This document shows, piece by piece, positions 1 through 64,000 of a stretch of DNA of 64,000 bases. Every line of letters begins with the position of its first letter. The stretch's first letter is position 1. The notes under the pieces were generated by a model, which was not told the DNA's origin, made no database searches, and saw only the letters and a program-made list of their open reading frames with translations. The stretch lies in the NCBI GenBank assembly GCA_965267575.1, contig OZ254086.1, positions 864,001 to 928,000 of the forward strand, in the 5' to 3' direction. The stretch is from Calditrichales bacterium (GTDB lineage: Bacteria > Calditrichota > Calditrichia > Calditrichales > J004). The translations under genes and the position numbers were made by a program.

Positions 1-206
1 CCATACTTCCATTTCCGGTCAACAAAAACCTGCATCAGGGCACCGTGACAACCGGAACAGTATTCGCTAAAAGTAGCCTGAGCCCGTTTCATTGATTCAT
101 CCTGAGCAGGTGCGCTTTTCTCCTGTTTTAACTCCAGACTGCTATTAAAAACAATAAAGATTCCTGCACATACTATTGCTGTCACAAGTATTTTTAATGA
201 TTGCAT
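1..206 (-). CDS. 5' part of a secreted c-type cytochrome-domain protein, running off the left edge
   Basis: Not in the ORF track. Manual translation from ATG at 206: MQSLKILVTAIVCAGIFIVF...FSEYCSGCHGALMQVFVDRKWKY. Hydrophobic N-terminus, CxxCH haem motif, AAGGA RBS upstream. Confidence 0.75.
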   Translation of the reverse strand, partial: MQSLKILVTAIVCAGIFIVFNSSLELKQEKSAPAQDESMKRAQATFSEYCSGCHGALMQVFVDRKWKY

Positions 207-451
207 TTAATTGTCCTTATTATTTGAAAAGATTAGTAACTGTATAAAAATCAAAATTTTTAGCATCAAACTCAAGAAACATATTATTAGTATTACCGGA
301 AGTTTTCATTTGTTTTCCGTTTCACCTGAGTGGAATCCTCAACTATTTACAGGCAATAGCGAAAAAGTGTACGCTTATAGCATGTTTATCCAAAATGTCA
401 CCTATATGTAACCTGAGGGATTTTTTGGGAGAAAACGCAGGAAGTGCCACA

Positions 452-490
452 AAAGAAAAGGCCTTGCAAACTCAATATTTACAAGGCCTT
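452..490 (-). terminator. Rho-independent terminator of tRNA-Phe
   Basis: Inverted repeat AAGGCCTTG...CAAGGCCTT (458-490) followed on the minus strand by TTCTTTT. Confidence 0.7.
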
Positions 491-498
491 AAGGTATG

Positions 499-571
<73 letters not shown>

Positions 572-625
572 AAAAATCACGAGCAGGGAATATACTTACG
601 CGTTTTTTATCCCGCAACCCTTTAA

Positions 626-1513
626 TTAAAATAAATCGATATCCAGCCCTTCTTTTTTGATTTGCTGTGCCAGCGAGTCGATGCTGGCGAGGGCCTTGGT
701 CAGATTAACATAGAGGGCCGGATCGTAAACCATCTTTCCCAGTGTACCCTGCTGGCTCTCAATTTCCTTCAGCATGTCGGCCAATGTTATGGAAATCGTA
801 TCCAGGCGCGATGAAACTTTGCTGAAATTTTGCATGGTGCCGCCGATGGCCGCCTTGTTACTGTCAAGAATAGCATTAAACGTTGCCGAGCCCGCCTCCA
901 GATTACCGATGGTGCGCCCCATGCGCTCGCCGTTCTCGTTTACAAAACTTTTCAGCCCGGCGCTGGTTTGCTGCAAATTGGCCAGCGTCAGGCGGATGTC
1001 CTGCTGCAAAGCGCCGCTGCCCATAAAGTCGTTTACCATCATCACCGTAGTGTCAATACGGTGGGTTAATGCAGTCATCTCTTCGGCCAGATCACCGATA
1101 GTTATTCCCACATCAACAATGCGCCCGCCATAACGCCCCTGGAAAGGCTGCCGCGCCATATTCAGCGGTTGGTTGGATTGACCGGGAAAAATTTCCACGC
1201 GCATGCCTGCCAGAAGCTCATCACTGATAACAATAAATTCCGCATCGTCATAAAGCGGCGCGTCGTCCTGGATCTCCAGGCGCGTAATTACCTGGCGCTG
1301 ATAGGGCTCCACGCTTTTCACTTTGCCGGATTTTACGCCGTTGATCGTAACCGGCTCACCGGGCTGCATGCCGCCAACGTTTTCGAAAAGCACAGTCAGC
1401 TCACGGGTATGGTCTTCAAAGCGATAATTTTTGCCCCAGATAATGCCCAAAACGAGGATGGCCGTGGCAACAATAACCGTCAATCCGACCTTGAATTCAG
1501 TTGATAATGTCAT
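626..1513 (-). CDS. MlaD/MCE family protein
   Basis: N-terminal TM anchor (EFKVGL...), MCE motif F.NVGGM.PG.PV.INGV..GKV, long helical tail ending in GTLGKMVYDPALY. Confidence 0.9.
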   Translation of the reverse strand: MTLSTEFKVGLTVIVATAILVLGIIWGKNYRFEDHTRELTVLFENVGGMQPGEPVTINGVKSGKVKSVEPYQRQVITRLEIQDDAPLYDDAEFIVISDELLAGMRVEIFPGQSNQPLNMARQPFQGRYGGRIVDVGITIGDLAEEMTALTHRIDTTVMMVNDFMGSGALQQDIRLTLANLQQTSAGLKSFVNENGERMGRTIGNLEAGSATFNAILDSNKAAIGGTMQNFSKVSSRLDTISITLADMLKEIESQQGTLGKMVYDPALYVNLTKALASIDSLAQQIKKEGLDIDLF

Positions 1514-1531
1514 CTTGTTTCCATTCGAAAT

Positions 1532-2008
1532 CTACAACAGGGTTTTAAGATCTACTTTTGTACCGGTGGGTACATCAAGACATACACAACGAATTCCATG
1601 TTGCATCAGCCGTTTAAATGCGGCGGCTTCGTCCTCATCCATGTACAGATATGGCAGATAGTTTTTGCGCCCGTCGCGATAATGCAATCCGCCTACGTTA
1701 ATTTCTTTTAGCCCCACGCCAAACGCCACCAGGTGCTCGGCCACATAGGGACTGTTTATCAGAACAATGGTGCGCGCCAGACGGGCCTCACCATCCTGCA
1801 ATTGCCTGGCCGTCATCTCTTCATTCATGATAGAGGTTTTAATGTGTTCCGGCGTGCAGGATTGGTAAAGTTCTTTTTCCCAGCTGTTGGCATACACCTC
1901 ATTATCACACAGGATGATGGCGTTGGCGTTCAGCGCGCTGGCCCAGCCCAAAACTACCTGTCCGTGTATCAAACGATCGTCTATACGTACAAAAGGAGCT
2001 TGCATCAC
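1532..2008 (-). CDS. PTS mannose/sorbose-class EIIB component
   Basis: RIDDRLIHGQV phospho-His signature and INVGG motif. Confidence 0.92.
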   Translation of the reverse strand: MMQAPFVRIDDRLIHGQVVLGWASALNANAIILCDNEVYANSWEKELYQSCTPEHIKTSIMNEEMTARQLQDGEARLARTIVLINSPYVAEHLVAFGVGLKEINVGGLHYRDGRKNYLPYLYMDEDEAAAFKRLMQHGIRCVCLDVPTGTKVDLKTLL

Positions 2009-2397
2009 GAAACTACCCGGATTCCTTTTTTGGCGTCTTCTTCAAGTTTTTTTATCAGCTCCGCGTGACCCATGCGCGGGCAGTTCATGGCAAACGAGAC
2101 GATAACCGGCACATTCATGCCGCTGATGACCGAAACAAAATTAAAATCCTTCTTGATGCGCAGCGCGGCCTGCCAGCAGCTTCCACCCATCAGGTCCACA
2201 AAAATGTAAGCGTTTTCGGCCAGGCTCTCTTGCAATTTTGCCGAAACACTTGCAACAATTTCCTCCACGGAAAGATGTTCGTTGGAATAACAATAAAGCG
2301 GTTGGGCTTCCTGGAAAAATTTCTGCGCCACTTCACCCAACTCACGGGCCAGGTCACCATGCGAAATCAAAAAGCAGATACTTTTTTCTTTACTCAT
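2005..2397 (-). CDS. PTS mannose-class EIIA component
   Basis: ISHG, VDLMGGS and ISGMNVP motifs. ATG at 2397 overlaps the hprK stop (ATGA). Confidence 0.88.
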   Translation of the reverse strand: MSKEKSICFLISHGDLARELGEVAQKFFQEAQPLYCYSNEHLSVEEIVASVSAKLQESLAENAYIFVDLMGGSCWQAALRIKKDFNFVSVISGMNVPVIVSFAMNCPRMGHAELIKKLEEDAKKGIRVVS

Positions 2398-3380
2398 TCC
2401 CAATCTTTTTCAAGATATTGCCGGTCCTTGGCAAGAGGACTGGCATGTTTTTCCTTCATACGCTTCTTCAGGCGTTCGTTGAACTCTTTGGCGGAATGGT
2501 GGCCGAACATTTTTAATAACTGGTTCATGGCGATCGTTTCCGCGATAACGGTTACATTTTTGCCGGGGTTTATCGGCAGCGTTATCTTGGGGAGAATCAC
2601 GCCCAAAATATCCATCGTATGTTCATCCAGCCCCACCCGCTCATAATTATGGTCGGCGCGCCAGTCAACCAGATTCACCACAACTTCAACCCTTTTCTGC
2701 ATGCGCACGCCGCGGATGCCAAAAATCTGCTGGATATCCACCAGCCCGACCCCGCGGATCTCCATCATGTGCTCTTTCATTACCTTGCCATGACCAATCA
2801 GGACATCTTCCGCCTTGCGCTTAACAATCACCAGGTCATCAGCGACCAGGCGATGTCCGCGCTCGATCAGATCCAGGGCAATTTCGCTTTTGCCAATGCC
2901 ACTGCGTCCGGTAAAAAGCATCCCGATTCCATAAACGTCCACCATACTGCCATGCAGCGACGTTGTCGGCGCGAAAATCGTTTCCAGGTAATCACCAAGC
3001 AGATGGACAAACTGCGTTGTGCTGAACGGTGTTTTGATAATGGTAATGGCCCGGCGCGTGGCGGCCTGCACAAAATCATCCGGCACATCATTGTTATTGG
3101 TGATAATGACAAGGGGGATATCAAATTCGATGAAGCGCTCAATAGATTGACGCAGCTCGTCATCGTTAAGCTTCTTGAGGTAGGACATTTCGGTATTGCC
3201 CAGGATCTGGATACGGTTCCAGGTAAACAGATCGGTGAAACCGGAAAGGGCCAGCCCCGGGCGGTGCAGCTCGCTCGTGGTGATGCGCCGGTTCAGTCCG
3301 TTTTCCGAACAAACCAGCTTAAACTTTAGCCGCTCTTTGTTATCCTTGTAAAGGTCGCGGACGAATATGCTTTCTACCAT
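2394..3380 (-). CDS. hprK: HPr(Ser) kinase/phosphorylase
   Basis: RPGLALSG, HGSMVDVYGIG, Walker A GRSGIGKSE, LVADD, MEIRGVG and PGKN motifs. Start moved to ATG 3380 because the longer ORF begins inside a terminator hairpin. Confidence 0.96.
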   Translation of the reverse strand: MVESIFVRDLYKDNKERLKFKLVCSENGLNRRITTSELHRPGLALSGFTDLFTWNRIQILGNTEMSYLKKLNDDELRQSIERFIEFDIPLVIITNNNDVPDDFVQAATRRAITIIKTPFSTTQFVHLLGDYLETIFAPTTSLHGSMVDVYGIGMLFTGRSGIGKSEIALDLIERGHRLVADDLVIVKRKAEDVLIGHGKVMKEHMMEIRGVGLVDIQQIFGIRGVRMQKRVEVVVNLVDWRADHNYERVGLDEHTMDILGVILPKITLPINPGKNVTVIAETIAMNQLLKMFGHHSAKEFNERLKKRMKEKHASPLAKDRQYLEKDWE

Positions 3381-3420
3381 AACGCACCAATTTATAAAAG
3401 AATAAATCCAATATAAAAGA

Positions 3421-3447
3421 AAAAAGGCATCCAAAGGATGCCTTTTT
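3421..3447 (-). terminator. Hairpin terminator after hpf
   Basis: AAAAAGGCATCC-AAA-GGATGCCTTTTT. Confidence 0.75.
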
Positions 3448-3450
3448 AGG

Positions 3451-3771
3451 TTAGCTTTCCAGCTTTTCTACTATTTTTTCCTTCTTATGATCCTTCAACT
3501 TGTTCTTGGATCTAACAATCTGCCTTTCCAGGCTGTCAATAGCCAGGTCAACGGATTTATAAAGATCTTCCGACTTCTCTTTAACCCGTATCACTGTATG
3601 CCTGAGTTTCGCCTTGAACTCGACAATCTGATCAAGCTTTTCATGCGACACAACCGCTTCCACATCCATAATGATATCCGTAAAACGATCCAGGCGTTTG
3701 AGCTTGTCGCTGATGTAAGCCTTCAACGTTTCCGGTGTCTTGTGCCCACGGGTTGTGATGGCGAAATTCAT
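3451..3771 (-). CDS. hpf: Ribosome hibernation factor HPF/RaiA (short form)
   Basis: 106 aa with the S30AE pattern (ITTRG...LKAYISDKLKRL...DLYKSVDLAIDSLERQI); lies next to hprK. Confidence 0.88.
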   Translation of the reverse strand: MNFAITTRGHKTPETLKAYISDKLKRLDRFTDIIMDVEAVVSHEKLDQIVEFKAKLRHTVIRVKEKSEDLYKSVDLAIDSLERQIVRSKNKLKDHKKEKIVEKLES

Positions 3772-3793
3772 AGATACCTCCTAAGGTTTAGGG

Positions 3794-4693
3794 TTATTTT
3801 TTGCGCGCCCGGGGGTGGGCGTGCAAGTACACTTTTTTAAGATGGTCCACGGACAAATGTGTGTAAACCTGGGTCGTCGAGAGGTTTTCATGACCCAGTA
3901 AATCCTTAACAACGCGGATATTGGCACCGGCATTCATCAGGTGGGTGGCATAGCTGTGGCGCAGCATGTGCGGGTGCGCCGAAACGCCGGAAACCACCTG
4001 CTCGATATATTTTTTTACCATGCGCTGTATGGCCATCGGGTACATCTTCTTGCCGTTCTTTAAAATGAAAACGTTTTCTGTGAAGCCGCTATTTCGGGAA
4101 GGCCTTAGATCAAGATAACGCAAAAGAGCCGCCTTACCCTTCCGGCCGACAGGAACAAAACGCTCTTTTTTCCCTTTTCCCATTATCCTAATCGTTTCCT
4201 GGCTTAACAATAAATCCTGCATTTGCAGGTTAATCAACTCGCTTAATCGTAATCCGCAACCATACAAAAGTTCCAGGATCGCTTTATCCCGCACGCCGTC
4301 AAAAGAATCAGCAGGGGGACAATTTACTATATCGGCAATTTCCTTCTCAGATAGAAATTGCGGCAGCTTTTGTTCAAAACGCGGCATCCGCACAACGGAA
4401 GCCAGGCTGCCGTCAATCACTTTGTTCTGTTCAAGATATTTCAGGAAAGATTTTAATGTCGCCACTTTGCGCGCTATGCTGCGTTTGCCCAGACCTTTTT
4501 CCTGCAGATGCATCAAAAAGAAGCGGATGTGTTTGCGTTCGAGAAGGTTCCAGCTGATATCGCGGCCGTCACCGAGGTCATCTAAAAACTCGCAGAACTG
4601 CACCAGATCTGTATGGTAGGATTCAACGGTATGCGCGGAATAGCGCTTTTCCAAAGTTATATAATCCAGAAACTGGCGAACCTTTATGTCCAT
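3794..4693 (-). CDS. xerC: Tyrosine recombinase XerC
   Basis: 299 aa; YSAHTVESY, LLYGCGLRLSEL, GKGKKER, HPHMLRHSYATH and LLGHENLSTTQVYTH (R-H-R-H-Y catalytic set); housekeeping context. Confidence 0.9.
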   Translation of the reverse strand: MDIKVRQFLDYITLEKRYSAHTVESYHTDLVQFCEFLDDLGDGRDISWNLLERKHIRFFLMHLQEKGLGKRSIARKVATLKSFLKYLEQNKVIDGSLASVVRMPRFEQKLPQFLSEKEIADIVNCPPADSFDGVRDKAILELLYGCGLRLSELINLQMQDLLLSQETIRIMGKGKKERFVPVGRKGKAALLRYLDLRPSRNSGFTENVFILKNGKKMYPMAIQRMVKKYIEQVVSGVSAHPHMLRHSYATHLMNAGANIRVVKDLLGHENLSTTQVYTHLSVDHLKKVYLHAHPRARKK

Positions 4694-4896
4694 AGTAGCT
4701 CTTAATATGCGGAGACGAGATGCTTATCTTATAATCAACAGTTTTAAAGCCGTTTTCAACAGAAATCGTCACTATTTTTTATTTTTTTTATTGGAATTAT
4801 CTTTTGAAAATTGAAATTTAAGATGACTGTGTTATTTTAGCGGCTGTTAATTGGACCAAAAATTTAAATTTATCTCACTGAAAAGATCGGCTAATT

Positions 4897-7197
4897 ATGA
4901 GTAAAAATCTGGTTGTAGTGGAATCGCCGGCAAAGGCCAACACCATAAGTAAATACCTGGGAAAAGATTTCGAGGTGCTGGCCTCGTACGGCCACGTAAG
5001 AGACCTTGTCCCCAAAGAAGGTGCCGTCGATACTACTTCATTCGACATGAAATATGAGACGATAAAAAAGAACAAGAAACACCTGGACAAGATCGTAAGC
5101 GAGGCCAAAGACGCGGACGCCCTCTACCTGGCTACAGACCCCGATCGCGAAGGTGAAGCCATCTCCTGGCACGTTTTCCAGGTTTTGGAGAAAAAGAAAA
5201 TAGCAAAGGACAAGCCCGTTCACCGCATCGTTTTTCATGAGATCACGAAAAACGCTATAGATAACGCGCTGGAACATCCGCGCACGCTCTCCATGGATCT
5301 GGTAAACGCCCAGCAGGCACGGCGCGCCCTGGATTACCTTGTGGGTTTTAACCTTTCGCCATTGCTCTGGAAAAAAATCAAACGAGGCCTTTCCGCGGGC
5401 CGCGTACAAAGCCCCGCTCTGCGCATGATCGTAGAACGCGAACGGGAAATCGAAGCTTTTAACCCGCAGGAATACTGGAGCCTGCATGCCTTGTGCGCCA
5501 AAAGCACAAACACGTTCGACGCGCAGCTTAGCGTGTACGGTGGAAAAAAACTGAAGCAGTTTGACGTGGAAAACGAGCAACAGGCTTCAAAAATACAAAG
5601 CGAGATAAAGCAGGCCGCGGGGGGAAAACTGCTTGTAAAGACGGTGGACAAAAAGCAGAGAAAACGAAATCCTATGCCCCCGTTCATAACGTCTACAATG
5701 CAGCAGGATGCTTCGCGCAAGCTGGGCTTCAGCGCGCAAAAAACCATGCGCGTGGCGCAGCAGCTCTACGAAGGTATTGACATCGGCAGCGGCGAAGTGG
5801 GCCTTATTACCTACATGCGTACAGACTCCGTCAGCGTGGCCGGCGAAGCTATTCAGCAAATGCGCCGTTTTATAGCCGCAAAGATCGGGCAGGATTATCT
5901 CCCCGAAAAGGCCAATTATTATCGCACAAAATCCAAAAATGCCCAGGAAGCGCACGAAGCTATCCGGCCCACCTCAATCGACCTTAGTCCCGATCGCATT
6001 AAAGGTTCGCTGACATCGGACCAGTACCGCCTGTATGACCTGATCTGGAAACGGGCCCTGGCCAGCCAGATGGTCTCCGCAACGATCAACACTGTTTCCG
6101 TGGACCTGGAAGTGTCCGGCACAAAGCACCAATTCCGTGCCAGCGGCTCCAACATCGCCCACACCGGCTTTTTAAAAATATACATTCAGGGCAGCGATGA
6201 ACCCGATGACGAAAACGAAGAAAAGATGCTCCCTGAGCTGCGCGAAGGTGAAAACGTGGACCTGAACGATGTTAAAGCAGAACAGCATTTTACCAAGCCC
6301 CCGCCCCGCTACACGGAAGCCAGCCTGATCAAATCGCTGGAAGAGTTTGGCATCGGGCGGCCTTCCACCTACGCCTCGATTATCAGCACATTGCTGCAGC
6401 GTGATTACGTGGAGCTGGAAAGCAAGCGTTTTGTCCCAACGGATATGGGTCGCGTGGTAAATAATTTCCTAACCCAGTATTTCAGCCAGTACGTGGATTA
6501 CGAATTTACCGCCCAACTGGAAGATAAGCTGGATGCGGTCTCTCGCGGCGAGGACGAGTGGGTGCCGCTGATGAAAGATTTCTGGGAACGCTTCAGCAAG
6601 CAGGTGGATGAAGGCGAGAAGATCCCGCGCAGCGAAGCTAACCAGAGCCGCGAACTAGGCGTTGATCCGGACAGCGGCAAGCCGGTCAGCGCGCGCATGG
6701 GGCGCTACGGTCCGTTTGTGCAGCTGGGCAGCAGCGAGGACGATGAAAAGCCATCCTTTGCCAGCCTGCGTAAAGACCAGAGCCTGGAAAATATCACCCT
6801 GGAAGAAGCCCTGAAGCTGTTCGACCTGCCGCGCCATTTGGGTGAATCGGAAGATGGCGAAGAGGTGAGCACTAACATTGGCCGCTACGGGCCTTATGTG
6901 CGGGTCGGCAAAACATTTGTATCGCTGAAAGAAGACGATCCCCATACAGTAACACTGGAACGGGCCCTGGAGCTTTACAAAGAGCATAAAGAGCGCAGTG
7001 ACAACCGTACGATCAATGAATTTGATAACGGGAAAATTAAGGTGCTGAACGGCCGCTTTGGCCCCTACGTAACCAACGGCGCCAAAAACGCCAAAATACC
7101 CAAGGACAAAAAACCCGAAGAGTTAAGCCGCGAGGAGTGCGTTGAGCTGCTGGAAAAAGCACCGGAACGCAAAGGCCGCCGGCGCCGCAAAAGCTAG
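4897..7197 (+). CDS. topA: DNA topoisomerase I (type IA) with Toprim_C repeats instead of zinc ribbons
   Basis: VESPAKA, ATDPDREGEAI, SAGRVQS, ITYMRTDS (catalytic Tyr), GIGRPSTYA; three GR(Y/F)GP(F/Y)V C-terminal repeats. Confidence 0.97.
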   Translation: MSKNLVVVESPAKANTISKYLGKDFEVLASYGHVRDLVPKEGAVDTTSFDMKYETIKKNKKHLDKIVSEAKDADALYLATDPDREGEAISWHVFQVLEKKKIAKDKPVHRIVFHEITKNAIDNALEHPRTLSMDLVNAQQARRALDYLVGFNLSPLLWKKIKRGLSAGRVQSPALRMIVEREREIEAFNPQEYWSLHALCAKSTNTFDAQLSVYGGKKLKQFDVENEQQASKIQSEIKQAAGGKLLVKTVDKKQRKRNPMPPFITSTMQQDASRKLGFSAQKTMRVAQQLYEGIDIGSGEVGLITYMRTDSVSVAGEAIQQMRRFIAAKIGQDYLPEKANYYRTKSKNAQEAHEAIRPTSIDLSPDRIKGSLTSDQYRLYDLIWKRALASQMVSATINTVSVDLEVSGTKHQFRASGSNIAHTGFLKIYIQGSDEPDDENEEKMLPELREGENVDLNDVKAEQHFTKPPPRYTEASLIKSLEEFGIGRPSTYASIISTLLQRDYVELESKRFVPTDMGRVVNNFLTQYFSQYVDYEFTAQLEDKLDAVSRGEDEWVPLMKDFWERFSKQVDEGEKIPRSEANQSRELGVDPDSGKPVSARMGRYGPFVQLGSSEDDEKPSFASLRKDQSLENITLEEALKLFDLPRHLGESEDGEEVSTNIGRYGPYVRVGKTFVSLKEDDPHTVTLERALELYKEHKERSDNRTINEFDNGKIKVLNGRFGPYVTNGAKNAKIPKDKKPEELSREECVELLEKAPERKGRRRRKS

Positions 7198-7658
7198 TGG
7201 ATGGTGTTGGTACCCTGGTGATAAAAGAAGCCTTCAAATGAAGGTGTGCTCTCCAGGTTGAAAAACATGCCTGCGACTATGGACTTCACATCTTCCAGGG
7301 TAATATTAGCCGTGCCAATGGAAAGCGCTTTTTCGATCACTTCTTCCATTTCCACCTCTTTTAGCAGGCCCAGTTGCCATAACTGAAGCAGATAGCCATA
7401 GCCTTCAGGGGCAATCACCAATCTTTCCAGATCGTGCAAAATGCGGATGGAGCCTTCACTATAAGTAAACTCGGCACTCTCATCCGTGTCGTCTTTTTGC
7501 AGGTGATTAAAAATCCAGGAAAAGGCGAGATTGATCTCATTTTCGGTGTAACCGCGGGAGAGCAGCTCGCGGGAAAGATCAGAATAGTTTTCTTTTTTGG
7601 GCTTGTACTTCAACCCCTCCAGCAGGTAAACAATAATATCGATAATACGTTCTTGCAT
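7194..7658 (-). CDS. smg: DUF494/Smg family protein
   Basis: ELLSRGYTENEINLAFSW and SIRILHDLE...GYGYLLQL.QLGLL patterns. Confidence 0.85.
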   Translation of the reverse strand: MQERIIDIIVYLLEGLKYKPKKENYSDLSRELLSRGYTENEINLAFSWIFNHLQKDDTDESAEFTYSEGSIRILHDLERLVIAPEGYGYLLQLWQLGLLKEVEMEEVIEKALSIGTANITLEDVKSIVAGMFFNLESTPSFEGFFYHQGTNTIH

Positions 7659-7754
7659 GCAGTGCGTCAGCTTATTTTTTGTTCCGAAATATTTACTACC
7701 GGAAAATGAAAAGGTTTGTTGTTTTTTCCTGTGCGCGTCGTCATTAATACAAGC

Positions 7755-9428
7755 TTAATTATTTATGCGCACGTCTTCAAGATTTAATTGCAGGCGTGAT
7801 GTGCCGCGAAAAATATTAATATTCATTTTAAAGGCAAGATCCAGCGCCGCGCCGAGCCTGATGACGTCTTTATATTCCGCGCCGCCCCACCAGACACATT
7901 CAAATAATTTATTCTCTTTTTGCACAAACAGCTTCAGGTGATTGTGTTCACGCCCCAGTGTGCGGATTTCCCGAACAACTACATCGTTTAGCAAAAGCAC
8001 CGGTTCCGGACTGGTTTCGCCGAAAGGCCCTACTTCCTGTATCTGCCGCGCCGTTACTTCGTTCACCTGACCCAGGTCAACTACCGAATCAATGATCAAT
8101 TCGGCGGTCAGGTTTTCGTTTTCAAGGAATTTATTTACGTACTCGGTAAATTCCTGCTTGAAGCGCGGATAGTTCTCCGCTGTTACCGTCAGGCCCGCGG
8201 CTTTGTGGTGTCCGCCGTAGTTGAGAAAATAATGGTTGAAACGTGTCAGCGCGTCGGTTACATGAAAGGCTTCGATGCTGCGCGCCGAACCAACAAAATT
8301 GCCCTGTTCATCACGGGTAAAAGCAATCACCGGGCGTGAGAATTTTTCCTTCAGCTTGCCGGAGACCAGCCCGATCAATCCGGCCTGCCACTCCTCGTTT
8401 TCAATAATGATCACTTTATTGGCGTCGGCTTCACCATCTATGCCCGCCAAGGCATTCTGGATGTAAGTCTCCTGCAAAGTCTGCCGTTCGCGGTTCAGCT
8501 CATCCAGCTGTGAAGCCATGGTTTCGGCGCGGTGCATGTTGCTCTCAATCAGCAAGTCAACCGACAGTCCGGCATCTTCCATGCGTCCGGCGGCGTTCAG
8601 GCGCGGCGCCAGAAAATAGCCGATGGTGATGGGCGTGATCGTATTGGTTTTGATGCCGGCCACCTGTTTTAAAGCAATCAGACCAGGCTTTTTTGTATTG
8701 GCCAGTACTTTTAAGCCAAACTTGACCAGGGCGTAATTCTCGTCACGCAACGGCATCACGTCGGCAATGGTGCCGATGGCCACCAAATCGAGATGGCTGA
8801 GCAGAAACTGCTTGTAATTGTCCTCGCTCATGAAGTGAGGGGCCAGGGCGTGCAGCAGCTTAAAAGCCACGGTAACGCCGCAGATCTGCTTAAAGGGATA
8901 TTCGGAATCGGTACGGTTGGGATTGACGACAGCCGTCGCGTTGGGCAGCTCGCCCTCCTGCAGGTGGTGGTCGGTGATAACGGTATCAATGCCCAGGCTG
9001 TTGCCGTAGTCGATCGCTTCGTTGGCGCTGATGCCGTTATCCACCGTGATGATCAGGTTGCCGCCCCAGCTGTTTACCGTGTCAATGCCGGCAACGCGCA
9101 GGCCGTAACCATCACGTTCGCGGTTGGGCACGATGTAGCGCACCGGGTAGTTGATCGCTTTGAAAAAATAGATCATCAAAGCAGTAGAGGTAACGCCATC
9201 CACGTCGTAATCGCCAAAAATAACAATTTTTTCATTTTGCTTAACGGCCCGGATAATGCGTTCGACGGCCTTGTCCATGTCCGGCAAAAGCCGCGGGTCG
9301 TGCATCCGATCGGTCAGCCGGAAAGGCTGCATATGGTCGAGGGGAAGTTTTCGGTTGTCCAGAATTACATCAATAATACTACGGTTGGTATCGCTGTTTA
9401 ATATGGTCCAGTCTTTAGAAGGTAACAC
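7755..9428 (-). CDS. recJ: Single-stranded-DNA-specific exonuclease RecJ
   Basis: GDYDVDG, TVDNG, TDHH, GTIADVMPL, PRLNAAGR, GSARS, GGHHKAAG and PFG motifs. Confidence 0.96.
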   Translation of the reverse strand: MLPSKDWTILNSDTNRSIIDVILDNRKLPLDHMQPFRLTDRMHDPRLLPDMDKAVERIIRAVKQNEKIVIFGDYDVDGVTSTALMIYFFKAINYPVRYIVPNRERDGYGLRVAGIDTVNSWGGNLIITVDNGISANEAIDYGNSLGIDTVITDHHLQEGELPNATAVVNPNRTDSEYPFKQICGVTVAFKLLHALAPHFMSEDNYKQFLLSHLDLVAIGTIADVMPLRDENYALVKFGLKVLANTKKPGLIALKQVAGIKTNTITPITIGYFLAPRLNAAGRMEDAGLSVDLLIESNMHRAETMASQLDELNRERQTLQETYIQNALAGIDGEADANKVIIIENEEWQAGLIGLVSGKLKEKFSRPVIAFTRDEQGNFVGSARSIEAFHVTDALTRFNHYFLNYGGHHKAAGLTVTAENYPRFKQEFTEYVNKFLENENLTAELIIDSVVDLGQVNEVTARQIQEVGPFGETSPEPVLLLNDVVVREIRTLGREHNHLKLFVQKENKLFECVWWGGAEYKDVIRLGAALDLAFKMNINIFRGTSRLQLNLEDVRINN

Positions 9429-9466
9429 ATTTCTCCCGGTTAATAGTCATCCATGTTGATGTGAAT

Positions 9467-12433
9467 TTACGCATTCGTCCTGATAAACTTCAATATCTCG
9501 CGCAGAAAAGGGGAAGATCGATTGTCGCGGTTAAAACGGGTGCGCACGGCGCTAAACAATACTTCATCCTTGGCGCGTGTCAATCCCACGTAAAGCAGCC
9601 TCTTTTGTTCCTCCAGCTTTTTGCTCACAGGACGGTCGTCGTCATCGTCCTCTTCTTTGTAGGCCCAGAAGCTGGGCATATTTTCATCTTCCATGCCCAG
9701 GATGATCACTTTTTGAAATTCCAGCCCCTTGGCCGAGTGGAAGGTCAGCAGTGAAACGGCGTCAACGCTGTTTAAGGCATCCTGCGGATTAATCAGCGCC
9801 AGCGAGGAGAGAAATTCGGCGATGGCTTTGTCCACCGGCACTTCGGCAAACTGGGCGGCAATATCCATTACGCGCTGGCGGAATTCATCGGCGCTGTCGT
9901 GCAGAACAAGTTCGGGGTCGAGCTGGTGGGCTTTTCGCGTTAACGCTTCAATCAGTTTCTCCTTTTCAGCGGCGTAGGCGCTGGTGTGCACGTTCAGCGC
10001 TTTGGAGAACGGCGAGATAAGCTTGCGCGCGCCGGCAAGGAACATCACTTTGTCCTCAAAAGCATCGGTTTTATTGAGCAGGAAATTGGCCAGGGCCACA
10101 AACTCCAATCCCTGCAGCACGGCTGTTTTGCGCAGCTGGCTGTCCTGCGCGCGGCGCATCTTCTGAATAATATCATGCAGAACGATCACATCGTCCAGGG
10201 CGCGGTGCCGCGTGCCGGGGTCCAGCTTAAAGCGTGCCGCCAGTGCGTCGATGCTGTGGCTTTCCCCGGGGTAAATGCGCCGCGCCATCATCAGCGAATC
10301 GAAACGATTGTTGAGCAGTTTTTGGTCGCTTAATTCGCGAGCCACGCGGTCTAGGATCTTGAAATCGAAAGCATAACCGTTGTGCGCAACCAGCATATCA
10401 TTGCCGATAAATTTCAGGAAGCCGGGCCACACTTTCTTGATGACAGGCGCCTCAGCCACATCATCAGTGGAGATATGATGCACGCGTTCGGCGCCCTCCT
10501 CTATGGGCATTTGCGGGTTGATGAGCTGCGTAAAGCTGTCCGTAATCTCACCATCGCGCACCTTAACGGCGGCCAGCTCAACAATGCCGCAGGTTGCCGT
10601 ATCCGCTCCGGTCGTTTCCAGGTCGAGCACCACGTAATCGCGCAGCAGGGCATTGCCGCGATAGCTGCTGTTCTGCAGCCAGCGGAATAAGGCGCTCATT
10701 TCCGATTGTCTTTGATCTTCCGTCTGTTCAAGCAGATTAAGCAGGGTGCAGCCGGCGGGAGGCTTTTCCGGAAACTCCTCCAAGGCAAGCAGCAATGTTC
10801 CGGGCTCTAACTCCCTTTTTGCTGTGGTGACAAAATCTGTTTTGTCGGGATACTGCGTTTCCAGCATGGCCGCACCGATGCGGGCGATCTCTTCGCGTGA
10901 GTGAAAGATAACAAGATAATTAAAACCGGCGACGTTGCGCGTTGAAACGGGAAAGCTCTTAAAACGCGGAGCGCGCGATTCGTAATAGGTGCGATCCATT
11001 TCGGCCAGCCCGCTCAATATTTCGGCGACAAGCTGGTCAAAGCGGTAAAACGAGCGCAGGTTGATCAGGTTGGCCAGGTGCCCGATGAAGGTATCGGTTT
11101 TGTGCCGCTCATCGCTGCTCAACTCGGGCCGGGCGCTGTAGCCGTATAACGCCTGGCGGTAAGTCAGCCCGTTGCGCTTTTGAAGATTTTGAATTTGCTT
11201 GTGGCTGTTGTAATCAAGCTCAAGCTGTACCAGCTCCTCCAGGTGCAGATTATCCAGCGGGTTGCGGATAACCTGCAGGTATGCCAGCACGCGCTTCATG
11301 CGCGGATCGTCGGTCAGGTTAAAGCGCGCCGCCTGCTGAAAAGGAATGTGCTCATGGATAAAGCGATTCACTATTTTTTCGGCGAAACGGTGACGGGGAT
11401 ACAAAACGGCGATCTCACCATAGGGTACTCCCTGCTTCTCCCAGTCGCGGATCTTTTCCACGATAAAGCTGATTTCTTCGTCCTCGTAATCAAAAAAGAA
11501 TGACTGAATCGAGTCAGCCAGCTCGTTGTCGGCCTGCAGCACCTTGTCCGGCTCAATGCGCTCAAGCCCGCTCACCACCTGCTGCGCCGTCGAGACAATA
11601 TTTTTCCCGGAACGGTAATTCGTATCCAGGAAAATGGCTTCCTCTATCTTAAAATCTTCCATGTACTGGCGGATGTTTTCCGGGTTGGCGCCACGCCAGG
11701 CGTATATCGACTGGTCATCATCGGCCACGACAAATATGTGACGGTGCTGCTCGGCCAGCATGCGGATTATGTCATACTGCACACGGTCCGTATCCTGGAA
11801 TTCATCCACCAATATCGCCTGGTAAATATGATCATAATGATCGCGGATCTCGGGATTGTCGCGCAGCAGGTCACGGGTAAGCAGAAGGATCTGGTTAAAA
11901 TCAACCAGCTTATGCTTCTTCAAATGTTCGCTGTAGCTATCATAGATTATCTGCGAAAACGGCTTTAGCGGTTTTTCCTTCAATTGGAAATGTTCAAAAG
12001 CGGTCTTTATGCCGCGTAGCTTTTTGTCCACCTCGCTGGATGATCTTTGCTCGACCAATACACGAAGGAGGCGCTCACGGTAATCCTCATCAGCCACGCT
12101 GAAGTGCGGGCTAAGCCCGGCCTGGCGGTAGTGGCTGCGCAGAACCTGCAGGCAGAAACCATGGATGGTGCCGGTAAAAACGCGTTCCGCCTTTTTGCCA
12201 AGAGCCTCACGCAATCTTTCGCGCATCTCGCGCGCTGCCTTGTTGCTGAAAGTTAAAGCCAGTATCTGTTCGGGTGAGATACCATAGCGGTCTATGCAGT
12301 AGATGATGCGGGCGATGAGGGTGCGTGTCTTGCCGGTTCCGGGTCCGGCGAGCACAAGCTCCGGCCGGCGCGGGGCTGTTACCGCCTTTTTCTGTTTATC
12401 ATTAAGGGATTGCAGTATCGGCCTGGATAACAT
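9467..12433 (-). CDS. UvrD/PcrA-like SF1A helicase with an internal DEDDh (DnaQ-like) 3'-5' exonuclease domain
   Basis: Helicase motifs AGPGTGKT, DEFQD, DDDQSIYAWRGA, NYRS, TFHSAKGLEF and YVGLTRAK. Exonuclease motifs VLDLETTG, HNGYAFD and HRALDD lie between helicase motifs IV and V. Confidence 0.92.
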   Translation of the reverse strand: MLSRPILQSLNDKQKKAVTAPRRPELVLAGPGTGKTRTLIARIIYCIDRYGISPEQILALTFSNKAAREMRERLREALGKKAERVFTGTIHGFCLQVLRSHYRQAGLSPHFSVADEDYRERLLRVLVEQRSSSEVDKKLRGIKTAFEHFQLKEKPLKPFSQIIYDSYSEHLKKHKLVDFNQILLLTRDLLRDNPEIRDHYDHIYQAILVDEFQDTDRVQYDIIRMLAEQHRHIFVVADDDQSIYAWRGANPENIRQYMEDFKIEEAIFLDTNYRSGKNIVSTAQQVVSGLERIEPDKVLQADNELADSIQSFFFDYEDEEISFIVEKIRDWEKQGVPYGEIAVLYPRHRFAEKIVNRFIHEHIPFQQAARFNLTDDPRMKRVLAYLQVIRNPLDNLHLEELVQLELDYNSHKQIQNLQKRNGLTYRQALYGYSARPELSSDERHKTDTFIGHLANLINLRSFYRFDQLVAEILSGLAEMDRTYYESRAPRFKSFPVSTRNVAGFNYLVIFHSREEIARIGAAMLETQYPDKTDFVTTAKRELEPGTLLLALEEFPEKPPAGCTLLNLLEQTEDQRQSEMSALFRWLQNSSYRGNALLRDYVVLDLETTGADTATCGIVELAAVKVRDGEITDSFTQLINPQMPIEEGAERVHHISTDDVAEAPVIKKVWPGFLKFIGNDMLVAHNGYAFDFKILDRVARELSDQKLLNNRFDSLMMARRIYPGESHSIDALAARFKLDPGTRHRALDDVIVLHDIIQKMRRAQDSQLRKTAVLQGLEFVALANFLLNKTDAFEDKVMFLAGARKLISPFSKALNVHTSAYAAEKEKLIEALTRKAHQLDPELVLHDSADEFRQRVMDIAAQFAEVPVDKAIAEFLSSLALINPQDALNSVDAVSLLTFHSAKGLEFQKVIILGMEDENMPSFWAYKEEDDDDDRPVSKKLEEQKRLLYVGLTRAKDEVLFSAVRTRFNRDNRSSPFLREILKFIRTNA

Positions 12434-12492
12434 CGGCTCTTCCGCTTGATTAAAGGACAAAACAAAATAGGAGCAAAAACAAAAAGAGGCAA

Positions 12493-12966
12493 TCAGGAAG
12501 TCGTCAGGCGACCGGCATTGCGCAAAAAGGCGCCGCGCTTGATAAAGTGCATCTCAAAATTGCCGGATTCCATCATTTCTTTATAACGCCTGCGGCCGGC
12601 CAGCTTCTTCTCCTCGCTGTAGACCTCGGCAAAATCGAACACAAATTCAAATGATGTTAGTTCTGAAGCAGGCAGCGGATCGTAAAGTATGATCGTATCA
12701 GCATCCACGGAAGGATTGTCGCCATATACCAGAAAAACGCGCGTATCAGAATCGGCCGCTCCATTATCCAAAATTTGATGGGGCACAAAGCTGTCCGGTT
12801 TCCAGGTCCACAGGAGATTGTCCAGCTTGCGGGCGTTCTCTTTCTCCCGGCAATAAACGCAGACACGCTTGCCGGCATTGAAAACGCGCTCGGCCAGGCT
12901 GCAGACGTCACCATCTTTATGGTGAGGCATATTAAGCTCGATGAAGTAAACTTTCGCGGAAGACAT
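12493..12966 (-). CDS. holC: DNA polymerase III chi subunit
   Basis: C.LAERVF..GKRV.VYC...ENARKLDNLLWTW..DSFVPH and GRRRYK signatures. Confidence 0.88.
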   Translation of the reverse strand: MSSAKVYFIELNMPHHKDGDVCSLAERVFNAGKRVCVYCREKENARKLDNLLWTWKPDSFVPHQILDNGAADSDTRVFLVYGDNPSVDADTIILYDPLPASELTSFEFVFDFAEVYSEEKKLAGRRRYKEMMESGNFEMHFIKRGAFLRNAGRLTTS

Positions 12967-13580
12967 TAAAAGCGCTGCCCTATCTCCAGTCTTATATCAA
13001 TCATGGAATGATTTGTGCGTTCACCCAACCGCTCGCTGAAAGGGATGATGCGGTATTGCGCGCGAAAGCCGAAGAAGTACTGGTTATCTACATCGGCATC
13101 CAGGCCAAAGCCGATCAGACCCGCGGGCGCCCACAAATATTGATCCTCGGTTTGCACATCGTTGGTGGCCTCCGGGAAGTTCATACCAAAAACCGGACCG
13201 GCGCCTGCTGTTATAAAAGGACGGAAACTGTCATCAAATTCACGCGCAAAAAGGCGCCATTTCCCGATGAACATAAGATCCAGAAGAAAAACGTTGTTTT
13301 CCTTACCGTAGGTTCGGGGAAAACCAAACTGGTCTATATAATTTATCTCGCTGCGGTCGCGGATGATCAAAGCCGTAAACTCGGCTCCCACATGTACAAA
13401 TCCAAAGGCCGGTGTTTCGTAAAAAAGCCCCAGGCCGCTGCCCGTTTCTACCAGGCTGTAGGCCAGCCCGCGGTGGTCTTTGATGGTGGGTTCAGGGTCT
13501 TCTTCCAGGTAAACATCGATCTGTGCCGACAAGGCAATCGGCAATAGTAAAAAAAGAAAAAACCATCTACTTCTCATCAC
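12966..13580 (-). CDS. Small outer-membrane beta-barrel protein
   Basis: Signal peptide, amphipathic beta strands (RPFITAGAGPVFG), C-terminal Phe. Confidence 0.7.
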   Translation of the reverse strand: MMRSRWFFLFLLLPIALSAQIDVYLEEDPEPTIKDHRGLAYSLVETGSGLGLFYETPAFGFVHVGAEFTALIIRDRSEINYIDQFGFPRTYGKENNVFLLDLMFIGKWRLFAREFDDSFRPFITAGAGPVFGMNFPEATNDVQTEDQYLWAPAGLIGFGLDADVDNQYFFGFRAQYRIIPFSERLGERTNHSMIDIRLEIGQRF

Positions 13581-14900
13581 TCAATCTCCCGTATCCTGAT
13601 CGTAGCATTGTTTTATAAAACTTACCGGATGCATGATTTTAACACCGCTTTTAAAATATTCATTTCCGTAAGCTAACTGAATTATGCAACCGGGGTTCCC
13701 GGCCAGAACAATCTTCGCCCCACTCTGCTCCACGTGCTTCATTTTTCGTTCCAGGAACACCATGGCATCATCATAGCGCGTAATGTTGTAAATGCCGGCG
13801 CTGCCGCAGCACCAGGAGGCCTCTTCCAATTCGTTGTACTTTATGCCCTCGATTGCTTTCAGGACACGGCGCGGCCCGTCGATGACCTTTTGTCCGTGAG
13901 CCAGGTGGCAGGCGTCGTGGTAGGTCACTTTTTGGTTGCCCCCGTAAGCCGGTGCGCGCCACCCTTTAACATCCAGAAACTCCATGATGTCAAATACGCG
14001 TTCGGTAAACCAGCGCGCTTTATCAGCATAAGCCTCATCCTTGCGCAACAGGTGGTCATAATGCTTCATAAACGATCCGCAGCCGGCGGCATTAATAATA
14101 ACGGCGTCGACAGCGGCATCATAAAAATCATCAATCAGTTTTTTGGCGAGCAGGCAGGCGTTTTCGTGTTCGCCGGTATGGCCCATCACGGAACCGCAGC
14201 ATTCCTGGTTTTGCGGCACCACAACATCATAACCGTTATAACGCAGCACCTCGATTGTATCGCGGTTTACGTCGCTGTAAAACACATCCTGGACGCAGCC
14301 GGTCACAACGCCCACTTTGCCGTTTTTCTCTTTGCCCAACGCCGGGTATAAAGTATTGTATCGGATTGTCTTCTTTACCGCAGGCGCCATCCGGTTAAGC
14401 TCATGCAGTTTTGTCGAAAAAAGACGCAACACCCCGGATTTCTCAATGAGGGCTTTCAGGCCGCTTTTCTGGTAAAGATTCATCAAGACCGCCGCCCGGA
14501 ACAGGTTTTTCTTTTTAAGGAAAAACAGCTTCAAGATAAGCGGTTTAAGACGCGATGCCTCCCCGCGCTGTTTTTTTTCTGCTTCGATGTGATTGCGCGC
14601 CGCCTCTACCAGCAAACCATACTCTACGCCTGCCGGACAGGCGGTAACGCAAGCCTGGCAGTCCAGGCAAAAATCCATCGATTCCATAAAGGCAGGGGAT
14701 ATCTGCAGATCTCCGTCGGCAATCGATTTCAGCATGCGTATTCGGCCGCGTGGCGAGTCTTTTTCCAGGCCGCTCACTTCGTAGGTGGGACAGGTAGGCA
14801 GGCACAACCCGCAGTGAATGCAATTAAGGATCTGGTCATAATCCGGTACAGGCAAATCGTCGTAAAAGGCGTTTCTGCTTTTTTTTAATTCGCTGATCAT
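13581..14900 (-). CDS. glcF: Glycolate oxidase Fe-S subunit
   Basis: Two CxxCxxCxxxCP clusters, two CCG domains, YHDACHLAHGQ. Confidence 0.9.
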   Translation of the reverse strand: MISELKKSRNAFYDDLPVPDYDQILNCIHCGLCLPTCPTYEVSGLEKDSPRGRIRMLKSIADGDLQISPAFMESMDFCLDCQACVTACPAGVEYGLLVEAARNHIEAEKKQRGEASRLKPLILKLFFLKKKNLFRAAVLMNLYQKSGLKALIEKSGVLRLFSTKLHELNRMAPAVKKTIRYNTLYPALGKEKNGKVGVVTGCVQDVFYSDVNRDTIEVLRYNGYDVVVPQNQECCGSVMGHTGEHENACLLAKKLIDDFYDAAVDAVIINAAGCGSFMKHYDHLLRKDEAYADKARWFTERVFDIMEFLDVKGWRAPAYGGNQKVTYHDACHLAHGQKVIDGPRRVLKAIEGIKYNELEEASWCCGSAGIYNITRYDDAMVFLERKMKHVEQSGAKIVLAGNPGCIIQLAYGNEYFKSGVKIMHPVSFIKQCYDQDTGD

Positions 14901-14903
14901 ATA

Positions 14904-16283
14904 CTAAACCGTAAAAACCTTCCCGGGGTTGAGGATCATATTGGGGTCTAGCGCCTGTTTGATTTGGCGCATGGCCTCCAATCCCGGCGCATTGATCATC
15001 CGCGGAAGATATTTGCGCTTGGCCAAACCGACGCCGTGTTCGCCGGTGATCGTACCGCCCATTTCGATCGTGGCCTCATAAAGCTCATCAAAAAAACGTT
15101 CCACACGCTCGATCTCTTCTTTATCGCGCTCATCGGTCAAAACCGTAGGATGCATATTCCCGTCCCCGGCATGCCCGAACAGTCCCACCTGCAGCTTGTA
15201 GCGTTCGGTGAGCTCCTCCACCACCTTTACCAGGTCGGCAAGACGCGAGCGGGGAACGGTAGCATCTTCCAGAATGGTTGTTGGTTTCACCCGGGCCAGC
15301 GCAGAAAAAGCAGCGCGTCGGGCCGTTTTCAGTTGATCGGCATGCTGTTCATCGCGGGCCACAATCACTTCCCGGGCTTTATTTTTAGACAGGATGTTCG
15401 ACATGGCCTGCACCTCTTCTTCCACCTGGCCGGGATGGCCGTCGCTTTCCACCAGCAGCAGGGCTCCGGCTTCGGTTGGCAAACCAATAGCAGCAAACTC
15501 CTCCACGCAGCGGATCGTCGTTTTATCCAGGAACTCCATCGTGCAGGGGACAATGTGCGCCGCGATAATATCCGATACGCTTTGTGCCGCGTCGCTCATC
15601 GACTCAAAATAGGCCAGCACGGTTCTGGCACTGCGCGGCTTTGGAATTAGCTTGAGCAGTATGCGGCAAAAAATGCCCAGAGTGCCTTCGGAACCGATCA
15701 GCAGATCACGCAGGTTGTATCCGGCCACGTCCTTAACATTCTTACCGCCACAGTAAACCATGTCGCCATTGGCCAAAACCGCCTCTATGCCCATCACGTA
15801 ATCCCGCGTGACGCCGTACTTGAGCCCGCGCAGGCCGCCTGCATTTTCGGCTACGTTGCCGCCGATGGTGCAAATTTTCTGGCTGCCCGGGTCCGGCGGG
15901 TAGAAAAGGCCTTCTTTCTCCACTGCCTTATGAAAATCCTGCGTGCGCACACCGGGCTGCACCCAGGCCGTCATGTTGGCTTTATCTATTTCCAAGATTT
16001 TATTCCAGCGGTGCATCAGCAGAACGATACTGTTTTCCACGGGGATGGAGCCACCGCTCAAACCGGTTCCCGCACCGCGCACAACAACGGCAAATTTCTC
16101 TTTATTCGCAAGGCGCACGATTTCCCGGATCTGTTCCGTATTTTCAGGCATAACGGCAGCAAGCGGCTTTTGCTGCAGCATGGGCGTGCCGTCGTAGGCG
16201 TAAAGCAGCTTGTCCTCATCCGAATCAAGAACAGCTTTTGACCCTACGATTTTTCTGAGATCATCTGATATTGACATATTCAT
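14904..16283 (-). CDS. glcD: Glycolate oxidase FAD subunit (FAD-linked 2-hydroxy-acid oxidase)
   Basis: RGAGTGLSGG, YPPDPGS, GGNVAENAGG, GSEGTLG, HAGDGNMH, GEHGVG and LNPGK motifs. Start is 16283 or 16277. Confidence 0.9.
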   Translation of the reverse strand: MNMSISDDLRKIVGSKAVLDSDEDKLLYAYDGTPMLQQKPLAAVMPENTEQIREIVRLANKEKFAVVVRGAGTGLSGGSIPVENSIVLLMHRWNKILEIDKANMTAWVQPGVRTQDFHKAVEKEGLFYPPDPGSQKICTIGGNVAENAGGLRGLKYGVTRDYVMGIEAVLANGDMVYCGGKNVKDVAGYNLRDLLIGSEGTLGIFCRILLKLIPKPRSARTVLAYFESMSDAAQSVSDIIAAHIVPCTMEFLDKTTIRCVEEFAAIGLPTEAGALLLVESDGHPGQVEEEVQAMSNILSKNKAREVIVARDEQHADQLKTARRAAFSALARVKPTTILEDATVPRSRLADLVKVVEELTERYKLQVGLFGHAGDGNMHPTVLTDERDKEEIERVERFFDELYEATIEMGGTITGEHGVGLAKRKYLPRMINAPGLEAMRQIKQALDPNMILNPGKVFTV

Positions 16284-16448
16284 AGTACGAAGGTTGACAT
16301 TTGCAACAGAGAACAAGTGGACATTTTTGCTAATACAACATTAACATTTTTTAAGTCTATTCTTTTGATTTCATATCGATCAAGGTTATAGGCTTTAAAA
16401 ATCAGTACAACTTAAAACACTCTTGAAATAAAAATATAAGAAACGGGC

Positions 16449-16485
16449 AAAAAAAATTCCCTTCTCAAAACGAAAAGGGAATTTT
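16449..16485 (-). terminator. Terminator downstream of the 16516-16920 gene
   Basis: AAAATTCCCTT...AAGGGAATTTT inverted repeat with an adjacent T-tract on the minus strand. Confidence 0.65.
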
Positions 16486-16515
16486 AATTTTCATATTTAA
16501 CATTTTTTATAACTA

Positions 16516-16920
16516 TCAGCGGAACATCGCTTTAATGGCTCCCCATGTTCGGAAGATACCGGAAATATTGGGATGAACGATCATAGGCTCGGAAGCCACA
16601 TTTTCCAGCTGAGCCCCATCATCATTTTTGCGGACGGCAACGATCTTGTAAAAAATGGCCCCGCTGAAATTTACCAAGACATCTTTATCTTCATATTGAT
16701 AGCGATGACCGGGTCCCTGAATATCAACTGTTGCCAGCTCCACATAATTGCTGCCATTCATGCTGCGTTGGATGGCAAAATGCTTTACGCCAATTTCGCT
16801 TTTGGTAATCCAGTTTATTACAACCTGATTGCCTTCGGGCAGGGCGCTGTATTCGGTAAAAACTTCCGAAGCGTAGAGAGAAGCAACAAGCAGAATGGAT
16901 ATGATCAGAGATTTTTTCAT
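16516..16920 (-). CDS. Small secreted Ig/Fn3-like protein with a C-terminal TWGAIKAMFR motif
   Basis: Signal peptide; V.INW.T.SE....F.IQRS...Y.YED pattern of the Ig-like module that often precedes T9SS CTDs. Confidence 0.7.
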   Translation of the reverse strand: MKKSLIISILLVASLYASEVFTEYSALPEGNQVVINWITKSEIGVKHFAIQRSMNGSNYVELATVDIQGPGHRYQYEDKDVLVNFSGAIFYKIVAVRKNDDGAQLENVASEPMIVHPNISGIFRTWGAIKAMFR

Positions 16921-16985
16921 GTATTTTTCACGTTGCAGCTAAAAAGTATTTTAATATAAGATATATGAATTACAAAGCAAGCATT

Positions 16986-17798
16986 TTATATTGCTGACGC
17001 GCCGTTACGATAAGTCACGCGCTGCGTTTTTTGCACTTCTTTGCCTATGTACAATAACGAATCCGAGCGGCCAATCCACTCCACGCTCTTAAGCGAATCG
17101 TTCATTAACAACTTAAGCGCCTGATCGGTTTTAAAATGCCGGGCGTGTATAAAACCTCCAAAGCGCGGGCCAATGTCCACATAAGCGGTAATAAAAATAT
17201 TCTCCGGCCAATAGGATCGGCCTGGATTATCAAACAGCATCTGTACATTCAGAGCTTCCCGGTTAATCTTGTTCACAACGCCTTCGTACAGATCTCCTTT
17301 CAGGCTCAGGGACGTCTTCTGGCCTTCTTCCAGGTAGCCGAGGACAGATTGCTGCTTTATCCTTGCTTCGAGCAGGAGCATTTTGTTATCGGCAATCGTA
17401 AGCAGAGGTGCCTCGCGGGGATAGATAGCCCCGGCACGGGCACGCACGCCGATCACTGTTCCGTCAAATGAGGCGTAATAATTAGCCGGCGTATACTCCC
17501 GGTCATTCCAGAGATCCCATACGCTGAGTAATAGATCCCCCTTTTTTACGTTTTGTCCTTTTTCGACGAGCACGGTAATCACCCTCAGCGAATCGAAAGC
17601 CTTCAGCGTTTCCTGGCGGTACGGGTCAAGGTAACCGGAAACGGGGACACGCACATCCAATGTATCATATACAATTGTAATCGAATCGCTGTAAGCGACG
17701 CTTTCCATCTTTATCCTTGCGGCGTTGTCATCCTTTTGACTACAGCCGTAAACGGCGAGACAGAAAAGTAAAAAAATTGTTATGAAATAGTTTTTCAT
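16986..17798 (-). CDS. Lipoprotein resembling an HlyD/RND periplasmic adaptor
   Basis: Lipobox VYGC; lipoyl half-motifs VEKGQNVKKGDLL and ASFDGTV. The helical hairpin appears to be absent. Confidence 0.6.
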   Translation of the reverse strand: MKNYFITIFLLFCLAVYGCSQKDDNAARIKMESVAYSDSITIVYDTLDVRVPVSGYLDPYRQETLKAFDSLRVITVLVEKGQNVKKGDLLLSVWDLWNDREYTPANYYASFDGTVIGVRARAGAIYPREAPLLTIADNKMLLLEARIKQQSVLGYLEEGQKTSLSLKGDLYEGVVNKINREALNVQMLFDNPGRSYWPENIFITAYVDIGPRFGGFIHARHFKTDQALKLLMNDSLKSVEWIGRSDSLLYIGKEVQKTQRVTYRNGASAI

Positions 17799-18006
17799 TG
17801 CGCCTGTTTGAACCTTATTCTGGAGAAACAGAAGCCATATTAATGGCTGTGAATTTAACGATAAAATATATCCGCCAAAAATGAGATGAGTGTGATTTAT
17901 TCGTGATAACTGCCCACTAAAATTTGCGTGAACGGGTTTTCGGCATTATAATCGCCAACCCATTAAATTATTCAAATCCAAGTCCCTAATTAACCAGGAG
18001 GTATAA

Positions 18007-18432
18007 ATGAAGTTACTGAATAAACTGAGCGCCGGCACATTAATAATGGCTGCCATGCTCGCTTTCCTGCTCACCTCAACGGTATCAGCCGGCAGCTATA
18101 CCGTAGCAGGCGATGATGTCATCGCCCTGAAGTGTTCAGGTGAAGAAAAGGCTGAGAAGAAAGCCGAAAAGAAAGCGGAAAAAGCCGAAGGCGAAAAAGC
18201 CGCTGAACACAAGTGCGGTGAAGGCAAGTGCGGCGGAGAAGAGAAAAAAGCCGACAAGAAAGCCGAGAAAAAAGCTGAAGGCGAAAAAGCCGCTGAAGCT
18301 AAGTGTGGCGAAGGTAAATGCGGTGAAGGCAAATGTGGCGGAGAAGCGAAAAAAGCTGAAAAGAAAGCTGACAAAAAAGAGGAAAAAGCTGCCGAAGCCA
18401 AATGTGGCGAAGGCAAATGCGGCCTTTACTAA
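18007..18432 (+). CDS. Secreted low-complexity EGKCG-repeat protein (HvfA-like MNIO RiPP precursor / metal-binding peptide)
   Basis: GGAGG RBS, Sec signal peptide, K/E/A-rich spacers, seven KCG motifs arranged in KCGEGKCG blocks, plus one KCS. Confidence 0.85.
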   Translation: MKLLNKLSAGTLIMAAMLAFLLTSTVSAGSYTVAGDDVIALKCSGEEKAEKKAEKKAEKAEGEKAAEHKCGEGKCGGEEKKADKKAEKKAEGEKAAEAKCGEGKCGEGKCGGEAKKAEKKADKKEEKAAEAKCGEGKCGLY

Positions 18433-18448
18433 GCCTTCATTGAATCTC

Positions 18449-18481
18449 AAAAACGCGGAGACTTTCTCCGCGTTTTTTTTT
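18449..18481 (+). terminator. Strong intrinsic terminator after the EGKCG gene
   Basis: AAAAACGCGGAGA-CTT-TCTCCGCGTTTTTTTTT. Confidence 0.85.
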
Positions 18482-18566
18482 GCCCAAAACCTGTTATGAA
18501 AGCAGTTGCTGTTAATAGTAACTTTTTCCCAAATTGGTCTGAAAAAAATTTTAGCCCGCATCTCGC

Positions 18567-20051
18567 ATGGAAACCACAAGCGCTTTCAGACTTATCTTCC
18601 TGGTTTATACGGTAATTGTTCTATATATCGGCTGGAGAAACTGGCGAAAACGAGCGGCCTACTCAGGGGACAATGACATCTTCTGGTCCGCGGGCAAAAA
18701 GCTCTCCGCATGGAGCGTCGGTTTTTCGATTAGCGCAGGTATGATGTCGATCAGCTGGTCCTGTGTTTATGGCGTGCAACTGTTTTACTGGTATGGCCCC
18801 GGTGCCGTTTGGTTGCTGATCATCCCCTGGTTAACAATCTTATTTTTGCTTTTCTTTTTGTCTCCCCTGTTCAGGAAAAACCGCGTTTTTTCTCAGCCGG
18901 CATTGCTGGCACAAAAATTCGGCCGGCGTTCACGCGTCTTTCTGGCGCCGGTTTTGTTTGTGGTATTTTTAATCTGGGGCGGTGCCGAGATATTTGCCGC
19001 AGGCCAGATTTTGGCCGCTTTTTTGGATATGCCGCAGGAAGCCGTCTATGTCATCATTTCACTGGTTGTGGCCGCTTACAGTTTTGCCGGTGGCTTTTCG
19101 GCGGTTATTTCTACCGACAAGTTGCAATTTTTCCTGGTAGCCCTGTTTATCAGCGGTATTGCCTGGATTGCATTTTCCGCCCTGCCGGAAGACACCACTT
19201 TACTAAGCGCGGCCATCGAAGCGCCTAAAGCCGTTAACAACAACCCCTGGCTCAGCCCCGGCTGGCCGCTTATCATCATGACCTTTTTTGCTTATTTGCC
19301 GGGCTGGGTTGTTGAAACCGATCTTTGGGTTCGGATACAGGCGGCCAACAGCGATAAAGCAGCTAAAGGCGGTGTGCTGATCGCCGCCCTGAATTCGCTG
19401 CTTTTCGTGGGCATTATGCCCTTCATTATTGGAGTTGCCGCTCTTATCATTTACCCGGCAGTCGACGGCAGCATACCGCCGGCGCTTCAGGATGGCGCGC
19501 TTATTTTCAATACGCTGCTGCAGGACTTTGCCGCGCCCTGGCTTTCTATAATCCTGGGGCTTGGCCTGGTGGCGGCAGCCATGTCGACAATTGACACCTG
19601 CGCTCATGTGGCTTCCCTCTCCCTTTCACACGATCTGTTGGAGCCGCTGCTGCAAAATAAAAAGGGCCCTGTAAAAAGAGACACTGTCGCCCGCTGGATA
19701 GCTGCCTTCACCGTGTTACTTTCGATGATTTATGCCTTTTTCACAGACAGCCTGTGGGATATCTTCTACCTCTCTTCCGGTATTTTAACCACAACTGTCT
19801 TTTTACCAATTGTCGCCGTCTTTTTGCCCGGCACGCATCCCCGGCAGGTTAACATTACTCTTGCATCAGGGTTTATGTCCACTATCGTGTTTTATTTTTT
19901 GGAGAAGTACGGTTTTATGACGTGGCAGCCGGCAGCTTTGGCTGAAACGGGGCTGGGTTATATATTTTGGGGATTTATTGCGGCATTTATAGTTTTTGCA
20001 GTAGTGGGAGGCCGGAATTTGCAGACTGTGATTTCTTATTCTAAGAAGTAA
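18567..20051 (+). CDS. Sodium:solute symporter (SSS) family protein
   Basis: About 13 TM segments; AG..L..W..GFSISA, YSFAGGFSAVISTDKLQ and AAAMSTIDT motifs. Confidence 0.88.
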   Translation: METTSAFRLIFLVYTVIVLYIGWRNWRKRAAYSGDNDIFWSAGKKLSAWSVGFSISAGMMSISWSCVYGVQLFYWYGPGAVWLLIIPWLTILFLLFFLSPLFRKNRVFSQPALLAQKFGRRSRVFLAPVLFVVFLIWGGAEIFAAGQILAAFLDMPQEAVYVIISLVVAAYSFAGGFSAVISTDKLQFFLVALFISGIAWIAFSALPEDTTLLSAAIEAPKAVNNNPWLSPGWPLIIMTFFAYLPGWVVETDLWVRIQAANSDKAAKGGVLIAALNSLLFVGIMPFIIGVAALIIYPAVDGSIPPALQDGALIFNTLLQDFAAPWLSIILGLGLVAAAMSTIDTCAHVASLSLSHDLLEPLLQNKKGPVKRDTVARWIAAFTVLLSMIYAFFTDSLWDIFYLSSGILTTTVFLPIVAVFLPGTHPRQVNITLASGFMSTIVFYFLEKYGFMTWQPAALAETGLGYIFWGFIAAFIVFAVVGGRNLQTVISYSKK

Positions 20052-20099
20052 CGTTGATTAATAGTATTAGAGTATATTTCTTTACTTTATATCCACTAT

Positions 20100-20116
20100 T
20101 TTTCATATATTTGCAC
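20100..20116 (+). promoter_or_regulatory. TTTTCATATATTTGCAC motif, copy 1 (candidate promoter element)
   Basis: Identical 17-mer also at 20896-20912; each copy lies about 55-60 bp upstream of an OMP gene. Confidence 0.55.
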
Positions 20117-20174
20117 GTCCTTTTTAATAAACTACCTTGTGTCACATCTTAAACAATCCTAAGGAGGATTTGGT

Positions 20175-20756
20175 ATGAAGAAGGCTTTAATTGTAGTAAT
20201 TACTTTGCTTGGACTTAGCTCCTTAAGCTTTGCCCAAAGCGGGATATCTATTGGTTTGCATAGTGGTTTACTTTTATCAGCTTTTGAGGATCAAGAAAAG
20301 TCCGGAACCGCTATCCCACTTGGTGCAAATGTTGGACTTTATGTTGCTGAAAATATTCAGATTGGAGCAGAATTTAGTTTTTTAGTCTCATCGTTTGAAG
20401 CTGAATTCGAGGAGTTTCAGGGCCAACCAACAAATCCTTATGATCTTGAGGTAACGCAAACTGCTATCGGGGCATTTGGCAGATATATTCTTCCTACAAG
20501 TGGTGTAAAATCGTATATAAAAGCAGGCATAGGGATGTATATGGGCGAAGCGGAAGCGAGCGGTGGAGTAGTTGGAGAAGAAGATTTTGAAAGTGCTTTT
20601 GGATTTAATATCGGTGGCGGAATAAAAACAGCTATGGGTATTTATGCAGAATTTGTTTTTCACATTGTAAGCCGTGAACTGGATGTGGCGGGTGTTTCTT
20701 CTCAAGGTTACAACAACTGGGGCTTTTTGGTAGGATACGACATCCCTTTGAATTAA
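20175..20756 (+). CDS. Outer-membrane beta-barrel (OmpA-TM/OMP_b-brl-like)
   Basis: AGGAGG RBS, signal peptide, about 8 amphipathic strands, AT-rich codon usage. Confidence 0.8.
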   Translation: MKKALIVVITLLGLSSLSFAQSGISIGLHSGLLLSAFEDQEKSGTAIPLGANVGLYVAENIQIGAEFSFLVSSFEAEFEEFQGQPTNPYDLEVTQTAIGAFGRYILPTSGVKSYIKAGIGMYMGEAEASGGVVGEEDFESAFGFNIGGGIKTAMGIYAEFVFHIVSRELDVAGVSSQGYNNWGFLVGYDIPLN

Positions 20757-20777
20757 TATTAGTGAATTCAGCTTTAG

Positions 20778-20804
20778 GGGGACAGATACGGTCCCCTTTT
20801 TTTT
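20778..20804 (+). terminator. Intrinsic terminator
   Basis: GGGGAC-AGATACG-GTCCCC followed by T8. Confidence 0.75.
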
Positions 20805-20895
20805 GCCAACTAATGGTATTTCTTTTTTAGGATGTTAAAAATATATGAAGGTTTTGTGGCAACGCTAACATCCCGGCACTTTACAGACATTCAAA

Positions 20896-20912
20896 TTTTC
20901 ATATATTTGCAC
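20896..20912 (+). promoter_or_regulatory. TTTTCATATATTTGCAC motif, copy 2
   Basis: Exact repeat of 20100-20116. Confidence 0.55.
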
Positions 20913-20967
20913 AACTCAAATATTTCACTTCAACTAAACCAACAATAATGCACAGGAGGCAATTGGT

Positions 20968-21486
20968 ATGAAGAAGTCTATTGTTACGGTATTTACAGTA
21001 TTATTAATGAGCGCCTTTTCTTTCGGGCAGGGCCTGGGATTAAATTCCATTACGGCCAAGGCTGGCGTAATCATGCCGGAAGATCCGTGGGAAACGGGTT
21101 TCCATATTGGAGCTAAAGCAGATATGGGCCAGCTTACCGATAATATTAACCTGGTTCCTTTTGCTGAATACTGGTCATCAAGCTATGATTTTGGTGGCGC
21201 CTCACTTGATCTTACGAACTTCAAAATCGGTGCCGCGGGTCATTACATGATTCCCGACGTTTCCGGGCTTTATGCCGGAGCTGGCCTTTCACTTAACTTT
21301 TTAAGTTTTGACATTCCCGGTCTTGGTGCATTCGGCTCTGGGTCGAATACAGAATTTGGGCTGAATGTTTTGGGCGGATACAAATTCCCCCTCGGCGGCA
21401 TGAACGGTGTGGTCGAAGCCGAATACAACCTTATGGATCTGGGTACTTTCCAGGTTGGCGTTGGTGTTGAATTTGATATGAATTAG
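20968..21486 (+). CDS. Outer-membrane beta-barrel protein
   Basis: GGAGG RBS, signal peptide, amphipathic strands (LYAGAGLSLNF, FQVGVGVEF). Confidence 0.82.
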   Translation: MKKSIVTVFTVLLMSAFSFGQGLGLNSITAKAGVIMPEDPWETGFHIGAKADMGQLTDNINLVPFAEYWSSSYDFGGASLDLTNFKIGAAGHYMIPDVSGLYAGAGLSLNFLSFDIPGLGAFGSGSNTEFGLNVLGGYKFPLGGMNGVVEAEYNLMDLGTFQVGVGVEFDMN

Positions 21487-21505
21487 AAGCTTTAAGCTCT
21501 CGAAC

Positions 21506-21536
21506 AAAAAAAGGCGCTCAACTGAGCGCCTTTTTT
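21506..21536. terminator. Bidirectional terminator overlapping the tpx 3' end
   Basis: A7-GGCGCTCA-AC-TGAGCGCC-T6 between convergent genes. Confidence 0.75.
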
Positions 21537-22045
21537 ATTTCTGTATCTCCCAATGCTGCTAAAGCCTTATCATAATCCGGCTCCTGTGCGATCTGCGGAA
21601 CCTGCTCCGTGTAAATCACATCACCTTCCTCATCCAGAACAACAACGGCCCGTGCGAACAGGCCGGCCATGGAGCCATCCACCATTCTGACACCGTAGTC
21701 CTCGCCAAAGGTATGGCGCCGCAATTCGCTAACATTTACAACGCCTTCAATCCCTTCGGCAGCGCAAAAGCGCTTATGGGCAAAGGGTAAGTCCATGCTC
21801 ACATTTACAACAACAACGTTTTCCATCCCCGCCGCCTTTTCGTGGAACTTGCGTACGGACATGGCGCAAATGCCGGTATCGAGACTAGGAAAAATATTTA
21901 ACAAAACCTTTTTACCGGCAAAGTCACTCTTACGAACATCCTTGAGTTCCGTGGTTGTAAGCAAAAAGTCCGGCGCCGATGATCCGACCACGGGAAGATT
22001 ACCCACGGTATTGACTTCATTGCCCTTGTGGATGATTTTGGCCAC
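21518..22045 (-). CDS. tpx: Thiol peroxidase (atypical 2-Cys peroxiredoxin)
   Basis: FPSLDTGICAMSVRKF, SMDLPFAHKRFC, ARAVVVLD and EPDYD motifs. Confidence 0.95.
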   Translation of the reverse strand: MAKIIHKGNEVNTVGNLPVVGSSAPDFLLTTTELKDVRKSDFAGKKVLLNIFPSLDTGICAMSVRKFHEKAAGMENVVVVNVSMDLPFAHKRFCAAEGIEGVVNVSELRRHTFGEDYGVRMVDGSMAGLFARAVVVLDEEGDVIYTEQVPQIAQEPDYDKALAALGDTEIKKALS

Positions 22046-22077
22046 CTCAGGTCCTCCTGCATAAGTGTCTGTGTGTT

Positions 22078-22836
22078 TTAACTTAAAAGATCAATCCTGA
22101 TCCTTTCTATTTTTAAGCGTAGTTCGCTTTGCAAACGTTCGAAACTTTCCTGTCCATATGTGTAAACAATAACATCCACCGGCGTCTCATTTCCGGCGGG
22201 CTCGCCCTTGTTTATCTGCGGCTGCCTGTGCGTGACATGCCATGGCGAATTCAAAATCATGCCGGCCAGGCTTTCCAGAAAGTCATGACTCACCTTTGCC
22301 GAGGGCACCTGCAATGTAAAACTCTGGCAGGTAACCTGGCTGCCCTGCTTTTTGCTGTAGTGGATCTGGCCGGTCAATTTGCTGTAGGGCAGCTTGAGCA
22401 ACGTACCGTCATCCTCTTCCAGTTCTATAGACAGATAGCCTAACTTGCGGATACGCCCTTTGTATTCCCCGACGATAATTTGCTGGCCCGGTTCGTAAAT
22501 ATCCTGTGCGCGCAGGATGATGCCGGCGATATAGTCACGCGCGGCATACCAGCCCAGCCAGCCCATGGCAATAAACGCCAGGGCAATAAAAAAAACGCTG
22601 AAATAAAAGGGTTCGTTAAAAATCTGGCGGAAGGCCCATACCAGGAACGCCAGCCATATTAACAGCTCGATGACGGGAAACAGCCGGGCAAGCCAGGCTG
22701 CGGAAGCGCGGTTGCGTATCACGGAAATATGCAGCAGGTGGCGCGAGAAACGCACAACGACAAATACGGCAATCGCCGCAAGGAATACTTTAATAATGCC
22801 CCACTGAGGCCAATCCATCATCAGGAATTGTTCCAT
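22078..22836 (-). CDS. Small MscS-domain membrane protein
   Basis: Three TM helices, then DYIAGIILR...PGQQI.VGEYKGRI..LG..SIE......LKLPYS (MscS beta-domain pattern); overlaps the upstream gene by 16 bp. Confidence 0.75.
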   Translation of the reverse strand: MEQFLMMDWPQWGIIKVFLAAIAVFVVVRFSRHLLHISVIRNRASAAWLARLFPVIELLIWLAFLVWAFRQIFNEPFYFSVFFIALAFIAMGWLGWYAARDYIAGIILRAQDIYEPGQQIIVGEYKGRIRKLGYLSIELEEDDGTLLKLPYSKLTGQIHYSKKQGSQVTCQSFTLQVPSAKVSHDFLESLAGMILNSPWHVTHRQPQINKGEPAGNETPVDVIVYTYGQESFERLQSELRLKIERIRIDLLS

Positions 22837-25800
22837 AACAGCCCCATTTCGCGGAATTCTTCGATGAACAGATGTTCGAGGTATGGATTGATCTGCAAAG
22901 CGCCGCCCTCGTTTTTAATGACAAAGCCGCTGCGCATCATAACCTCCACCTGACGATTGACCTCATCGCGTTCGATGCTGAACAAGCGGGCCAGCCGTTC
23001 GCGCGTAAGCTGGCGGTGCAGGATAAACTGAATCAGCCAGACATACCATTGCGTATCGAGGCTTTCGATGACGGACATGTCCGGCTTGGAAAGCGGCCGC
23101 AAACGAATACGTTCGGCCGAGAAATGATCGATCATAACCAGCCATGTTTGCAGGGCCACGCCGATGTTGCCGGACGTATAGCTAAAAATTTTGTTAAACA
23201 GCCGTGCCAGTTTCAACTCCGATATATCTTCCTCGTTTTCGCGGTTTACCTCAAAACGCAGGCCCGTGGAGCGGTGCCGCTGCATTACCGCGGTTTCGAT
23301 CTCGCGTGCGTTAAACGGCTCGCAGCGAATGATGCCAAGGAATGTATCCTCCAGGCTAAGAACTTCATTCAGCAACCGGAAAGCGTAGCTATTACAATTG
23401 ATCAGGAAAAAGCATTTATGGCCGTAACGATCGACCAGGCCACGCACCATATCAATGACCTTGTAGCCGTTTTCGTGGCGCTCCCACCACATCTCAAGAT
23501 CGTTTATGATCATCACGCTGTTGTCGGGCAAAGCTTCCATCGCTTCGTCGATCGTCTGGCCGCCGCCGGCAAGATCTATCACCTTACGTGTAAATACATC
23601 CGTATCGATGCTGCCGCCGGGTGGCGGGTTAAAGCGGAATATGTGGCTGCGTTCAAACGTGCGGCTGGCAATCATACGGCACAGAGCGGTTTTGCCCGAT
23701 CGCGGATCACCATGCACCAAAAGTGCGCCGCGGAACCCGTTGCGGTAGCGGACAAGCACGCGCTCGGCGTAGCGAAAGGCCTCGTTCTGCGCAACCAGGA
23801 ACTGGCGCGAGATGGAGTGTTCACCGAGAAAAAGCTGGCGGTAATAGCGCGGCAATCCCTGCGTGACCGGACTGTGCGGTGAAATACTTTGTGTCAGACT
23901 GATCAGGGCATCGATGTTGCCTTTCTGCTTTTCCCCGGCACGGCTCAGGCGGCGCGCTATCAGTACGCCGATACTGCGGCTGTATTGCAAGTTAACCACC
24001 ATATCGCGCATCCGCCGCTGGAAACGATCGCGAAACGCCTCCACGCCGCTTAATACCTTACGCTGCTCATGGCTGAAAATGTACTGACGCAAATTGCTGG
24101 TGGCGTTGGTCAGCAGGTAGGGATTTATCTTGTCAAAGAAATGCCCCAGTCTTTCCTGGATTATGCGCCGGGTCTGGCTCAGGGCGGTCTTTACATTTTC
24201 GCGCTCATCCTCCAACCGCTGCAGGCCGTCGGTAGCCACTTCGCTGATGGTCTTTTGCTCGTTGCTAAAATCGTATTCGTCTGCCGCGCGCTCGCTGCCG
24301 CTTACAAGCATCAACTGGCTGATGCCGTTCAGGGCGGTCACGGTATCGCTTACGCGCGTCTGCAGTTCTTTGCCATAGGTCTGCAGGTCGGGCATAAATT
24401 CGGTCTCGGCCAGGTAGCCGATCAGCCGGCGCAGGTACACGGATACCACCTCCGCCTGGTGGAACGGATGATCTTCCAGCTCCTGGAAAGATTGCTCGCT
24501 CATCACCTGGATGATCTCCGGCAGTTCCGTAATTTGTTTCTGAACCTCAGATTCCAGCTCGGATACATCGCCGGGCAGGGTTATCTCCAGCTCTTTTTCA
24601 AATATGTCGGCCGGGGGATTCTGGCCTTCACCGGCAGCTTTCTGCAATACCGTATTGATCTTGTCTATATGTGCTTTAAGCGGACCGTTCAGACTATTTT
24701 CGTTGCGCTTTTGCCAGCCATGCAGCAAGTTGCTCAGGCGGTTCTGGAACAGGTGCAGCGTCAATTCCATTCGCGCAAAATCGATCATCAGCCCCAGGTT
24801 GCGGGTCCAGCTTCCGGCCGCATCCATAAATGTTTCGTCGCTGATATCGCCGCCGCGGAGCTGAAAACGTTTGCGGGCACCGGCCGCGCCGGAAAGGGTG
24901 CTAAGGGCGTCCAGTTTTTCCTGGTATGCCTGGCGATGTGTTTCCAGCAGGGACAGGCTGTTTTCTTTAAAAGCTTTCTTGTTTTTGTCGCGGAATTGGT
25001 GCAGGTCTTCCAGCAGCTTTTCCTTTGTTTCCTGCACAAACTTCTCGTTAAGCTGGCCCTGGTCGGCGCGCGCCATCATGCCCTGCAGCAGCGCCTGTAG
25101 CCTGCTGAAAAATTTCTGCAAATCCGAAATATGCTGATAGCCAATTACGGCGAGTTGCTCAATCTGCGCATAGAAATGAGTCCGCAATACCCCGTTGATA
25201 TGCTCGCGCATCAATTCTGTAAAGGGTACGTCAAAGATGGCCTCTTCACGCTTGGAAAGAAACAATCCTGCCTTTTTACGCAACTTTAAAAAACGCAGGC
25301 GCAGATTGTCGGAATCCTGCATGGCCAGATCATGCCGCGGATAGTTGACCCGCAGATGGATCGGGGAATCCCGGAAAACCTTGCGTAACTGGCCCAGGAA
25401 AACATCACAGCCTTGCTCCACGTTGCGCTCCAGGATGTTAAGGCTGTTTTCCTTAAAATCGTTGATCAGGCGCAGGTTGTTGTAAAGCAGGTCATTCTGG
25501 AACCGCTCAATCAGCGGAGCGCTGTCACGGCTTTTGGCGCCTCCCGAAACCCGCCGGGAAAGCGCGCCCAGGAAGCCGTCGCAAATGCGGTTTAGCTGAT
25601 CACCGAGCTGCTCAAATTCATGCACCACCTCGCTGATGTAGCCGGCATAAAATTCATTGATCGCCTTTTCCAGGTCTTCATTAACTGTTCGCAGCCGCGC
25701 GCTCAAAGCGTCATTAGCCGGATAGCGCAGTTCTGTCCCGGCCGCTTCCGGTGCGGCCCCGGCATCGGACAAACGCCTCTGGGGACTGCTCTCAATACCA

Positions 25801-27956
25801 ATAAAAATCGGGTCAAAATATGATGACGCACTGATCAGCAGGACGCTTTTTAGCGGCTCCAGAAGCTGATGCATGGAACCAAGGAATTTTTTTTGCGCAG
25901 CCGGCGTAAGTTGCGGCATGCCCAATATGGTCAGATCGCTGCCTGCGGATTCCAGTTGCAAAATATCGGAAAAAGGCCGTTGTTCTATGGCGTTGTTGAT
26001 CACTTTAATATCCGCATCCTGGCGCAGGTCCTGCAGCAAGTGTTTCATATTGCGGTGCACTTTGTTGATCAGAGAGCCATCGTCTACGATGATCAGAATA
26101 CGCAGGCGCGCCCGTTGCCAGGCGGCGGAACCGTGCAAAAAGCGCAGCAGGTACATGGCCAGAGACGCGTTGTTACTGCCTCCGCGCCACCACAGGTCAA
26201 TGCTTCTGTATTCGCCAAACTGCCTTTCGGGATCGTAGTTAAGCAGCAGGATGTTGTAATCAAGGTCCTGCAGCGTTTTCAGCATTTCCGCAAAAGGCTC
26301 AGCACGATCGCTCTTCTTGGGCCAGCCCATTAAAACGGTATTAGGCTCCACCCCGGCAAAGCCGTAAAAACGGGCCACGCTTTCTATGCCGCTGTAAACA
26401 TCCCTGCTTTCCAGGCGCCTGTAAAAAACACCCTGGCGCGCCTCGCCGGGATCACGCATAAGCTGCGCCGCCTTTGGAAAACGCACCTGGCCGTCCGGTG
26501 ATTCAATCAGCTCAAAATTGGATATGATTCCGCTGCGCCCGGTGAGCCATTTGCCAAACTGCAGCAGGTAAGGCCGTACATTCTGCATGCCGCCAAAAAG
26601 CAGGATGTTGGGCCGCCAGTTTCTTTTATGGATCACCTCTTCGTTGAGCTTGTGCAAGCCGGAGCGCACTACGGACGCCCAGAAGCTGCCCCAGGTATCA
26701 CCCGTCTCCAATGTCAGCTCTTTACGCTTGATGATCAGGTAGACCAGCGCAAGTACGATAATGGCTCCAAAAAAGGCGACGATATCCAGCTGGAACATCA
26801 CGATGCCACAAACGATGGCGCCCACCAGCCCAACCCACAAAGGCACGCGAAATGACGGACGGAAATCGGTGCTGGCCCAGCTTTCTAACACATAGCTGAG
26901 ATTAATCAAACCGTACGTGCTTATAAAAAACATTGAGACAACACGGGCAATAACGTTCAGGTCGCCAATCAGGATACCGGCTTCCGCGATAATAAAAGTG
27001 AGCAGCAGGGCGTTGCGTGGCTCGTTGGAGGCGCCGTAGCCTTTGGCAAAGAAGCGCGGGGTAACGCCATCTTTGGAAGTTGCCTGCAAAATGCGCGGCG
27101 CGCCGAGAATGCTACCCATGGCGGACGAAATCGTCGCTCCCCAGATACCGGCAATCACAAACTGCGGCACCATAGCTATTTCTACAAAAATGTTGGGGTT
27201 ATCCAGCGTATTGCGGTCTATGTAAAAGGCCGTGTAAATGGCCAGGCCCACATAAACGATAAAGCCCACGGAGATGGCAGCTATGGTTCCTAAAGGAAGT
27301 GCAGTCTTGGGGTCTTTGAGGTCGCCGGACATCTGCACGCCGGCGGTAAATCCGGTAACAGCCGGAAAAAACACGCCAAAAAGAACAAATATATCGACGC
27401 TGTTTTCGGCGGGCATAAGCGAGTATGTGCCGCCGGTAGTCGGGTTGCCGCCAAAGAAAATGGCCAGGATAGAAAGGACAACAGCCGCCAGTATAAAATA
27501 CTGCGTCTTAATGGCCAGTGACGTGCTGATAAAAATGATGATCGTGATAACGACAAGCGTTATTGTGCCGTAAAAGCGGATTGTATTGATTTCCAGCGGC
27601 AAGCCAAGTACGCCAAGCAGGCTTTCACAAAAACCGATGATGTAGAGGCTGATGCTGAAAGAAAGGCCCACAAAAAGCGCCAGACCCAGCGTGCCGCCCA
27701 CGGACAAACCCATGCTGCGCGAGATGATATAATAGTTGCCCCCTGCCTGCACTTTTTTATCTGTGGCAATGGACGCTACACTCAAACCGGTTGTTATAGA
27801 GACAATATGCGCCACCAGAATAATCGCCAGCGTGGCAATCAGGCCGCCCTGCCCCACAATCCAGGGCAGACGCAGATACATAATAACGCCAAGGATAGTG
27901 AGCACCGAAGGCGTAAAAACGCCGCCAAACGTTCCGAATTTTTTAGATCTGGCCAA
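22821..27956 (-). CDS. Cation-chloride cotransporter (SLC12/APC) fused to a long helical region and a C-terminal P-loop NTPase
   Basis: SLC12 motifs GVFTPSVLTILGVIMYLR, FFPAVTG.TAG..MSGDLKDP, NWRPNIL and IDLWW. Walker A GDPRSGKT and Walker B-like MIINDLE near the C-terminus. Confidence 0.88.
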   Translation of the reverse strand: MARSKKFGTFGGVFTPSVLTILGVIMYLRLPWIVGQGGLIATLAIILVAHIVSITTGLSVASIATDKKVQAGGNYYIISRSMGLSVGGTLGLALFVGLSFSISLYIIGFCESLLGVLGLPLEINTIRFYGTITLVVITIIIFISTSLAIKTQYFILAAVVLSILAIFFGGNPTTGGTYSLMPAENSVDIFVLFGVFFPAVTGFTAGVQMSGDLKDPKTALPLGTIAAISVGFIVYVGLAIYTAFYIDRNTLDNPNIFVEIAMVPQFVIAGIWGATISSAMGSILGAPRILQATSKDGVTPRFFAKGYGASNEPRNALLLTFIIAEAGILIGDLNVIARVVSMFFISTYGLINLSYVLESWASTDFRPSFRVPLWVGLVGAIVCGIVMFQLDIVAFFGAIIVLALVYLIIKRKELTLETGDTWGSFWASVVRSGLHKLNEEVIHKRNWRPNILLFGGMQNVRPYLLQFGKWLTGRSGIISNFELIESPDGQVRFPKAAQLMRDPGEARQGVFYRRLESRDVYSGIESVARFYGFAGVEPNTVLMGWPKKSDRAEPFAEMLKTLQDLDYNILLLNYDPERQFGEYRSIDLWWRGGSNNASLAMYLLRFLHGSAAWQRARLRILIIVDDGSLINKVHRNMKHLLQDLRQDADIKVINNAIEQRPFSDILQLESAGSDLTILGMPQLTPAAQKKFLGSMHQLLEPLKSVLLISASSYFDPIFIGIESSPQRRLSDAGAAPEAAGTELRYPANDALSARLRTVNEDLEKAINEFYAGYISEVVHEFEQLGDQLNRICDGFLGALSRRVSGGAKSRDSAPLIERFQNDLLYNNLRLINDFKENSLNILERNVEQGCDVFLGQLRKVFRDSPIHLRVNYPRHDLAMQDSDNLRLRFLKLRKKAGLFLSKREEAIFDVPFTELMREHINGVLRTHFYAQIEQLAVIGYQHISDLQKFFSRLQALLQGMMARADQGQLNEKFVQETKEKLLEDLHQFRDKNKKAFKENSLSLLETHRQAYQEKLDALSTLSGAAGARKRFQLRGGDISDETFMDAAGSWTRNLGLMIDFARMELTLHLFQNRLSNLLHGWQKRNENSLNGPLKAHIDKINTVLQKAAGEGQNPPADIFEKELEITLPGDVSELESEVQKQITELPEIIQVMSEQSFQELEDHPFHQAEVVSVYLRRLIGYLAETEFMPDLQTYGKELQTRVSDTVTALNGISQLMLVSGSERAADEYDFSNEQKTISEVATDGLQRLEDERENVKTALSQTRRIIQERLGHFFDKINPYLLTNATSNLRQYIFSHEQRKVLSGVEAFRDRFQRRMRDMVVNLQYSRSIGVLIARRLSRAGEKQKGNIDALISLTQSISPHSPVTQGLPRYYRQLFLGEHSISRQFLVAQNEAFRYAERVLVRYRNGFRGALLVHGDPRSGKTALCRMIASRTFERSHIFRFNPPPGGSIDTDVFTRKVIDLAGGGQTIDEAMEALPDNSVMIINDLEMWWERHENGYKVIDMVRGLVDRYGHKCFFLINCNSYAFRLLNEVLSLEDTFLGIIRCEPFNAREIETAVMQRHRSTGLRFEVNRENEEDISELKLARLFNKIFSYTSGNIGVALQTWLVMIDHFSAERIRLRPLSKPDMSVIESLDTQWYVWLIQFILHRQLTRERLARLFSIERDEVNRQVEVMMRSGFVIKNEGGALQINPYLEHLFIEEFREMGLLWNNS

Positions 27957-28007
27957 TAGGATTTCCCCTGCTTAAAACAAGCTCATCCGAATATGCTGTA
28001 AGCGATT

Positions 28008-29429
28008 TTAACTTTCAACAGCATTGTCCGGAATATCCAGACCAAAATAGCTGTGAATAAACGCTTTTCTTCCCCGGTCCAGCTTGGCGTATTGCATCAT
28101 TTTATAAAGCTTGTTCTGCTCACGTTTCAACTTTTTATCCAGGTATGCCTGATCCGTAAGCTTATCGGGCAATTCGCCGGTGACTTTCAGATTTTTACCT
28201 TCAATACTGCCCTCAATCAGGTTGTAGCGGTCAAAAATAGAAAGCACCGTTTCCGCGCGAAAATCCCGTCTGTTCTTGAACGTTAACTGCTCCTTGAAAT
28301 AGTCCATTCCCTCGGCATTAATGCGTTCGGTATCAGATTGTAAAAGATTGTAAGCACGGTAATAGAAATCCGCGGAAGGATTATTCCAACGTATAAATTC
28401 TAATTGTATGTTCAAATCCTGCTCATCGTATAAAAGCTGGCACAGCGAGGGTTTGCCGTCCCGCCCCGCCCGTCCGATCTCCTGGTAATAAGATTCCAGT
28501 GAGCCGGGTACCTGCGCGTGTAGCACAAAGCGAATGTCCTCCTTGTCAATACCCATGCCGAATGCATTCGTCGCCAGGATCAACGGACTCTCACCGCCCA
28601 TAAACGCGTCCTGTATGCGGCGCCGGCTGCGGTTGTCCAGATCGCCATGATAGACGCGGTGCGGGACCTTGCGGCTGTTCAGCAATTCACTCATCCGCTC
28701 AAGATCTTTAATAAGGGCAAAATAGACGATACCGCTGCCGGGATGCTCGGCGATCACCTTGAGGATAGCCTTCAGTTTTTCATCCTCGCCCCAAACGTTT
28801 TTGCGATCCAGTTTCAGGTTGGGCCGCTCAATGCCCTCGTGGAACAGGTGCATGTTGCCGCTTTCCAGCCCCAGCTGGCGCATAATATCCTGCTGCACTT
28901 CCGGCGTGGCCGTTGCCGTAAGCGCCACCGTCAACGGATTGCCCATGATCTGCCGGAATTCACGCAAACGCGTATAATCGGGCCGGAAGTCGTGCCCCCA
29001 CTCGCTGATACAGTGGGCCTCGTCAACGGCCAGCAGGTCTATCTTCCTGCCACGAAGAATTTCAATAAATTCAGCTTTGCGGAATCGCTCCGGGGTAACA
29101 TAAAGAAGCTTGTGACGACCTTTGCTAAGCGCGTTGTATCGCTGTTCCCGCTCTTTTTTGTCCAAAGATGAATTGATATAAATAGCGTCGATATTCTTGC
29201 GGCGCAAAGCATCCACCTGGTCTTTCATCAGCGCGATGAGCGGAGAGATAACCACAGTCAGGTCATTCAGCATAAGTGCCGGCACCTGGTAGAGCAGGGA
29301 CTTACCGGAGCCCGTCGGCATAATAACAAGCGAATGCTTGCCGGCCAGAATGTGGTCTATGACCTCTTTTTGAATGCCGCGAAAATCATTATAATTGAAG
29401 TGTTTGCGCAATATATCGTGAGCTATCAT
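28008..29429 (-). CDS. recQ: RecQ family helicase, short form (no HRDC domain)
   Basis: MPTGSGKS, SPLIALMKDQV, DEAHCISEWGHDFRP, LTATAT, ATNAFGMGIDK and YYQEIGRAGRDG motifs. Confidence 0.92.
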   Translation of the reverse strand: MIAHDILRKHFNYNDFRGIQKEVIDHILAGKHSLVIMPTGSGKSLLYQVPALMLNDLTVVISPLIALMKDQVDALRRKNIDAIYINSSLDKKEREQRYNALSKGRHKLLYVTPERFRKAEFIEILRGRKIDLLAVDEAHCISEWGHDFRPDYTRLREFRQIMGNPLTVALTATATPEVQQDIMRQLGLESGNMHLFHEGIERPNLKLDRKNVWGEDEKLKAILKVIAEHPGSGIVYFALIKDLERMSELLNSRKVPHRVYHGDLDNRSRRRIQDAFMGGESPLILATNAFGMGIDKEDIRFVLHAQVPGSLESYYQEIGRAGRDGKPSLCQLLYDEQDLNIQLEFIRWNNPSADFYYRAYNLLQSDTERINAEGMDYFKEQLTFKNRRDFRAETVLSIFDRYNLIEGSIEGKNLKVTGELPDKLTDQAYLDKKLKREQNKLYKMMQYAKLDRGRKAFIHSYFGLDIPDNAVES

Positions 29430-29491
29430 CTGATCTGATATGAAATTATACTTATTTAATGCAACCGGACGGTTAAAATATAAATTTTTAC

Positions 29492-29520
29492 TTGACTTTC
29501 ACAGGCATATATAATATTAT
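29492..29520 (+). promoter_or_regulatory. Sigma70-type promoter of the USP gene
   Basis: TTGACT-N17-TATTAT, 85 bp upstream of the ATG. Confidence 0.6.
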
Positions 29521-29604
29521 TTTAGTGAAAAAAGTAACAATTTTGGTGTGATCTTTTAACCTCCGGACTTTAACGAAGAAAGGATAACTTAGGAGGACCC
29601 CCGC

Positions 29605-30501
29605 ATGAAGATCTCTAAAATATTGGTTCCGGTAGATTTTAGCCCGTTTGCAGGCTATGCCACCGACTATGCGATCTACTTCGCTGAGAAGTACGACGCT
29701 GAGATAACCCTTTTCCATGCCATCGTGCTGTACGAAACGGGTGTGGACGAAGAAAGCCACGTTCGGCAAATGGAAGAGATAATCCGGCGCAAGGAAAAGA
29801 CTTCGCACGCCATGCTGGACAAGCATGAAGGCAAGTATGCGAAGGCGGCCCTGAAATTACGCTCCGAAACGGCACGAGGTGTCTCAGCTTCCGATACGAT
29901 TCTGGAGCATCTCGCTGAAAATGATTACGATCTTATCGTAATGGGCACACACGGCAGAACAGGATTAAAAAACCTGATATATGGAAGTGTTGCCGAGAAA
30001 ATTGTTCGCCTGTCCGCTGTGCCCGTGATGACCGTACATAACGGTCCGGACAGACAAGTTGACATCAAGAAAATCCTGGTCCCGATTGATTTTTCGGAAA
30101 ATTCCCGCAAGGGAGCGGAAAGGGCATTGGACCTGGCAAAAGAGTTTGGCGCGAAAGTGGAATTCCTGCATGTGATTGAACAGCAATTGCATCCCTCATT
30201 CCACGTCGTCGGTATAGAATCTATTTTTGCCATCAATCCGGACCTGAAAAAAATATCGTCGGAGAAGTTGCGCGAATTTGTGCCAAGCGACGTGCAGGCC
30301 GATTACACCGTCATGGAAGGAAGCGCGCCGCAAACGATTGTGGAGTATGCCAAAGAGAACAAATTTGATTTGATTGTAATGTCCACGCGCGGCTTTACCG
30401 GCATCGATCATTTGCTTATAGGTTCCACAACGGAGCGCGTGGTGCGCCTGGCGGAATGCCCCGTATTAACGGTCGGCCGGCGCAAAATTGAAAAAGTTTA
30501 A
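29605..30501 (+). CDS. Tandem-domain universal stress protein
   Basis: Two USP domains (KILVP.DFS; DLIVMGTHGRTG...GSVAEKIVR; DLIVMSTRG...GSTTERVVR). Confidence 0.95.
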   Translation: MKISKILVPVDFSPFAGYATDYAIYFAEKYDAEITLFHAIVLYETGVDEESHVRQMEEIIRRKEKTSHAMLDKHEGKYAKAALKLRSETARGVSASDTILEHLAENDYDLIVMGTHGRTGLKNLIYGSVAEKIVRLSAVPVMTVHNGPDRQVDIKKILVPIDFSENSRKGAERALDLAKEFGAKVEFLHVIEQQLHPSFHVVGIESIFAINPDLKKISSEKLREFVPSDVQADYTVMEGSAPQTIVEYAKENKFDLIVMSTRGFTGIDHLLIGSTTERVVRLAECPVLTVGRRKIEKV

Positions 30502-30566
30502 GTGTTCAGGGTGAAAGTATCCGTTAAAATTATGCGGGGAGTTTTGGCGGACCCCCTGAACACTTA
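30499..30566. repeat. 68-bp long inverted-repeat element between convergent genes
   Basis: TAAGTGTTCAGGG...CCCTGAACACTTA perfect 13-bp arms plus an inner imperfect stem. Confidence 0.6.
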
Positions 30567-30572
30567 TTTTTT

Positions 30573-31415
30573 TTAAAGTTTTAGCAGGCGGGTAATTGTA
30601 AAACCCAGACGCCAATCATCGCGTGAATCGGATCCTGCCAGATACTGAGTGCTATTCAAGCGCGTGCTGTTCGAGACAAATATCTTGAAAAAATGCCCGC
30701 CTGTTTCCAGTTCCACACCGAATGAAAATGGATTAAAGCCGGCTTTATGTCCTGAAACCGTGCTGTTCCACTCCACAGCCGCGCTCCATATCATCGAAAT
30801 ATAGTATTGTGCGTAGAGGCCCGCCGTAACGGAGTTTTTTGTCTCAGCGCTGCGTATGGCGCTATTTGACACAAATGAAGGTACTACCCCAATACCCAGC
30901 TTTTCGGCAATCATTGTATTTAAAATCAGCTGCCCGTAAAACTGGTTGCCGTTTTCAACCGAATTATCGTCAACAGTGGTGAACGCGGCACCGGCCCGCA
31001 ACGCGGCTTTTAATGGCAGCATATCACTACGCACGGCCAGGAAACTCCATTTGCCATAAACATCCCAGTTATCGTCCAGGTTACTGCGTCCGCCAAATAA
31101 AAGGATCTTGTCCGTCGGCGCCCAGCCCAGAGCGATGCGCATATTAACCGGCCCGTCGAGCCCATAAAGATTATCTGCCGGGTCACCGTAGGCGGGCGTC
31201 TCGCTGAGCGGTGGCAAAAAGCGGTGGGAAATTTCAAATTGCAGATCGTTTTTCTGCAGCGTTTCCGCGGTGGGCAGCGCAATCACATGCGTTGAATGCA
31301 GCAAGGCCAACGGCGGCTCTGTGGGCGTGTCGGTACGCTCCCACTTTACCTGGCCAAAAACCGGATTCGCCAAAAACGCTATCAAAAAAAGTATTGTTAT
31401 GCTTTGCTTTAACAT
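30573..31415 (-). CDS. DUF5777-type outer-membrane beta-barrel
   Basis: Signal peptide; LQFEISHRF, LYGLDG...RIAL, ELETGGHFFKIF.SN and LGF.ITRL motifs. Confidence 0.8.
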   Translation of the reverse strand: MLKQSITILFLIAFLANPVFGQVKWERTDTPTEPPLALLHSTHVIALPTAETLQKNDLQFEISHRFLPPLSETPAYGDPADNLYGLDGPVNMRIALGWAPTDKILLFGGRSNLDDNWDVYGKWSFLAVRSDMLPLKAALRAGAAFTTVDDNSVENGNQFYGQLILNTMIAEKLGIGVVPSFVSNSAIRSAETKNSVTAGLYAQYYISMIWSAAVEWNSTVSGHKAGFNPFSFGVELETGGHFFKIFVSNSTRLNSTQYLAGSDSRDDWRLGFTITRLLKL

Positions 31416-31425
31416 CTCTTCTCCT

Positions 31426-31986
31426 TTAAGACGAAACGTTTTTTATGAAAAAATCAAGCCTCAGCCTCATCTCTTCATCTATTTTCATAAACATGATTTG
31501 CGGTATCTCGATATTGAAATCGGACAGCATAACGGAAAAGGATGTTTTAATCCTGAATCCGTTTTCGTATGGTGTAAGCGTGCCGCTTGTCTCCAGCGGT
31601 TTTTCAATCCCGTGGATAAAAATTTTGCCACTGGTTATAACCTTTTTTATACCATTGGTGCTGTCTTCAACGGAAATTATTTTTCCGCTGAAATAGGTTA
31701 TGGGGTATTTATCCGTATGCAGATAATTCTCACGCATATGGCGGTTACGCAAACCGATGCCCGTATCAATTGAATTGAGATCTACCTCGAAATAAAGCTC
31801 GCTGGCATTGGTCCATTCTTCCCCTTCATAATAGACATAACCGTCAATCTGGTCGGTGATTCCCTCAAAATCCTCAAGCGGCGCATCCGAGATAAATTTA
31901 ACCATATTATCCCGTTCTTTGTCCACATGAAATTCGGCCGCGGAAACTGTGAGTGCGGTCGCTAAAATGATTAAAAAGATTCTCAT
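31426..31986 (-). CDS. YceI family protein
   Basis: F.SDAPLEDFEG, VDL.SIDTGI.LRNRHMRENYL.T.KYP, IHG and DFNI.IP motifs. Confidence 0.9.
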   Translation of the reverse strand: MRIFLIILATALTVSAAEFHVDKERDNMVKFISDAPLEDFEGITDQIDGYVYYEGEEWTNASELYFEVDLNSIDTGIGLRNRHMRENYLHTDKYPITYFSGKIISVEDSTNGIKKVITSGKIFIHGIEKPLETSGTLTPYENGFRIKTSFSVMLSDFNIEIPQIMFMKIDEEMRLRLDFFIKNVSS

Positions 31987-31995
31987 AACGTGTCC

Positions 31996-32415
31996 TTACC
32001 GTGTTGCGCCACGATCAATCCAGGCGGCGATGGAGTCGATGGTGGCGTCGCTTAATGCCGAGCGGTTGCGCGGCATTCTGTCACCGCTTATACCCTGTCC
32101 GCGCAGTTTGTTTATCAGATAGCTTTCATCGCTGGCCAGGGGTTTTACCCGGAGCAACTGCGGCATCTGACCGCTGGCAACGCCCACGAGGTTATCATAG
32201 GCCAAACCTTCGCTGAGGTCAAGACCAAAGGGCGCCTCTCCGCCCAGGTGGCAGCCTGAAACCGCGCAGGAAACGGAAAAAACGCGATCCTGGATTTCAT
32301 TGAATTGAGCAGGAATACCCTCACCCTGCGAAGACGCCGGGTTGCTTTCCGAACAGGACATCAAACACAGCGCAGCAAAAACAGTAAGAGTAATAGCATG
32401 AAAGGTGAACCTCAT
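31996..32415 (-). CDS. Lipoprotein with a c-type cytochrome-like domain (CX4CH)
   Basis: Lipobox LMSC; CAVSGCH, SYLINKL, RMP (distal Met) and I.AWI..GA motifs. Confidence 0.8.
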   Translation of the reverse strand: MRFTFHAITLTVFAALCLMSCSESNPASSQGEGIPAQFNEIQDRVFSVSCAVSGCHLGGEAPFGLDLSEGLAYDNLVGVASGQMPQLLRVKPLASDESYLINKLRGQGISGDRMPRNRSALSDATIDSIAAWIDRGATR

Positions 32416-32427
32416 AGAACCCCCTTT

Positions 32428-32814
32428 TCAGGTGAGATGATAAATGTCTACTTTTTGTCTTATTAAACGATTTACATATAACATTTTTGAGCTTTTGCCC
32501 GGGAAGATATGCTTCCAGTCGCCCTTTTCATCACGAATAACCGAGCCCCATATCTTGCGTTTACGGTTTTCCGAAAACACCTCCCAGAAGAGGTAGCCGA
32601 AATAGGCCGTCGTTTTATCTATCCAGAAACCGGGAAGGCGTTCACCAATCTCAACTTCGATTTCCTTTAACGGCAAATACTCATAGCCCCGGCGCAGCAG
32701 GCAGGCCCTAAAACGATCGCTTTCATCTTTGCCCTGCCAAAGCAACTCGTGGACGTAGCGCTTAACGCCGCGGCCCAGGATGATGTCTTCAAAAACTGCG
32801 TCCAATTCATTCAT
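32428..32814 (-). CDS. Hypothetical protein
   Basis: 128-aa ORF co-oriented with the downstream genes, 12 bp gap; no motif recognised. Confidence 0.6.
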   Translation of the reverse strand: MNELDAVFEDIILGRGVKRYVHELLWQGKDESDRFRACLLRRGYEYLPLKEIEVEIGERLPGFWIDKTTAYFGYLFWEVFSENRKRKIWGSVIRDEKGDWKHIFPGKSSKMLYVNRLIRQKVDIYHLT

Positions 32815-33064
32815 GGCTTAACATAAGCCGGTACCGTGAAAAATGAATAACAAAAGAATCAATTCATTGAACTTTCTGAGTTGGGCCTGTGGTTGGCATT
32901 AACAATACAATTAACATACCAGACGCTTTTAAGTGACATTTGTCGTATCGACGGCCCATGCCATGCGCATAAATTGCGCGGCACCTGCAATTCATTCGCA
33001 CCTTAATTCGAATTTTTTGCAAATGTGCTTTATATTTCGGACAACCAAAGCAGTAAAATTCCTG

Positions 33065-34036
33065 ATGTTTAAGAATATTTTTAAAATCGCCCTGGCTGTT
33101 TCACTGACCGGCTCCTGCTTCGAAGACGCCGCCCGCGAGAATCCGCTGGATCCGGCCAACGGCTCTCAATACATGGTGGAAGGAACGGTGTCAACATTTT
33201 TTGAGCCCCGCTCGGCCATTGAGCGCGCCATCATCATGGCAGCGGGCGAAGACAAAACCGCCATCACTTCGGCGGACGGGCGCTATGCCATGGATGTTGA
33301 AAAGCCGGGCACATACCGCATTACCTGCAGCGCGGAAGGTTTTTTTGCCGATACGGTGCATATCACCGTTTCCCAAAGACACACGCTAAACTTCCGGCTG
33401 AATGCCCGACCGTCTTTTGCGGAGACACAACTCACAAGCCACCGCATATCACGCTGGTTTCCAGTGGAAGATGTCTATTTTCTGGAAGCCCGCGTTTTGG
33501 TTGATGATGCCGACGGACCCGGTGACATACGGTTTGTCACGATGGATATACCGCTTACACAAACAAGGGATACGCTCGATCTGCAGCAGCAAAGTGGTCG
33601 CTGGTTCAGCCGCCTATACGATTATGACCTGCCCATTAGCAGCATCCATGACCTTATCGGTAATCCGGTAATCTTTAATGCCCACAACAATGACTCGATG
33701 TTTACCCGTTCAGAAAACATATATTTGACGCGTGTTATCGAAACAGAACCGTTACCGGTAACGCCGAATGCTTTTGAGACAGTACCTGAGGACAGCATTG
33801 TTTTTAGCTGGGAAAGGATATACCTGCCCTACGCCTTTGATCTGCAGATTACGATTTTTTCTGTTGACCTGGGACTGCTCGTAGAAATAGATCGAATCGA
33901 ATCCATCTCACAAACCGCTGACAGCTATGTGTACCGGCACAACCTGCCGGCAGGCGATTATTTCTGGACACTGACCATAGTGGATCGCTTTGGCAATACA
34001 AGCCGCTCCAAAGAAAGTACATTCAGAGTAGAATAG
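33065..34036 (+). CDS. Lipoprotein with a carboxypeptidase-regulatory-like (transthyretin-fold) domain
   Basis: MFKNIFKIALAVSLTGSC lipobox, NPLDP, and T.ADGRY......PGTY.IT.SAEGF patterns. Start set at ATG 33065. Confidence 0.72.
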   Translation: MFKNIFKIALAVSLTGSCFEDAARENPLDPANGSQYMVEGTVSTFFEPRSAIERAIIMAAGEDKTAITSADGRYAMDVEKPGTYRITCSAEGFFADTVHITVSQRHTLNFRLNARPSFAETQLTSHRISRWFPVEDVYFLEARVLVDDADGPGDIRFVTMDIPLTQTRDTLDLQQQSGRWFSRLYDYDLPISSIHDLIGNPVIFNAHNNDSMFTRSENIYLTRVIETEPLPVTPNAFETVPEDSIVFSWERIYLPYAFDLQITIFSVDLGLLVEIDRIESISQTADSYVYRHNLPAGDYFWTLTIVDRFGNTSRSKESTFRVE

Positions 34037-34044
34037 GATACTTT

Positions 34045-35526
34045 ATGCAAAACAACCCCTACGAATCGCTATTGGAAATCTCTGAAACCATCCATTCCGG
34101 AAAGGACCTCAACGATGTGCTGGACCGCATTATCGATACGGCCATGAAGGGTTTGGAAGCGGAGCGCGGCTTTATTTTGCTGAATACGCCGGAGAATCCG
34201 ACCGAATACAAGCCGGTGGCCGCGCGCAACATCACCCGTGAGACGATCACCGAAATAAACGCGCACTCTTCCAGCGTGGTGAAAACAGTGCTGGCGGAGA
34301 AAGAGCCTGTTGTGAGTGTGGACGCACGGACAGATGACCGTTTTACAGGTGCTGAAAGCGTGATGCTGCAACAGATAAAATCAGTTATATGTACACCGCT
34401 TTTGATGGAGGATAAAGTGGTTGGCGCCATTTATATGGACAGCAGGATGTCATCCCACCGCTTTGATAATGAAAGCCTGAAATTTATGCGTGCTTTTGGC
34501 AGGCAGGCTTCCATTGCGCTGCAACACATGGCCGAAAAAGAAGAGTTAAAGCGGGAAAACCTGCGCCTTATGCATGATCGCGATTTGTCCGCGAGATTTC
34601 CCGAGATTATCGGAAAGAGCAACCGCATGAAGCAGGTGCTGGAACTTGTACATACCGTTGCCCGCAGCGACACCACCGTTTTGATCGAAGGTGAAAGCGG
34701 TACGGGAAAGGAACTGGTGGCGCGCAGCATTCACAAAAACTCTCCGCGCTCCGAGCGACCGTTTATCCCGATTTTCTGCGGCAGCCTTTCGGACAGCCTC
34801 CTGGAAAGCGAACTCTTCGGACACAAAAAGGGATCTTTTACGGGTGCCGCCAGCGATAAGGCGGGGCTATTTGAAGAGGCCAACAGCGGCACGGTTTTCC
34901 TGGATGAAATAGCAGATATCAGTCCTGAACTGCAGACAAAGCTGCTGCGGGTGGTACAAAACGGTGAAGTGAAACGCGTTGGGGAAAACCAATTCCGGCA
35001 GGTGGATGTGCGTATTATTTCGGCGACAAACAAGAAGCTTTCCGAGCAGGTGAAAGAGCGCAAATTCCGCGAGGATCTCTATTACCGGTTGAACGTGATT
35101 TCGGTGGAACTGCCGCCTTTGCGCCTGCGTGACGGGGATATTGAACTGCTGTCGCGATACTTTTTTGAACTGTTCCGCAAGAAGAACCGCAAGGACCTGG
35201 AAGGGTTCACATCCGATGCCCTGAAGGCGCTGAAGCAGTACACCTGGCCGGGCAATATCCGTGAATTGGAAAACACGATTGAGCGCGCCGTGGTACTTTG
35301 CAATGAAAAGCAAATTGACACACAACATCTTGGTTTAAACGAGGATCTGGGTCAGCATGTGCCGATCGGGCAAACATTAAAAGAGATAAATAAATACGCC
35401 ATTCTGAAAACAATCGAACTTACCGGCGGAAATCGCACACGCGCCGCGGAAGTGCTGGGCGTATCGCGAAGATGGCTGCAATATCAGTTGAAAGACTGGG
35501 GCATGGTGGATGGAAACGGTGATTGA
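34045..35526 (+). CDS. Sigma54-dependent enhancer-binding protein (GAF-AAA+-Fis HTH)
   Basis: GAF domain; GESGTGKELVA, ESELFGH..GSFTGA, FLDEI, FREDLYYRLNV, WPGNIREL; NRTRAAEVLGVSR HTH. Confidence 0.95.
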   Translation: MQNNPYESLLEISETIHSGKDLNDVLDRIIDTAMKGLEAERGFILLNTPENPTEYKPVAARNITRETITEINAHSSSVVKTVLAEKEPVVSVDARTDDRFTGAESVMLQQIKSVICTPLLMEDKVVGAIYMDSRMSSHRFDNESLKFMRAFGRQASIALQHMAEKEELKRENLRLMHDRDLSARFPEIIGKSNRMKQVLELVHTVARSDTTVLIEGESGTGKELVARSIHKNSPRSERPFIPIFCGSLSDSLLESELFGHKKGSFTGAASDKAGLFEEANSGTVFLDEIADISPELQTKLLRVVQNGEVKRVGENQFRQVDVRIISATNKKLSEQVKERKFREDLYYRLNVISVELPPLRLRDGDIELLSRYFFELFRKKNRKDLEGFTSDALKALKQYTWPGNIRELENTIERAVVLCNEKQIDTQHLGLNEDLGQHVPIGQTLKEINKYAILKTIELTGGNRTRAAEVLGVSRRWLQYQLKDWGMVDGNGD

Positions 35527-37039
35527 AGGTTATCAGGTCATAAGCGAACTGCAGCGCGGCCCGCTAAGCACGGTCTACAAGGCGCTGCAAATCCGCCTTG
35601 AGCGCACGGTGATCCTGAAAGTATTAAACCGCCATGTAAGCGAGGACGATGAAATCCGCGAACGTTTCGCGCGAGAAGCCCGCTCCCTGGCGCGTATCAG
35701 GCATAACAACATTGTTACAGTTTACGATTACGGCATTTCCGGAGACCACGCCTTTATTGCCATGGAGTATATTTCCGGTTCTACTCTGGCGCAGTATCTG
35801 AAAAAAAACGGTCCACTGGATGGCGTAAAAACGGAGAGCCTGTTTGATCAGATCGGTTCGGCGCTGCGCTATATTCACAGCCTGGGCATTGTGCACCGCG
35901 ATGTAAAGCCGGACAACATTTTGATTGACGATGAGGGCCATTTCCGGCTGACAGACTTCGGCCTGGCCCATCTTGTTGACGGCAACCACATGACACAGCA
36001 GGGTGCGAGCCTGGGAACACCGGCTTATATGGCACCGGAGCTCATTGAAGGCGCGCCTGCATCCGCAGCGGCCGATATATTCAGCTTTGGCGTTACGCTT
36101 TACGAAGCGCTGACGGGAGTATCGCCTTTTAAGAGCGAGCAAATTGCCGCAACGCTGCAAAATGTTCTTGGCCGGGATATTGACTTCAGCGATCCGCCCG
36201 TTGCAGAAACCTGGCGGGAGCGCCTGCAGCTTATGCTGCAAAAAGATGTGAGCAAACGCGCCGGTTGGGATGACCTGGTTCAGAAAGAGTCATCCGCGGC
36301 TTTACGCCACGCCGAAGACCATTCGAAATCAAGGAAACGGACGCTGTTTTGGATTGTCCCGTTGCTGGTATTCGCGGTGATTGCCGTAATGGCGTTGCTG
36401 CATGAAGCACCGGAAATAACAAATAGCGCGCAATCCGCCGGGGACAGCAGCGCCTTCACAGCAAGAGCGGATACGATCGGCCGCATAAAAAGCAATGTCA
36501 CGGAAACCGGGGCGGATAGTGCAAAAACAGCCGGTACTGTGCAAAAAACTGCAACACCCAATGAAGCAATCGCACAAAAAGACAAGGTGGATGAAAGCGC
36601 CATCCACCCGGATAGCGCCATGGGCCGGCTGCATGTGCGCGCGGTCCCGTGGGCCGAAGTGTACCTGGACAACGGCTATGTGCAGACAACGCCCTTTACG
36701 CTGGAGAGAAAGGCCGGGGATTATACGCTGGAATTCCGTCATCCGTCACGGCAGAATATTACCAGAACAGTGCGCCTGGCCGCCGGCAACAGTGATACGC
36801 TGGACGTGCTTTTGCCCGCCGTTAACGGCTTTCTGAGCGTATTGGCCGTACCCTGGGGCAATGTATTTGTAAACGGCGAACTGGTGGGGGAAACGCCGCT
36901 GCAGGATTTTGCTTTGCCACAGGGCCGCCATGTATTGCGCATAGAGAACCCATCTTACCCGGCGCTGGTCGATACGATCCGCATTGAGGCCGGTAAGGTA
37001 ACCGAAAAGCGTTTTAGCTTTATCTCTTCTGGCATATGA
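35510..37039 (+). CDS. Membrane Hanks-type Ser/Thr kinase with extracytoplasmic PEGA domains
   Basis: HRDVKPDN, TDFGLA, GTPAYMAPE and DIFSFG motifs; one TM helix; two P.W..V..NG....TP PEGA-like repeats. Confidence 0.92.
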   Translation: METVIEGYQVISELQRGPLSTVYKALQIRLERTVILKVLNRHVSEDDEIRERFAREARSLARIRHNNIVTVYDYGISGDHAFIAMEYISGSTLAQYLKKNGPLDGVKTESLFDQIGSALRYIHSLGIVHRDVKPDNILIDDEGHFRLTDFGLAHLVDGNHMTQQGASLGTPAYMAPELIEGAPASAAADIFSFGVTLYEALTGVSPFKSEQIAATLQNVLGRDIDFSDPPVAETWRERLQLMLQKDVSKRAGWDDLVQKESSAALRHAEDHSKSRKRTLFWIVPLLVFAVIAVMALLHEAPEITNSAQSAGDSSAFTARADTIGRIKSNVTETGADSAKTAGTVQKTATPNEAIAQKDKVDESAIHPDSAMGRLHVRAVPWAEVYLDNGYVQTTPFTLERKAGDYTLEFRHPSRQNITRTVRLAAGNSDTLDVLLPAVNGFLSVLAVPWGNVFVNGELVGETPLQDFALPQGRHVLRIENPSYPALVDTIRIEAGKVTEKRFSFISSGI

Positions 37040-37078
37040 TTTGTATAAACAGGCACTGGAAATAACCAGGCAGGAACT

Positions 37079-38311
37079 ATGAAAAGCATTTTTTATTACA
37101 TCATCTTCGCTGCTATAATACCGCTTCTCGCGGGTGAGTGGGTCAACGGGCCGCAAATGGAGATTCCGCGTGCCGGCGCCAGCTCCGTGGTGTTGAATGG
37201 TGAGATTTACGTTTTAGGTGGCAAGACAAACGGCAACCATGTTCTTAACAGCGTTGAAGTATACAATCCGCAAACAAAAACCTGGGATACAACGCGCGTG
37301 GCGCCTTTCGAGACACCCCGTTACAATGCCGCCGCCGTGGTCCAATATGGCAAAATTTTTCTGATTGGCGGGCGCGACAATAATTCTGTTCTCAAAAGTG
37401 TTGAGCTTTATGATCCGGTAGAAAACAAATGGGAAGAGGTTGAGGACCTGGATGAAGAGCGCGAAGGTCACAGCGCCCACGTGTTACGCGACAAGATTTT
37501 TGTTCTGGGTGGCCAGGAAGAGATATATGACCTGGTTAGTAACATCGAGTGGTATAACTGGGAAGATGATAAATGGGAAGAGTCTGCCTTCCAGATGGAT
37601 TCGCCGCGCAGCGCTTTCTTTTCTGCGGCCTGGTGGGACACGGTTTATATTTTTGGCGGATTTCAATACGGACGCATCAACAGCTGTTACAAATCCGCGC
37701 CGGATTCCGGCGACCACACCTGGGAGGCCTGCGGATTGCTGAGCGAACCAAGGGGTTATGGAGCCACTGCGGTGTTCGACAGCCTCGTCTATCTTTTTGG
37801 TGGCGAAACAGCCGATGGAAAGACCACAAAAGTTGAGGTGTATAATTTTTTCAGCGGCGAGATTTACGAGGGCGTCGATATGCCCATGCCGCACAGCGGG
37901 ATGACCGCTGCTGTTCTCGAAGACGAGATATTTGTGCTCGGCGGTTTTGAGGGACCGGAAAACCGCATTGTACGGCACAATCATGTTTATCGCCCGCTGG
38001 CTACGGCGTTGCCGGGCGGGGAAAAGCCGGCAAGCTTTCCGCAAGGTTTCAGCATGCATCCGGCTTATCCCAACCCCTTTAACGGACAGGTAAACATACG
38101 GATTGACGTATCGGGCAGCGCGCATTTTTCTGTTGATGTATATGATTACAGCGGACGCAAAGCGGCAACTCTGCATGATGGCACGCTTGGTACGGGCAGC
38201 CATACCCTGCGCTGGCAGACGTCGGATTTGAACGTGGCCACGGGCGTCTATTTTGTAACGATTCAAAACGGAAAAACGCAACAAACACAAAAACTTCTTT
38301 ATGTTAAATAA
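37079..38311 (+). CDS. Kelch-repeat beta-propeller with a T9SS type A CTD
   Basis: Six IYVLGG-type kelch blades; YPNPFN...G.YFV...KLLYVK tail. Confidence 0.9.
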   Translation: MKSIFYYIIFAAIIPLLAGEWVNGPQMEIPRAGASSVVLNGEIYVLGGKTNGNHVLNSVEVYNPQTKTWDTTRVAPFETPRYNAAAVVQYGKIFLIGGRDNNSVLKSVELYDPVENKWEEVEDLDEEREGHSAHVLRDKIFVLGGQEEIYDLVSNIEWYNWEDDKWEESAFQMDSPRSAFFSAAWWDTVYIFGGFQYGRINSCYKSAPDSGDHTWEACGLLSEPRGYGATAVFDSLVYLFGGETADGKTTKVEVYNFFSGEIYEGVDMPMPHSGMTAAVLEDEIFVLGGFEGPENRIVRHNHVYRPLATALPGGEKPASFPQGFSMHPAYPNPFNGQVNIRIDVSGSAHFSVDVYDYSGRKAATLHDGTLGTGSHTLRWQTSDLNVATGVYFVTIQNGKTQQTQKLLYVK

Positions 38312-39083
38312 AATCCTGCTATTGCTGTTGCTGCTTTCCGCGCCCGGCCTGCTGCGTGCACAGGAGCAAAACTATGATCTTTTCCGACTGCAATACCATT
38401 ACGAACGTGTAGAATTCCGCGAAGCCATCGCGGCAGGACGCAAAGCGTTGCAGGAATCGGCATCGCTGGACCGGGAGCAGCTGGTCAGCGCGCATAAGTA
38501 CATGGCTTTTTCCTTTTTCAACCTGTCGCAAAACGATTCGGCGCGTTTCCATTTTTTTTCGTTGCTCTCTTTAAAACCGGATTATGAACCGGGCCAGGCC
38601 GAAGCCTCCCCAAAACTGCGCTCCTTTTTTGACGAGATACGCAAAGCATACAGAAGCAATAATCCGACGTCGGCAGCTGAGTCCTCGCTGACGCGCTATG
38701 TGTTTGTTCAGGACAAACGGCCTGCCGCCGCCTGGCGCTCGATGGTTTTGCCCGGGTGGGGACAGTACTACAAGGAGCAGGAGCAGCGTGCTTACTATGT
38801 AGGCGGGGGATTTGCAACGCTTGGGCTCGCCACGCTGGGCAGCTATATCCTGGAGCGTTCCTATCGCAGCGATTATCTGGATTCCAACGAGCCGGCGCGC
38901 ATTCAGGAGCTTTACGATCGCTATAATACCACGCAGAAATGGCGCAAAGGCCTTACGCTGGCAACAGCCGCTTTCTGGCTATGGAACGTGGGCGATGCGC
39001 TTTGGCGTGACTACCCTGCGCTGAAAATGCAGGCGCGGCATAGCGGCTCGTCCGTCCTGCTTTCGCTTCAGGTTGCGCTGTAG
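38301..39083 (+). CDS. Secreted TPR-like protein with a DUF5683-like C-terminal region
   Basis: Signal peptide, helical N-domain with SPK motif, AAWRSMVLPGWGQYY motif. Confidence 0.7.
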   Translation: MLNKILLLLLLLSAPGLLRAQEQNYDLFRLQYHYERVEFREAIAAGRKALQESASLDREQLVSAHKYMAFSFFNLSQNDSARFHFFSLLSLKPDYEPGQAEASPKLRSFFDEIRKAYRSNNPTSAAESSLTRYVFVQDKRPAAAWRSMVLPGWGQYYKEQEQRAYYVGGGFATLGLATLGSYILERSYRSDYLDSNEPARIQELYDRYNTTQKWRKGLTLATAAFWLWNVGDALWRDYPALKMQARHSGSSVLLSLQVAL

Positions 39084-39116
39084 ATGTTGTTTGAAGTTTT
39101 AAAGATAAATGAGAAT

Positions 39117-39148
39117 AAAAAAAAAGCCCCGTTATGCGCGGGGCTTTT
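39117..39148. terminator. Bidirectional terminator
   Basis: AAAAGCCCCG-TTATGCG-CGGGGCTTTT between convergent genes. Confidence 0.75.
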
Positions 39149-39158
39149 AATTTTCAGA

Positions 39159-42044
39159 TCATTTTATTAATAGCATTTTGCGGGTTTGCACAAAGCCGTC
39201 CGCTTGCAGGCGGTAGTAATATACGCCACTAGCCAATGACGAGGCGTCAAAGGCCACATCATATTCTCCGGCTTGTAGATTGCCGTTTACGAGTGTTTTG
39301 ATTTCACGGCCGAGCGCGTCATAAACCGCCAGGTTTACTTTGCCGCTTTTGGCCAGGCTATAGCGAATGGTGGTTTGCGGGTTGAACGGATTGGGATAAT
39401 TCTGCTCCAACCGGAACTGCTTCGGCACTTCCGTGAAAATATCATCTTCCAGCGATGTCAATATGCCCGGTTCAGGAGTCTCCAGCTTTTTATCGGTGAA
39501 GATGTAAAACTGCCCCGGCTTTAGTGTATATACCGTGTCCGTCGCGGAAATTAAAACGCTGTCTCCCGAAAAGTAATCATACCACATACCGCCGTGCTTA
39601 AATTGCGGACTGATATTGCGGTTCACAACGTCGAAGTTGCCAATGATCGACGCGCTCATGTCGTCATTGCTCAGCTTTATGCGCTTAACTGCACCGCTGA
39701 CGCTCATGTTTTCCAGCGCATCAGGGTCGCGGAAAAGCGTTGTTTCCCGGCGCATCTTAAGCAGGGCGGCAAAAGCTTTATAAACCTTACGGCGGTTTTC
39801 ATCCTGGAAATAATCCCAGCGGACCGGCTTTGGCGTTAAGCGGTCGTCATCGGTTCCCGAAGGATAATTAATCGAATAGTCATAACCCAGCTCACCAAAC
39901 TGCCAGATCATCTTGGGGCCCGGGAGGGTGAAAAAGAAGGCGGCAGCCGTTTTAATGCGCTCCAGACCGGTGGCCAGATCCTTTACATTATAATCACCGC
40001 TGCTGTTACCGTAAGTTTTATTTTTAAACATCAAGCGCTCTTCGTCATGGCTCTCCATATACGTGACGAGATTAGGCTCGCTCCAGAAGCGATTTTCATA
40101 ATAACCCCATGAAATATCGGATTTGCCGCTTTCATGGTAGCCCATGGTCGCCTCATTGTAGGGGTCGGTCATTTTGCCCCACAGCATCATACCGGCATTG
40201 GAAAGTTCACGCTCTTCGTTATTTTCGCCGAGGTGTTCCAGGATCACATAAAAAGTGGAATCGATCTCCCAGATTTTATTGGCCATACGCTTAAGCAAGC
40301 TGATCCGGCCGCTGTTGTAACCAAAAAAATCACCGCTCTGCATAAAGCCCTTTGAAAGGTCAAAACGGTAACCGTCAATTTTGTATTCTTCAATCCAGTA
40401 GGCGTTAACGCGGTCTACAAATTCTTTGGTCAGAATGCTTTCATGGTTGAAGTCGTAACCAACATTAAAAGGATGTTTTGCTTCTGTGTTCAGCCAGGGA
40501 TTGTCCGCGCTGGGCGGGCCGTACGTGCCGTTAGCGTAAAGGCGCACCAGAGGCGATTGTCCAAATGCGTGGTTCAGCACTATATCCAGAATCACCGCAA
40601 TGCCGCGTTCATGGCAGGCATCGACAAATTGCTTGAATTTTTCCGGCGTGCCGTAATATTTGTCCAGCGCCATGTGAAACGATGGATTGTAGCCCCAGCT
40701 CTGGTTGCCTTCAAATTCATTTACCGGCATCAGCTCAATAGCGTTGATCCCCAGGTTTTGCAGGTAATCCAGGGTATCTATCAGCGCCTGGTAATTGCGG
40801 GCTGCCACAAAATCACGCAAGAGTAATTCGTAAACGATCAATTCCTCCTGGGGCGGGCGCTGAAAATCGCTGATCTGCCAACTATAAGACGGCTTCGCGG
40901 TTTGCAATACGGAAGCAGCCTGCTCACTCTTGCCTTCCGGATAGGGCTTCAAATTGGGATAGGTTACCGCGGGAATGTCGTCGTCGTTCCAGGGATCGAG
41001 TATTTTTTCAGAATAAGGATCGGCCACGCGTATTTCGCCATCAACAAGATATTGAAAGGCATACTCTTCACCGGCTGTCAGTCCGCTTAATTCCAGCCAC
41101 CAATGCACGTGCAGCGCGTCTACCGAATCGCGCTTCATGGCATAATTTTCATCAACAAACCAGTCATTGAAGTCGCCAATCACATAAACGAACTCTTTCG
41201 CCGGCGCCAGCAGTGACAAAACCACCGTGTTATCATCGATGTAGTTAATACCATCCCGAACGTTTTGCTGGCGCGCCTCATTAACAACAGCAGGATTAAC
41301 CATTATGCTCAGCGATGTGGTGTCGCTTATCCCGGCCGTATCCGTAGCCACTACCTCCAGAATGGTAAGGCCGCCATCCTCCGTGCTATAGCTGTAATCC
41401 AGGGTGTCATTCTCAACCTGGGTCAAAATGGCTTCGTTCAATAGCAGCTGCATGGAGGCAACCTGCGTTCCGATGGCAACACCTATAGTGCGGATCTCCA
41501 CCGCTTCGCCTTCGTCGGCAAAAACCGGGGAGCGGCGCGGGTCGCCGAAAGCCGTATTTATTTCAGGTGCAACAATAGTGGCGGTAATACCGGGCTCATA
41601 CAGATCATAAAAGATATCCGCACCATCCGGCTTCATACGGCCGGTTTTACTTGCGTCTGAATTGCGGAACACAAAACTGAGCTGCGTTATTTTTTTGCCG
41701 GCCGGTACATTGTAATAATCGTAAGGATCGCCGACATCCAGCTTCCACAAATCGCCCTCAACGCGGCTTAGCTGAGCCTGCGGTACGTTAACTCCCCACG
41801 GGGCTACCACATAATTCCACGTGCCCTCGCCTTCTATGGTAACGCCGGTATGGGCGTACACATCATTACTACTGTAGCCGGCCAGGCTGGAACCATCATC
41901 CCCGCCTGTTCCGGTTGAAAGTGAAGCGTCAAAATAAATCGTAATGTCATCAAAGCGCGTCGGGAATTGCGGGTCGGAGGTGACAATTTGCGCCTGAGAC
42001 CAAACGACAAGTACGGATAAAACGGTAAGGATTTTTCGCATCAT
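39159..42044 (-). CDS. Secreted GH13 alpha-amylase-family enzyme with N-terminal binding/Ig modules and a T9SS CTD
   Basis: WGYNP, DIVLNH, DGYRFDLSKG, ILEH and ESHDEER catalytic regions; QNYPNPFNP...TRKMLLIK tail. Confidence 0.93.
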   Translation of the reverse strand: MMRKILTVLSVLVVWSQAQIVTSDPQFPTRFDDITIYFDASLSTGTGGDDGSSLAGYSSNDVYAHTGVTIEGEGTWNYVVAPWGVNVPQAQLSRVEGDLWKLDVGDPYDYYNVPAGKKITQLSFVFRNSDASKTGRMKPDGADIFYDLYEPGITATIVAPEINTAFGDPRRSPVFADEGEAVEIRTIGVAIGTQVASMQLLLNEAILTQVENDTLDYSYSTEDGGLTILEVVATDTAGISDTTSLSIMVNPAVVNEARQQNVRDGINYIDDNTVVLSLLAPAKEFVYVIGDFNDWFVDENYAMKRDSVDALHVHWWLELSGLTAGEEYAFQYLVDGEIRVADPYSEKILDPWNDDDIPAVTYPNLKPYPEGKSEQAASVLQTAKPSYSWQISDFQRPPQEELIVYELLLRDFVAARNYQALIDTLDYLQNLGINAIELMPVNEFEGNQSWGYNPSFHMALDKYYGTPEKFKQFVDACHERGIAVILDIVLNHAFGQSPLVRLYANGTYGPPSADNPWLNTEAKHPFNVGYDFNHESILTKEFVDRVNAYWIEEYKIDGYRFDLSKGFMQSGDFFGYNSGRISLLKRMANKIWEIDSTFYVILEHLGENNEERELSNAGMMLWGKMTDPYNEATMGYHESGKSDISWGYYENRFWSEPNLVTYMESHDEERLMFKNKTYGNSSGDYNVKDLATGLERIKTAAAFFFTLPGPKMIWQFGELGYDYSINYPSGTDDDRLTPKPVRWDYFQDENRRKVYKAFAALLKMRRETTLFRDPDALENMSVSGAVKRIKLSNDDMSASIIGNFDVVNRNISPQFKHGGMWYDYFSGDSVLISATDTVYTLKPGQFYIFTDKKLETPEPGILTSLEDDIFTEVPKQFRLEQNYPNPFNPQTTIRYSLAKSGKVNLAVYDALGREIKTLVNGNLQAGEYDVAFDASSLASGVYYYRLQADGFVQTRKMLLIK

Positions 42045-42091
42045 AAAATACCTGATATTGTTTAGATTTTGGCGGCCTTAAAACCGCTTAT

Positions 42092-43456
42092 TTATTTGAC
42101 CAGTTCCACGATAAAAGCCTGCCATGGTTCCAGCTTAAGCTCGTTTTCACGGCAATCCAGCTGTTTGCTGCTGTTAAATAACTCGCGGCACCTGCCCAAT
42201 CTTCCGGCAAGCGTAGCCGGCATCTGCAGCTTCCGTTCTTCGCCGCGCATGTTTGCGCCAACCAGGAGCGGTTTATCTCCCGGCTTTTCGTAAAGCAACA
42301 CATCGGGGATGGCGTTGTGCACGTGCTGCCGTATATCGCCGGAAGTCATTAAGGGGTATGCTTTTCTTAAATCAATCAACCGCTTGTAGATTGCGTTTAT
42401 GTCCGCATCGCCATTCTCCCATTCAATAGGCTCGTGTTCAAAAAGAGAAGGCTTATGCATGGCACCAATCTCCTGCCCGTTGTAAACAAGCGGCAGCCCG
42501 TCGAACGTATAAACAACAACCAGAAATGGAATCTGCTCTTTTACGCCAAAGACTTTTGCCGCGCGCTGCTTGTCATGGTTCTCCAGAAAGCGCAACGGTA
42601 ACGCGTTTTGCGGGTAGTAGTCGCGGCGCAGCCTTTGCCATTCAAGCAAAACATGGGCCGATTCTTTCCCTTCGCGCACTAACACCATCAGTTCATTCAA
42701 GACCCAGTCGTAGGTGCTGTGAAAAGCGCGCCGGTGCAGCATGGCGCCATCCCACTCGGCCAGCATGTAAATATTTGGATTGATCGCTTCCAGTTCGGGG
42801 ATGAGTTTTTTCCAAAAATCCAGCGGTACCATGCCCGCCACGTCACAGCGGAAACCATCCAGGTTGAACTTTTCCAGCCAGTATTTGATGACGCCGCGCA
42901 TATGTTCACGCGTTTCGGGATTATCATAATTGAGATCGGTAATATCGCTCCAGCCGGCAACTTTGCGCTTTGGGTTGCCCTTTTCGTCACGTTGGATCAG
43001 TCCCGGTTCATTTTCCAGCAGACGGTAATCCGGCGCCACGTGGTTGGCCACCATATCGATAATGATGTGCATGCCGCGTTTATGCACCTCATTCACCAGT
43101 TCGCGCAGCTTATTTTCTCCGCCGTATTCAGCATTAAGCGTGTAATAATCACGCACGGCATAGGGGCAGCCCTGTGAGCCTTTGCGATCCTTCTCACCGA
43201 TCTCCCAGACGGGCATCAGCCAGAGTACATCAAAGCCCTGTTCCTTTAGATGGTCAAGTCTCTGCGTGAGAGCGCGGAACGTACGCTGCTGCGAGAAATT
43301 GCGCAGGTAAACCTCATAGAGTGTTTTGCCGGAAAGCCAATCGGGAACGGCAGGTCCTTCACACACCTTGCGGGAAAGCTCGCGGTGCAAGACGCGTTCA
43401 ACGGCATCATCCTTTACTTTGGAAATAATCTCACGAAAACGCTGCTCGTCTTTCAT
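42092..43456 (-). CDS. Cytoplasmic GH13 alpha-amylase-family enzyme
   Basis: PYAVRDY, DMVANH, DGFRCDVAG, LAEW and FLENHD motifs; no signal peptide. Confidence 0.92.
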   Translation of the reverse strand: MKDEQRFREIISKVKDDAVERVLHRELSRKVCEGPAVPDWLSGKTLYEVYLRNFSQQRTFRALTQRLDHLKEQGFDVLWLMPVWEIGEKDRKGSQGCPYAVRDYYTLNAEYGGENKLRELVNEVHKRGMHIIIDMVANHVAPDYRLLENEPGLIQRDEKGNPKRKVAGWSDITDLNYDNPETREHMRGVIKYWLEKFNLDGFRCDVAGMVPLDFWKKLIPELEAINPNIYMLAEWDGAMLHRRAFHSTYDWVLNELMVLVREGKESAHVLLEWQRLRRDYYPQNALPLRFLENHDKQRAAKVFGVKEQIPFLVVVYTFDGLPLVYNGQEIGAMHKPSLFEHEPIEWENGDADINAIYKRLIDLRKAYPLMTSGDIRQHVHNAIPDVLLYEKPGDKPLLVGANMRGEERKLQMPATLAGRLGRCRELFNSSKQLDCRENELKLEPWQAFIVELVK

Positions 43457-44277
43457 CCCACACTCATGGCTTCCGATTTCTGCAACAGCACCTGCAACTG
43501 GTCGGTATCGCCCTTTTGCATCTCCGTCACCGTCTGCGACACATCGATGCCATTACGCATGCCAAACAAAGTAATATCGAGAATGATATGGTTCGTGGCT
43601 ATATCAACGATGGCCGTGTTTTGCGTCCAGGCCGTCTTTTTAGGCAGCTTGTTATCGGCGTCCCCCATTAGCAACTCCTTTTGATCCACCACCAAAATGA
43701 TTTTATGATTCCATATGCGCATCAGCTCGCGCTCCGGCAGGTTGTAGCTGTACACACAATCTCCCTTTTCAGCCAACTCGGTAAAAGAAAAAAGGATGAC
43801 CTTTACACCGCGTTTACGTGCCTGCTTCAACTCCGAGCGCAGCATACCGGCTTCACGGCTCCACACCGACAAATAAATGCATTTTCGCGCCTTTTCAACC
43901 ATCTCGCGCGCTTTATGGATCATGTTTTCATAACCAACGATGTTCCACAGGTGGCCCGGCTCTATGGCCGTTTCGAATGTTTTCATCGATTTGCGCACAT
44001 CTTCTACACGCTCACGGAACTGGCGCTCCAGCAGATCAAAAAGCTGGTCCGGCGGCAGAGGCGTGTACTTTTGCGGCTCGGTATAAAGTCCGTTAACGGC
44101 ACCCATCGCTTCCAGCTTGCTGATTACGTCGTAAATAGCCGAACGCGGGACGCCGGAATGTTTGCTCAGCTCATAGCGGGTTGCCGGGTGGTTTTGCAAA
44201 AGCGAGACATACGCTTTAGCCTCGTAGGTTGTAAAGCCCAGTTTTTTCATGCGCAGGGCAATATCATCTAATGCCAT
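43453..44277 (-). CDS. TrmB family transcriptional regulator
   Basis: LGFTTYEAKAYVSLL...YELSK.SGVPRS.IY.V...L wHTH plus a PLD-like effector domain. Start set at ATG 44277. Confidence 0.9.
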   Translation of the reverse strand: MALDDIALRMKKLGFTTYEAKAYVSLLQNHPATRYELSKHSGVPRSAIYDVISKLEAMGAVNGLYTEPQKYTPLPPDQLFDLLERQFRERVEDVRKSMKTFETAIEPGHLWNIVGYENMIHKAREMVEKARKCIYLSVWSREAGMLRSELKQARKRGVKVILFSFTELAEKGDCVYSYNLPERELMRIWNHKIILVVDQKELLMGDADNKLPKKTAWTQNTAIVDIATNHIILDITLFGMRNGIDVSQTVTEMQKGDTDQLQVLLQKSEAMSVG

Positions 44278-45472
44278 AAATTGTCCGATCGTTAAAAATG
44301 TAAAGGAGAGCATCATCCAGATGTCCACCCCATTGTCCCCAGTTATGCCCTTCGGCATAAACATCGCTGTTAAATGAAGCGTCCTTCTCCGTCAAAAAAG
44401 TCCGAAGTCGGCTATGAACGCTGTCCTGGTTTTCAAAGCTGCCAAAACTGTAATAAAGCTTTGTCTCCGGAAACGAAGCATCTTCCAGCTCGTCCAGAAT
44501 GCGCAGACTGTCGATCCAGAAAGAGCCGGACTGCGAAAAGACGGCTTGCAGTTCCCCCGCGTAATCCTTTAAAGCATAAAATGATATCAGACCGCCGAGC
44601 GAAGCGCCGCCCATAATCAGGGGCGCATTTTCCGCAAAACCGTACTTTGCTTTTGCTTCCGGAATAACCTCTTCAAAAATCAGGCGCAGGAATTCATCGC
44701 TCATGCGATATTCTTTCATGCGATCAAGCGGATTTATGAAAAGGGCGTTAAGCGCAGGAATGGCGTTTTCCGATATGAGATTATCCAGGATCACGGCAGC
44801 ATTGGCCAAACGCAAATAATCTGAGCCGTCATGAAAAATAATCAGCGGAGAAGCCGGTGTTGCCCGCTGATTGCGGTACACATAAACCTCCCGCTCCGGC
44901 GCTTTTTGGCTCTTCGCTAAGCTTATCGTATCCAACTGTGTATAACTGCGGTCTTTTCGCATCAGCCACTCATCAGGGTATTCATAATGCGGCATGAGCA
45001 GCAGCGAGTTTTCGCCGAAACCGCCCCTGGCAGTTCGCGCATTGAGGCTGTCGAGCTGGTATTCTCCGGCGACTACAATCTTGTACTCCAGACGCGCATC
45101 CGCGGGAAATACGACCTGGGCGTAGTAAAGGTCGGTATCCACTATTCGCAGCATGGGGATGCCTTTGGGCCGCCAGCCCGACATATCACCTGTTACATAA
45201 ACGGGCAGGTCTTTTTTATTACGGTACAAAAAATAGACGAGGCTGTCTTCGATAAGCGGATAATTTTCGAAACTACCCAGCCAGTTGTCTATAAAAAGCT
45301 GTCGTTGTTCCCCCTCCACACCGGCAGCTTCATGCAGCGTTTCTATAAAATCTTTTTTTTCTTCCGCGCAGCCACAGAAAGCCAATAAAAACGCTGAAGC
45401 CGCGAGAAAACAGGCTTTGACGGAAATTGTGGATAACTTGTGGATAAACGCCGTTCTGAGAGCTGTCCTCAT
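44264..45472 (-). CDS. Lipoprotein with a CBM48-like domain and a Fes-like alpha/beta-hydrolase esterase domain
   Basis: Lipobox FCGC; V.GD..GW...YK.VV.G....D.LN module; HDG.DY, nucleophile GASLGG, SQSG and EGHNW motifs. Confidence 0.85.
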   Translation of the reverse strand: MRTALRTAFIHKLSTISVKACFLAASAFLLAFCGCAEEKKDFIETLHEAAGVEGEQRQLFIDNWLGSFENYPLIEDSLVYFLYRNKKDLPVYVTGDMSGWRPKGIPMLRIVDTDLYYAQVVFPADARLEYKIVVAGEYQLDSLNARTARGGFGENSLLLMPHYEYPDEWLMRKDRSYTQLDTISLAKSQKAPEREVYVYRNQRATPASPLIIFHDGSDYLRLANAAVILDNLISENAIPALNALFINPLDRMKEYRMSDEFLRLIFEEVIPEAKAKYGFAENAPLIMGGASLGGLISFYALKDYAGELQAVFSQSGSFWIDSLRILDELEDASFPETKLYYSFGSFENQDSVHSRLRTFLTEKDASFNSDVYAEGHNWGQWGGHLDDALLYIFNDRTIYGIR

Positions 45473-45633
45473 TATTACAAAATGCCTTGTTTAGCGCATG
45501 TCTGCATGCAATAACACAACTAAACCTTTGTTATTAAACGATTTACTTTGATGCGCGCGCCGGACGATTTTTCGCTTGTTGTGTAAACATCAATCACACA
45601 ATCGTAATATTTTATCTTTTGCGCTGTGGATAA
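45428..45633. promoter_or_regulatory. Cluster of DnaA boxes
   Basis: Perfect TGTGGATAA at 45428-45436, 45439-45447 and 45625-45633; an 8/9 match TGTGTAAAC at 45580-45588; all in the same orientation. Confidence 0.7.
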
Positions 45634-45638
45634 TTCGC

Positions 45639-47465
45639 TTATTCGGGGTCGTCCGGCCCCGTATCCACTTCGTCGTTCAAATGACGGTACCATGAGAAAT
45701 AAAGCACCACTGAGGTGACGATCAAAATCGTTAGAACTGCAAAAAACTTGTCCCACTCCCTGGCCATAAGCATCATCCAGGTCAGGAACAGCGAAAGCTG
45801 CCAGGGCACCGCAAAAAAGATTGAGAAAATGTCGCGCCTGTTTTCTTTATTTATCTTCTCCGCCACTGCATCGGGCAGCTGCTTTTTAATGTGTCCCCAT
45901 AACCCAAAGGGTCGTGTTTTTTTGTAGAAGCGAAGCAGTACCTTTTCTTCGGTTTTGGGCGTAAGCAGCGTTACGACGATAATACCCACCAGCGACATTC
46001 CTGCCGCAAACGAAAACGCAAAGTATTCCGGGATATCGGGCCAGAAGATGCGCTGGTAAAAAGCTGCCAGCATCCCCATAATGGTTCCCGCCGTAAAGCC
46101 ATAGCCGTTAAAGCGCCACCAATACCAGCGCACAAGCATGGGCACAATCAGCCCCGCACCGATACCCATGGTAAGCCAGCCCCAAATGTCGTTGATATTG
46201 CGAATGAAGACGCTGAACGCAAGGCCCAGAAGCACGATGATTACGCTTGACCAGCGTGAATGCCTCATCATGGTTGCTTCGCTGGCCTTCGGGTTGATGT
46301 AAGCCTGGTAAATATCCTTTACCCAGTAAGCGGCGCCGGCATTTACCGTGGAGTCGAATGTCGACATGGCCGCCGCCATAAGACCGGCCACAAGAAATCC
46401 CTTAACGCCGATCGGAACAAGCTGGTTGATCACTACCGGCAGCACCGTTTCCGGATCATCGATCACACCGTGCGTCATGCCATAACCAATTCCCATCATG
46501 GCAATCGAAATAATAAAAGGCCAGCGGAAACTAAGCAGAAAGGTCCAGAAGAAAGAAAGCAATCCGGCTTCTTTATCACTTTTGGCGGCGAAGTAGCGTT
46601 GAATCATGTAGCCGCTTGTACCGCCGCTGCCTTCGATGGTTACCTTGAGCAGGTAAAACAAAATGGCTACCCCAAAAAGATTATAAATGGCGTAATGCGA
46701 GTCCGGGTCAATATTGAGCGTCCACTCAGGCGTTATGTCGGTCCAGGCCGCCTTGGTCATCCAGAATTCTTCGTAGCCGCCCCCTTTCATCGGCAATGAG
46801 ATCAGGAACTCTTCCGGCAATACATATTGCGTAAAAGCGATAAAGCAGATTACAACAATGGTCCCGAAAATAATAACGCTTTGAAAAACATCTGTCCAGA
46901 CAACACCGTATAATCCGGAAGCCACCGTATAGATCATCGCCAGGAAAATCATAAGGGTTGCAGCCCAGAACTGCGGCGACAGGCCAAACATACCGGGTAT
47001 GCCCAGGAACTCGGCAATGAACTTACCCGAGCCGATGGCAAAATAAGTTATCATGGCGATCGTCATTACGATATTGGAGAATGCGGCGATAACACGGGCA
47101 ATATGGCCATCGCGCCGTTTTCCGAAGCGCAGGTTCATCCATTCGGCCAGTGTCATAACGTGGGCCCGGCGGTTCCACTTGCCCATAAAGATCATCAGGA
47201 AAGCCATAATCAGTGTAACCCCGCCGCGTATCTCGACAAAAAAGCCGCTGATACCAAGAGCGAAGACCAGGGCCACATTGATCATTGTTCCGCTGACATC
47301 CAGGTTGGACGACATGCCGGATGCGCCCAGCGCCCACCAGGGTATGCCGCGCTGCCCCAAAAAGTAAGACTCTATATCAGCCGAGGCCTTGCGCTGGAAG
47401 TACAGCCCCACCCCGATCATCGAAAGCAGGTAGACAATAACTATTCCATAATCAAGAGTACTCAT
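45639..47465 (-). CDS. Sodium:solute symporter, probably for a sugar
   Basis: YFLG.R.IPWW..GAS, SGLYGVVWTD.FQ, QRYFAAK and AAAMSTFDS motifs. Confidence 0.92.
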   Translation of the reverse strand: MSTLDYGIVIVYLLSMIGVGLYFQRKASADIESYFLGQRGIPWWALGASGMSSNLDVSGTMINVALVFALGISGFFVEIRGGVTLIMAFLMIFMGKWNRRAHVMTLAEWMNLRFGKRRDGHIARVIAAFSNIVMTIAMITYFAIGSGKFIAEFLGIPGMFGLSPQFWAATLMIFLAMIYTVASGLYGVVWTDVFQSVIIFGTIVVICFIAFTQYVLPEEFLISLPMKGGGYEEFWMTKAAWTDITPEWTLNIDPDSHYAIYNLFGVAILFYLLKVTIEGSGGTSGYMIQRYFAAKSDKEAGLLSFFWTFLLSFRWPFIISIAMMGIGYGMTHGVIDDPETVLPVVINQLVPIGVKGFLVAGLMAAAMSTFDSTVNAGAAYWVKDIYQAYINPKASEATMMRHSRWSSVIIVLLGLAFSVFIRNINDIWGWLTMGIGAGLIVPMLVRWYWWRFNGYGFTAGTIMGMLAAFYQRIFWPDIPEYFAFSFAAGMSLVGIIVVTLLTPKTEEKVLLRFYKKTRPFGLWGHIKKQLPDAVAEKINKENRRDIFSIFFAVPWQLSLFLTWMMLMAREWDKFFAVLTILIVTSVVLYFSWYRHLNDEVDTGPDDPE

Positions 47466-47494
47466 GCTTCAGCTCCCTGTTTAGGAAAACACCG

Positions 47495-47653
47495 CTAGAA
47501 AATGGTGTAAATAAACGGTGCCAGCGCACTGCCCTGCGTTAAAACAATAAGCAGACCGAGGCTGATTAAGATGAAAATGATGGGAAAAAGCCACCACTTT
47601 TTATTTTCTTTCAAGAATGAAAAATATTCTGCAACAATACGTACTTTGGACAC
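47495..47653 (-). CDS. DUF5989-like 52-aa membrane microprotein
   Basis: Below the ORF-track cutoff. GTG start with GGAG RBS; MSKVRIVAEYFSFLKENKKWWLFPIIFILISLGLLIVLTQGSALAPFIYTIF carries the KKWWL.P...APFIYT.F signature. Confidence 0.85.
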   Translation of the reverse strand: MSKVRIVAEYFSFLKENKKWWLFPIIFILISLGLLIVLTQGSALAPFIYTIF

Positions 47654-47733
47654 GATAAATCTCCATCTGGAATCACTGTAATAAACCCGGACACAGGCTT
47701 ATTGCAATGATTCGTCCGTTATGCTTTATGGAT

Positions 47734-47766
47734 AAAAATAAAAAGGAGGCGCAGGAGCGCCTCCTT
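47734..47766 (-). terminator. Terminator after the TBDR-PorV operon
   Basis: AAGGAGGCGC-AGGA-GCGCCTCCTT with a T-rich tail on the minus strand. Confidence 0.75.
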
Positions 47767-47783
47767 GTCAGATCAAACCACGC

Positions 47784-49817
47784 TTATTTCATCATTACCA
47801 TTTTACGTGTTTGTACAACGTCGCCGGCGCGCAGCTGGTAGAAATAGATTCCACTGCCAACCTGGACATTGCTGTTATCCAAACCATTCCATACCAGCTT
47901 ATGAGGTCCGGCCGTTAACTGACCGTTAACCAGCGTACGGATTGTACGACCGGTTACATCATAAACAACAAGCTGAACATCCGTAGCTTTGTTCAGAACA
48001 AACTCAATGTTTGTGCTGGGGTTGAAGGGGTTCGGATAGTTTTGGCGCAGGCTGATGCCTTCAGGAGCGATGATATCGCTGTAGTCATCGATAGCTGTTA
48101 CGCTGTCATAATAGGTACCGTTGGAACCGAATACACGGAATACCGGAGAAGTCGTAACATTGCCTGTATGGTTCTGGGCAAAACCGGCTTCGTTATCAAA
48201 ACCGTTAATGCCGTATTTCCAAACCATGTCCACACCGGCACCGGGGTTGAAGGTAACCGTAATCGACCAGACGTCATCACCGGCCGTAGCATCACCGTCC
48301 GTACCAGCGTCATTCATCTTCAGCGCTTCACGCGTGGGATCGCCGGGAGTAAGGTCCCATACCCAGGCCATTTCCGGATCAGTACCGGAGTGGCCGGAAG
48401 CGAGAAATACATCGTCAATGCTGCTTACATCACCGCCGCCAAAGGTAATGTTACCATACTGCTGCAGGTAACCGATAGCCGGAGTCATGTCAACTTCGAA
48501 AACGATGTTGGTTTCGGTTGTGAAAATATCATCCGGACCGATGTCGCTGAAATAAACCGTATCCAGGACAACTTCGCGGATGTCGTTACCGTTGCTGTCT
48601 TCTTCGTTACCAACGGCAAAGAAGGCACGGTTATCCGTATTGAATTTGGGATCAAAAGCACGGCTTTCCCACACGGTACCACTGCTGTTGGTAATGACAT
48701 ACTTGTAATAAACCGTGTCAGCAATCGGCGTAAGCGAATCTACCCAAATCGTTGAATAGAGGCTTGGATTGAACAGGTCCGGAGAAAGAATATCGCTCGG
48801 ACCGCTCCAGCCGTTGAAACTGCCGCGTACATCCAATGTGTCCGTAGCCGGATCAAATGTACCGGAAAGCTCCTGGATGGAGATGTCGCAGTTGAATACA
48901 ACTTCGAATTCATCTTTTTCGCCCGGCTCAATAACATAAAGATCGCCATTGGAGCCAAACTCACGGAAAACAGGCGATGTGCTTACATCACCCGTGTGGT
49001 TTTGGGCAAAGCCGGCTTCGTTATCATAGCCATTGATGCCGTATTTCCAAACCATGTCCGTACCGGCACCGGGGTTAAAGGTTACGGTAATGGACCAGAT
49101 ATCGTCTTCGGCAACCCTGTCACCATCCATACCGGAGTCATTCATCTTAAGCGCTTCACGCTTTGGATCGCCGGGTGTCAGGTCCCAAACCCAGGCCATT
49201 TCCGGGTCGGTGCCGGAGTGGCCGGAGGCCAGGAATACGTCATCGATGCTGGTAACATCGCCGCCGCCAAAAGTAATCTCGCCGTAGATATCGAGATAAT
49301 CGATGGCCGGAGTCATATCGACTTCAAAAACGACATCGGTTTCAGTCGTAAAAATATCGTCCGGGCTGATATCGCTGAAGTAGACGGTATCCAGAACAAC
49401 CTCTTTCAGGTCGTTTCCATTGTCGTCCGGCTCATTACCCGTGGCGAAGAAAGCGCGGTTATCGGTATTGAAATCCGGATCAAAAGCGCGGCTTTCCCAA
49501 ACGGTACCGCTGCTATTGGTTATTACGTACTTGTAATAAACCGTATCCTGAAGCGGAGTCAGTTCCAGTTCAACCAGAGTCGAATAGAGACTCGGATCAA
49601 ACAGATCCGGCGCCAGGATGTCGCTGGGACCGGCCCAGCCATTGAAGCTGCCGCGTACATCGAGCGTATCCGTTGCCGGATCAAATGTACCGGAGAGCTC
49701 CTGAACGGATATGTCGCAATTGAAAATCACTTCGAATGTTTCCGCTTCCTGGGCGAACGAAGTGGTAATCATAAAGAGCGACACTATCAGAGAGACGAAT
49801 GTAGCTTTGACTCTCAT
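47784..49817 (-). CDS. Acidic secreted protein with two near-identical ~264-aa modules (starch-binding CBM20-like/Ig) and a T9SS/FlgD-type CTD
   Basis: Signal peptide; duplicated FEV.FNCDIS...VRGSFNGW...YYKYV...WES...NR module; QNYPNPFNP...TRKMVMMK tail. Confidence 0.82.
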   Translation of the reverse strand: MRVKATFVSLIVSLFMITTSFAQEAETFEVIFNCDISVQELSGTFDPATDTLDVRGSFNGWAGPSDILAPDLFDPSLYSTLVELELTPLQDTVYYKYVITNSSGTVWESRAFDPDFNTDNRAFFATGNEPDDNGNDLKEVVLDTVYFSDISPDDIFTTETDVVFEVDMTPAIDYLDIYGEITFGGGDVTSIDDVFLASGHSGTDPEMAWVWDLTPGDPKREALKMNDSGMDGDRVAEDDIWSITVTFNPGAGTDMVWKYGINGYDNEAGFAQNHTGDVSTSPVFREFGSNGDLYVIEPGEKDEFEVVFNCDISIQELSGTFDPATDTLDVRGSFNGWSGPSDILSPDLFNPSLYSTIWVDSLTPIADTVYYKYVITNSSGTVWESRAFDPKFNTDNRAFFAVGNEEDSNGNDIREVVLDTVYFSDIGPDDIFTTETNIVFEVDMTPAIGYLQQYGNITFGGGDVSSIDDVFLASGHSGTDPEMAWVWDLTPGDPTREALKMNDAGTDGDATAGDDVWSITVTFNPGAGVDMVWKYGINGFDNEAGFAQNHTGNVTTSPVFRVFGSNGTYYDSVTAIDDYSDIIAPEGISLRQNYPNPFNPSTNIEFVLNKATDVQLVVYDVTGRTIRTLVNGQLTAGPHKLVWNGLDNSNVQVGSGIYFYQLRAGDVVQTRKMVMMK
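48117..49736 (-). repeat. Intragenic tandem duplication: 792-bp units with 828-bp period
   Basis: Unit 1 at 48945-49736 and unit 2 at 48117-48908; collinear and highly similar at protein level, with many synonymous differences. Confidence 0.9.
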
Positions 49818-49870
49818 AGATATACCTCCTGTTGATGGTTAGAGTAAAGGTTTTAAAATCCTGCACCCGC

Positions 49871-50890
49871 TTAAAGGCGCAGAAAAATGGTGAATTTCTG
49901 AACGTTATCAAGCCGCCCGAAATGCTCAAAGGCATAATCGAGCTGCATGTTGAGACCGCCAAAATCCTGACGGATGCCGCCACCCACGGTAAAGCCTTCT
50001 TCGCTGTCCGGCAGGAATAGTGCTTTGTAGCCGCCACGCAGCGCCAGCATATTGTCATACACATATTCGGCGCCGGCATTTACGCTTTGCGCGTTGTCAT
50101 TGGGGTGCATCACGTCGGACACAAGGGTCATTGTGTTTTTTTCGTTATTAACCAGATCGTAAGCCAGCCCAAACCGGAACAACAGGGGAAGGTCATACTG
50201 GCCCGTTTCCAGCAAAGCGTTAAGCTGATCATTATTACCGCTGATATTTTTATTTATGTCCACCTGCACCAGCAGGTCATCGCCGCTCATCTGCATTTTG
50301 CCGCCAAAGTTGGAGATGCTGATACCAAGACGCAGCCCGTCGAAAGGCGTGGTAAACAAGGCGCCCACGTCAAGGGCGAAACCGCTGGCCGAAGAGTTAT
50401 AGATATCTTCCTGAATGTATTTACCCGTGAAACCAATCATGAATTTGTCCGTCAGGCGACGGGCATAGGAGAGGCCTACGGCAAAACTTCCGGCCGAGAA
50501 CGTCACACCGGTACCTTCCGGATTGTCCTCCGTGGTCTGTTCAAATTCGCCCATATTCAGGTTGGTAATGCTCACGCCGAATACACCGGCCGTACCCACC
50601 GGCACCGCAACGCCGGCAAACTCAAAATTTATATCCGCCAGCCAATCGGAGTGGTTGAAAATTATTTCAGGTCTGTCGAGCTGGGCAATACCGCCAACGT
50701 TCCAGAACAACGCGGACGCGTCGTTGGAAACAGCGGTAAAAGCGCCGCCCATACTAAGCGGCCTTGCGCCAACACCGATGGTTAAGAAAGGAGCAGCCGT
50801 TGTACCCACCTTTGTAACGTCGCGCGCCTCGGCAACCACCTGGGCGCCCAGCAAAACGGTTATCACAAACAATGCGAGTTTTCGGTTCAT
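49871..50890 (-). CDS. PorV/PorQ (UPF0164)-family beta-barrel
   Basis: FLTIGVGAR..SMGGAF.AV.NDAS..FWN.GG N-terminal signature followed by barrel strands. Confidence 0.9.
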   Translation of the reverse strand: MNRKLALFVITVLLGAQVVAEARDVTKVGTTAAPFLTIGVGARPLSMGGAFTAVSNDASALFWNVGGIAQLDRPEIIFNHSDWLADINFEFAGVAVPVGTAGVFGVSITNLNMGEFEQTTEDNPEGTGVTFSAGSFAVGLSYARRLTDKFMIGFTGKYIQEDIYNSSASGFALDVGALFTTPFDGLRLGISISNFGGKMQMSGDDLLVQVDINKNISGNNDQLNALLETGQYDLPLLFRFGLAYDLVNNEKNTMTLVSDVMHPNDNAQSVNAGAEYVYDNMLALRGGYKALFLPDSEEGFTVGGGIRQDFGGLNMQLDYAFEHFGRLDNVQKFTIFLRL

Positions 50891-50926
50891 AGTGCTAACC
50901 TCTTCCCGATAAATCGTTTCTCGTTG

Positions 50927-53900
50927 TTATTTGATGACGGCGAATTTGCCGACTTTTTTGCCAATCCCCGGCGCATCCACGTGATAGATGTAAACACCAT
51001 AGGCCACATCCAGCTGATCCCTGCTCAGCAGGTCCCAATCCGCGGTACCATCGGTAACGGTGGACTCGTGATGGATCGTATCGACGAGTTCGCCTCGCAC
51101 ATTGTATATGCGGATGGTACACACTTTGGGCAGGTGGATAAAGTGAATGGCCCGTTCACCGCGCCCGCTGCTGAAGGTGTTTCGCGGCTCCCAGGCTGCG
51201 GCGGCAATGTAGGGGTTGGGTACAACTTTAATTTTGTCAAGATCGTCTTTTGCAAGCGTTTTGTCTTCTTCCGGACCTTCTGCCGTGAACTCAAAACGGT
51301 CATAGCTCAGGAAAGGTTTGTTAACCGGCAGGATGAGCACGTCACCGGCCTGCGGCAGGACTTTTGTGCTGTCCCATAATGACATGGTTACGCTATATGT
51401 TGGATCATAGCGATCTCTTAACTGATTATATTCAAAGAATATGACTATATCATTTCCGTCCAGAACGCCTTTTAAGCTGTCCGGCTCGGAGTTAACGTTG
51501 TTGTCCGGTCCGCGCTCAAGGACGTTAAATTCTACATATCTGTTTTCCGACGTGTTCTTGACGCGGAAATTGACCGGCGTTTTTCTGAAGCTGTTGGGCA
51601 CCAGGAAGTTGGAGCTGGTGTCTATACCCGCTTCGCCTACTTCAATCTGGTAACTGGCCGGATAGCGCACGCCCTGGAAAACACTGAGGCTGAGCACAGA
51701 CCATCCCGCGGGTGTCGGCTTCAGGATATTGCGCGTTGTGTCCGTCCATGTAACCTCCGTAGGTACAGGACCGGTAATCCAATCGTTGCGCAGGCGCAGT
51801 TTCACGCCATCAAATACGGTGGCGTCCACGTTAATATTTGTATTCAGAGGTACAACGGTATCACCCGTCGTCACATTGTACACATAAAAGCCATCCGTCG
51901 TACGCAGGAAGGTTGTATCGCTTGCTCCGCGAACGATGTACTTGTCCGTAAAGCCAACCTGATAGGTATTGCCGTCCTTTACCTCCAGCGGATCAATAAC
52001 CTCCAGGGAGACGCTGCCGCTGGCATCGCCATCAACGCGCTCCAGGCTTTCCATGGCATCGCCCGGCGGTACATATCCGGCAACCGGAGCTTCAGGCCGC
52101 ACCACTACCACATTCTGGCCCAGCTCAATTTCACCGGCCGTGTTGATGGCGGCAAATTTGGATGTTTCCGACGGCTGCAGAATGCGGCGCTCACCGGAGG
52201 TCGGATCTGTTGCGTTGATACCGCGGTCATAAGCGGTAACCGCGTAGAAATAGTTGAAACCGTTTTTAACCGTGGTGTCTACATAGGTGTGGCGCAATCC
52301 CGTATTATCTCCCAGGTAAAATACAGCGCCCGTCTGCGGATCAACCTCGGGGAAAAAGCCGCTGTCGGCGTTTACAATATCAAATTGCGCAACAGGCACG
52401 TCACTTATGCGGCTGCCAAACACGTTGGTAACAACACCCGTTTCATCCCAGGTGGGGAAGGTAGCGCGGTAGACTTTATACCCCTCAAAATCATTACCGT
52501 CACCGGTAACAACTTCCGAAAGCCTGTCATAACTCTGCTCGGAATTGCTGTCCCAATACAAGGTAACTTTGTTGTCACCCGCGGCAGCCCTAAGCTTGGG
52601 CAACTGGGGTGCTTTTGCAAAATTGTAATCGTTATTATAAATAAGCTGTACGGTATTCTTTGTGCGGAAAATTTCGTTTTCGTTATTACCAAAGAAGAAG
52701 GCCAGCGAGATGCGTTCGGTCTGGTTGACCTGAAGCGGGAAGTAAGCCGTTCCGTAGATAAAGTCCACGTCATCGTTCTGCAGTTCGTCGTCGAAGTAGC
52801 CGGGAAGCAGTGTTTCCCAAAGCTGGTCATCGTTGCGCAGGCGGATCAGGTTAAACGGCTTGAACAAATAGAAACTCGTCAAACCGATCTGGTCAGACTC
52901 GTCAATATCCGTTTTATCGATATTAGGCTCACCGGGAAGACCCGTGTCAACAAGATTACCTGTGCCATCGTCCTGGTAACCCGACGTGGGCAATCCATCA
53001 CCTTCGCCAAAGTCGTTTGTACCCGGTTGACCGTCCAGACCCACGTCATCAATCGAGGCGTTCCAGTCTCCATCATTATCAATACCGTCGGCACGGCTTT
53101 CATCTATAAGCGGATTGGTGCTGTTACCGCCGATAAAGTCTTTATAGGCCAAACCGATTTGCGGGTTTTCTTCATCTACCAGACCGTTGTTGTTGTTATC
53201 GATACCGTCCTGGATCTCTGTGTTTTCATCGATAAGACCGTTTAGGTTGTTATCAATATTATCATAGGGCTGTTCGTACAGCGTATCGCCGGGCTGGAAG
53301 GAATAAGTTTCATCATTTACGGTAAACGTGATGCCTTCGGCGGGAAAATCTACAACGCTGCGTGTAAAGAACGGTGAATCATAATCGATCGTAACTACCT
53401 GCTCGCCTGTCTGTATGACCCGCGGTAACAATAAATCTTCCGTGATTACCGCACTTCCATCAGTACCATCATTGTCATCATCAAAACCATTTACGCTATT
53501 GCCCGGGCTTTCCAGGAAGGCGTAACCCAGGTAAGCAACAGGTGTCCATCCCGTTCCGCCGATATTATCATTATCCCAGGAATAGGTGATGTTTTCTCGG
53601 GCATTAAAACGGGAGTTGTCATCGTTTGTATCACCGTCGCCGCCGATTGTAGTACCGACGATCATGCCAAAAACGGCTTTATCGTAATTGGTTGTACCGA
53701 TGTTAGTCACATCATAAAGCCAAAAGACTGTATTTTGAGCCAGGGTTTGCGACCACTGCAAACCACGGACATTGGCAAGCAAAGCCAAACCTCCGCGAGT
53801 CGTGTCATTGGCATCTGGGAAAAAGTCAAAACCACGAATAAACTCCTTATCGCGGTTGTCATCCATTGCCCAGTAGCTTTCCTGGTCGGCATTAAACTGG

Positions 53901-54412
53901 TCCTTGCCAAAAAAGCCGTTCCACTGTCCGGGCCAGCCGGGGTCGTTGGCATCGGTGCGTCTGTCGGGCCAGTCCGTGGGCCAGGTTCCCCGCTGATGGC
54001 TCATGGCAACGCCACTGTCGGAAGCGTTAAAACCGGGCAACGGCTCCCAGCCCCAGAAAAAGGTGGGATCATTGGGGTCAACATCGTTGCTGCCGCGCGG
54101 TCCGTCAGACACGGTCACGGGCGTAATGATCTGGCCGTCGGATAACTCAATTTCAGCACCTACCATGATGCTGATGTCGCCTACGTAAAAATGACCGCTG
54201 TTGATAGGCCATTCACCGCCAAAATCTTCAGCGGCATTTTCACGGCCAATAAGACCATAATTAAAAAAGGTTGTCCGTACCTGGTTGCCGCTGTGAACGT
54301 TTTTTTCACGATTATTGGGATGCCCTTTGAGGGTCTCGTAATACTGCGCGGAAACAAGGGCGGGCAAAATGGCGATTATGGCAGCCAGCCGAATAAGGTG
54401 TTTCAGTTTCAT
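50927..54412 (-). CDS. Large secreted non-lipoprotein with Asp/Asn-rich Ca-binding-like repeats, an Fn3-like region and a variant T9SS-type CTD
   Basis: SPI signal peptide; DGIDNNNNGLVDE-type repeats; DFEGYKVYR and YFYAVTAYD; tail IKVVPNPY...IHFIHLP..CTIRIY...WDL...GVYIYHV...GKFAVIK. Confidence 0.85.
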   Translation of the reverse strand: MKLKHLIRLAAIIAILPALVSAQYYETLKGHPNNREKNVHSGNQVRTTFFNYGLIGRENAAEDFGGEWPINSGHFYVGDISIMVGAEIELSDGQIITPVTVSDGPRGSNDVDPNDPTFFWGWEPLPGFNASDSGVAMSHQRGTWPTDWPDRRTDANDPGWPGQWNGFFGKDQFNADQESYWAMDDNRDKEFIRGFDFFPDANDTTRGGLALLANVRGLQWSQTLAQNTVFWLYDVTNIGTTNYDKAVFGMIVGTTIGGDGDTNDDNSRFNARENITYSWDNDNIGGTGWTPVAYLGYAFLESPGNSVNGFDDDNDGTDGSAVITEDLLLPRVIQTGEQVVTIDYDSPFFTRSVVDFPAEGITFTVNDETYSFQPGDTLYEQPYDNIDNNLNGLIDENTEIQDGIDNNNNGLVDEENPQIGLAYKDFIGGNSTNPLIDESRADGIDNDGDWNASIDDVGLDGQPGTNDFGEGDGLPTSGYQDDGTGNLVDTGLPGEPNIDKTDIDESDQIGLTSFYLFKPFNLIRLRNDDQLWETLLPGYFDDELQNDDVDFIYGTAYFPLQVNQTERISLAFFFGNNENEIFRTKNTVQLIYNNDYNFAKAPQLPKLRAAAGDNKVTLYWDSNSEQSYDRLSEVVTGDGNDFEGYKVYRATFPTWDETGVVTNVFGSRISDVPVAQFDIVNADSGFFPEVDPQTGAVFYLGDNTGLRHTYVDTTVKNGFNYFYAVTAYDRGINATDPTSGERRILQPSETSKFAAINTAGEIELGQNVVVVRPEAPVAGYVPPGDAMESLERVDGDASGSVSLEVIDPLEVKDGNTYQVGFTDKYIVRGASDTTFLRTTDGFYVYNVTTGDTVVPLNTNINVDATVFDGVKLRLRNDWITGPVPTEVTWTDTTRNILKPTPAGWSVLSLSVFQGVRYPASYQIEVGEAGIDTSSNFLVPNSFRKTPVNFRVKNTSENRYVEFNVLERGPDNNVNSEPDSLKGVLDGNDIVIFFEYNQLRDRYDPTYSVTMSLWDSTKVLPQAGDVLILPVNKPFLSYDRFEFTAEGPEEDKTLAKDDLDKIKVVPNPYIAAAAWEPRNTFSSGRGERAIHFIHLPKVCTIRIYNVRGELVDTIHHESTVTDGTADWDLLSRDQLDVAYGVYIYHVDAPGIGKKVGKFAVIK

Positions 54413-54430
54413 ATCTGTTGTCTCTCGTTT

Positions 54431-57121
54431 TTAAAAGTCAAACGAAACGCCAAACTGTACGCGTCGCGGTTCGGTGTAAAAATCGGGCCGGACGATAAAG
54501 CGCGGATCGGCATCGGCGCCGCTCACGGCACTTTGCAGCGTATAGGTAGCGCGTCCGGTGTCGCCCCAAACAACTTGCTCATTACGCGCGTCCAGCAGAT
54601 TGTAAACTTTCAGGAAAAGCTGAAGCTTTGTCTCCTTATCAAAAAAGTCCAGCGGTATATCTTTAAACAGCTGCATATCCAGTGTTACCAGGTTGGGACG
54701 GCGTTCGCTGTTTTGCTGCAAACCGATGGAACCGGCACTTGTACTGGCCCCGCGCTGCGTGCCCTGTACCGGAGTCGGCGTATATGGCAGCCCGCTCTCA
54801 AAACGTCCCAGCAAACTCAGCCCCCAGGTACCGACACCCACATATATATTACCGTTCAACACGTGGCGGCGATCCCAATCCAACGGAATAATGCTTTTGC
54901 GCGGCTCACGATTAGACTGTATGTCATTGAAAGCATCGGTCGGGTTGGAAGCATTACCTTCAGCAACCTGCATGGTGTAGGAAACGTTGGCCGAGTAATA
55001 ATTGGAAAAACGCTTGTTAAGCGAGAACGTGATGCCGCGGACATTGGCATAATCACGGTTTTCATATTGCGAATAAAGGATATCCGGGCGGTAGGTTTCG
55101 ATCAGCGGCGAGGTGCTTACCCAGTTGCGCACGTCACGATAGAAGCCGGTGACGTCAACGCCGATATCATCCGTCATTTGCTGCTGCAGGCCTATCTCGT
55201 ACATGACCGTGCGCTGCGGCTTCAGATCGGCGTTACCCACCAGGTTGCCCTGGCCGCGCGTAACCTTAAAGCCCGGGTTGGCATAAAGCAGCTGAAATTC
55301 GGGAATCTGCGAAAAGTGGCCGTAAGAAGCATGGATAACGCCTCGCGCACTGATCGGAAACGCCATACCGATACGCGGCGAAACGCTGTATTTGGGATCG
55401 GCCTTCTCATACCAGATGTCTTCCAGCGAAGAGGGTGTATCATCCTGGTACTCTTCTCTCAACGGCGAGAAGCGGCTGGGATCCTGCGGATCGGCAAGCA
55501 CATTACCCTTGGAGTCGAAGTAGTCAAAACGCAAACCGATATTCAGAATAAAGTCGTCATACTCCACTTTGTCCTGGATATAAAAGGCAAACTCAATCGG
55601 CTCAAAGGTATACTGACCAAAATTGATATCTTCTACCGGGGGCCTTATCGGTGTATAAAGCGTGTCCGAAACATTGGAATCGATGATATTGAAATCTTCA
55701 AGATTCAGCTCGTAGCGGCGCGCTTCAAAACCTGTTTTGATAAGGTGCTTATCCGAAATCTGTGACGTAATATCAAACTTCACGATGTCATTCAGGGTAC
55801 TGCGGTTAAAATAATTTGTCTGCTGCCCGCCCTTGGAAAACTGAAAGGCCGAAACGGCAAACTCCTCCGAGGCATTGTCCACATAACGCGGATCGGAAGG
55901 GCTTTCATAAACATATTGTTCGAATTCTTTTTTGAAGCTGGCAAGCTTTAAGGTATAAAACGTGGTTACGTTGATCGTATGGTCAAATGTGAGCGAGCCG
56001 TTATAACCGGTCTGGAACTTTTGGAACTCAGCATCCGGATTGAATTTGTAAAAGTGATTGTAATCCTGCCACTCACGGTCTTCATAATTGAAGCCAAAGC
56101 GCAGCTTCATGCTGGGATTGATCTGGTAGGTCAGTTTATTCTGCGATGTATACCAGCGGTTCCAGTTCATCGCTACAAAAGAGCTGTCGCCCGGCGTACC
56201 ATCCGTGTTAAAAATGCGCTGGCCGTAGAGATAGCCGTCATCGTAACTGTTGCGAAAGTTGGTAAAAAAGGTCAGCCGGCCGTTTGTGAAAGGTACAGGG
56301 CCGCCAACATTTACTTTCCAGTCGTAAAGGTGGCTCGGAGAAACTTCATCTATGTTGGTAAAAAGGCCGTCATCGCTGGATATGTAATCGCCCGTGTAAG
56401 CGGAAACGGAACCTGAATATTTCTGGCCGCCGTCTTTGGTCACAATATTGATAATACCGGACATGGCCTGGCCGTATTCAGCATTAAAGGTTCCGCTGAT
56501 GACCTGCAAGCTCTGAACAGCATCGTTTTCAATTTCCACACCATTACTGCCATCAAAAGCATCGGTCACCGAAACGCCATCCACCCAAAAGGCAACCTCG
56601 GAAGAACGGCCCCCGCGGATATGAAAACCACCGCCGGCATCCCGCGTGATACCCGCCTGCAACTGCAACACATCCTCAAACTCTTCAACCGGTATATTCG
56701 CGATATCGTCTGCCGTCACTTCAGATTGAGATGAAGTCAGGTCCTTACGGATCATATCGCGATCGGCCACAACAACGATCGACTCATCCAGCTCCATGGC
56801 ATCTTCACGTAACTGTGCGTTTTGGCGCGTAGTAAAGTCAACGCTGACCCTTACACCTTCAACGCGTTTTTCCTGATATCCGATGTATTGGAAGACAAGG
56901 GTGTAAACACCCGGCGGGACGTTAAGAATAAGGTAATTACCTTCAAGGTCGGTTGTGGCACCGAGGAAAGTACCGTCTACAAGTACGTTTACTCCGATAA
57001 GCGGTTCACCTGTGCCGGCATCCTCTACGGAGCCAACGATTTTACCGGTCGTACCCGCGCTTGCACTAATGGGAATGAGCAGGCTTATTAATAAACAAGC
57101 CTTGATGATTTTTCGCACCAT
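54431..57121 (-). CDS. TonB-dependent receptor with an N-terminal carboxypeptidase-regulatory-like domain
   Basis: GTTGKI.G.V.D..TGEPL.G.NV; plug HIRGGRSSE...ISGTFNAEYGQAMSGIINIVTK; C-terminal PRRVQFGVSFDF. Confidence 0.95.
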   Translation of the reverse strand: MVRKIIKACLLISLLIPISASAGTTGKIVGSVEDAGTGEPLIGVNVLVDGTFLGATTDLEGNYLILNVPPGVYTLVFQYIGYQEKRVEGVRVSVDFTTRQNAQLREDAMELDESIVVVADRDMIRKDLTSSQSEVTADDIANIPVEEFEDVLQLQAGITRDAGGGFHIRGGRSSEVAFWVDGVSVTDAFDGSNGVEIENDAVQSLQVISGTFNAEYGQAMSGIINIVTKDGGQKYSGSVSAYTGDYISSDDGLFTNIDEVSPSHLYDWKVNVGGPVPFTNGRLTFFTNFRNSYDDGYLYGQRIFNTDGTPGDSSFVAMNWNRWYTSQNKLTYQINPSMKLRFGFNYEDREWQDYNHFYKFNPDAEFQKFQTGYNGSLTFDHTINVTTFYTLKLASFKKEFEQYVYESPSDPRYVDNASEEFAVSAFQFSKGGQQTNYFNRSTLNDIVKFDITSQISDKHLIKTGFEARRYELNLEDFNIIDSNVSDTLYTPIRPPVEDINFGQYTFEPIEFAFYIQDKVEYDDFILNIGLRFDYFDSKGNVLADPQDPSRFSPLREEYQDDTPSSLEDIWYEKADPKYSVSPRIGMAFPISARGVIHASYGHFSQIPEFQLLYANPGFKVTRGQGNLVGNADLKPQRTVMYEIGLQQQMTDDIGVDVTGFYRDVRNWVSTSPLIETYRPDILYSQYENRDYANVRGITFSLNKRFSNYYSANVSYTMQVAEGNASNPTDAFNDIQSNREPRKSIIPLDWDRRHVLNGNIYVGVGTWGLSLLGRFESGLPYTPTPVQGTQRGASTSAGSIGLQQNSERRPNLVTLDMQLFKDIPLDFFDKETKLQLFLKVYNLLDARNEQVVWGDTGRATYTLQSAVSGADADPRFIVRPDFYTEPRRVQFGVSFDF

Positions 57122-57260
57122 GTCCAGAGAGCTCCCTTAGGCTTTTAAGATGTGTTTTTCCTTCCGGAGAAATTGGTCACCCAGTTTTGAGTTACTAATC
57201 TAATAAAAAGTCTAGCTGATAAAAATAAATTTTTAACTTTTTTACCTGGAATTGCTCCTT

Positions 57261-58631
57261 TTACCAGTTGTATTGCTCTCTGACGACTGTAACGATTCGT
57301 GGCACCCTTTGCTGTAAGGCTTGCGGGGAGAGGCCTTCAAGGAGCGCACTGGTATCAACACGGGCGGGATTTTCCTGTCGTATTTCGGCGAGGATATTTT
57401 TGCGGTATTGCCATTCTGTGGGGTTTGCCTCAGCGGCACTAGCCAGCAGGATGGATTTCTGGTATTCGTCAGCGAGAAGTTCGCGACGGTATTTGGTCAT
57501 TTCCTGGCGGAAGCGCGGTGATTCGTCTATACCCAGTTCGCGGGCTTTTTTTAACAGGTAGTGGTCGCGCACCATATCTATAATCTGCCGGGCCATTGCC
57601 GTTTCGGAAAGCACTTCAGGGCGTTTCAGCGGCGGCATCCATTGCAGTTTTTCCATCAGGTCGCCAACGGTCCAGATGCCGTCATCGTATTGAACCAGTT
57701 CCTGATTCATCAGCGCCTCTGCCTCGCTGCGGATCAGTCGTATCTCCCGGTCGCTGATAGTAGGCTCAATTATAAAACGCTGGCCTTCGCTTCGGTCTAC
57801 ATATTTGCGCACCTGCTCCGTAAACTGCTGTAACACGGCTGAAACAATCGTTACCGATTTACCTTTCATTACTTCCTTCACAAAAGCGGCGCTCTCTTTT
57901 GCCGCCCGGCGGTTTTGGACATCTTCAGCAAAGGTCGTGCTGTTGTTCTTGAAATAGTTGCGGTCCAGAAAAAGGTTTTGCTTAACATTCTCCACGCGCA
58001 TTACGTGCCAGCCTCTGGTCGAACGCAGCGGCCGGGAAATCTCGCCGACACGCAAATTATAGACCGGCTCTACCAGGTAAGGGTCCAGGTCACTGACGCG
58101 CAGATAGCCGAGATAACCGCCATTATTTGCCAACGACGTATCACGAAAAGCGCCGCGCGCCAGCGTTTGAAAAGTCTCGCCCGATTGCAGTTTTTTGTAA
58201 TAAGCGGCAGCCTGCTGGCTATCGGGGGCAAAGAGGTGGCGCAGTTCCACACTGATATTTTGACGCTTGTATTCTTCCCAGGCTTCCTCTTCGCTCACTT
58301 CAATCTGGCCCAGCACCTGTTCGCGGTAAAGCTGCTTAAGCATTTCGTTATCGCGGATGTATTGCAAACGCTTTTCAACATGCTGCATGGTGTCCAGCCC
58401 ATAGCGTTCGGCGGCCTGCGCCAGGTAAACGCGGTCAACCATGTGATCAATCTGCTGCAGGTAGGCGCTGCGCAGCGTACTGTTGTTGCGAAAGTCCGGG
58501 TAAAGTGTAAAACGTTCGATAAAGTGTTCGCGCGTTATCGTATCGTCATCCACCCGGGCCACCACATTGGGGTCATCCTTTGTGCCGCAGCCGGCCACAA
58601 CAATCATTAATAAAAACAAAAAATATTTCAT
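57261..58631 (-). CDS. Parvulin-type peptidyl-prolyl isomerase lipoprotein (PrsA/SurA-like)
   Basis: Lipobox VAGC; VVARVD...IT, RHL, F..LA, GGYLG and GEISRPLRS..GWHV motifs. Confidence 0.88.
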   Translation of the reverse strand: MKYFLFLLMIVVAGCGTKDDPNVVARVDDDTITREHFIERFTLYPDFRNNSTLRSAYLQQIDHMVDRVYLAQAAERYGLDTMQHVEKRLQYIRDNEMLKQLYREQVLGQIEVSEEEAWEEYKRQNISVELRHLFAPDSQQAAAYYKKLQSGETFQTLARGAFRDTSLANNGGYLGYLRVSDLDPYLVEPVYNLRVGEISRPLRSTRGWHVMRVENVKQNLFLDRNYFKNNSTTFAEDVQNRRAAKESAAFVKEVMKGKSVTIVSAVLQQFTEQVRKYVDRSEGQRFIIEPTISDREIRLIRSEAEALMNQELVQYDDGIWTVGDLMEKLQWMPPLKRPEVLSETAMARQIIDMVRDHYLLKKARELGIDESPRFRQEMTKYRRELLADEYQKSILLASAAEANPTEWQYRKNILAEIRQENPARVDTSALLEGLSPQALQQRVPRIVTVVREQYNW

Positions 58632-60631
58632 TGCGGATTCTCTTGTTGCTCACGGTAAGTTACTATTTTTTGGCGCAGATTTCGGGCCTGGGTCAGGCTC
58701 GGCTCCAGGCCCAGCGCTTTATCTATCTCGCGGTTGGCGTCTTCAAAGCGCTTCAGGTTGGCGTAGCTCACGGCCTGCAGATAATGAATATTGGCTTTCT
58801 GGAAATCACTGAAATCGCCGGTTTTCATATCGCGGCTTAGCGCCAGGGCCAGGTATTTTACGGCATTGTCAAACTGCTTTGCGAAAACATAGGCCTGGCC
58901 CAGCTTGACCATCAGGTTGGCGTTGGAGGGATCGCGCTCAAGGGCGTGTTTATACCAGCGCGGCGCTTCGCGGAAGTCTTCCTGCAAAGCAGCCAGATCG
59001 CCCAGCTTCATGTGCGGAATATAGTTGTCATAAAAAGCCAGATTTACGGCACGCAATTCATCGAATGCTTTTTTATACTGTTTTTGCGATGTGTAGTATT
59101 CGGCCAGGTCATAATGGGCTTCGCTCCAGGAGATTTCATTTTTCAGGTGGCGGTAAGCCAGGTTTGCCGTTTGCGGGTCAACCGTTTTCGATGGCTTTAT
59201 TTCAAAAGCATCGCCGCCGCTTTTAAAGGGCCAACGGTTTGTTAAAAGCTGCACACGCAAATGGCCGAATTCAAGATCAAGATCCGTAACGCTGCCACGG
59301 GTTTTGCGGTAACCGCTTAAAATATCGTTAATGTTGGATTGTTTGAGCAGCCGCGCTTCGTACGCGATGGGTTTGGGCGGATTTAACACCTGCAGGCGCC
59401 GCATCACCTCAAAGAAGGTCTGAGCCATCAAGCGGTAACCGTCGAAATTGGGATGCAAGTGCTCATGGAACAGGGTGCCGCCGGCAATACCTTTGGGAGA
59501 GGCCGCCTCAAAAACAACGCCCATATCGGCCAGCGGTACGTTATGCTTTTCCGCAACAAAGCCGATGCGCGCGTTTATCGCTTCCGGAGCTCGAAAGCGC
59601 AGCATGTCATGTTCTTTGGCCCGAAGGAATGCTTCACGCGCAGCCAGGCTGTCATCCAGCATCAGCAATGTCTTGCCCATCTCGAAATGGACATTGGCTA
59701 CGGCAGAATCGTTTTGTGCCGTTTCACGCAACAGTTGCAAAGCATCATCCGTGTCACCGTCTTCGCGGACAGATAATGCCCTGAGATATTTTTCGCGCAC
59801 GGCCGGCGCGGAAAAGTCCGCCGAGACAAAGGGCCGCTGGTCCGCCAGGTTGCTGACGAGTGTGCTCAGGATAACCGTAACACTGTCGGACTTGGCCATC
59901 TGTACAATCGCCGAAAGGTTCTCTTCAAAGTTGCGCACACCGGCACGGAAAACCGCATCGTTCTTTTCGATGGTACGGTCTTCCGCCAGCCGCTGCATCA
60001 GCGACGCATTTGCCTCGGAATCCCCGAAAAGCCCAATGGCCCCGTGTATGATATCATTTAAAAGCTGATAAATGCGGTAACGCTTTAAAGCAAAATGGGC
60101 CCGTACAAGCGAGGGGTTTTGTGTAAATGATATGGAAGAGGCCGCCCCGTAAGCGCCGTAAAATTCATTATGCCCCATGTATATAACGATCACATCAGGA
60201 TCGGCCTGCAGCACCTCCGGCATCAGGTCGCGCACGGTGAAGCTGTTCACCGCCGAGATGCCCAGATTGACCACTTCAACATAATGATCCAGCAGAGCGT
60301 TGCGCAGGCGGTACTGCAGCTGAAAGGGGAAGGTGGCATTCACCTCGTAGGGAAAACCGGCCGTGGTGGAACCGCCTAAACAGATCACACGCAACGATTT
60401 TTCCTGGCGCTCAACGTCAAACAGTTCTTCCGCTGCTTCAGGAATAATGTCATCTTTCAGGTCAAAATAGCGCCTGGTTACTTCCCGGTTTACCTGCCAT
60501 TTTTCCTTACCGCCCAGTTCCGTTTTGACAAATAGCGGGTACTCGCCGCCATAACCGGCTACCCTTAAAAAAACTTCACCGATAACAAAAATCAGTACCA
60601 CCGTGACAAACGAAAAGAGAACGCGTTTCAT
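58628..60631 (-). CDS. Membrane-anchored SGNH/GDSL hydrolase-fold protein with TPR repeats
   Basis: TM anchor + E.FLR..GYG; LGGSTTAG, VNLG, YMGHNEFYG, RFRAP and EHLHP motifs; C-terminal TPRs. Confidence 0.85.
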   Translation of the reverse strand: MKRVLFSFVTVVLIFVIGEVFLRVAGYGGEYPLFVKTELGGKEKWQVNREVTRRYFDLKDDIIPEAAEELFDVERQEKSLRVICLGGSTTAGFPYEVNATFPFQLQYRLRNALLDHYVEVVNLGISAVNSFTVRDLMPEVLQADPDVIVIYMGHNEFYGAYGAASSISFTQNPSLVRAHFALKRYRIYQLLNDIIHGAIGLFGDSEANASLMQRLAEDRTIEKNDAVFRAGVRNFEENLSAIVQMAKSDSVTVILSTLVSNLADQRPFVSADFSAPAVREKYLRALSVREDGDTDDALQLLRETAQNDSAVANVHFEMGKTLLMLDDSLAAREAFLRAKEHDMLRFRAPEAINARIGFVAEKHNVPLADMGVVFEAASPKGIAGGTLFHEHLHPNFDGYRLMAQTFFEVMRRLQVLNPPKPIAYEARLLKQSNINDILSGYRKTRGSVTDLDLEFGHLRVQLLTNRWPFKSGGDAFEIKPSKTVDPQTANLAYRHLKNEISWSEAHYDLAEYYTSQKQYKKAFDELRAVNLAFYDNYIPHMKLGDLAALQEDFREAPRWYKHALERDPSNANLMVKLGQAYVFAKQFDNAVKYLALALSRDMKTGDFSDFQKANIHYLQAVSYANLKRFEDANREIDKALGLEPSLTQARNLRQKIVTYREQQENPQ

Positions 60632-60654
60632 GTATACTGTTATGCTCCGTAAGA

Positions 60655-62772
60655 TTATTGTAATGTACCCAGCTGACGGGAAAACTGCCGCAAACCTTCA
60701 TCATCCGGTTTTAGTTGCAGTGCCCGATCGATCCATTGCCGCGCTTCGGCTATGTTGCCTGCCGCCGCCTGTATACGGGCCAGGGCGGCCATAAACGAAA
60801 TTTCTTCGGGATTTTGTCTCAATCCGTCCTGCAAAAGCCTCGCGGCTTCGTTGCCGCGTTGCTGGCGCAGTAAAAGCTGAACAAGGGCCGTCCGTGCGTT
60901 TACGTGTTGCGGATCAAGCTTAAGAGCTTCGCGGAAATCGCTTTCAGCGCGGTCCAGGCTTCGCGGCAGAAGTGAAAAGAGCTGGCCACGGTTAAAGTAA
61001 AGCGGCGCGTAGTCCGGACACATGTCAAGTCCGCGCTGATACCAGGTAAGGCCTTTTTGAAAACGCAGCGCCGCTTCACGCTGCTTTTGTGCACGGGCAT
61101 AGTCCTGGACGAGCGCTGTCTCCAGCAGCCCCAGCCGGTTATAGCCTTCGCAGCTTTCTTCAATGGCAAGCGATGCCTCATATTCGGCGCGCGCGCGCTC
61201 AAGGTCGCCCTCGCTGAAAAGCGCATAGCCGTAGTCCAGATGCAGCAGGTGCAGCGGCAAAGCACGATCAAAAATATAGAGCCTGGCCAGTTTTTCGGTC
61301 TGCTCGTTACCCACGCGGCGGTATGGTGCAACAGGACGACCGCTGTGCGTAAAAGGCCAGTGGTTTTTTAAGCGAAAGGCGGCCATGCCGGCCACTTCAT
61401 GCGATAAGATGGTCAGCTTGTTCATGTCCAGGTAAGCGGAATCGCTCAGGGCCAGCGACCAGTCCCACAACGGCGCAACGAGCCCTCTTTCGGACATGGT
61501 GAGAGCGATGGCTTTTGCCATGGCGTAATAGCCCAGCGCGTTGGGGTGTATGTGCTCCAGAATCAGATTTTCGCCGGGGACGCTGTCCGGTGATGTTTGA
61601 ACGAAGGCCGAAAAGACATCGGCCACGGGCAGGCCTTTGTAGCCGGCCACCTCCTTTATGATCGCATTAAACCGTGACGGTGCGCGGAAGCGGATAACGT
61701 CAAGATCGCGGGCGCGGATAAATGCTGAGAGCGCCCTGCTCTTTTGCCCTTTGGCCAGCAGGTTGCGGGCCAGCCAGTAATGCGCTTCGGCGTAGCTACT
61801 GTCTATTTGCAGGGCTACGTCAAGGTTGCGGATGGCGGCATCAGGCGCGCCTTCGTTGAAAAGTCTTTCACCTGCCTGAACCTGTTTTAAAAGCTCTTCG
61901 CGCGCCGGCTCATTCAACTTTTCCGCGGCTTGCGATCCCAGCGGTGGCAGATCACGCAGGTTGTCGGCCAGTGTGCAAAGCAGCAGCGGCACCTCTTTGT
62001 CTGAAGCAGCATCGGCCAGATCGAGCAGGTTGGCGCGGTAATGTTCCGCGGTGCGGTTCAGCAGGGGACTATCCAACGGTATTTCCGCATCCCGGGCCAC
62101 TGTGCCCATCAGCGTGGCCGGATCGATCACCGACCCGGCATCGATGGATTCGCCAAACAGGGAGATGTAGCTGTTACGCAGCAACAAAAACAGCCGGGAG
62201 CGCTGCAGGCCGAGAAAAAGACGCGTCAGCCCGCGGCTGTCAAACAACGTCAGCCGGGAAGCCGACCCCAAAGCGCCGTAAAATTCGTTATGCCCGCTGT
62301 AAACGATGAGCAGATCAGGCTCATAGCGCTCAAGAATTTCCAGCCCCATGTCCAGAACCGAATGACTGGTAATGGCCGTAACGCCGCAATTGACGATCTC
62401 GAAATCGCGCTGCGGATGAATGGATTCCAGAATATGGCCGAGCATGGCGGGAAAAGATGCGTTGGGCGGATAAGGCACACCCTGCGTGGTGGATGCACCG
62501 AGGCAGAAAATACGATAGGTTTGGGGATTTTTATCCAGGGCAAAGCTCTGGCTGCGCGGGTCCGGCGGCGTAATGCCTTTCTTGAAAAAATAACGCTGCA
62601 TAAAATTGGGGTTGAGCTCATAGCGCGCAGAGTCGCCGCTGCCTTTTGCCACAAACAGAGATGTATCGCCGCCGTAGTCCGCCAGGCGCAGAACACCCTC
62701 GGCTACAAGCAAAAGCACTACAAACAGAGCGACGGTTACAAAACTGAACAGAATTTTTTTAATTGGCGACAC
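60655..62772 (-). CDS. Membrane-anchored SGNH/GDSL hydrolase-fold protein with TPR repeats (paralogue)
   Basis: LGASTTQG, VNCG, YSGHNEFYG, RFRAP and EHIHP motifs; TPRs. Confidence 0.85.
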   Translation of the reverse strand: MSPIKKILFSFVTVALFVVLLLVAEGVLRLADYGGDTSLFVAKGSGDSARYELNPNFMQRYFFKKGITPPDPRSQSFALDKNPQTYRIFCLGASTTQGVPYPPNASFPAMLGHILESIHPQRDFEIVNCGVTAITSHSVLDMGLEILERYEPDLLIVYSGHNEFYGALGSASRLTLFDSRGLTRLFLGLQRSRLFLLLRNSYISLFGESIDAGSVIDPATLMGTVARDAEIPLDSPLLNRTAEHYRANLLDLADAASDKEVPLLLCTLADNLRDLPPLGSQAAEKLNEPAREELLKQVQAGERLFNEGAPDAAIRNLDVALQIDSSYAEAHYWLARNLLAKGQKSRALSAFIRARDLDVIRFRAPSRFNAIIKEVAGYKGLPVADVFSAFVQTSPDSVPGENLILEHIHPNALGYYAMAKAIALTMSERGLVAPLWDWSLALSDSAYLDMNKLTILSHEVAGMAAFRLKNHWPFTHSGRPVAPYRRVGNEQTEKLARLYIFDRALPLHLLHLDYGYALFSEGDLERARAEYEASLAIEESCEGYNRLGLLETALVQDYARAQKQREAALRFQKGLTWYQRGLDMCPDYAPLYFNRGQLFSLLPRSLDRAESDFREALKLDPQHVNARTALVQLLLRQQRGNEAARLLQDGLRQNPEEISFMAALARIQAAAGNIAEARQWIDRALQLKPDDEGLRQFSRQLGTLQ

Positions 62773-62920
62773 GCTTCTTCCGCTGCTAAAAATGTAAAGA
62801 TGGTTATTTTAATAAAATCGTATTGCAAAAAAAAGACAGCGCCGGCTCTCTTTGGGGCCGCCCTTTACGCGTTTCCGTGAATTGCGTATTTTGCTTTTTT
62901 CTTTAAATGACCTGTCAACG

Positions 62921-64000
62921 ATGCACAAAAAAAGCCTGTTCCAGATAATTACTGTTTTTCTCGTCGTCCTTCTTCTGGCGCTTGTGGAAGGCGCGCTGAG
63001 GTTGTTCGGCTACGGGGATGATCTGTCTGTTTTTTACCGTCACCCGCAGTTGACGGACTACTATTTTATAAACCCTAACACCGGACGCCGCTATTTTCCT
63101 CGGGCCGAAGAGAAACCGCTGGTTTCGGGTGATGCGTTCCGTGTGCAAAAGCCGGAAAACGGTCTTCGCCTGTTTGTTTTCGGTGGCTCCAGCGCTGCAG
63201 GATATCCCTGGTTCCACAATGGCGCTTTCAGCCGCATGCTGCGTGACCGACTCAGCGATCTCTATCCGCAGCGTATCATCGAGGTGGTGAACGTGGCCAT
63301 GCCCGCCGTTAACTCCTACACCATCGTGGATCTGGCCGGCACGGTGGCGCGCTACGACGCGGACATTTTTTTGGTTTACGCCGGTCACAACGAGTTTTAC
63401 GGCGCATTAGGCGTTGCTTCTTCGGAAACAGTTGGCGGAAAGCGCTTCCTGATAAAAACCTACCTGGCCTTGCAGCATGTGCGATTGTTTCAGTTGCTGC
63501 AGGATGGCATTGGCGGTGTTGCCGGGTGGTTTGGCGGTAAAGCGCCCGCCGGCCGCGACGACCGTACTTTGATGGAACGTATGGTGGACGAGCAACGGAT
63601 CGCCTATGGCAGCGCGCGCTACGAAAAAGCCATGGAGATCTTCGGGCAAAATATGAATGAATTTGCGCGGATTGCGCGTGAAAATAATATCACCGTTTTT
63701 TTCAGCGAAGTTGTAAGCAACGAAAGTGACCAGCCGCCTTTTGAACCCGTTGAGAATACGCCCTTTACAAACACCTGGCTGGATTCGCTGCCGCAGTCGC
63801 CGGGCTATGACACGATAAAAGATTACCTTCAGAAGCAGCCCGGAGATGCTGCCCTGCACTACCGGCTGGCACGGCAACTCGCGCAAGACAGCCTGTACGG
63901 ACAGGCTGCGCGTCATTTCACATTTGCCAAAGACCTGGACGGCCTGCGTTTCCGGGCCAGCGAAGACATCAACAGGATCATTCGGCGCGTCGCCCGCACA
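62921..64000 (+). CDS. Third SGNH-TPR paralogue, divergent, truncated by the right edge
   Basis: Not in the ORF track. Manual translation MHKKSLFQIITVFLVVLLLALVEGALRLFGYG...FGGSSAAGYP...YAGHNEFYGALG...DLDGLRFRASE, open to the window end. Confidence 0.85.
   Translation, partial: MHKKSLFQIITVFLVVLLLALVEGALRLFGYGDDLSVFYRHPQLTDYYFINPNTGRRYFPRAEEKPLVSGDAFRVQKPENGLRLFVFGGSSAAGYPWFHNGAFSRMLRDRLSDLYPQRIIEVVNVAMPAVNSYTIVDLAGTVARYDADIFLVYAGHNEFYGALGVASSETVGGKRFLIKTYLALQHVRLFQLLQDGIGGVAGWFGGKAPAGRDDRTLMERMVDEQRIAYGSARYEKAMEIFGQNMNEFARIARENNITVFFSEVVSNESDQPPFEPVENTPFTNTWLDSLPQSPGYDTIKDYLQKQPGDAALHYRLARQLAQDSLYGQAARHFTFAKDLDGLRFRASEDINRIIRRVART

Follow-up and report, generated by a model that had tools for sequence, protein, structure and literature searches.

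Gene organization of the locus

The window (the whole 64-kb stretch of Calditrichales DNA analyzed here) contains four co-oriented minus-strand open reading frames (ORFs) that span positions 47784-57121 and are separated by intergenic gaps of 18, 36 and 53 nt. In the direction of transcription, the ORF list gives a TonB-dependent transporter of 896 aa (54431..57121), a large protein of 1161 aa (50927..54412), a PorV/PorQ-family barrel of 339 aa (49871..50890), and a tandem CBM20-like binding protein of 677 aa (47784..49817). An intrinsic-terminator-like hairpin, with a 10-pair stem (7 G-C) followed by a T-run, is located on the same strand at 47743..47766, 18 nt past the stop of the 677-aa gene. 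It is the strongest of 10 such sites in the region, a total that shows no excess over the mean of 11.9 in shuffled sequences. Further downstream on the minus strand (39159..47465), Pfam searches identified starch genes, namely, an SSS transporter (45639-47465), an esterase-like gene, TrmB, a GH13 (42092-43456), and a second GH13 with a type A C-terminal domain (CTD), detected as Por_Secre_tail (39159-42044). The layout described in the first-pass annotation, four co-oriented genes that end in a terminator inside a GH13/TrmB/SSS locus, was recovered with identical ORF limits.

On the other side, the string is adjoined by a minus-strand gene for a SurA-like parvulin PPIase (57261..58631; Rotamase and SurA_N_2 domains in Pfam). 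In 29 of the 80 related loci described below, a co-oriented relative of this gene is found beside the triad of transporter, large-protein and barrel genes, mostly immediately upstream of the transporter. The PPIase gene is likely an accessory gene of the module and, given its position here and in these 29 loci, the unit is probably larger than four genes.

No SusD-like gene was detected among the ORFs scanned, and the locus lacks the susC/susD tandem that PULDB requires of a PUL. [quoted passage not shown]

Transporter, barrel and binding protein

The transporter consists of an N-terminal CarboxypepD_reg-like domain (CarbopepD_reg_2, 4e-20), a Plug domain (6e-11; 43 bits against a cut-off of 23.9), and a divergent barrel, for which there was no match to any Pfam barrel model at E<=0.01. 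Segments of the barrel at residues 583-743 are matched by NCBIfam siderophore-receptor models and PhuR. Among the solved TonB-dependent transporters, the family profile matched Cir at 2.8e-20 and a SusC homologue at 1.2e-12, over the N-terminal domain and plug. The SusC/RagA model TIGR04056 aligned only with residues 27-240 and scored 90.2 bits, short of its cut-off of 368.

The 339-aa barrel scores above the cut-off of the PorV/PorQ family model NF033709 (229.3 bits against 90, residues 30-336), which bears out the claim that a PorV-family gene immediately follows the gene of the large protein. It falls below the equivalog cut-offs of PorV (NF033710, 92.1 against 250 bits), PorQ (NF033711, 91.6 against 220) and PorV2 (NF052325, 82 against 325), and its family profile matches the PorV of F. 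johnsoniae (6h3i_F) at 5e-26. On the sequence data, this barrel is probably a private partner of the large protein.

The 677-aa protein is built of two repeats, each of about 265 aa, with 85% identity between them, and ends in a type A CTD (PF18962, 29.6 bits against 27; TIGR04183, 37.6 against 23). The CBM_20 model (PF00686) reaches 26.6 bits over the whole protein against a cut-off of 23.3, with no single stretch passing, and there is a weak match to CBM53. Of 21 relatives of this protein, 16 match CBM_20 (best 5e-24) and 20 match Por_Secre_tail; SusF_SusE is matched by only one, at 2e-4.

Architecture of the large protein

The large protein has more than 2044 relatives, with no informative name among the 120 listed, and its family comprises 632 clusters at 50% identity that match at E<=1e-30; for the homologue P0091 in the ESM Atlas, all 30 of 30 clusters were unnamed. 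Pfam searches revealed no family at E<=0.01, SusD included, and the PDB sequences gave no match to the family profile at E<=1. The sole NCBIfam match was to the PorZ C-terminus and was weak (E=0.0027, 16 bits). The N-terminus, as read off the translation, is hydrophobic and contains no cysteine and, therefore, no lipobox. SusD has an all-alpha, TPR-like fold. The AF2 model of the large protein (pLDDT 73) is nearly all beta which, together with the absence of a Pfam SusD match and of a lipobox, rules out a SusD fold, in agreement with the earlier statement that the gene directly after the transporter does not encode a SusD lipoprotein. No recognisable enzyme family was seen in Pfam, NCBIfam or the PDB sequences.

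A Foldseek search with the whole protein returned only low-TM matches, mostly Fn3/Ig chains and PorZ, with PorZ 5m11 as the top, albeit weak, match (E 4.8e-7, TMq 0.09), and for this reason the N-terminal part was folded separately. Residues 25-610 (52583..54340, minus strand) form a conserved, compact unit with D-rich loops in the AF2 model (pLDDT 86.0, pTM 0.87). The Ca-binding-like repeats noted in the first-pass annotation correspond to D/N/G-rich D-x-[DN]-x-[DN]-G motifs at residues 311, 387 and 405, and many acidic residues are invariant in the family. Foldseek matches of this unit were weak, with TM values of up to 0.30 and a best E of 1.2e-4, and included dextran dextrinase, GH94 phosphorylases, PL26, GH149 and galactose-mutarotase-like proteins. 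In the model, there is a weak resemblance between the N-terminal half and the beta-supersandwich found in carbohydrate enzymes; because these matches are weak, a carbohydrate-binding role of residues 25-610 is only a lead.

The next region, residues 611-780 (52073..52582, minus strand), is a beta-sandwich with strands at 607-771 in the model and many invariant columns; it is apparently Fn3-like, a label that comes from motif reading and not from a model hit. Residues 781-1050 (51263..52072, minus strand) are the fastest-evolving region, with 41% identity to the closest locus (L001) compared to 67-78% for the other regions. They are modeled by AF2 as well-folded beta domains, with block pLDDT values mostly of 75-92, and are a candidate for the substrate-specific or the most exposed part of what is itself a candidate surface protein.

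A diverged type A tail with an insert

The C-terminal residues 1051-1161 (50930..51262, minus strand), for which AF2 models seven strands between 1062 and 1159, escape the standard models: neither PF18962 (Por_Secre_tail) nor TIGR04183 matched them at E<=0.01. A type B tail was ruled out as there was no match to PF13585 at the same threshold. When compared to 82 type A tails with hhalign, the tail aligned with a probability of 95.3% (E 2.3e-8), the register being uncertain because the type A YPNPFN motif was set against a conserved, family-specific insert (residues 1066-1087) instead of the PNP motif. Judging from this profile alignment, the tail is a diverged CTD homologous to those of type A. 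The PNP[YFV] motif is present in all 54 family members analyzed, and the final residue is K in 53 of the 54; the motif lies at a median of 97 residues from the end, compared to 78 in type A tails. Thus, the variant ending VVPNPY...GKFAVIK, previously singled out as distinct from the three ordinary CTDs of the window, is indeed present, and the Por_Secre_tail model misses it but detects those three.

Conservation and glycan context of the triad

A relative of the large protein is encoded in at least 534 of at least 620 candidate stretches from species-representative genomes. For the analysis of synteny, we kept 80 loci with 84 large genes. The transporter gene is located upstream of the large gene in 63 of the 67 cases with room upstream, directly before it in 59 and separated from it by the barrel gene in four. 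A PorV-like gene adjoins the large gene in 62 of the 64 cases with room downstream (59 downstream, three upstream), and, of the 50 loci with sufficient room on both flanks, 48 contain all three genes. Of the four cases with no transporter upstream, three (L009, L022 and L074) were dismissed as counter-examples because N-runs directly precede the large gene, and the fourth is a tandem large gene. The two remaining misses are one split gene and one tandem gene. Hence, the conservation of the triad, on which the first-pass reading depended, is borne out, the misses being due to assembly gaps or split and tandem genes. The triad was found in Ignavibacteriota, Fidelibacterota (Marinimicrobia), Calditrichota, Rhodothermota and other phyla.

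Pfam scans of 19 loci detected same-strand genes for GH13, GH94, PF10091, GH26, GH66, GH2 or sulfatase in 13, and the loci that carry such glycan genes also contain LacI regulators and SSS or ABC sugar transporters. In the other six, there was no CAZyme or sulfatase match at E<=1e-10 among the same-strand neighbors within 8 kb. In the seed searches, carbohydrate-gene neighbors were detected in at least 33 of the 80 loci. The binding protein changes between loci, and the N-terminal 780 residues of the large protein stay conserved.

Co-divergence of the three proteins

Gene trees of the three triad proteins were built from 54 rows each, 25 of which could be labeled by context (GH13, GH94 or GH26). 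On each of the three trees, these labels require two changes, the minimum possible, and for the large-protein tree none of 200 label shuffles was as low. Pairwise distances among the three proteins correlate (r 0.79-0.84), the coefficients being inflated by shared ancestry. The two triads of one MAG are only 41-44% identical to each other, and within each of them all three proteins share the same nearest relatives. In the co-phylogeny check suggested at the outset, the three proteins thus diverge together and, as far as can be judged from the trees and contexts, the triad appears to be a unit specialized by glycan context.

Different parts of the large protein track different partners. The divergence of the tail follows that of the PorV-like barrel after correction for the transporter (partial r 0.376, compared to 0.070 for the converse), whereas the other four regions show the reverse and track the transporter (0.40-0.45, compared to 0.09-0.26 for the barrel). 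The signs of these partial correlations were kept in 97-99.7% of 1000 taxon-bootstrap resamples. Synteny and the distance correlations together suggest the pairing of the tail with the barrel and of the body with the transporter.

Relation to known systems

The locus resembles SusC/SusD systems in that a surface partner is encoded immediately after a transporter with a CarboxypepD_reg-like domain, with CAZyme, regulator and inner-membrane transporter genes nearby and with paralogous sets for individual glycans. It differs in the partner protein, which is all-beta, 1161 aa long, and devoid of both a lipobox and a SusD domain; in the transporter, which scores below the SusC/RagA cut-off; and in the PorV-like barrel gene that is nearly always added as the third gene. 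The fourth gene is reminiscent of SusE/SusF as it encodes tandem predicted starch-binding surface modules beside a transporter, but the protein would be anchored via a T9SS tail of type A rather than by lipidation, and its modules are CBM20/48/53-like.

Retained tails bound to PorV-like barrels are described in passages of work on T9SS, which report PorZ on PorQ, PorU on PorV, and type B cargo on PorP/SprF (PMC10202324, PMC10994853). In the SprB/SprF (type B CTD) arrangement, as here, the cargo gene adjoins that of a private PorV-like barrel, which, according to the same passages, is thought to be first the carrier and then the anchor of the uncleaved cargo (PMC10202324, PMC10994853). Here, however, the barrel belongs to the PorV/PorQ family, the tail is type A-like with no PF13585 match, and the association is with a nutrient transporter rather than with gliding. 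The feature in common with the PorZ-PorQ and PorU-PorV pairs of the T9SS attachment complex is a type A-like tail which, in those pairs, is kept and bound to a PorV/PorQ-family barrel (PMC10202324). PorZ is also the only NCBIfam match and the top Foldseek match of the large protein, both weak (16 bits; TMq 0.09). Unlike these pairs, the one described here is found in glycan loci, with several paralogous copies per genome.

A search of the openly accessible literature found no description of the triad. The passages of the Caldithrix abyssi and Melioribacter roseus genome papers on TonB, SusD, Por secretion, and the outer membrane or gene clusters do not mention it. Table 1 of PMC6987092 lists, for the xylan locus Rmar_1070-1073 of Rhodothermus marinus, a TonB-dependent receptor, a hypothetical protein with a Por tail, a hypothetical protein, and another hypothetical protein with a Por tail. 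By these descriptions alone, the gene order is the same as in the present locus, and the proteins were left as hypothetical there. Large and PorV-like genes are also carried by a Rhodothermus MAG (L055). The suggestion that SusD has been replaced stands at the present locus, where there is no SusD-like gene, but does not carry over to related genera: canonical susC/susD pairs are reported for Rhodothermus marinus (PMC6987092) and Melioribacter roseus, and MAGs of these two genera also carry the large gene (L029, L050, L055).

A putative SusD-independent glycan import module

Taken together, the comparative data incline us, at somewhat better than even confidence, to the view that this locus is an alpha-glucan-specific copy of a widespread, SusD-independent module for glycan capture and import in the FCB group, with the surface partner tethered to a private PorV paralogue. 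Under this scenario, the large, beta-rich protein would cross the inner membrane via Sec, and its CTD would be recognized by the adjacently encoded PorV/PorQ-family barrel. The tail would stay bound uncleaved, so that the barrel would act as a dedicated carrier and then a permanent membrane anchor. The body would join the adjacent TonB-dependent transporter and pass on oligosaccharides, in the role of SusD. The CBM20-like fourth protein would hold starch at the surface in the manner of SusE/SusF, the secreted GH13 would cleave it, and the products would be imported via the transporter and then across the inner membrane by the SSS permease, under the control of TrmB. The SurA-like PPIase would probably be a chaperone of the barrels. 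We advance only tentatively the more specific proposal that a T9SS-delivered family of about 1100-aa proteins, with an insert-bearing type A tail locked on a private PorV paralogue, forms the extracellular lid of a dedicated TonB-dependent transporter, making up a three-protein utilisome of the FCB group outside classical Bacteroidota that is independent of, or older than, SusCD and is present in one copy per glycan.

If the barrel is an export carrier only, the large protein would be a free-standing or LPS-anchored glycan binder without contact with the transporter, and the gene linkage would reflect co-regulation. Given that CTD-bearing binding proteins belong to such loci anyway, as the fourth gene illustrates, and that synteny alone is weak evidence of binding, this possibility retains some weight, but we consider it unlikely: the N-terminal 780 residues are preserved between loci that target unrelated glycans, in contrast to the binding protein, the divergence of the body of the large protein tracks that of the transporter more closely than that of the barrel, and the large gene directly follows the transporter gene in 59 of 67 cases, with only the barrel gene between in four more. 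The homology of the tail to type A CTDs and its terminal K, the passing score of the barrel with the PorV/PorQ model and its match to solved PorV at 5e-26, and the abundance of ordinary CTD cargo in these loci likewise make it improbable that the barrel is a T9SS-independent, FadL-type protein that grips the large protein by extracellular loops, as in BamG-BamH, with another route to the surface. This idea draws on the weak match of the barrel (P0003) to BamG (9e-5, 21.7 bits against a cut-off of 250), on the failure of the tail to match curated CTD models, and on the description of BamG, in PMC12578637, as a FadL homologue that binds BamH via extracellular loops.

The large protein might also be a new carbohydrate-active enzyme, with the barrel and transporter merely serving it, as could be surmised from its many invariant acidic residues and from the best N-terminal fold matches, which involve portions of glycoside phosphorylases, of a dextran dextrinase and of a lyase. 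However, these matches are weak (TM at most 0.30), no catalytic family was found, and the supersandwich shared with the matched enzymes is presumably their non-catalytic part. Furthermore, one conserved region serves alpha-glucan, GH94, GH26 and GH66 loci, which makes the protein unlike a bond-specific enzyme, so that we view this reading as quite improbable. Hardly to be expected at all is an outward-working transporter that exports the large protein, like Oar of Myxococcus: the large protein comes with a T9SS-type tail and a carrier-type barrel of its own, and the CAZymes, sugar regulators and inner-membrane sugar transporters in the loci fit import. A feature that could hint at such a role is the N-terminal carboxypeptidase-regulatory-like domain of the transporter, which is present in Oar as well. 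Oar is described, in the abstract of PMC6434023, as a TonB-dependent transporter required for protein secretion, that of PopC. The preferred reading remains that of an import module with a barrel-held surface partner.

Implications

According to passages of PMC5753385, PULDB defines a PUL by the susC/susD tandem, and PUL prediction rests on that pair; loci based on the triad are therefore invisible to such prediction. The triad could serve as a marker from which glycan use becomes readable in the genomes of largely uncultured lineages from sediments, hot springs and the ocean. If the proposed module is real, it would provide a function for an unannotated family of several hundred clusters at 50% identity and would extend the carrier role of the PorV family beyond secretion and gliding, to nutrient uptake. 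Under the more tentative lid proposal, the type IX secretion system would, more broadly, be a builder of nutrient importers across the FCB group, outside classical Bacteroidota.

A four-gene string in a starch locus

The genes encoding the TonB-dependent transporter P0001 (54431-57121; 896 aa), the large protein P0002 (50927-54412; 1161 aa), the PorV/PorQ-family barrel P0003 (49871-50890; 339 aa) and the CBM20-like tandem protein P0004 (47784-49817; 677 aa) all lie on the minus strand, separated by 18, 36 and 53 nt, respectively. The outer limits of the string are identical to those in the first-pass annotation, which had described a tight co-oriented string ending in a terminator within a GH13/TrmB/SSS locus. 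Both of these latter features were also recovered: a 10-pair hairpin (7 G-C) followed by a T-run is located 18 nt past the P0004 stop codon, and downstream of P0004, on the same strand, Pfam searches identified an SSS transporter, an esterase-like gene, a TrmB regulator, a GH13 gene, and another GH13 gene with a type A T9SS tail, that is, the ordinary C-terminal domain with a YPNPFN-type motif. As a class, terminator-like sites are not enriched (10 observed vs 11.9 expected from shuffles). A small hydrophobic ORF of ~52 codons (about 47495-47653, minus strand) is located between the terminator and the SSS gene.

Upstream of P0001, the minus strand encodes a SurA-like parvulin PPIase (57261-58631), 139 nt from the transporter gene, and a paralogous pair of GDSL-lipase/TPR genes (58628-60631 and 60655-62772), the first of which has a 4-nt overlap with the PPIase gene; relatives of the GDSL-lipase/TPR genes are present in 12 of the 80 loci compared below. 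The remaining window genes are housekeeping. Immediately upstream of the starch locus, a gene group on the plus strand (32933-39083) encodes a CarboxypepD_reg protein, a GAF/sigma-54 activator, a Ser/Thr kinase containing a PEGA domain, a Kelch-repeat protein that bears a type A T9SS tail, and a DUF5683 protein. A 1711-aa ORF (22821-27956, minus strand) has an amino-acid-permease/SLC12-like N-terminus followed by about 1000 residues with no Pfam match, and in a UvrD-type helicase (9467-12460, minus strand), residues 610-760 are an inserted RNase_T exonuclease domain.

Conservation and spread of the triad

Relatives of P0002 are encoded in at least 534 of 620 candidate stretches from species-representative genomes. 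For comparison, we kept 80 loci from such genomes, holding 84 large genes. By record labels, these loci belong to Ignavibacteriota (17), Fidelibacterota (12), Bacteroidota (11), Calditrichota (10), Rhodothermota (5), Stahliibacteriota, Kryptoniota and Acidobacteriota (1 each), with 22 unplaced. A survey of synteny across the related phyla showed that the transporter, the large gene and the barrel gene are kept together: the whole triad was detected for 48 of the 50 large genes with room on both sides. A P0001-like transporter is encoded upstream of 63 of the 67 large genes with upstream room (more than 3.2 kb), with the barrel gene in between in 4 of these 63, and among the 64 large genes with downstream room, the barrel gene is downstream in 59 and upstream in 3. 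Of the four transporter misses, three coincide with N-runs at the expected position and one concerns the second copy of a tandem large gene; the other two misses, a split gene and a tandem pair, are each followed by a barrel gene. The SurA-like PPIase, which has a relative adjacent to the triad and in the same orientation in 29 of the 80 loci, may be a fifth component of the module.

The barrel gene precedes the large gene in loci L005, L006, L012, L029 and L063, the first three of which form a single clade associated with GH26 or sulfatase genes. Four loci (L071, L077, L076 and L049) contain two triads back to back, and L028 has two large genes followed by one barrel gene. A complete triad is found on an Acidobacteriota-labelled contig, outside the FCB group (L054); in the tree, it is nested among Ignavibacteriota and Calditrichota.

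Glycan context and specialization as a unit

In 13 of 19 loci scanned with Pfam, the same-strand neighbours include GH13, GH94 with PF10091, GH26, GH66, GH2 or sulfatase genes, and none of these were found among the same-strand neighbours in the other 6; LacI regulators, SSS/ABC sugar transporters and many T9SS-tailed proteins were detected in the same scan. Seed searches identified carbohydrate-enzyme or sulfatase neighbours in at least 33 of the 80 loci, a lower bound because the seeds were limited to families met in the first 19 loci.

FastTree trees of the three triad proteins were built from 54 rows (53 complete triads and the window), 25 of which were labelled GH13, GH94 or GH26. The labels change twice on each of the three trees, the minimum possible, whereas shuffled labels on the large-protein tree required 7.5 changes on average, with 0 of 200 shuffles as low as 2. 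The GH94 clade covers three phylum labels, and the window triad falls inside a five-row clade that is all GH13. Pairwise distances among the three proteins are correlated (r 0.79-0.84, with a contribution of shared ancestry). One MAG encodes two triads that are only 41-44% identical to each other; within each triad, the three proteins agree in their nearest relatives, a pattern to which shared ancestry also contributes.

Protein families of the module

P0001 contains a carboxypeptidase-regulatory-like domain and a plug (Pfam), and scores below the NCBIfam SusC/RagA cut-off (90 bits vs 368, N-terminal part only); its family profile matches solved transporters, mostly across the N-terminal domain and plug. 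P0003 is above the cut-off of the PorV/PorQ family model (229 bits vs 90) and below those of the PorV, PorQ and PorV2 equivalog models; its family profile matches Flavobacterium PorV (5e-26). P0004 consists of two copies, 85% identical to each other, and a type A tail. Among the 21 members of its family, CBM_20 was matched in 16, CBM48 in 8, CBM53 in 7 and Por_Secre_tail in 20.

P0002 belongs to no Pfam family and matches no PDB sequence at E<=1; its single NCBIfam match is to the end of PorZ (16 bits). Its family is large: more than 2044 of 8000 scored candidates matched, and a scan of all 1.84 billion representatives recovered 632 clusters at E<=1e-30; neither Pfam (2025 copy) nor NCBIfam release 20 has a model for it, and 0 of 120 relatives among the matches listed carry a Pfam domain. 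The best-conserved stretches are residues 121-320, 441-480, 641-680 and the tail; residues 781-1050 are the least conserved (41% identity to the closest locus vs 67-78% for other regions).

The SusD fold is all-alpha. The full-length P0002 model (36 sequences; pLDDT 73, pTM 0.61) is nearly all beta, with low confidence in the D-rich loops 398-513, so that a SusD-like fold is excluded; together with the hydrophobic, Cys-free N-terminus, this prediction bears out the initial suggestion that P0002 is not a SusD lipoprotein. In a whole-model Foldseek search against PDB, PorZ was the top match (E 4.8e-7, yet TMq 0.09), followed by Fn3/Ig chains. Residues 25-610, modelled separately (52 sequences; pLDDT 86, pTM 0.87), yielded weak matches, 3 at E<=1e-3 and with TM at most 0.30: dextran dextrinase, cyclic glucan synthase, GH94 and GH149 phosphorylases, a PL26 lyase and galactose-mutarotase-like proteins. 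The element common to these matches may be a galactose-mutarotase-like beta-supersandwich, which we consider a lead.

The profile of the P0002-family tail (last 112 residues) matches that of 82 type A tails from the loci (probability 95.3%, E 2.3e-8, 66 columns), in a register that sets the type A YPNPFN against an insert in the P0002 family rather than against its PNP motif. PNP[YFV] is present in 54 of 54 family members, and 53 of 54 end in K, as do 67 of 82 type A tails. The median distance from the PNP motif to the C-terminus is 97 residues, vs 78 in 81 type A tails, which fits a predicted insert of about 19 residues. This stretch maps to a low-confidence loop of the model (1067-1085), yet contains invariant residues. 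The model places seven strands between 1062 and 1159, the number described for T9SS tails (PMC10994853).

Proposed mechanism and alternatives

We infer that P0002 is a T9SS cargo whose tail would remain bound to its own PorV-family barrel, while the body would work with the transporter in place of SusD. Precedents for retained tails are PorZ on PorQ, PorU on PorV, and type B cargo on PorP/SprF carriers (PMC10202324, PMC10994853). Capture and cleavage of starch would fall to the CBM20-like protein together with the secreted GH13, with uptake of the products first by the transporter and then by the SSS permease.

Alternatively, the barrel could be an export carrier only, making no contact with the transporter. 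To compare the partners, P0002 was split into five regions, and pairwise distances in each were compared with barrel and transporter distances. The tail tracks the barrel with the transporter controlled for (partial r 0.376, vs 0.070 for the transporter under the reverse control), whereas the four other regions track the transporter more than the barrel (0.40-0.45 vs 0.09-0.26); across 1000 taxon resamples, the tail kept its sign in 99.7%, and the other regions kept theirs, which is the opposite, in 97-99.7%, a correlation between related sequences that is not proof of contact. The barrel and the large protein could also form a T9SS-independent structural pair resembling BamG/BamH (PMC12578637), an alternative to be set beside the tail similarity, or the large protein could be a new enzyme, a possibility to be considered along with the weak structural matches of residues 25-610. 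Finally, the transporter might work outward, as Oar does (PMC6434023).

Full-text literature searches, covering main texts, yielded no description of the triad. In Rhodothermus marinus, Rmar_1070-1073 are tabulated as a TonB-dependent receptor and three hypothetical proteins, with Por tails on the first and third of the latter (PMC6987092), and may correspond to the window genes; among the papers searched, these locus tags occur in no other. The data show the gene content, the conservation of the triad and the variation in its carbohydrate context, and we rate the triad as an undescribed, widespread combination of known part types.
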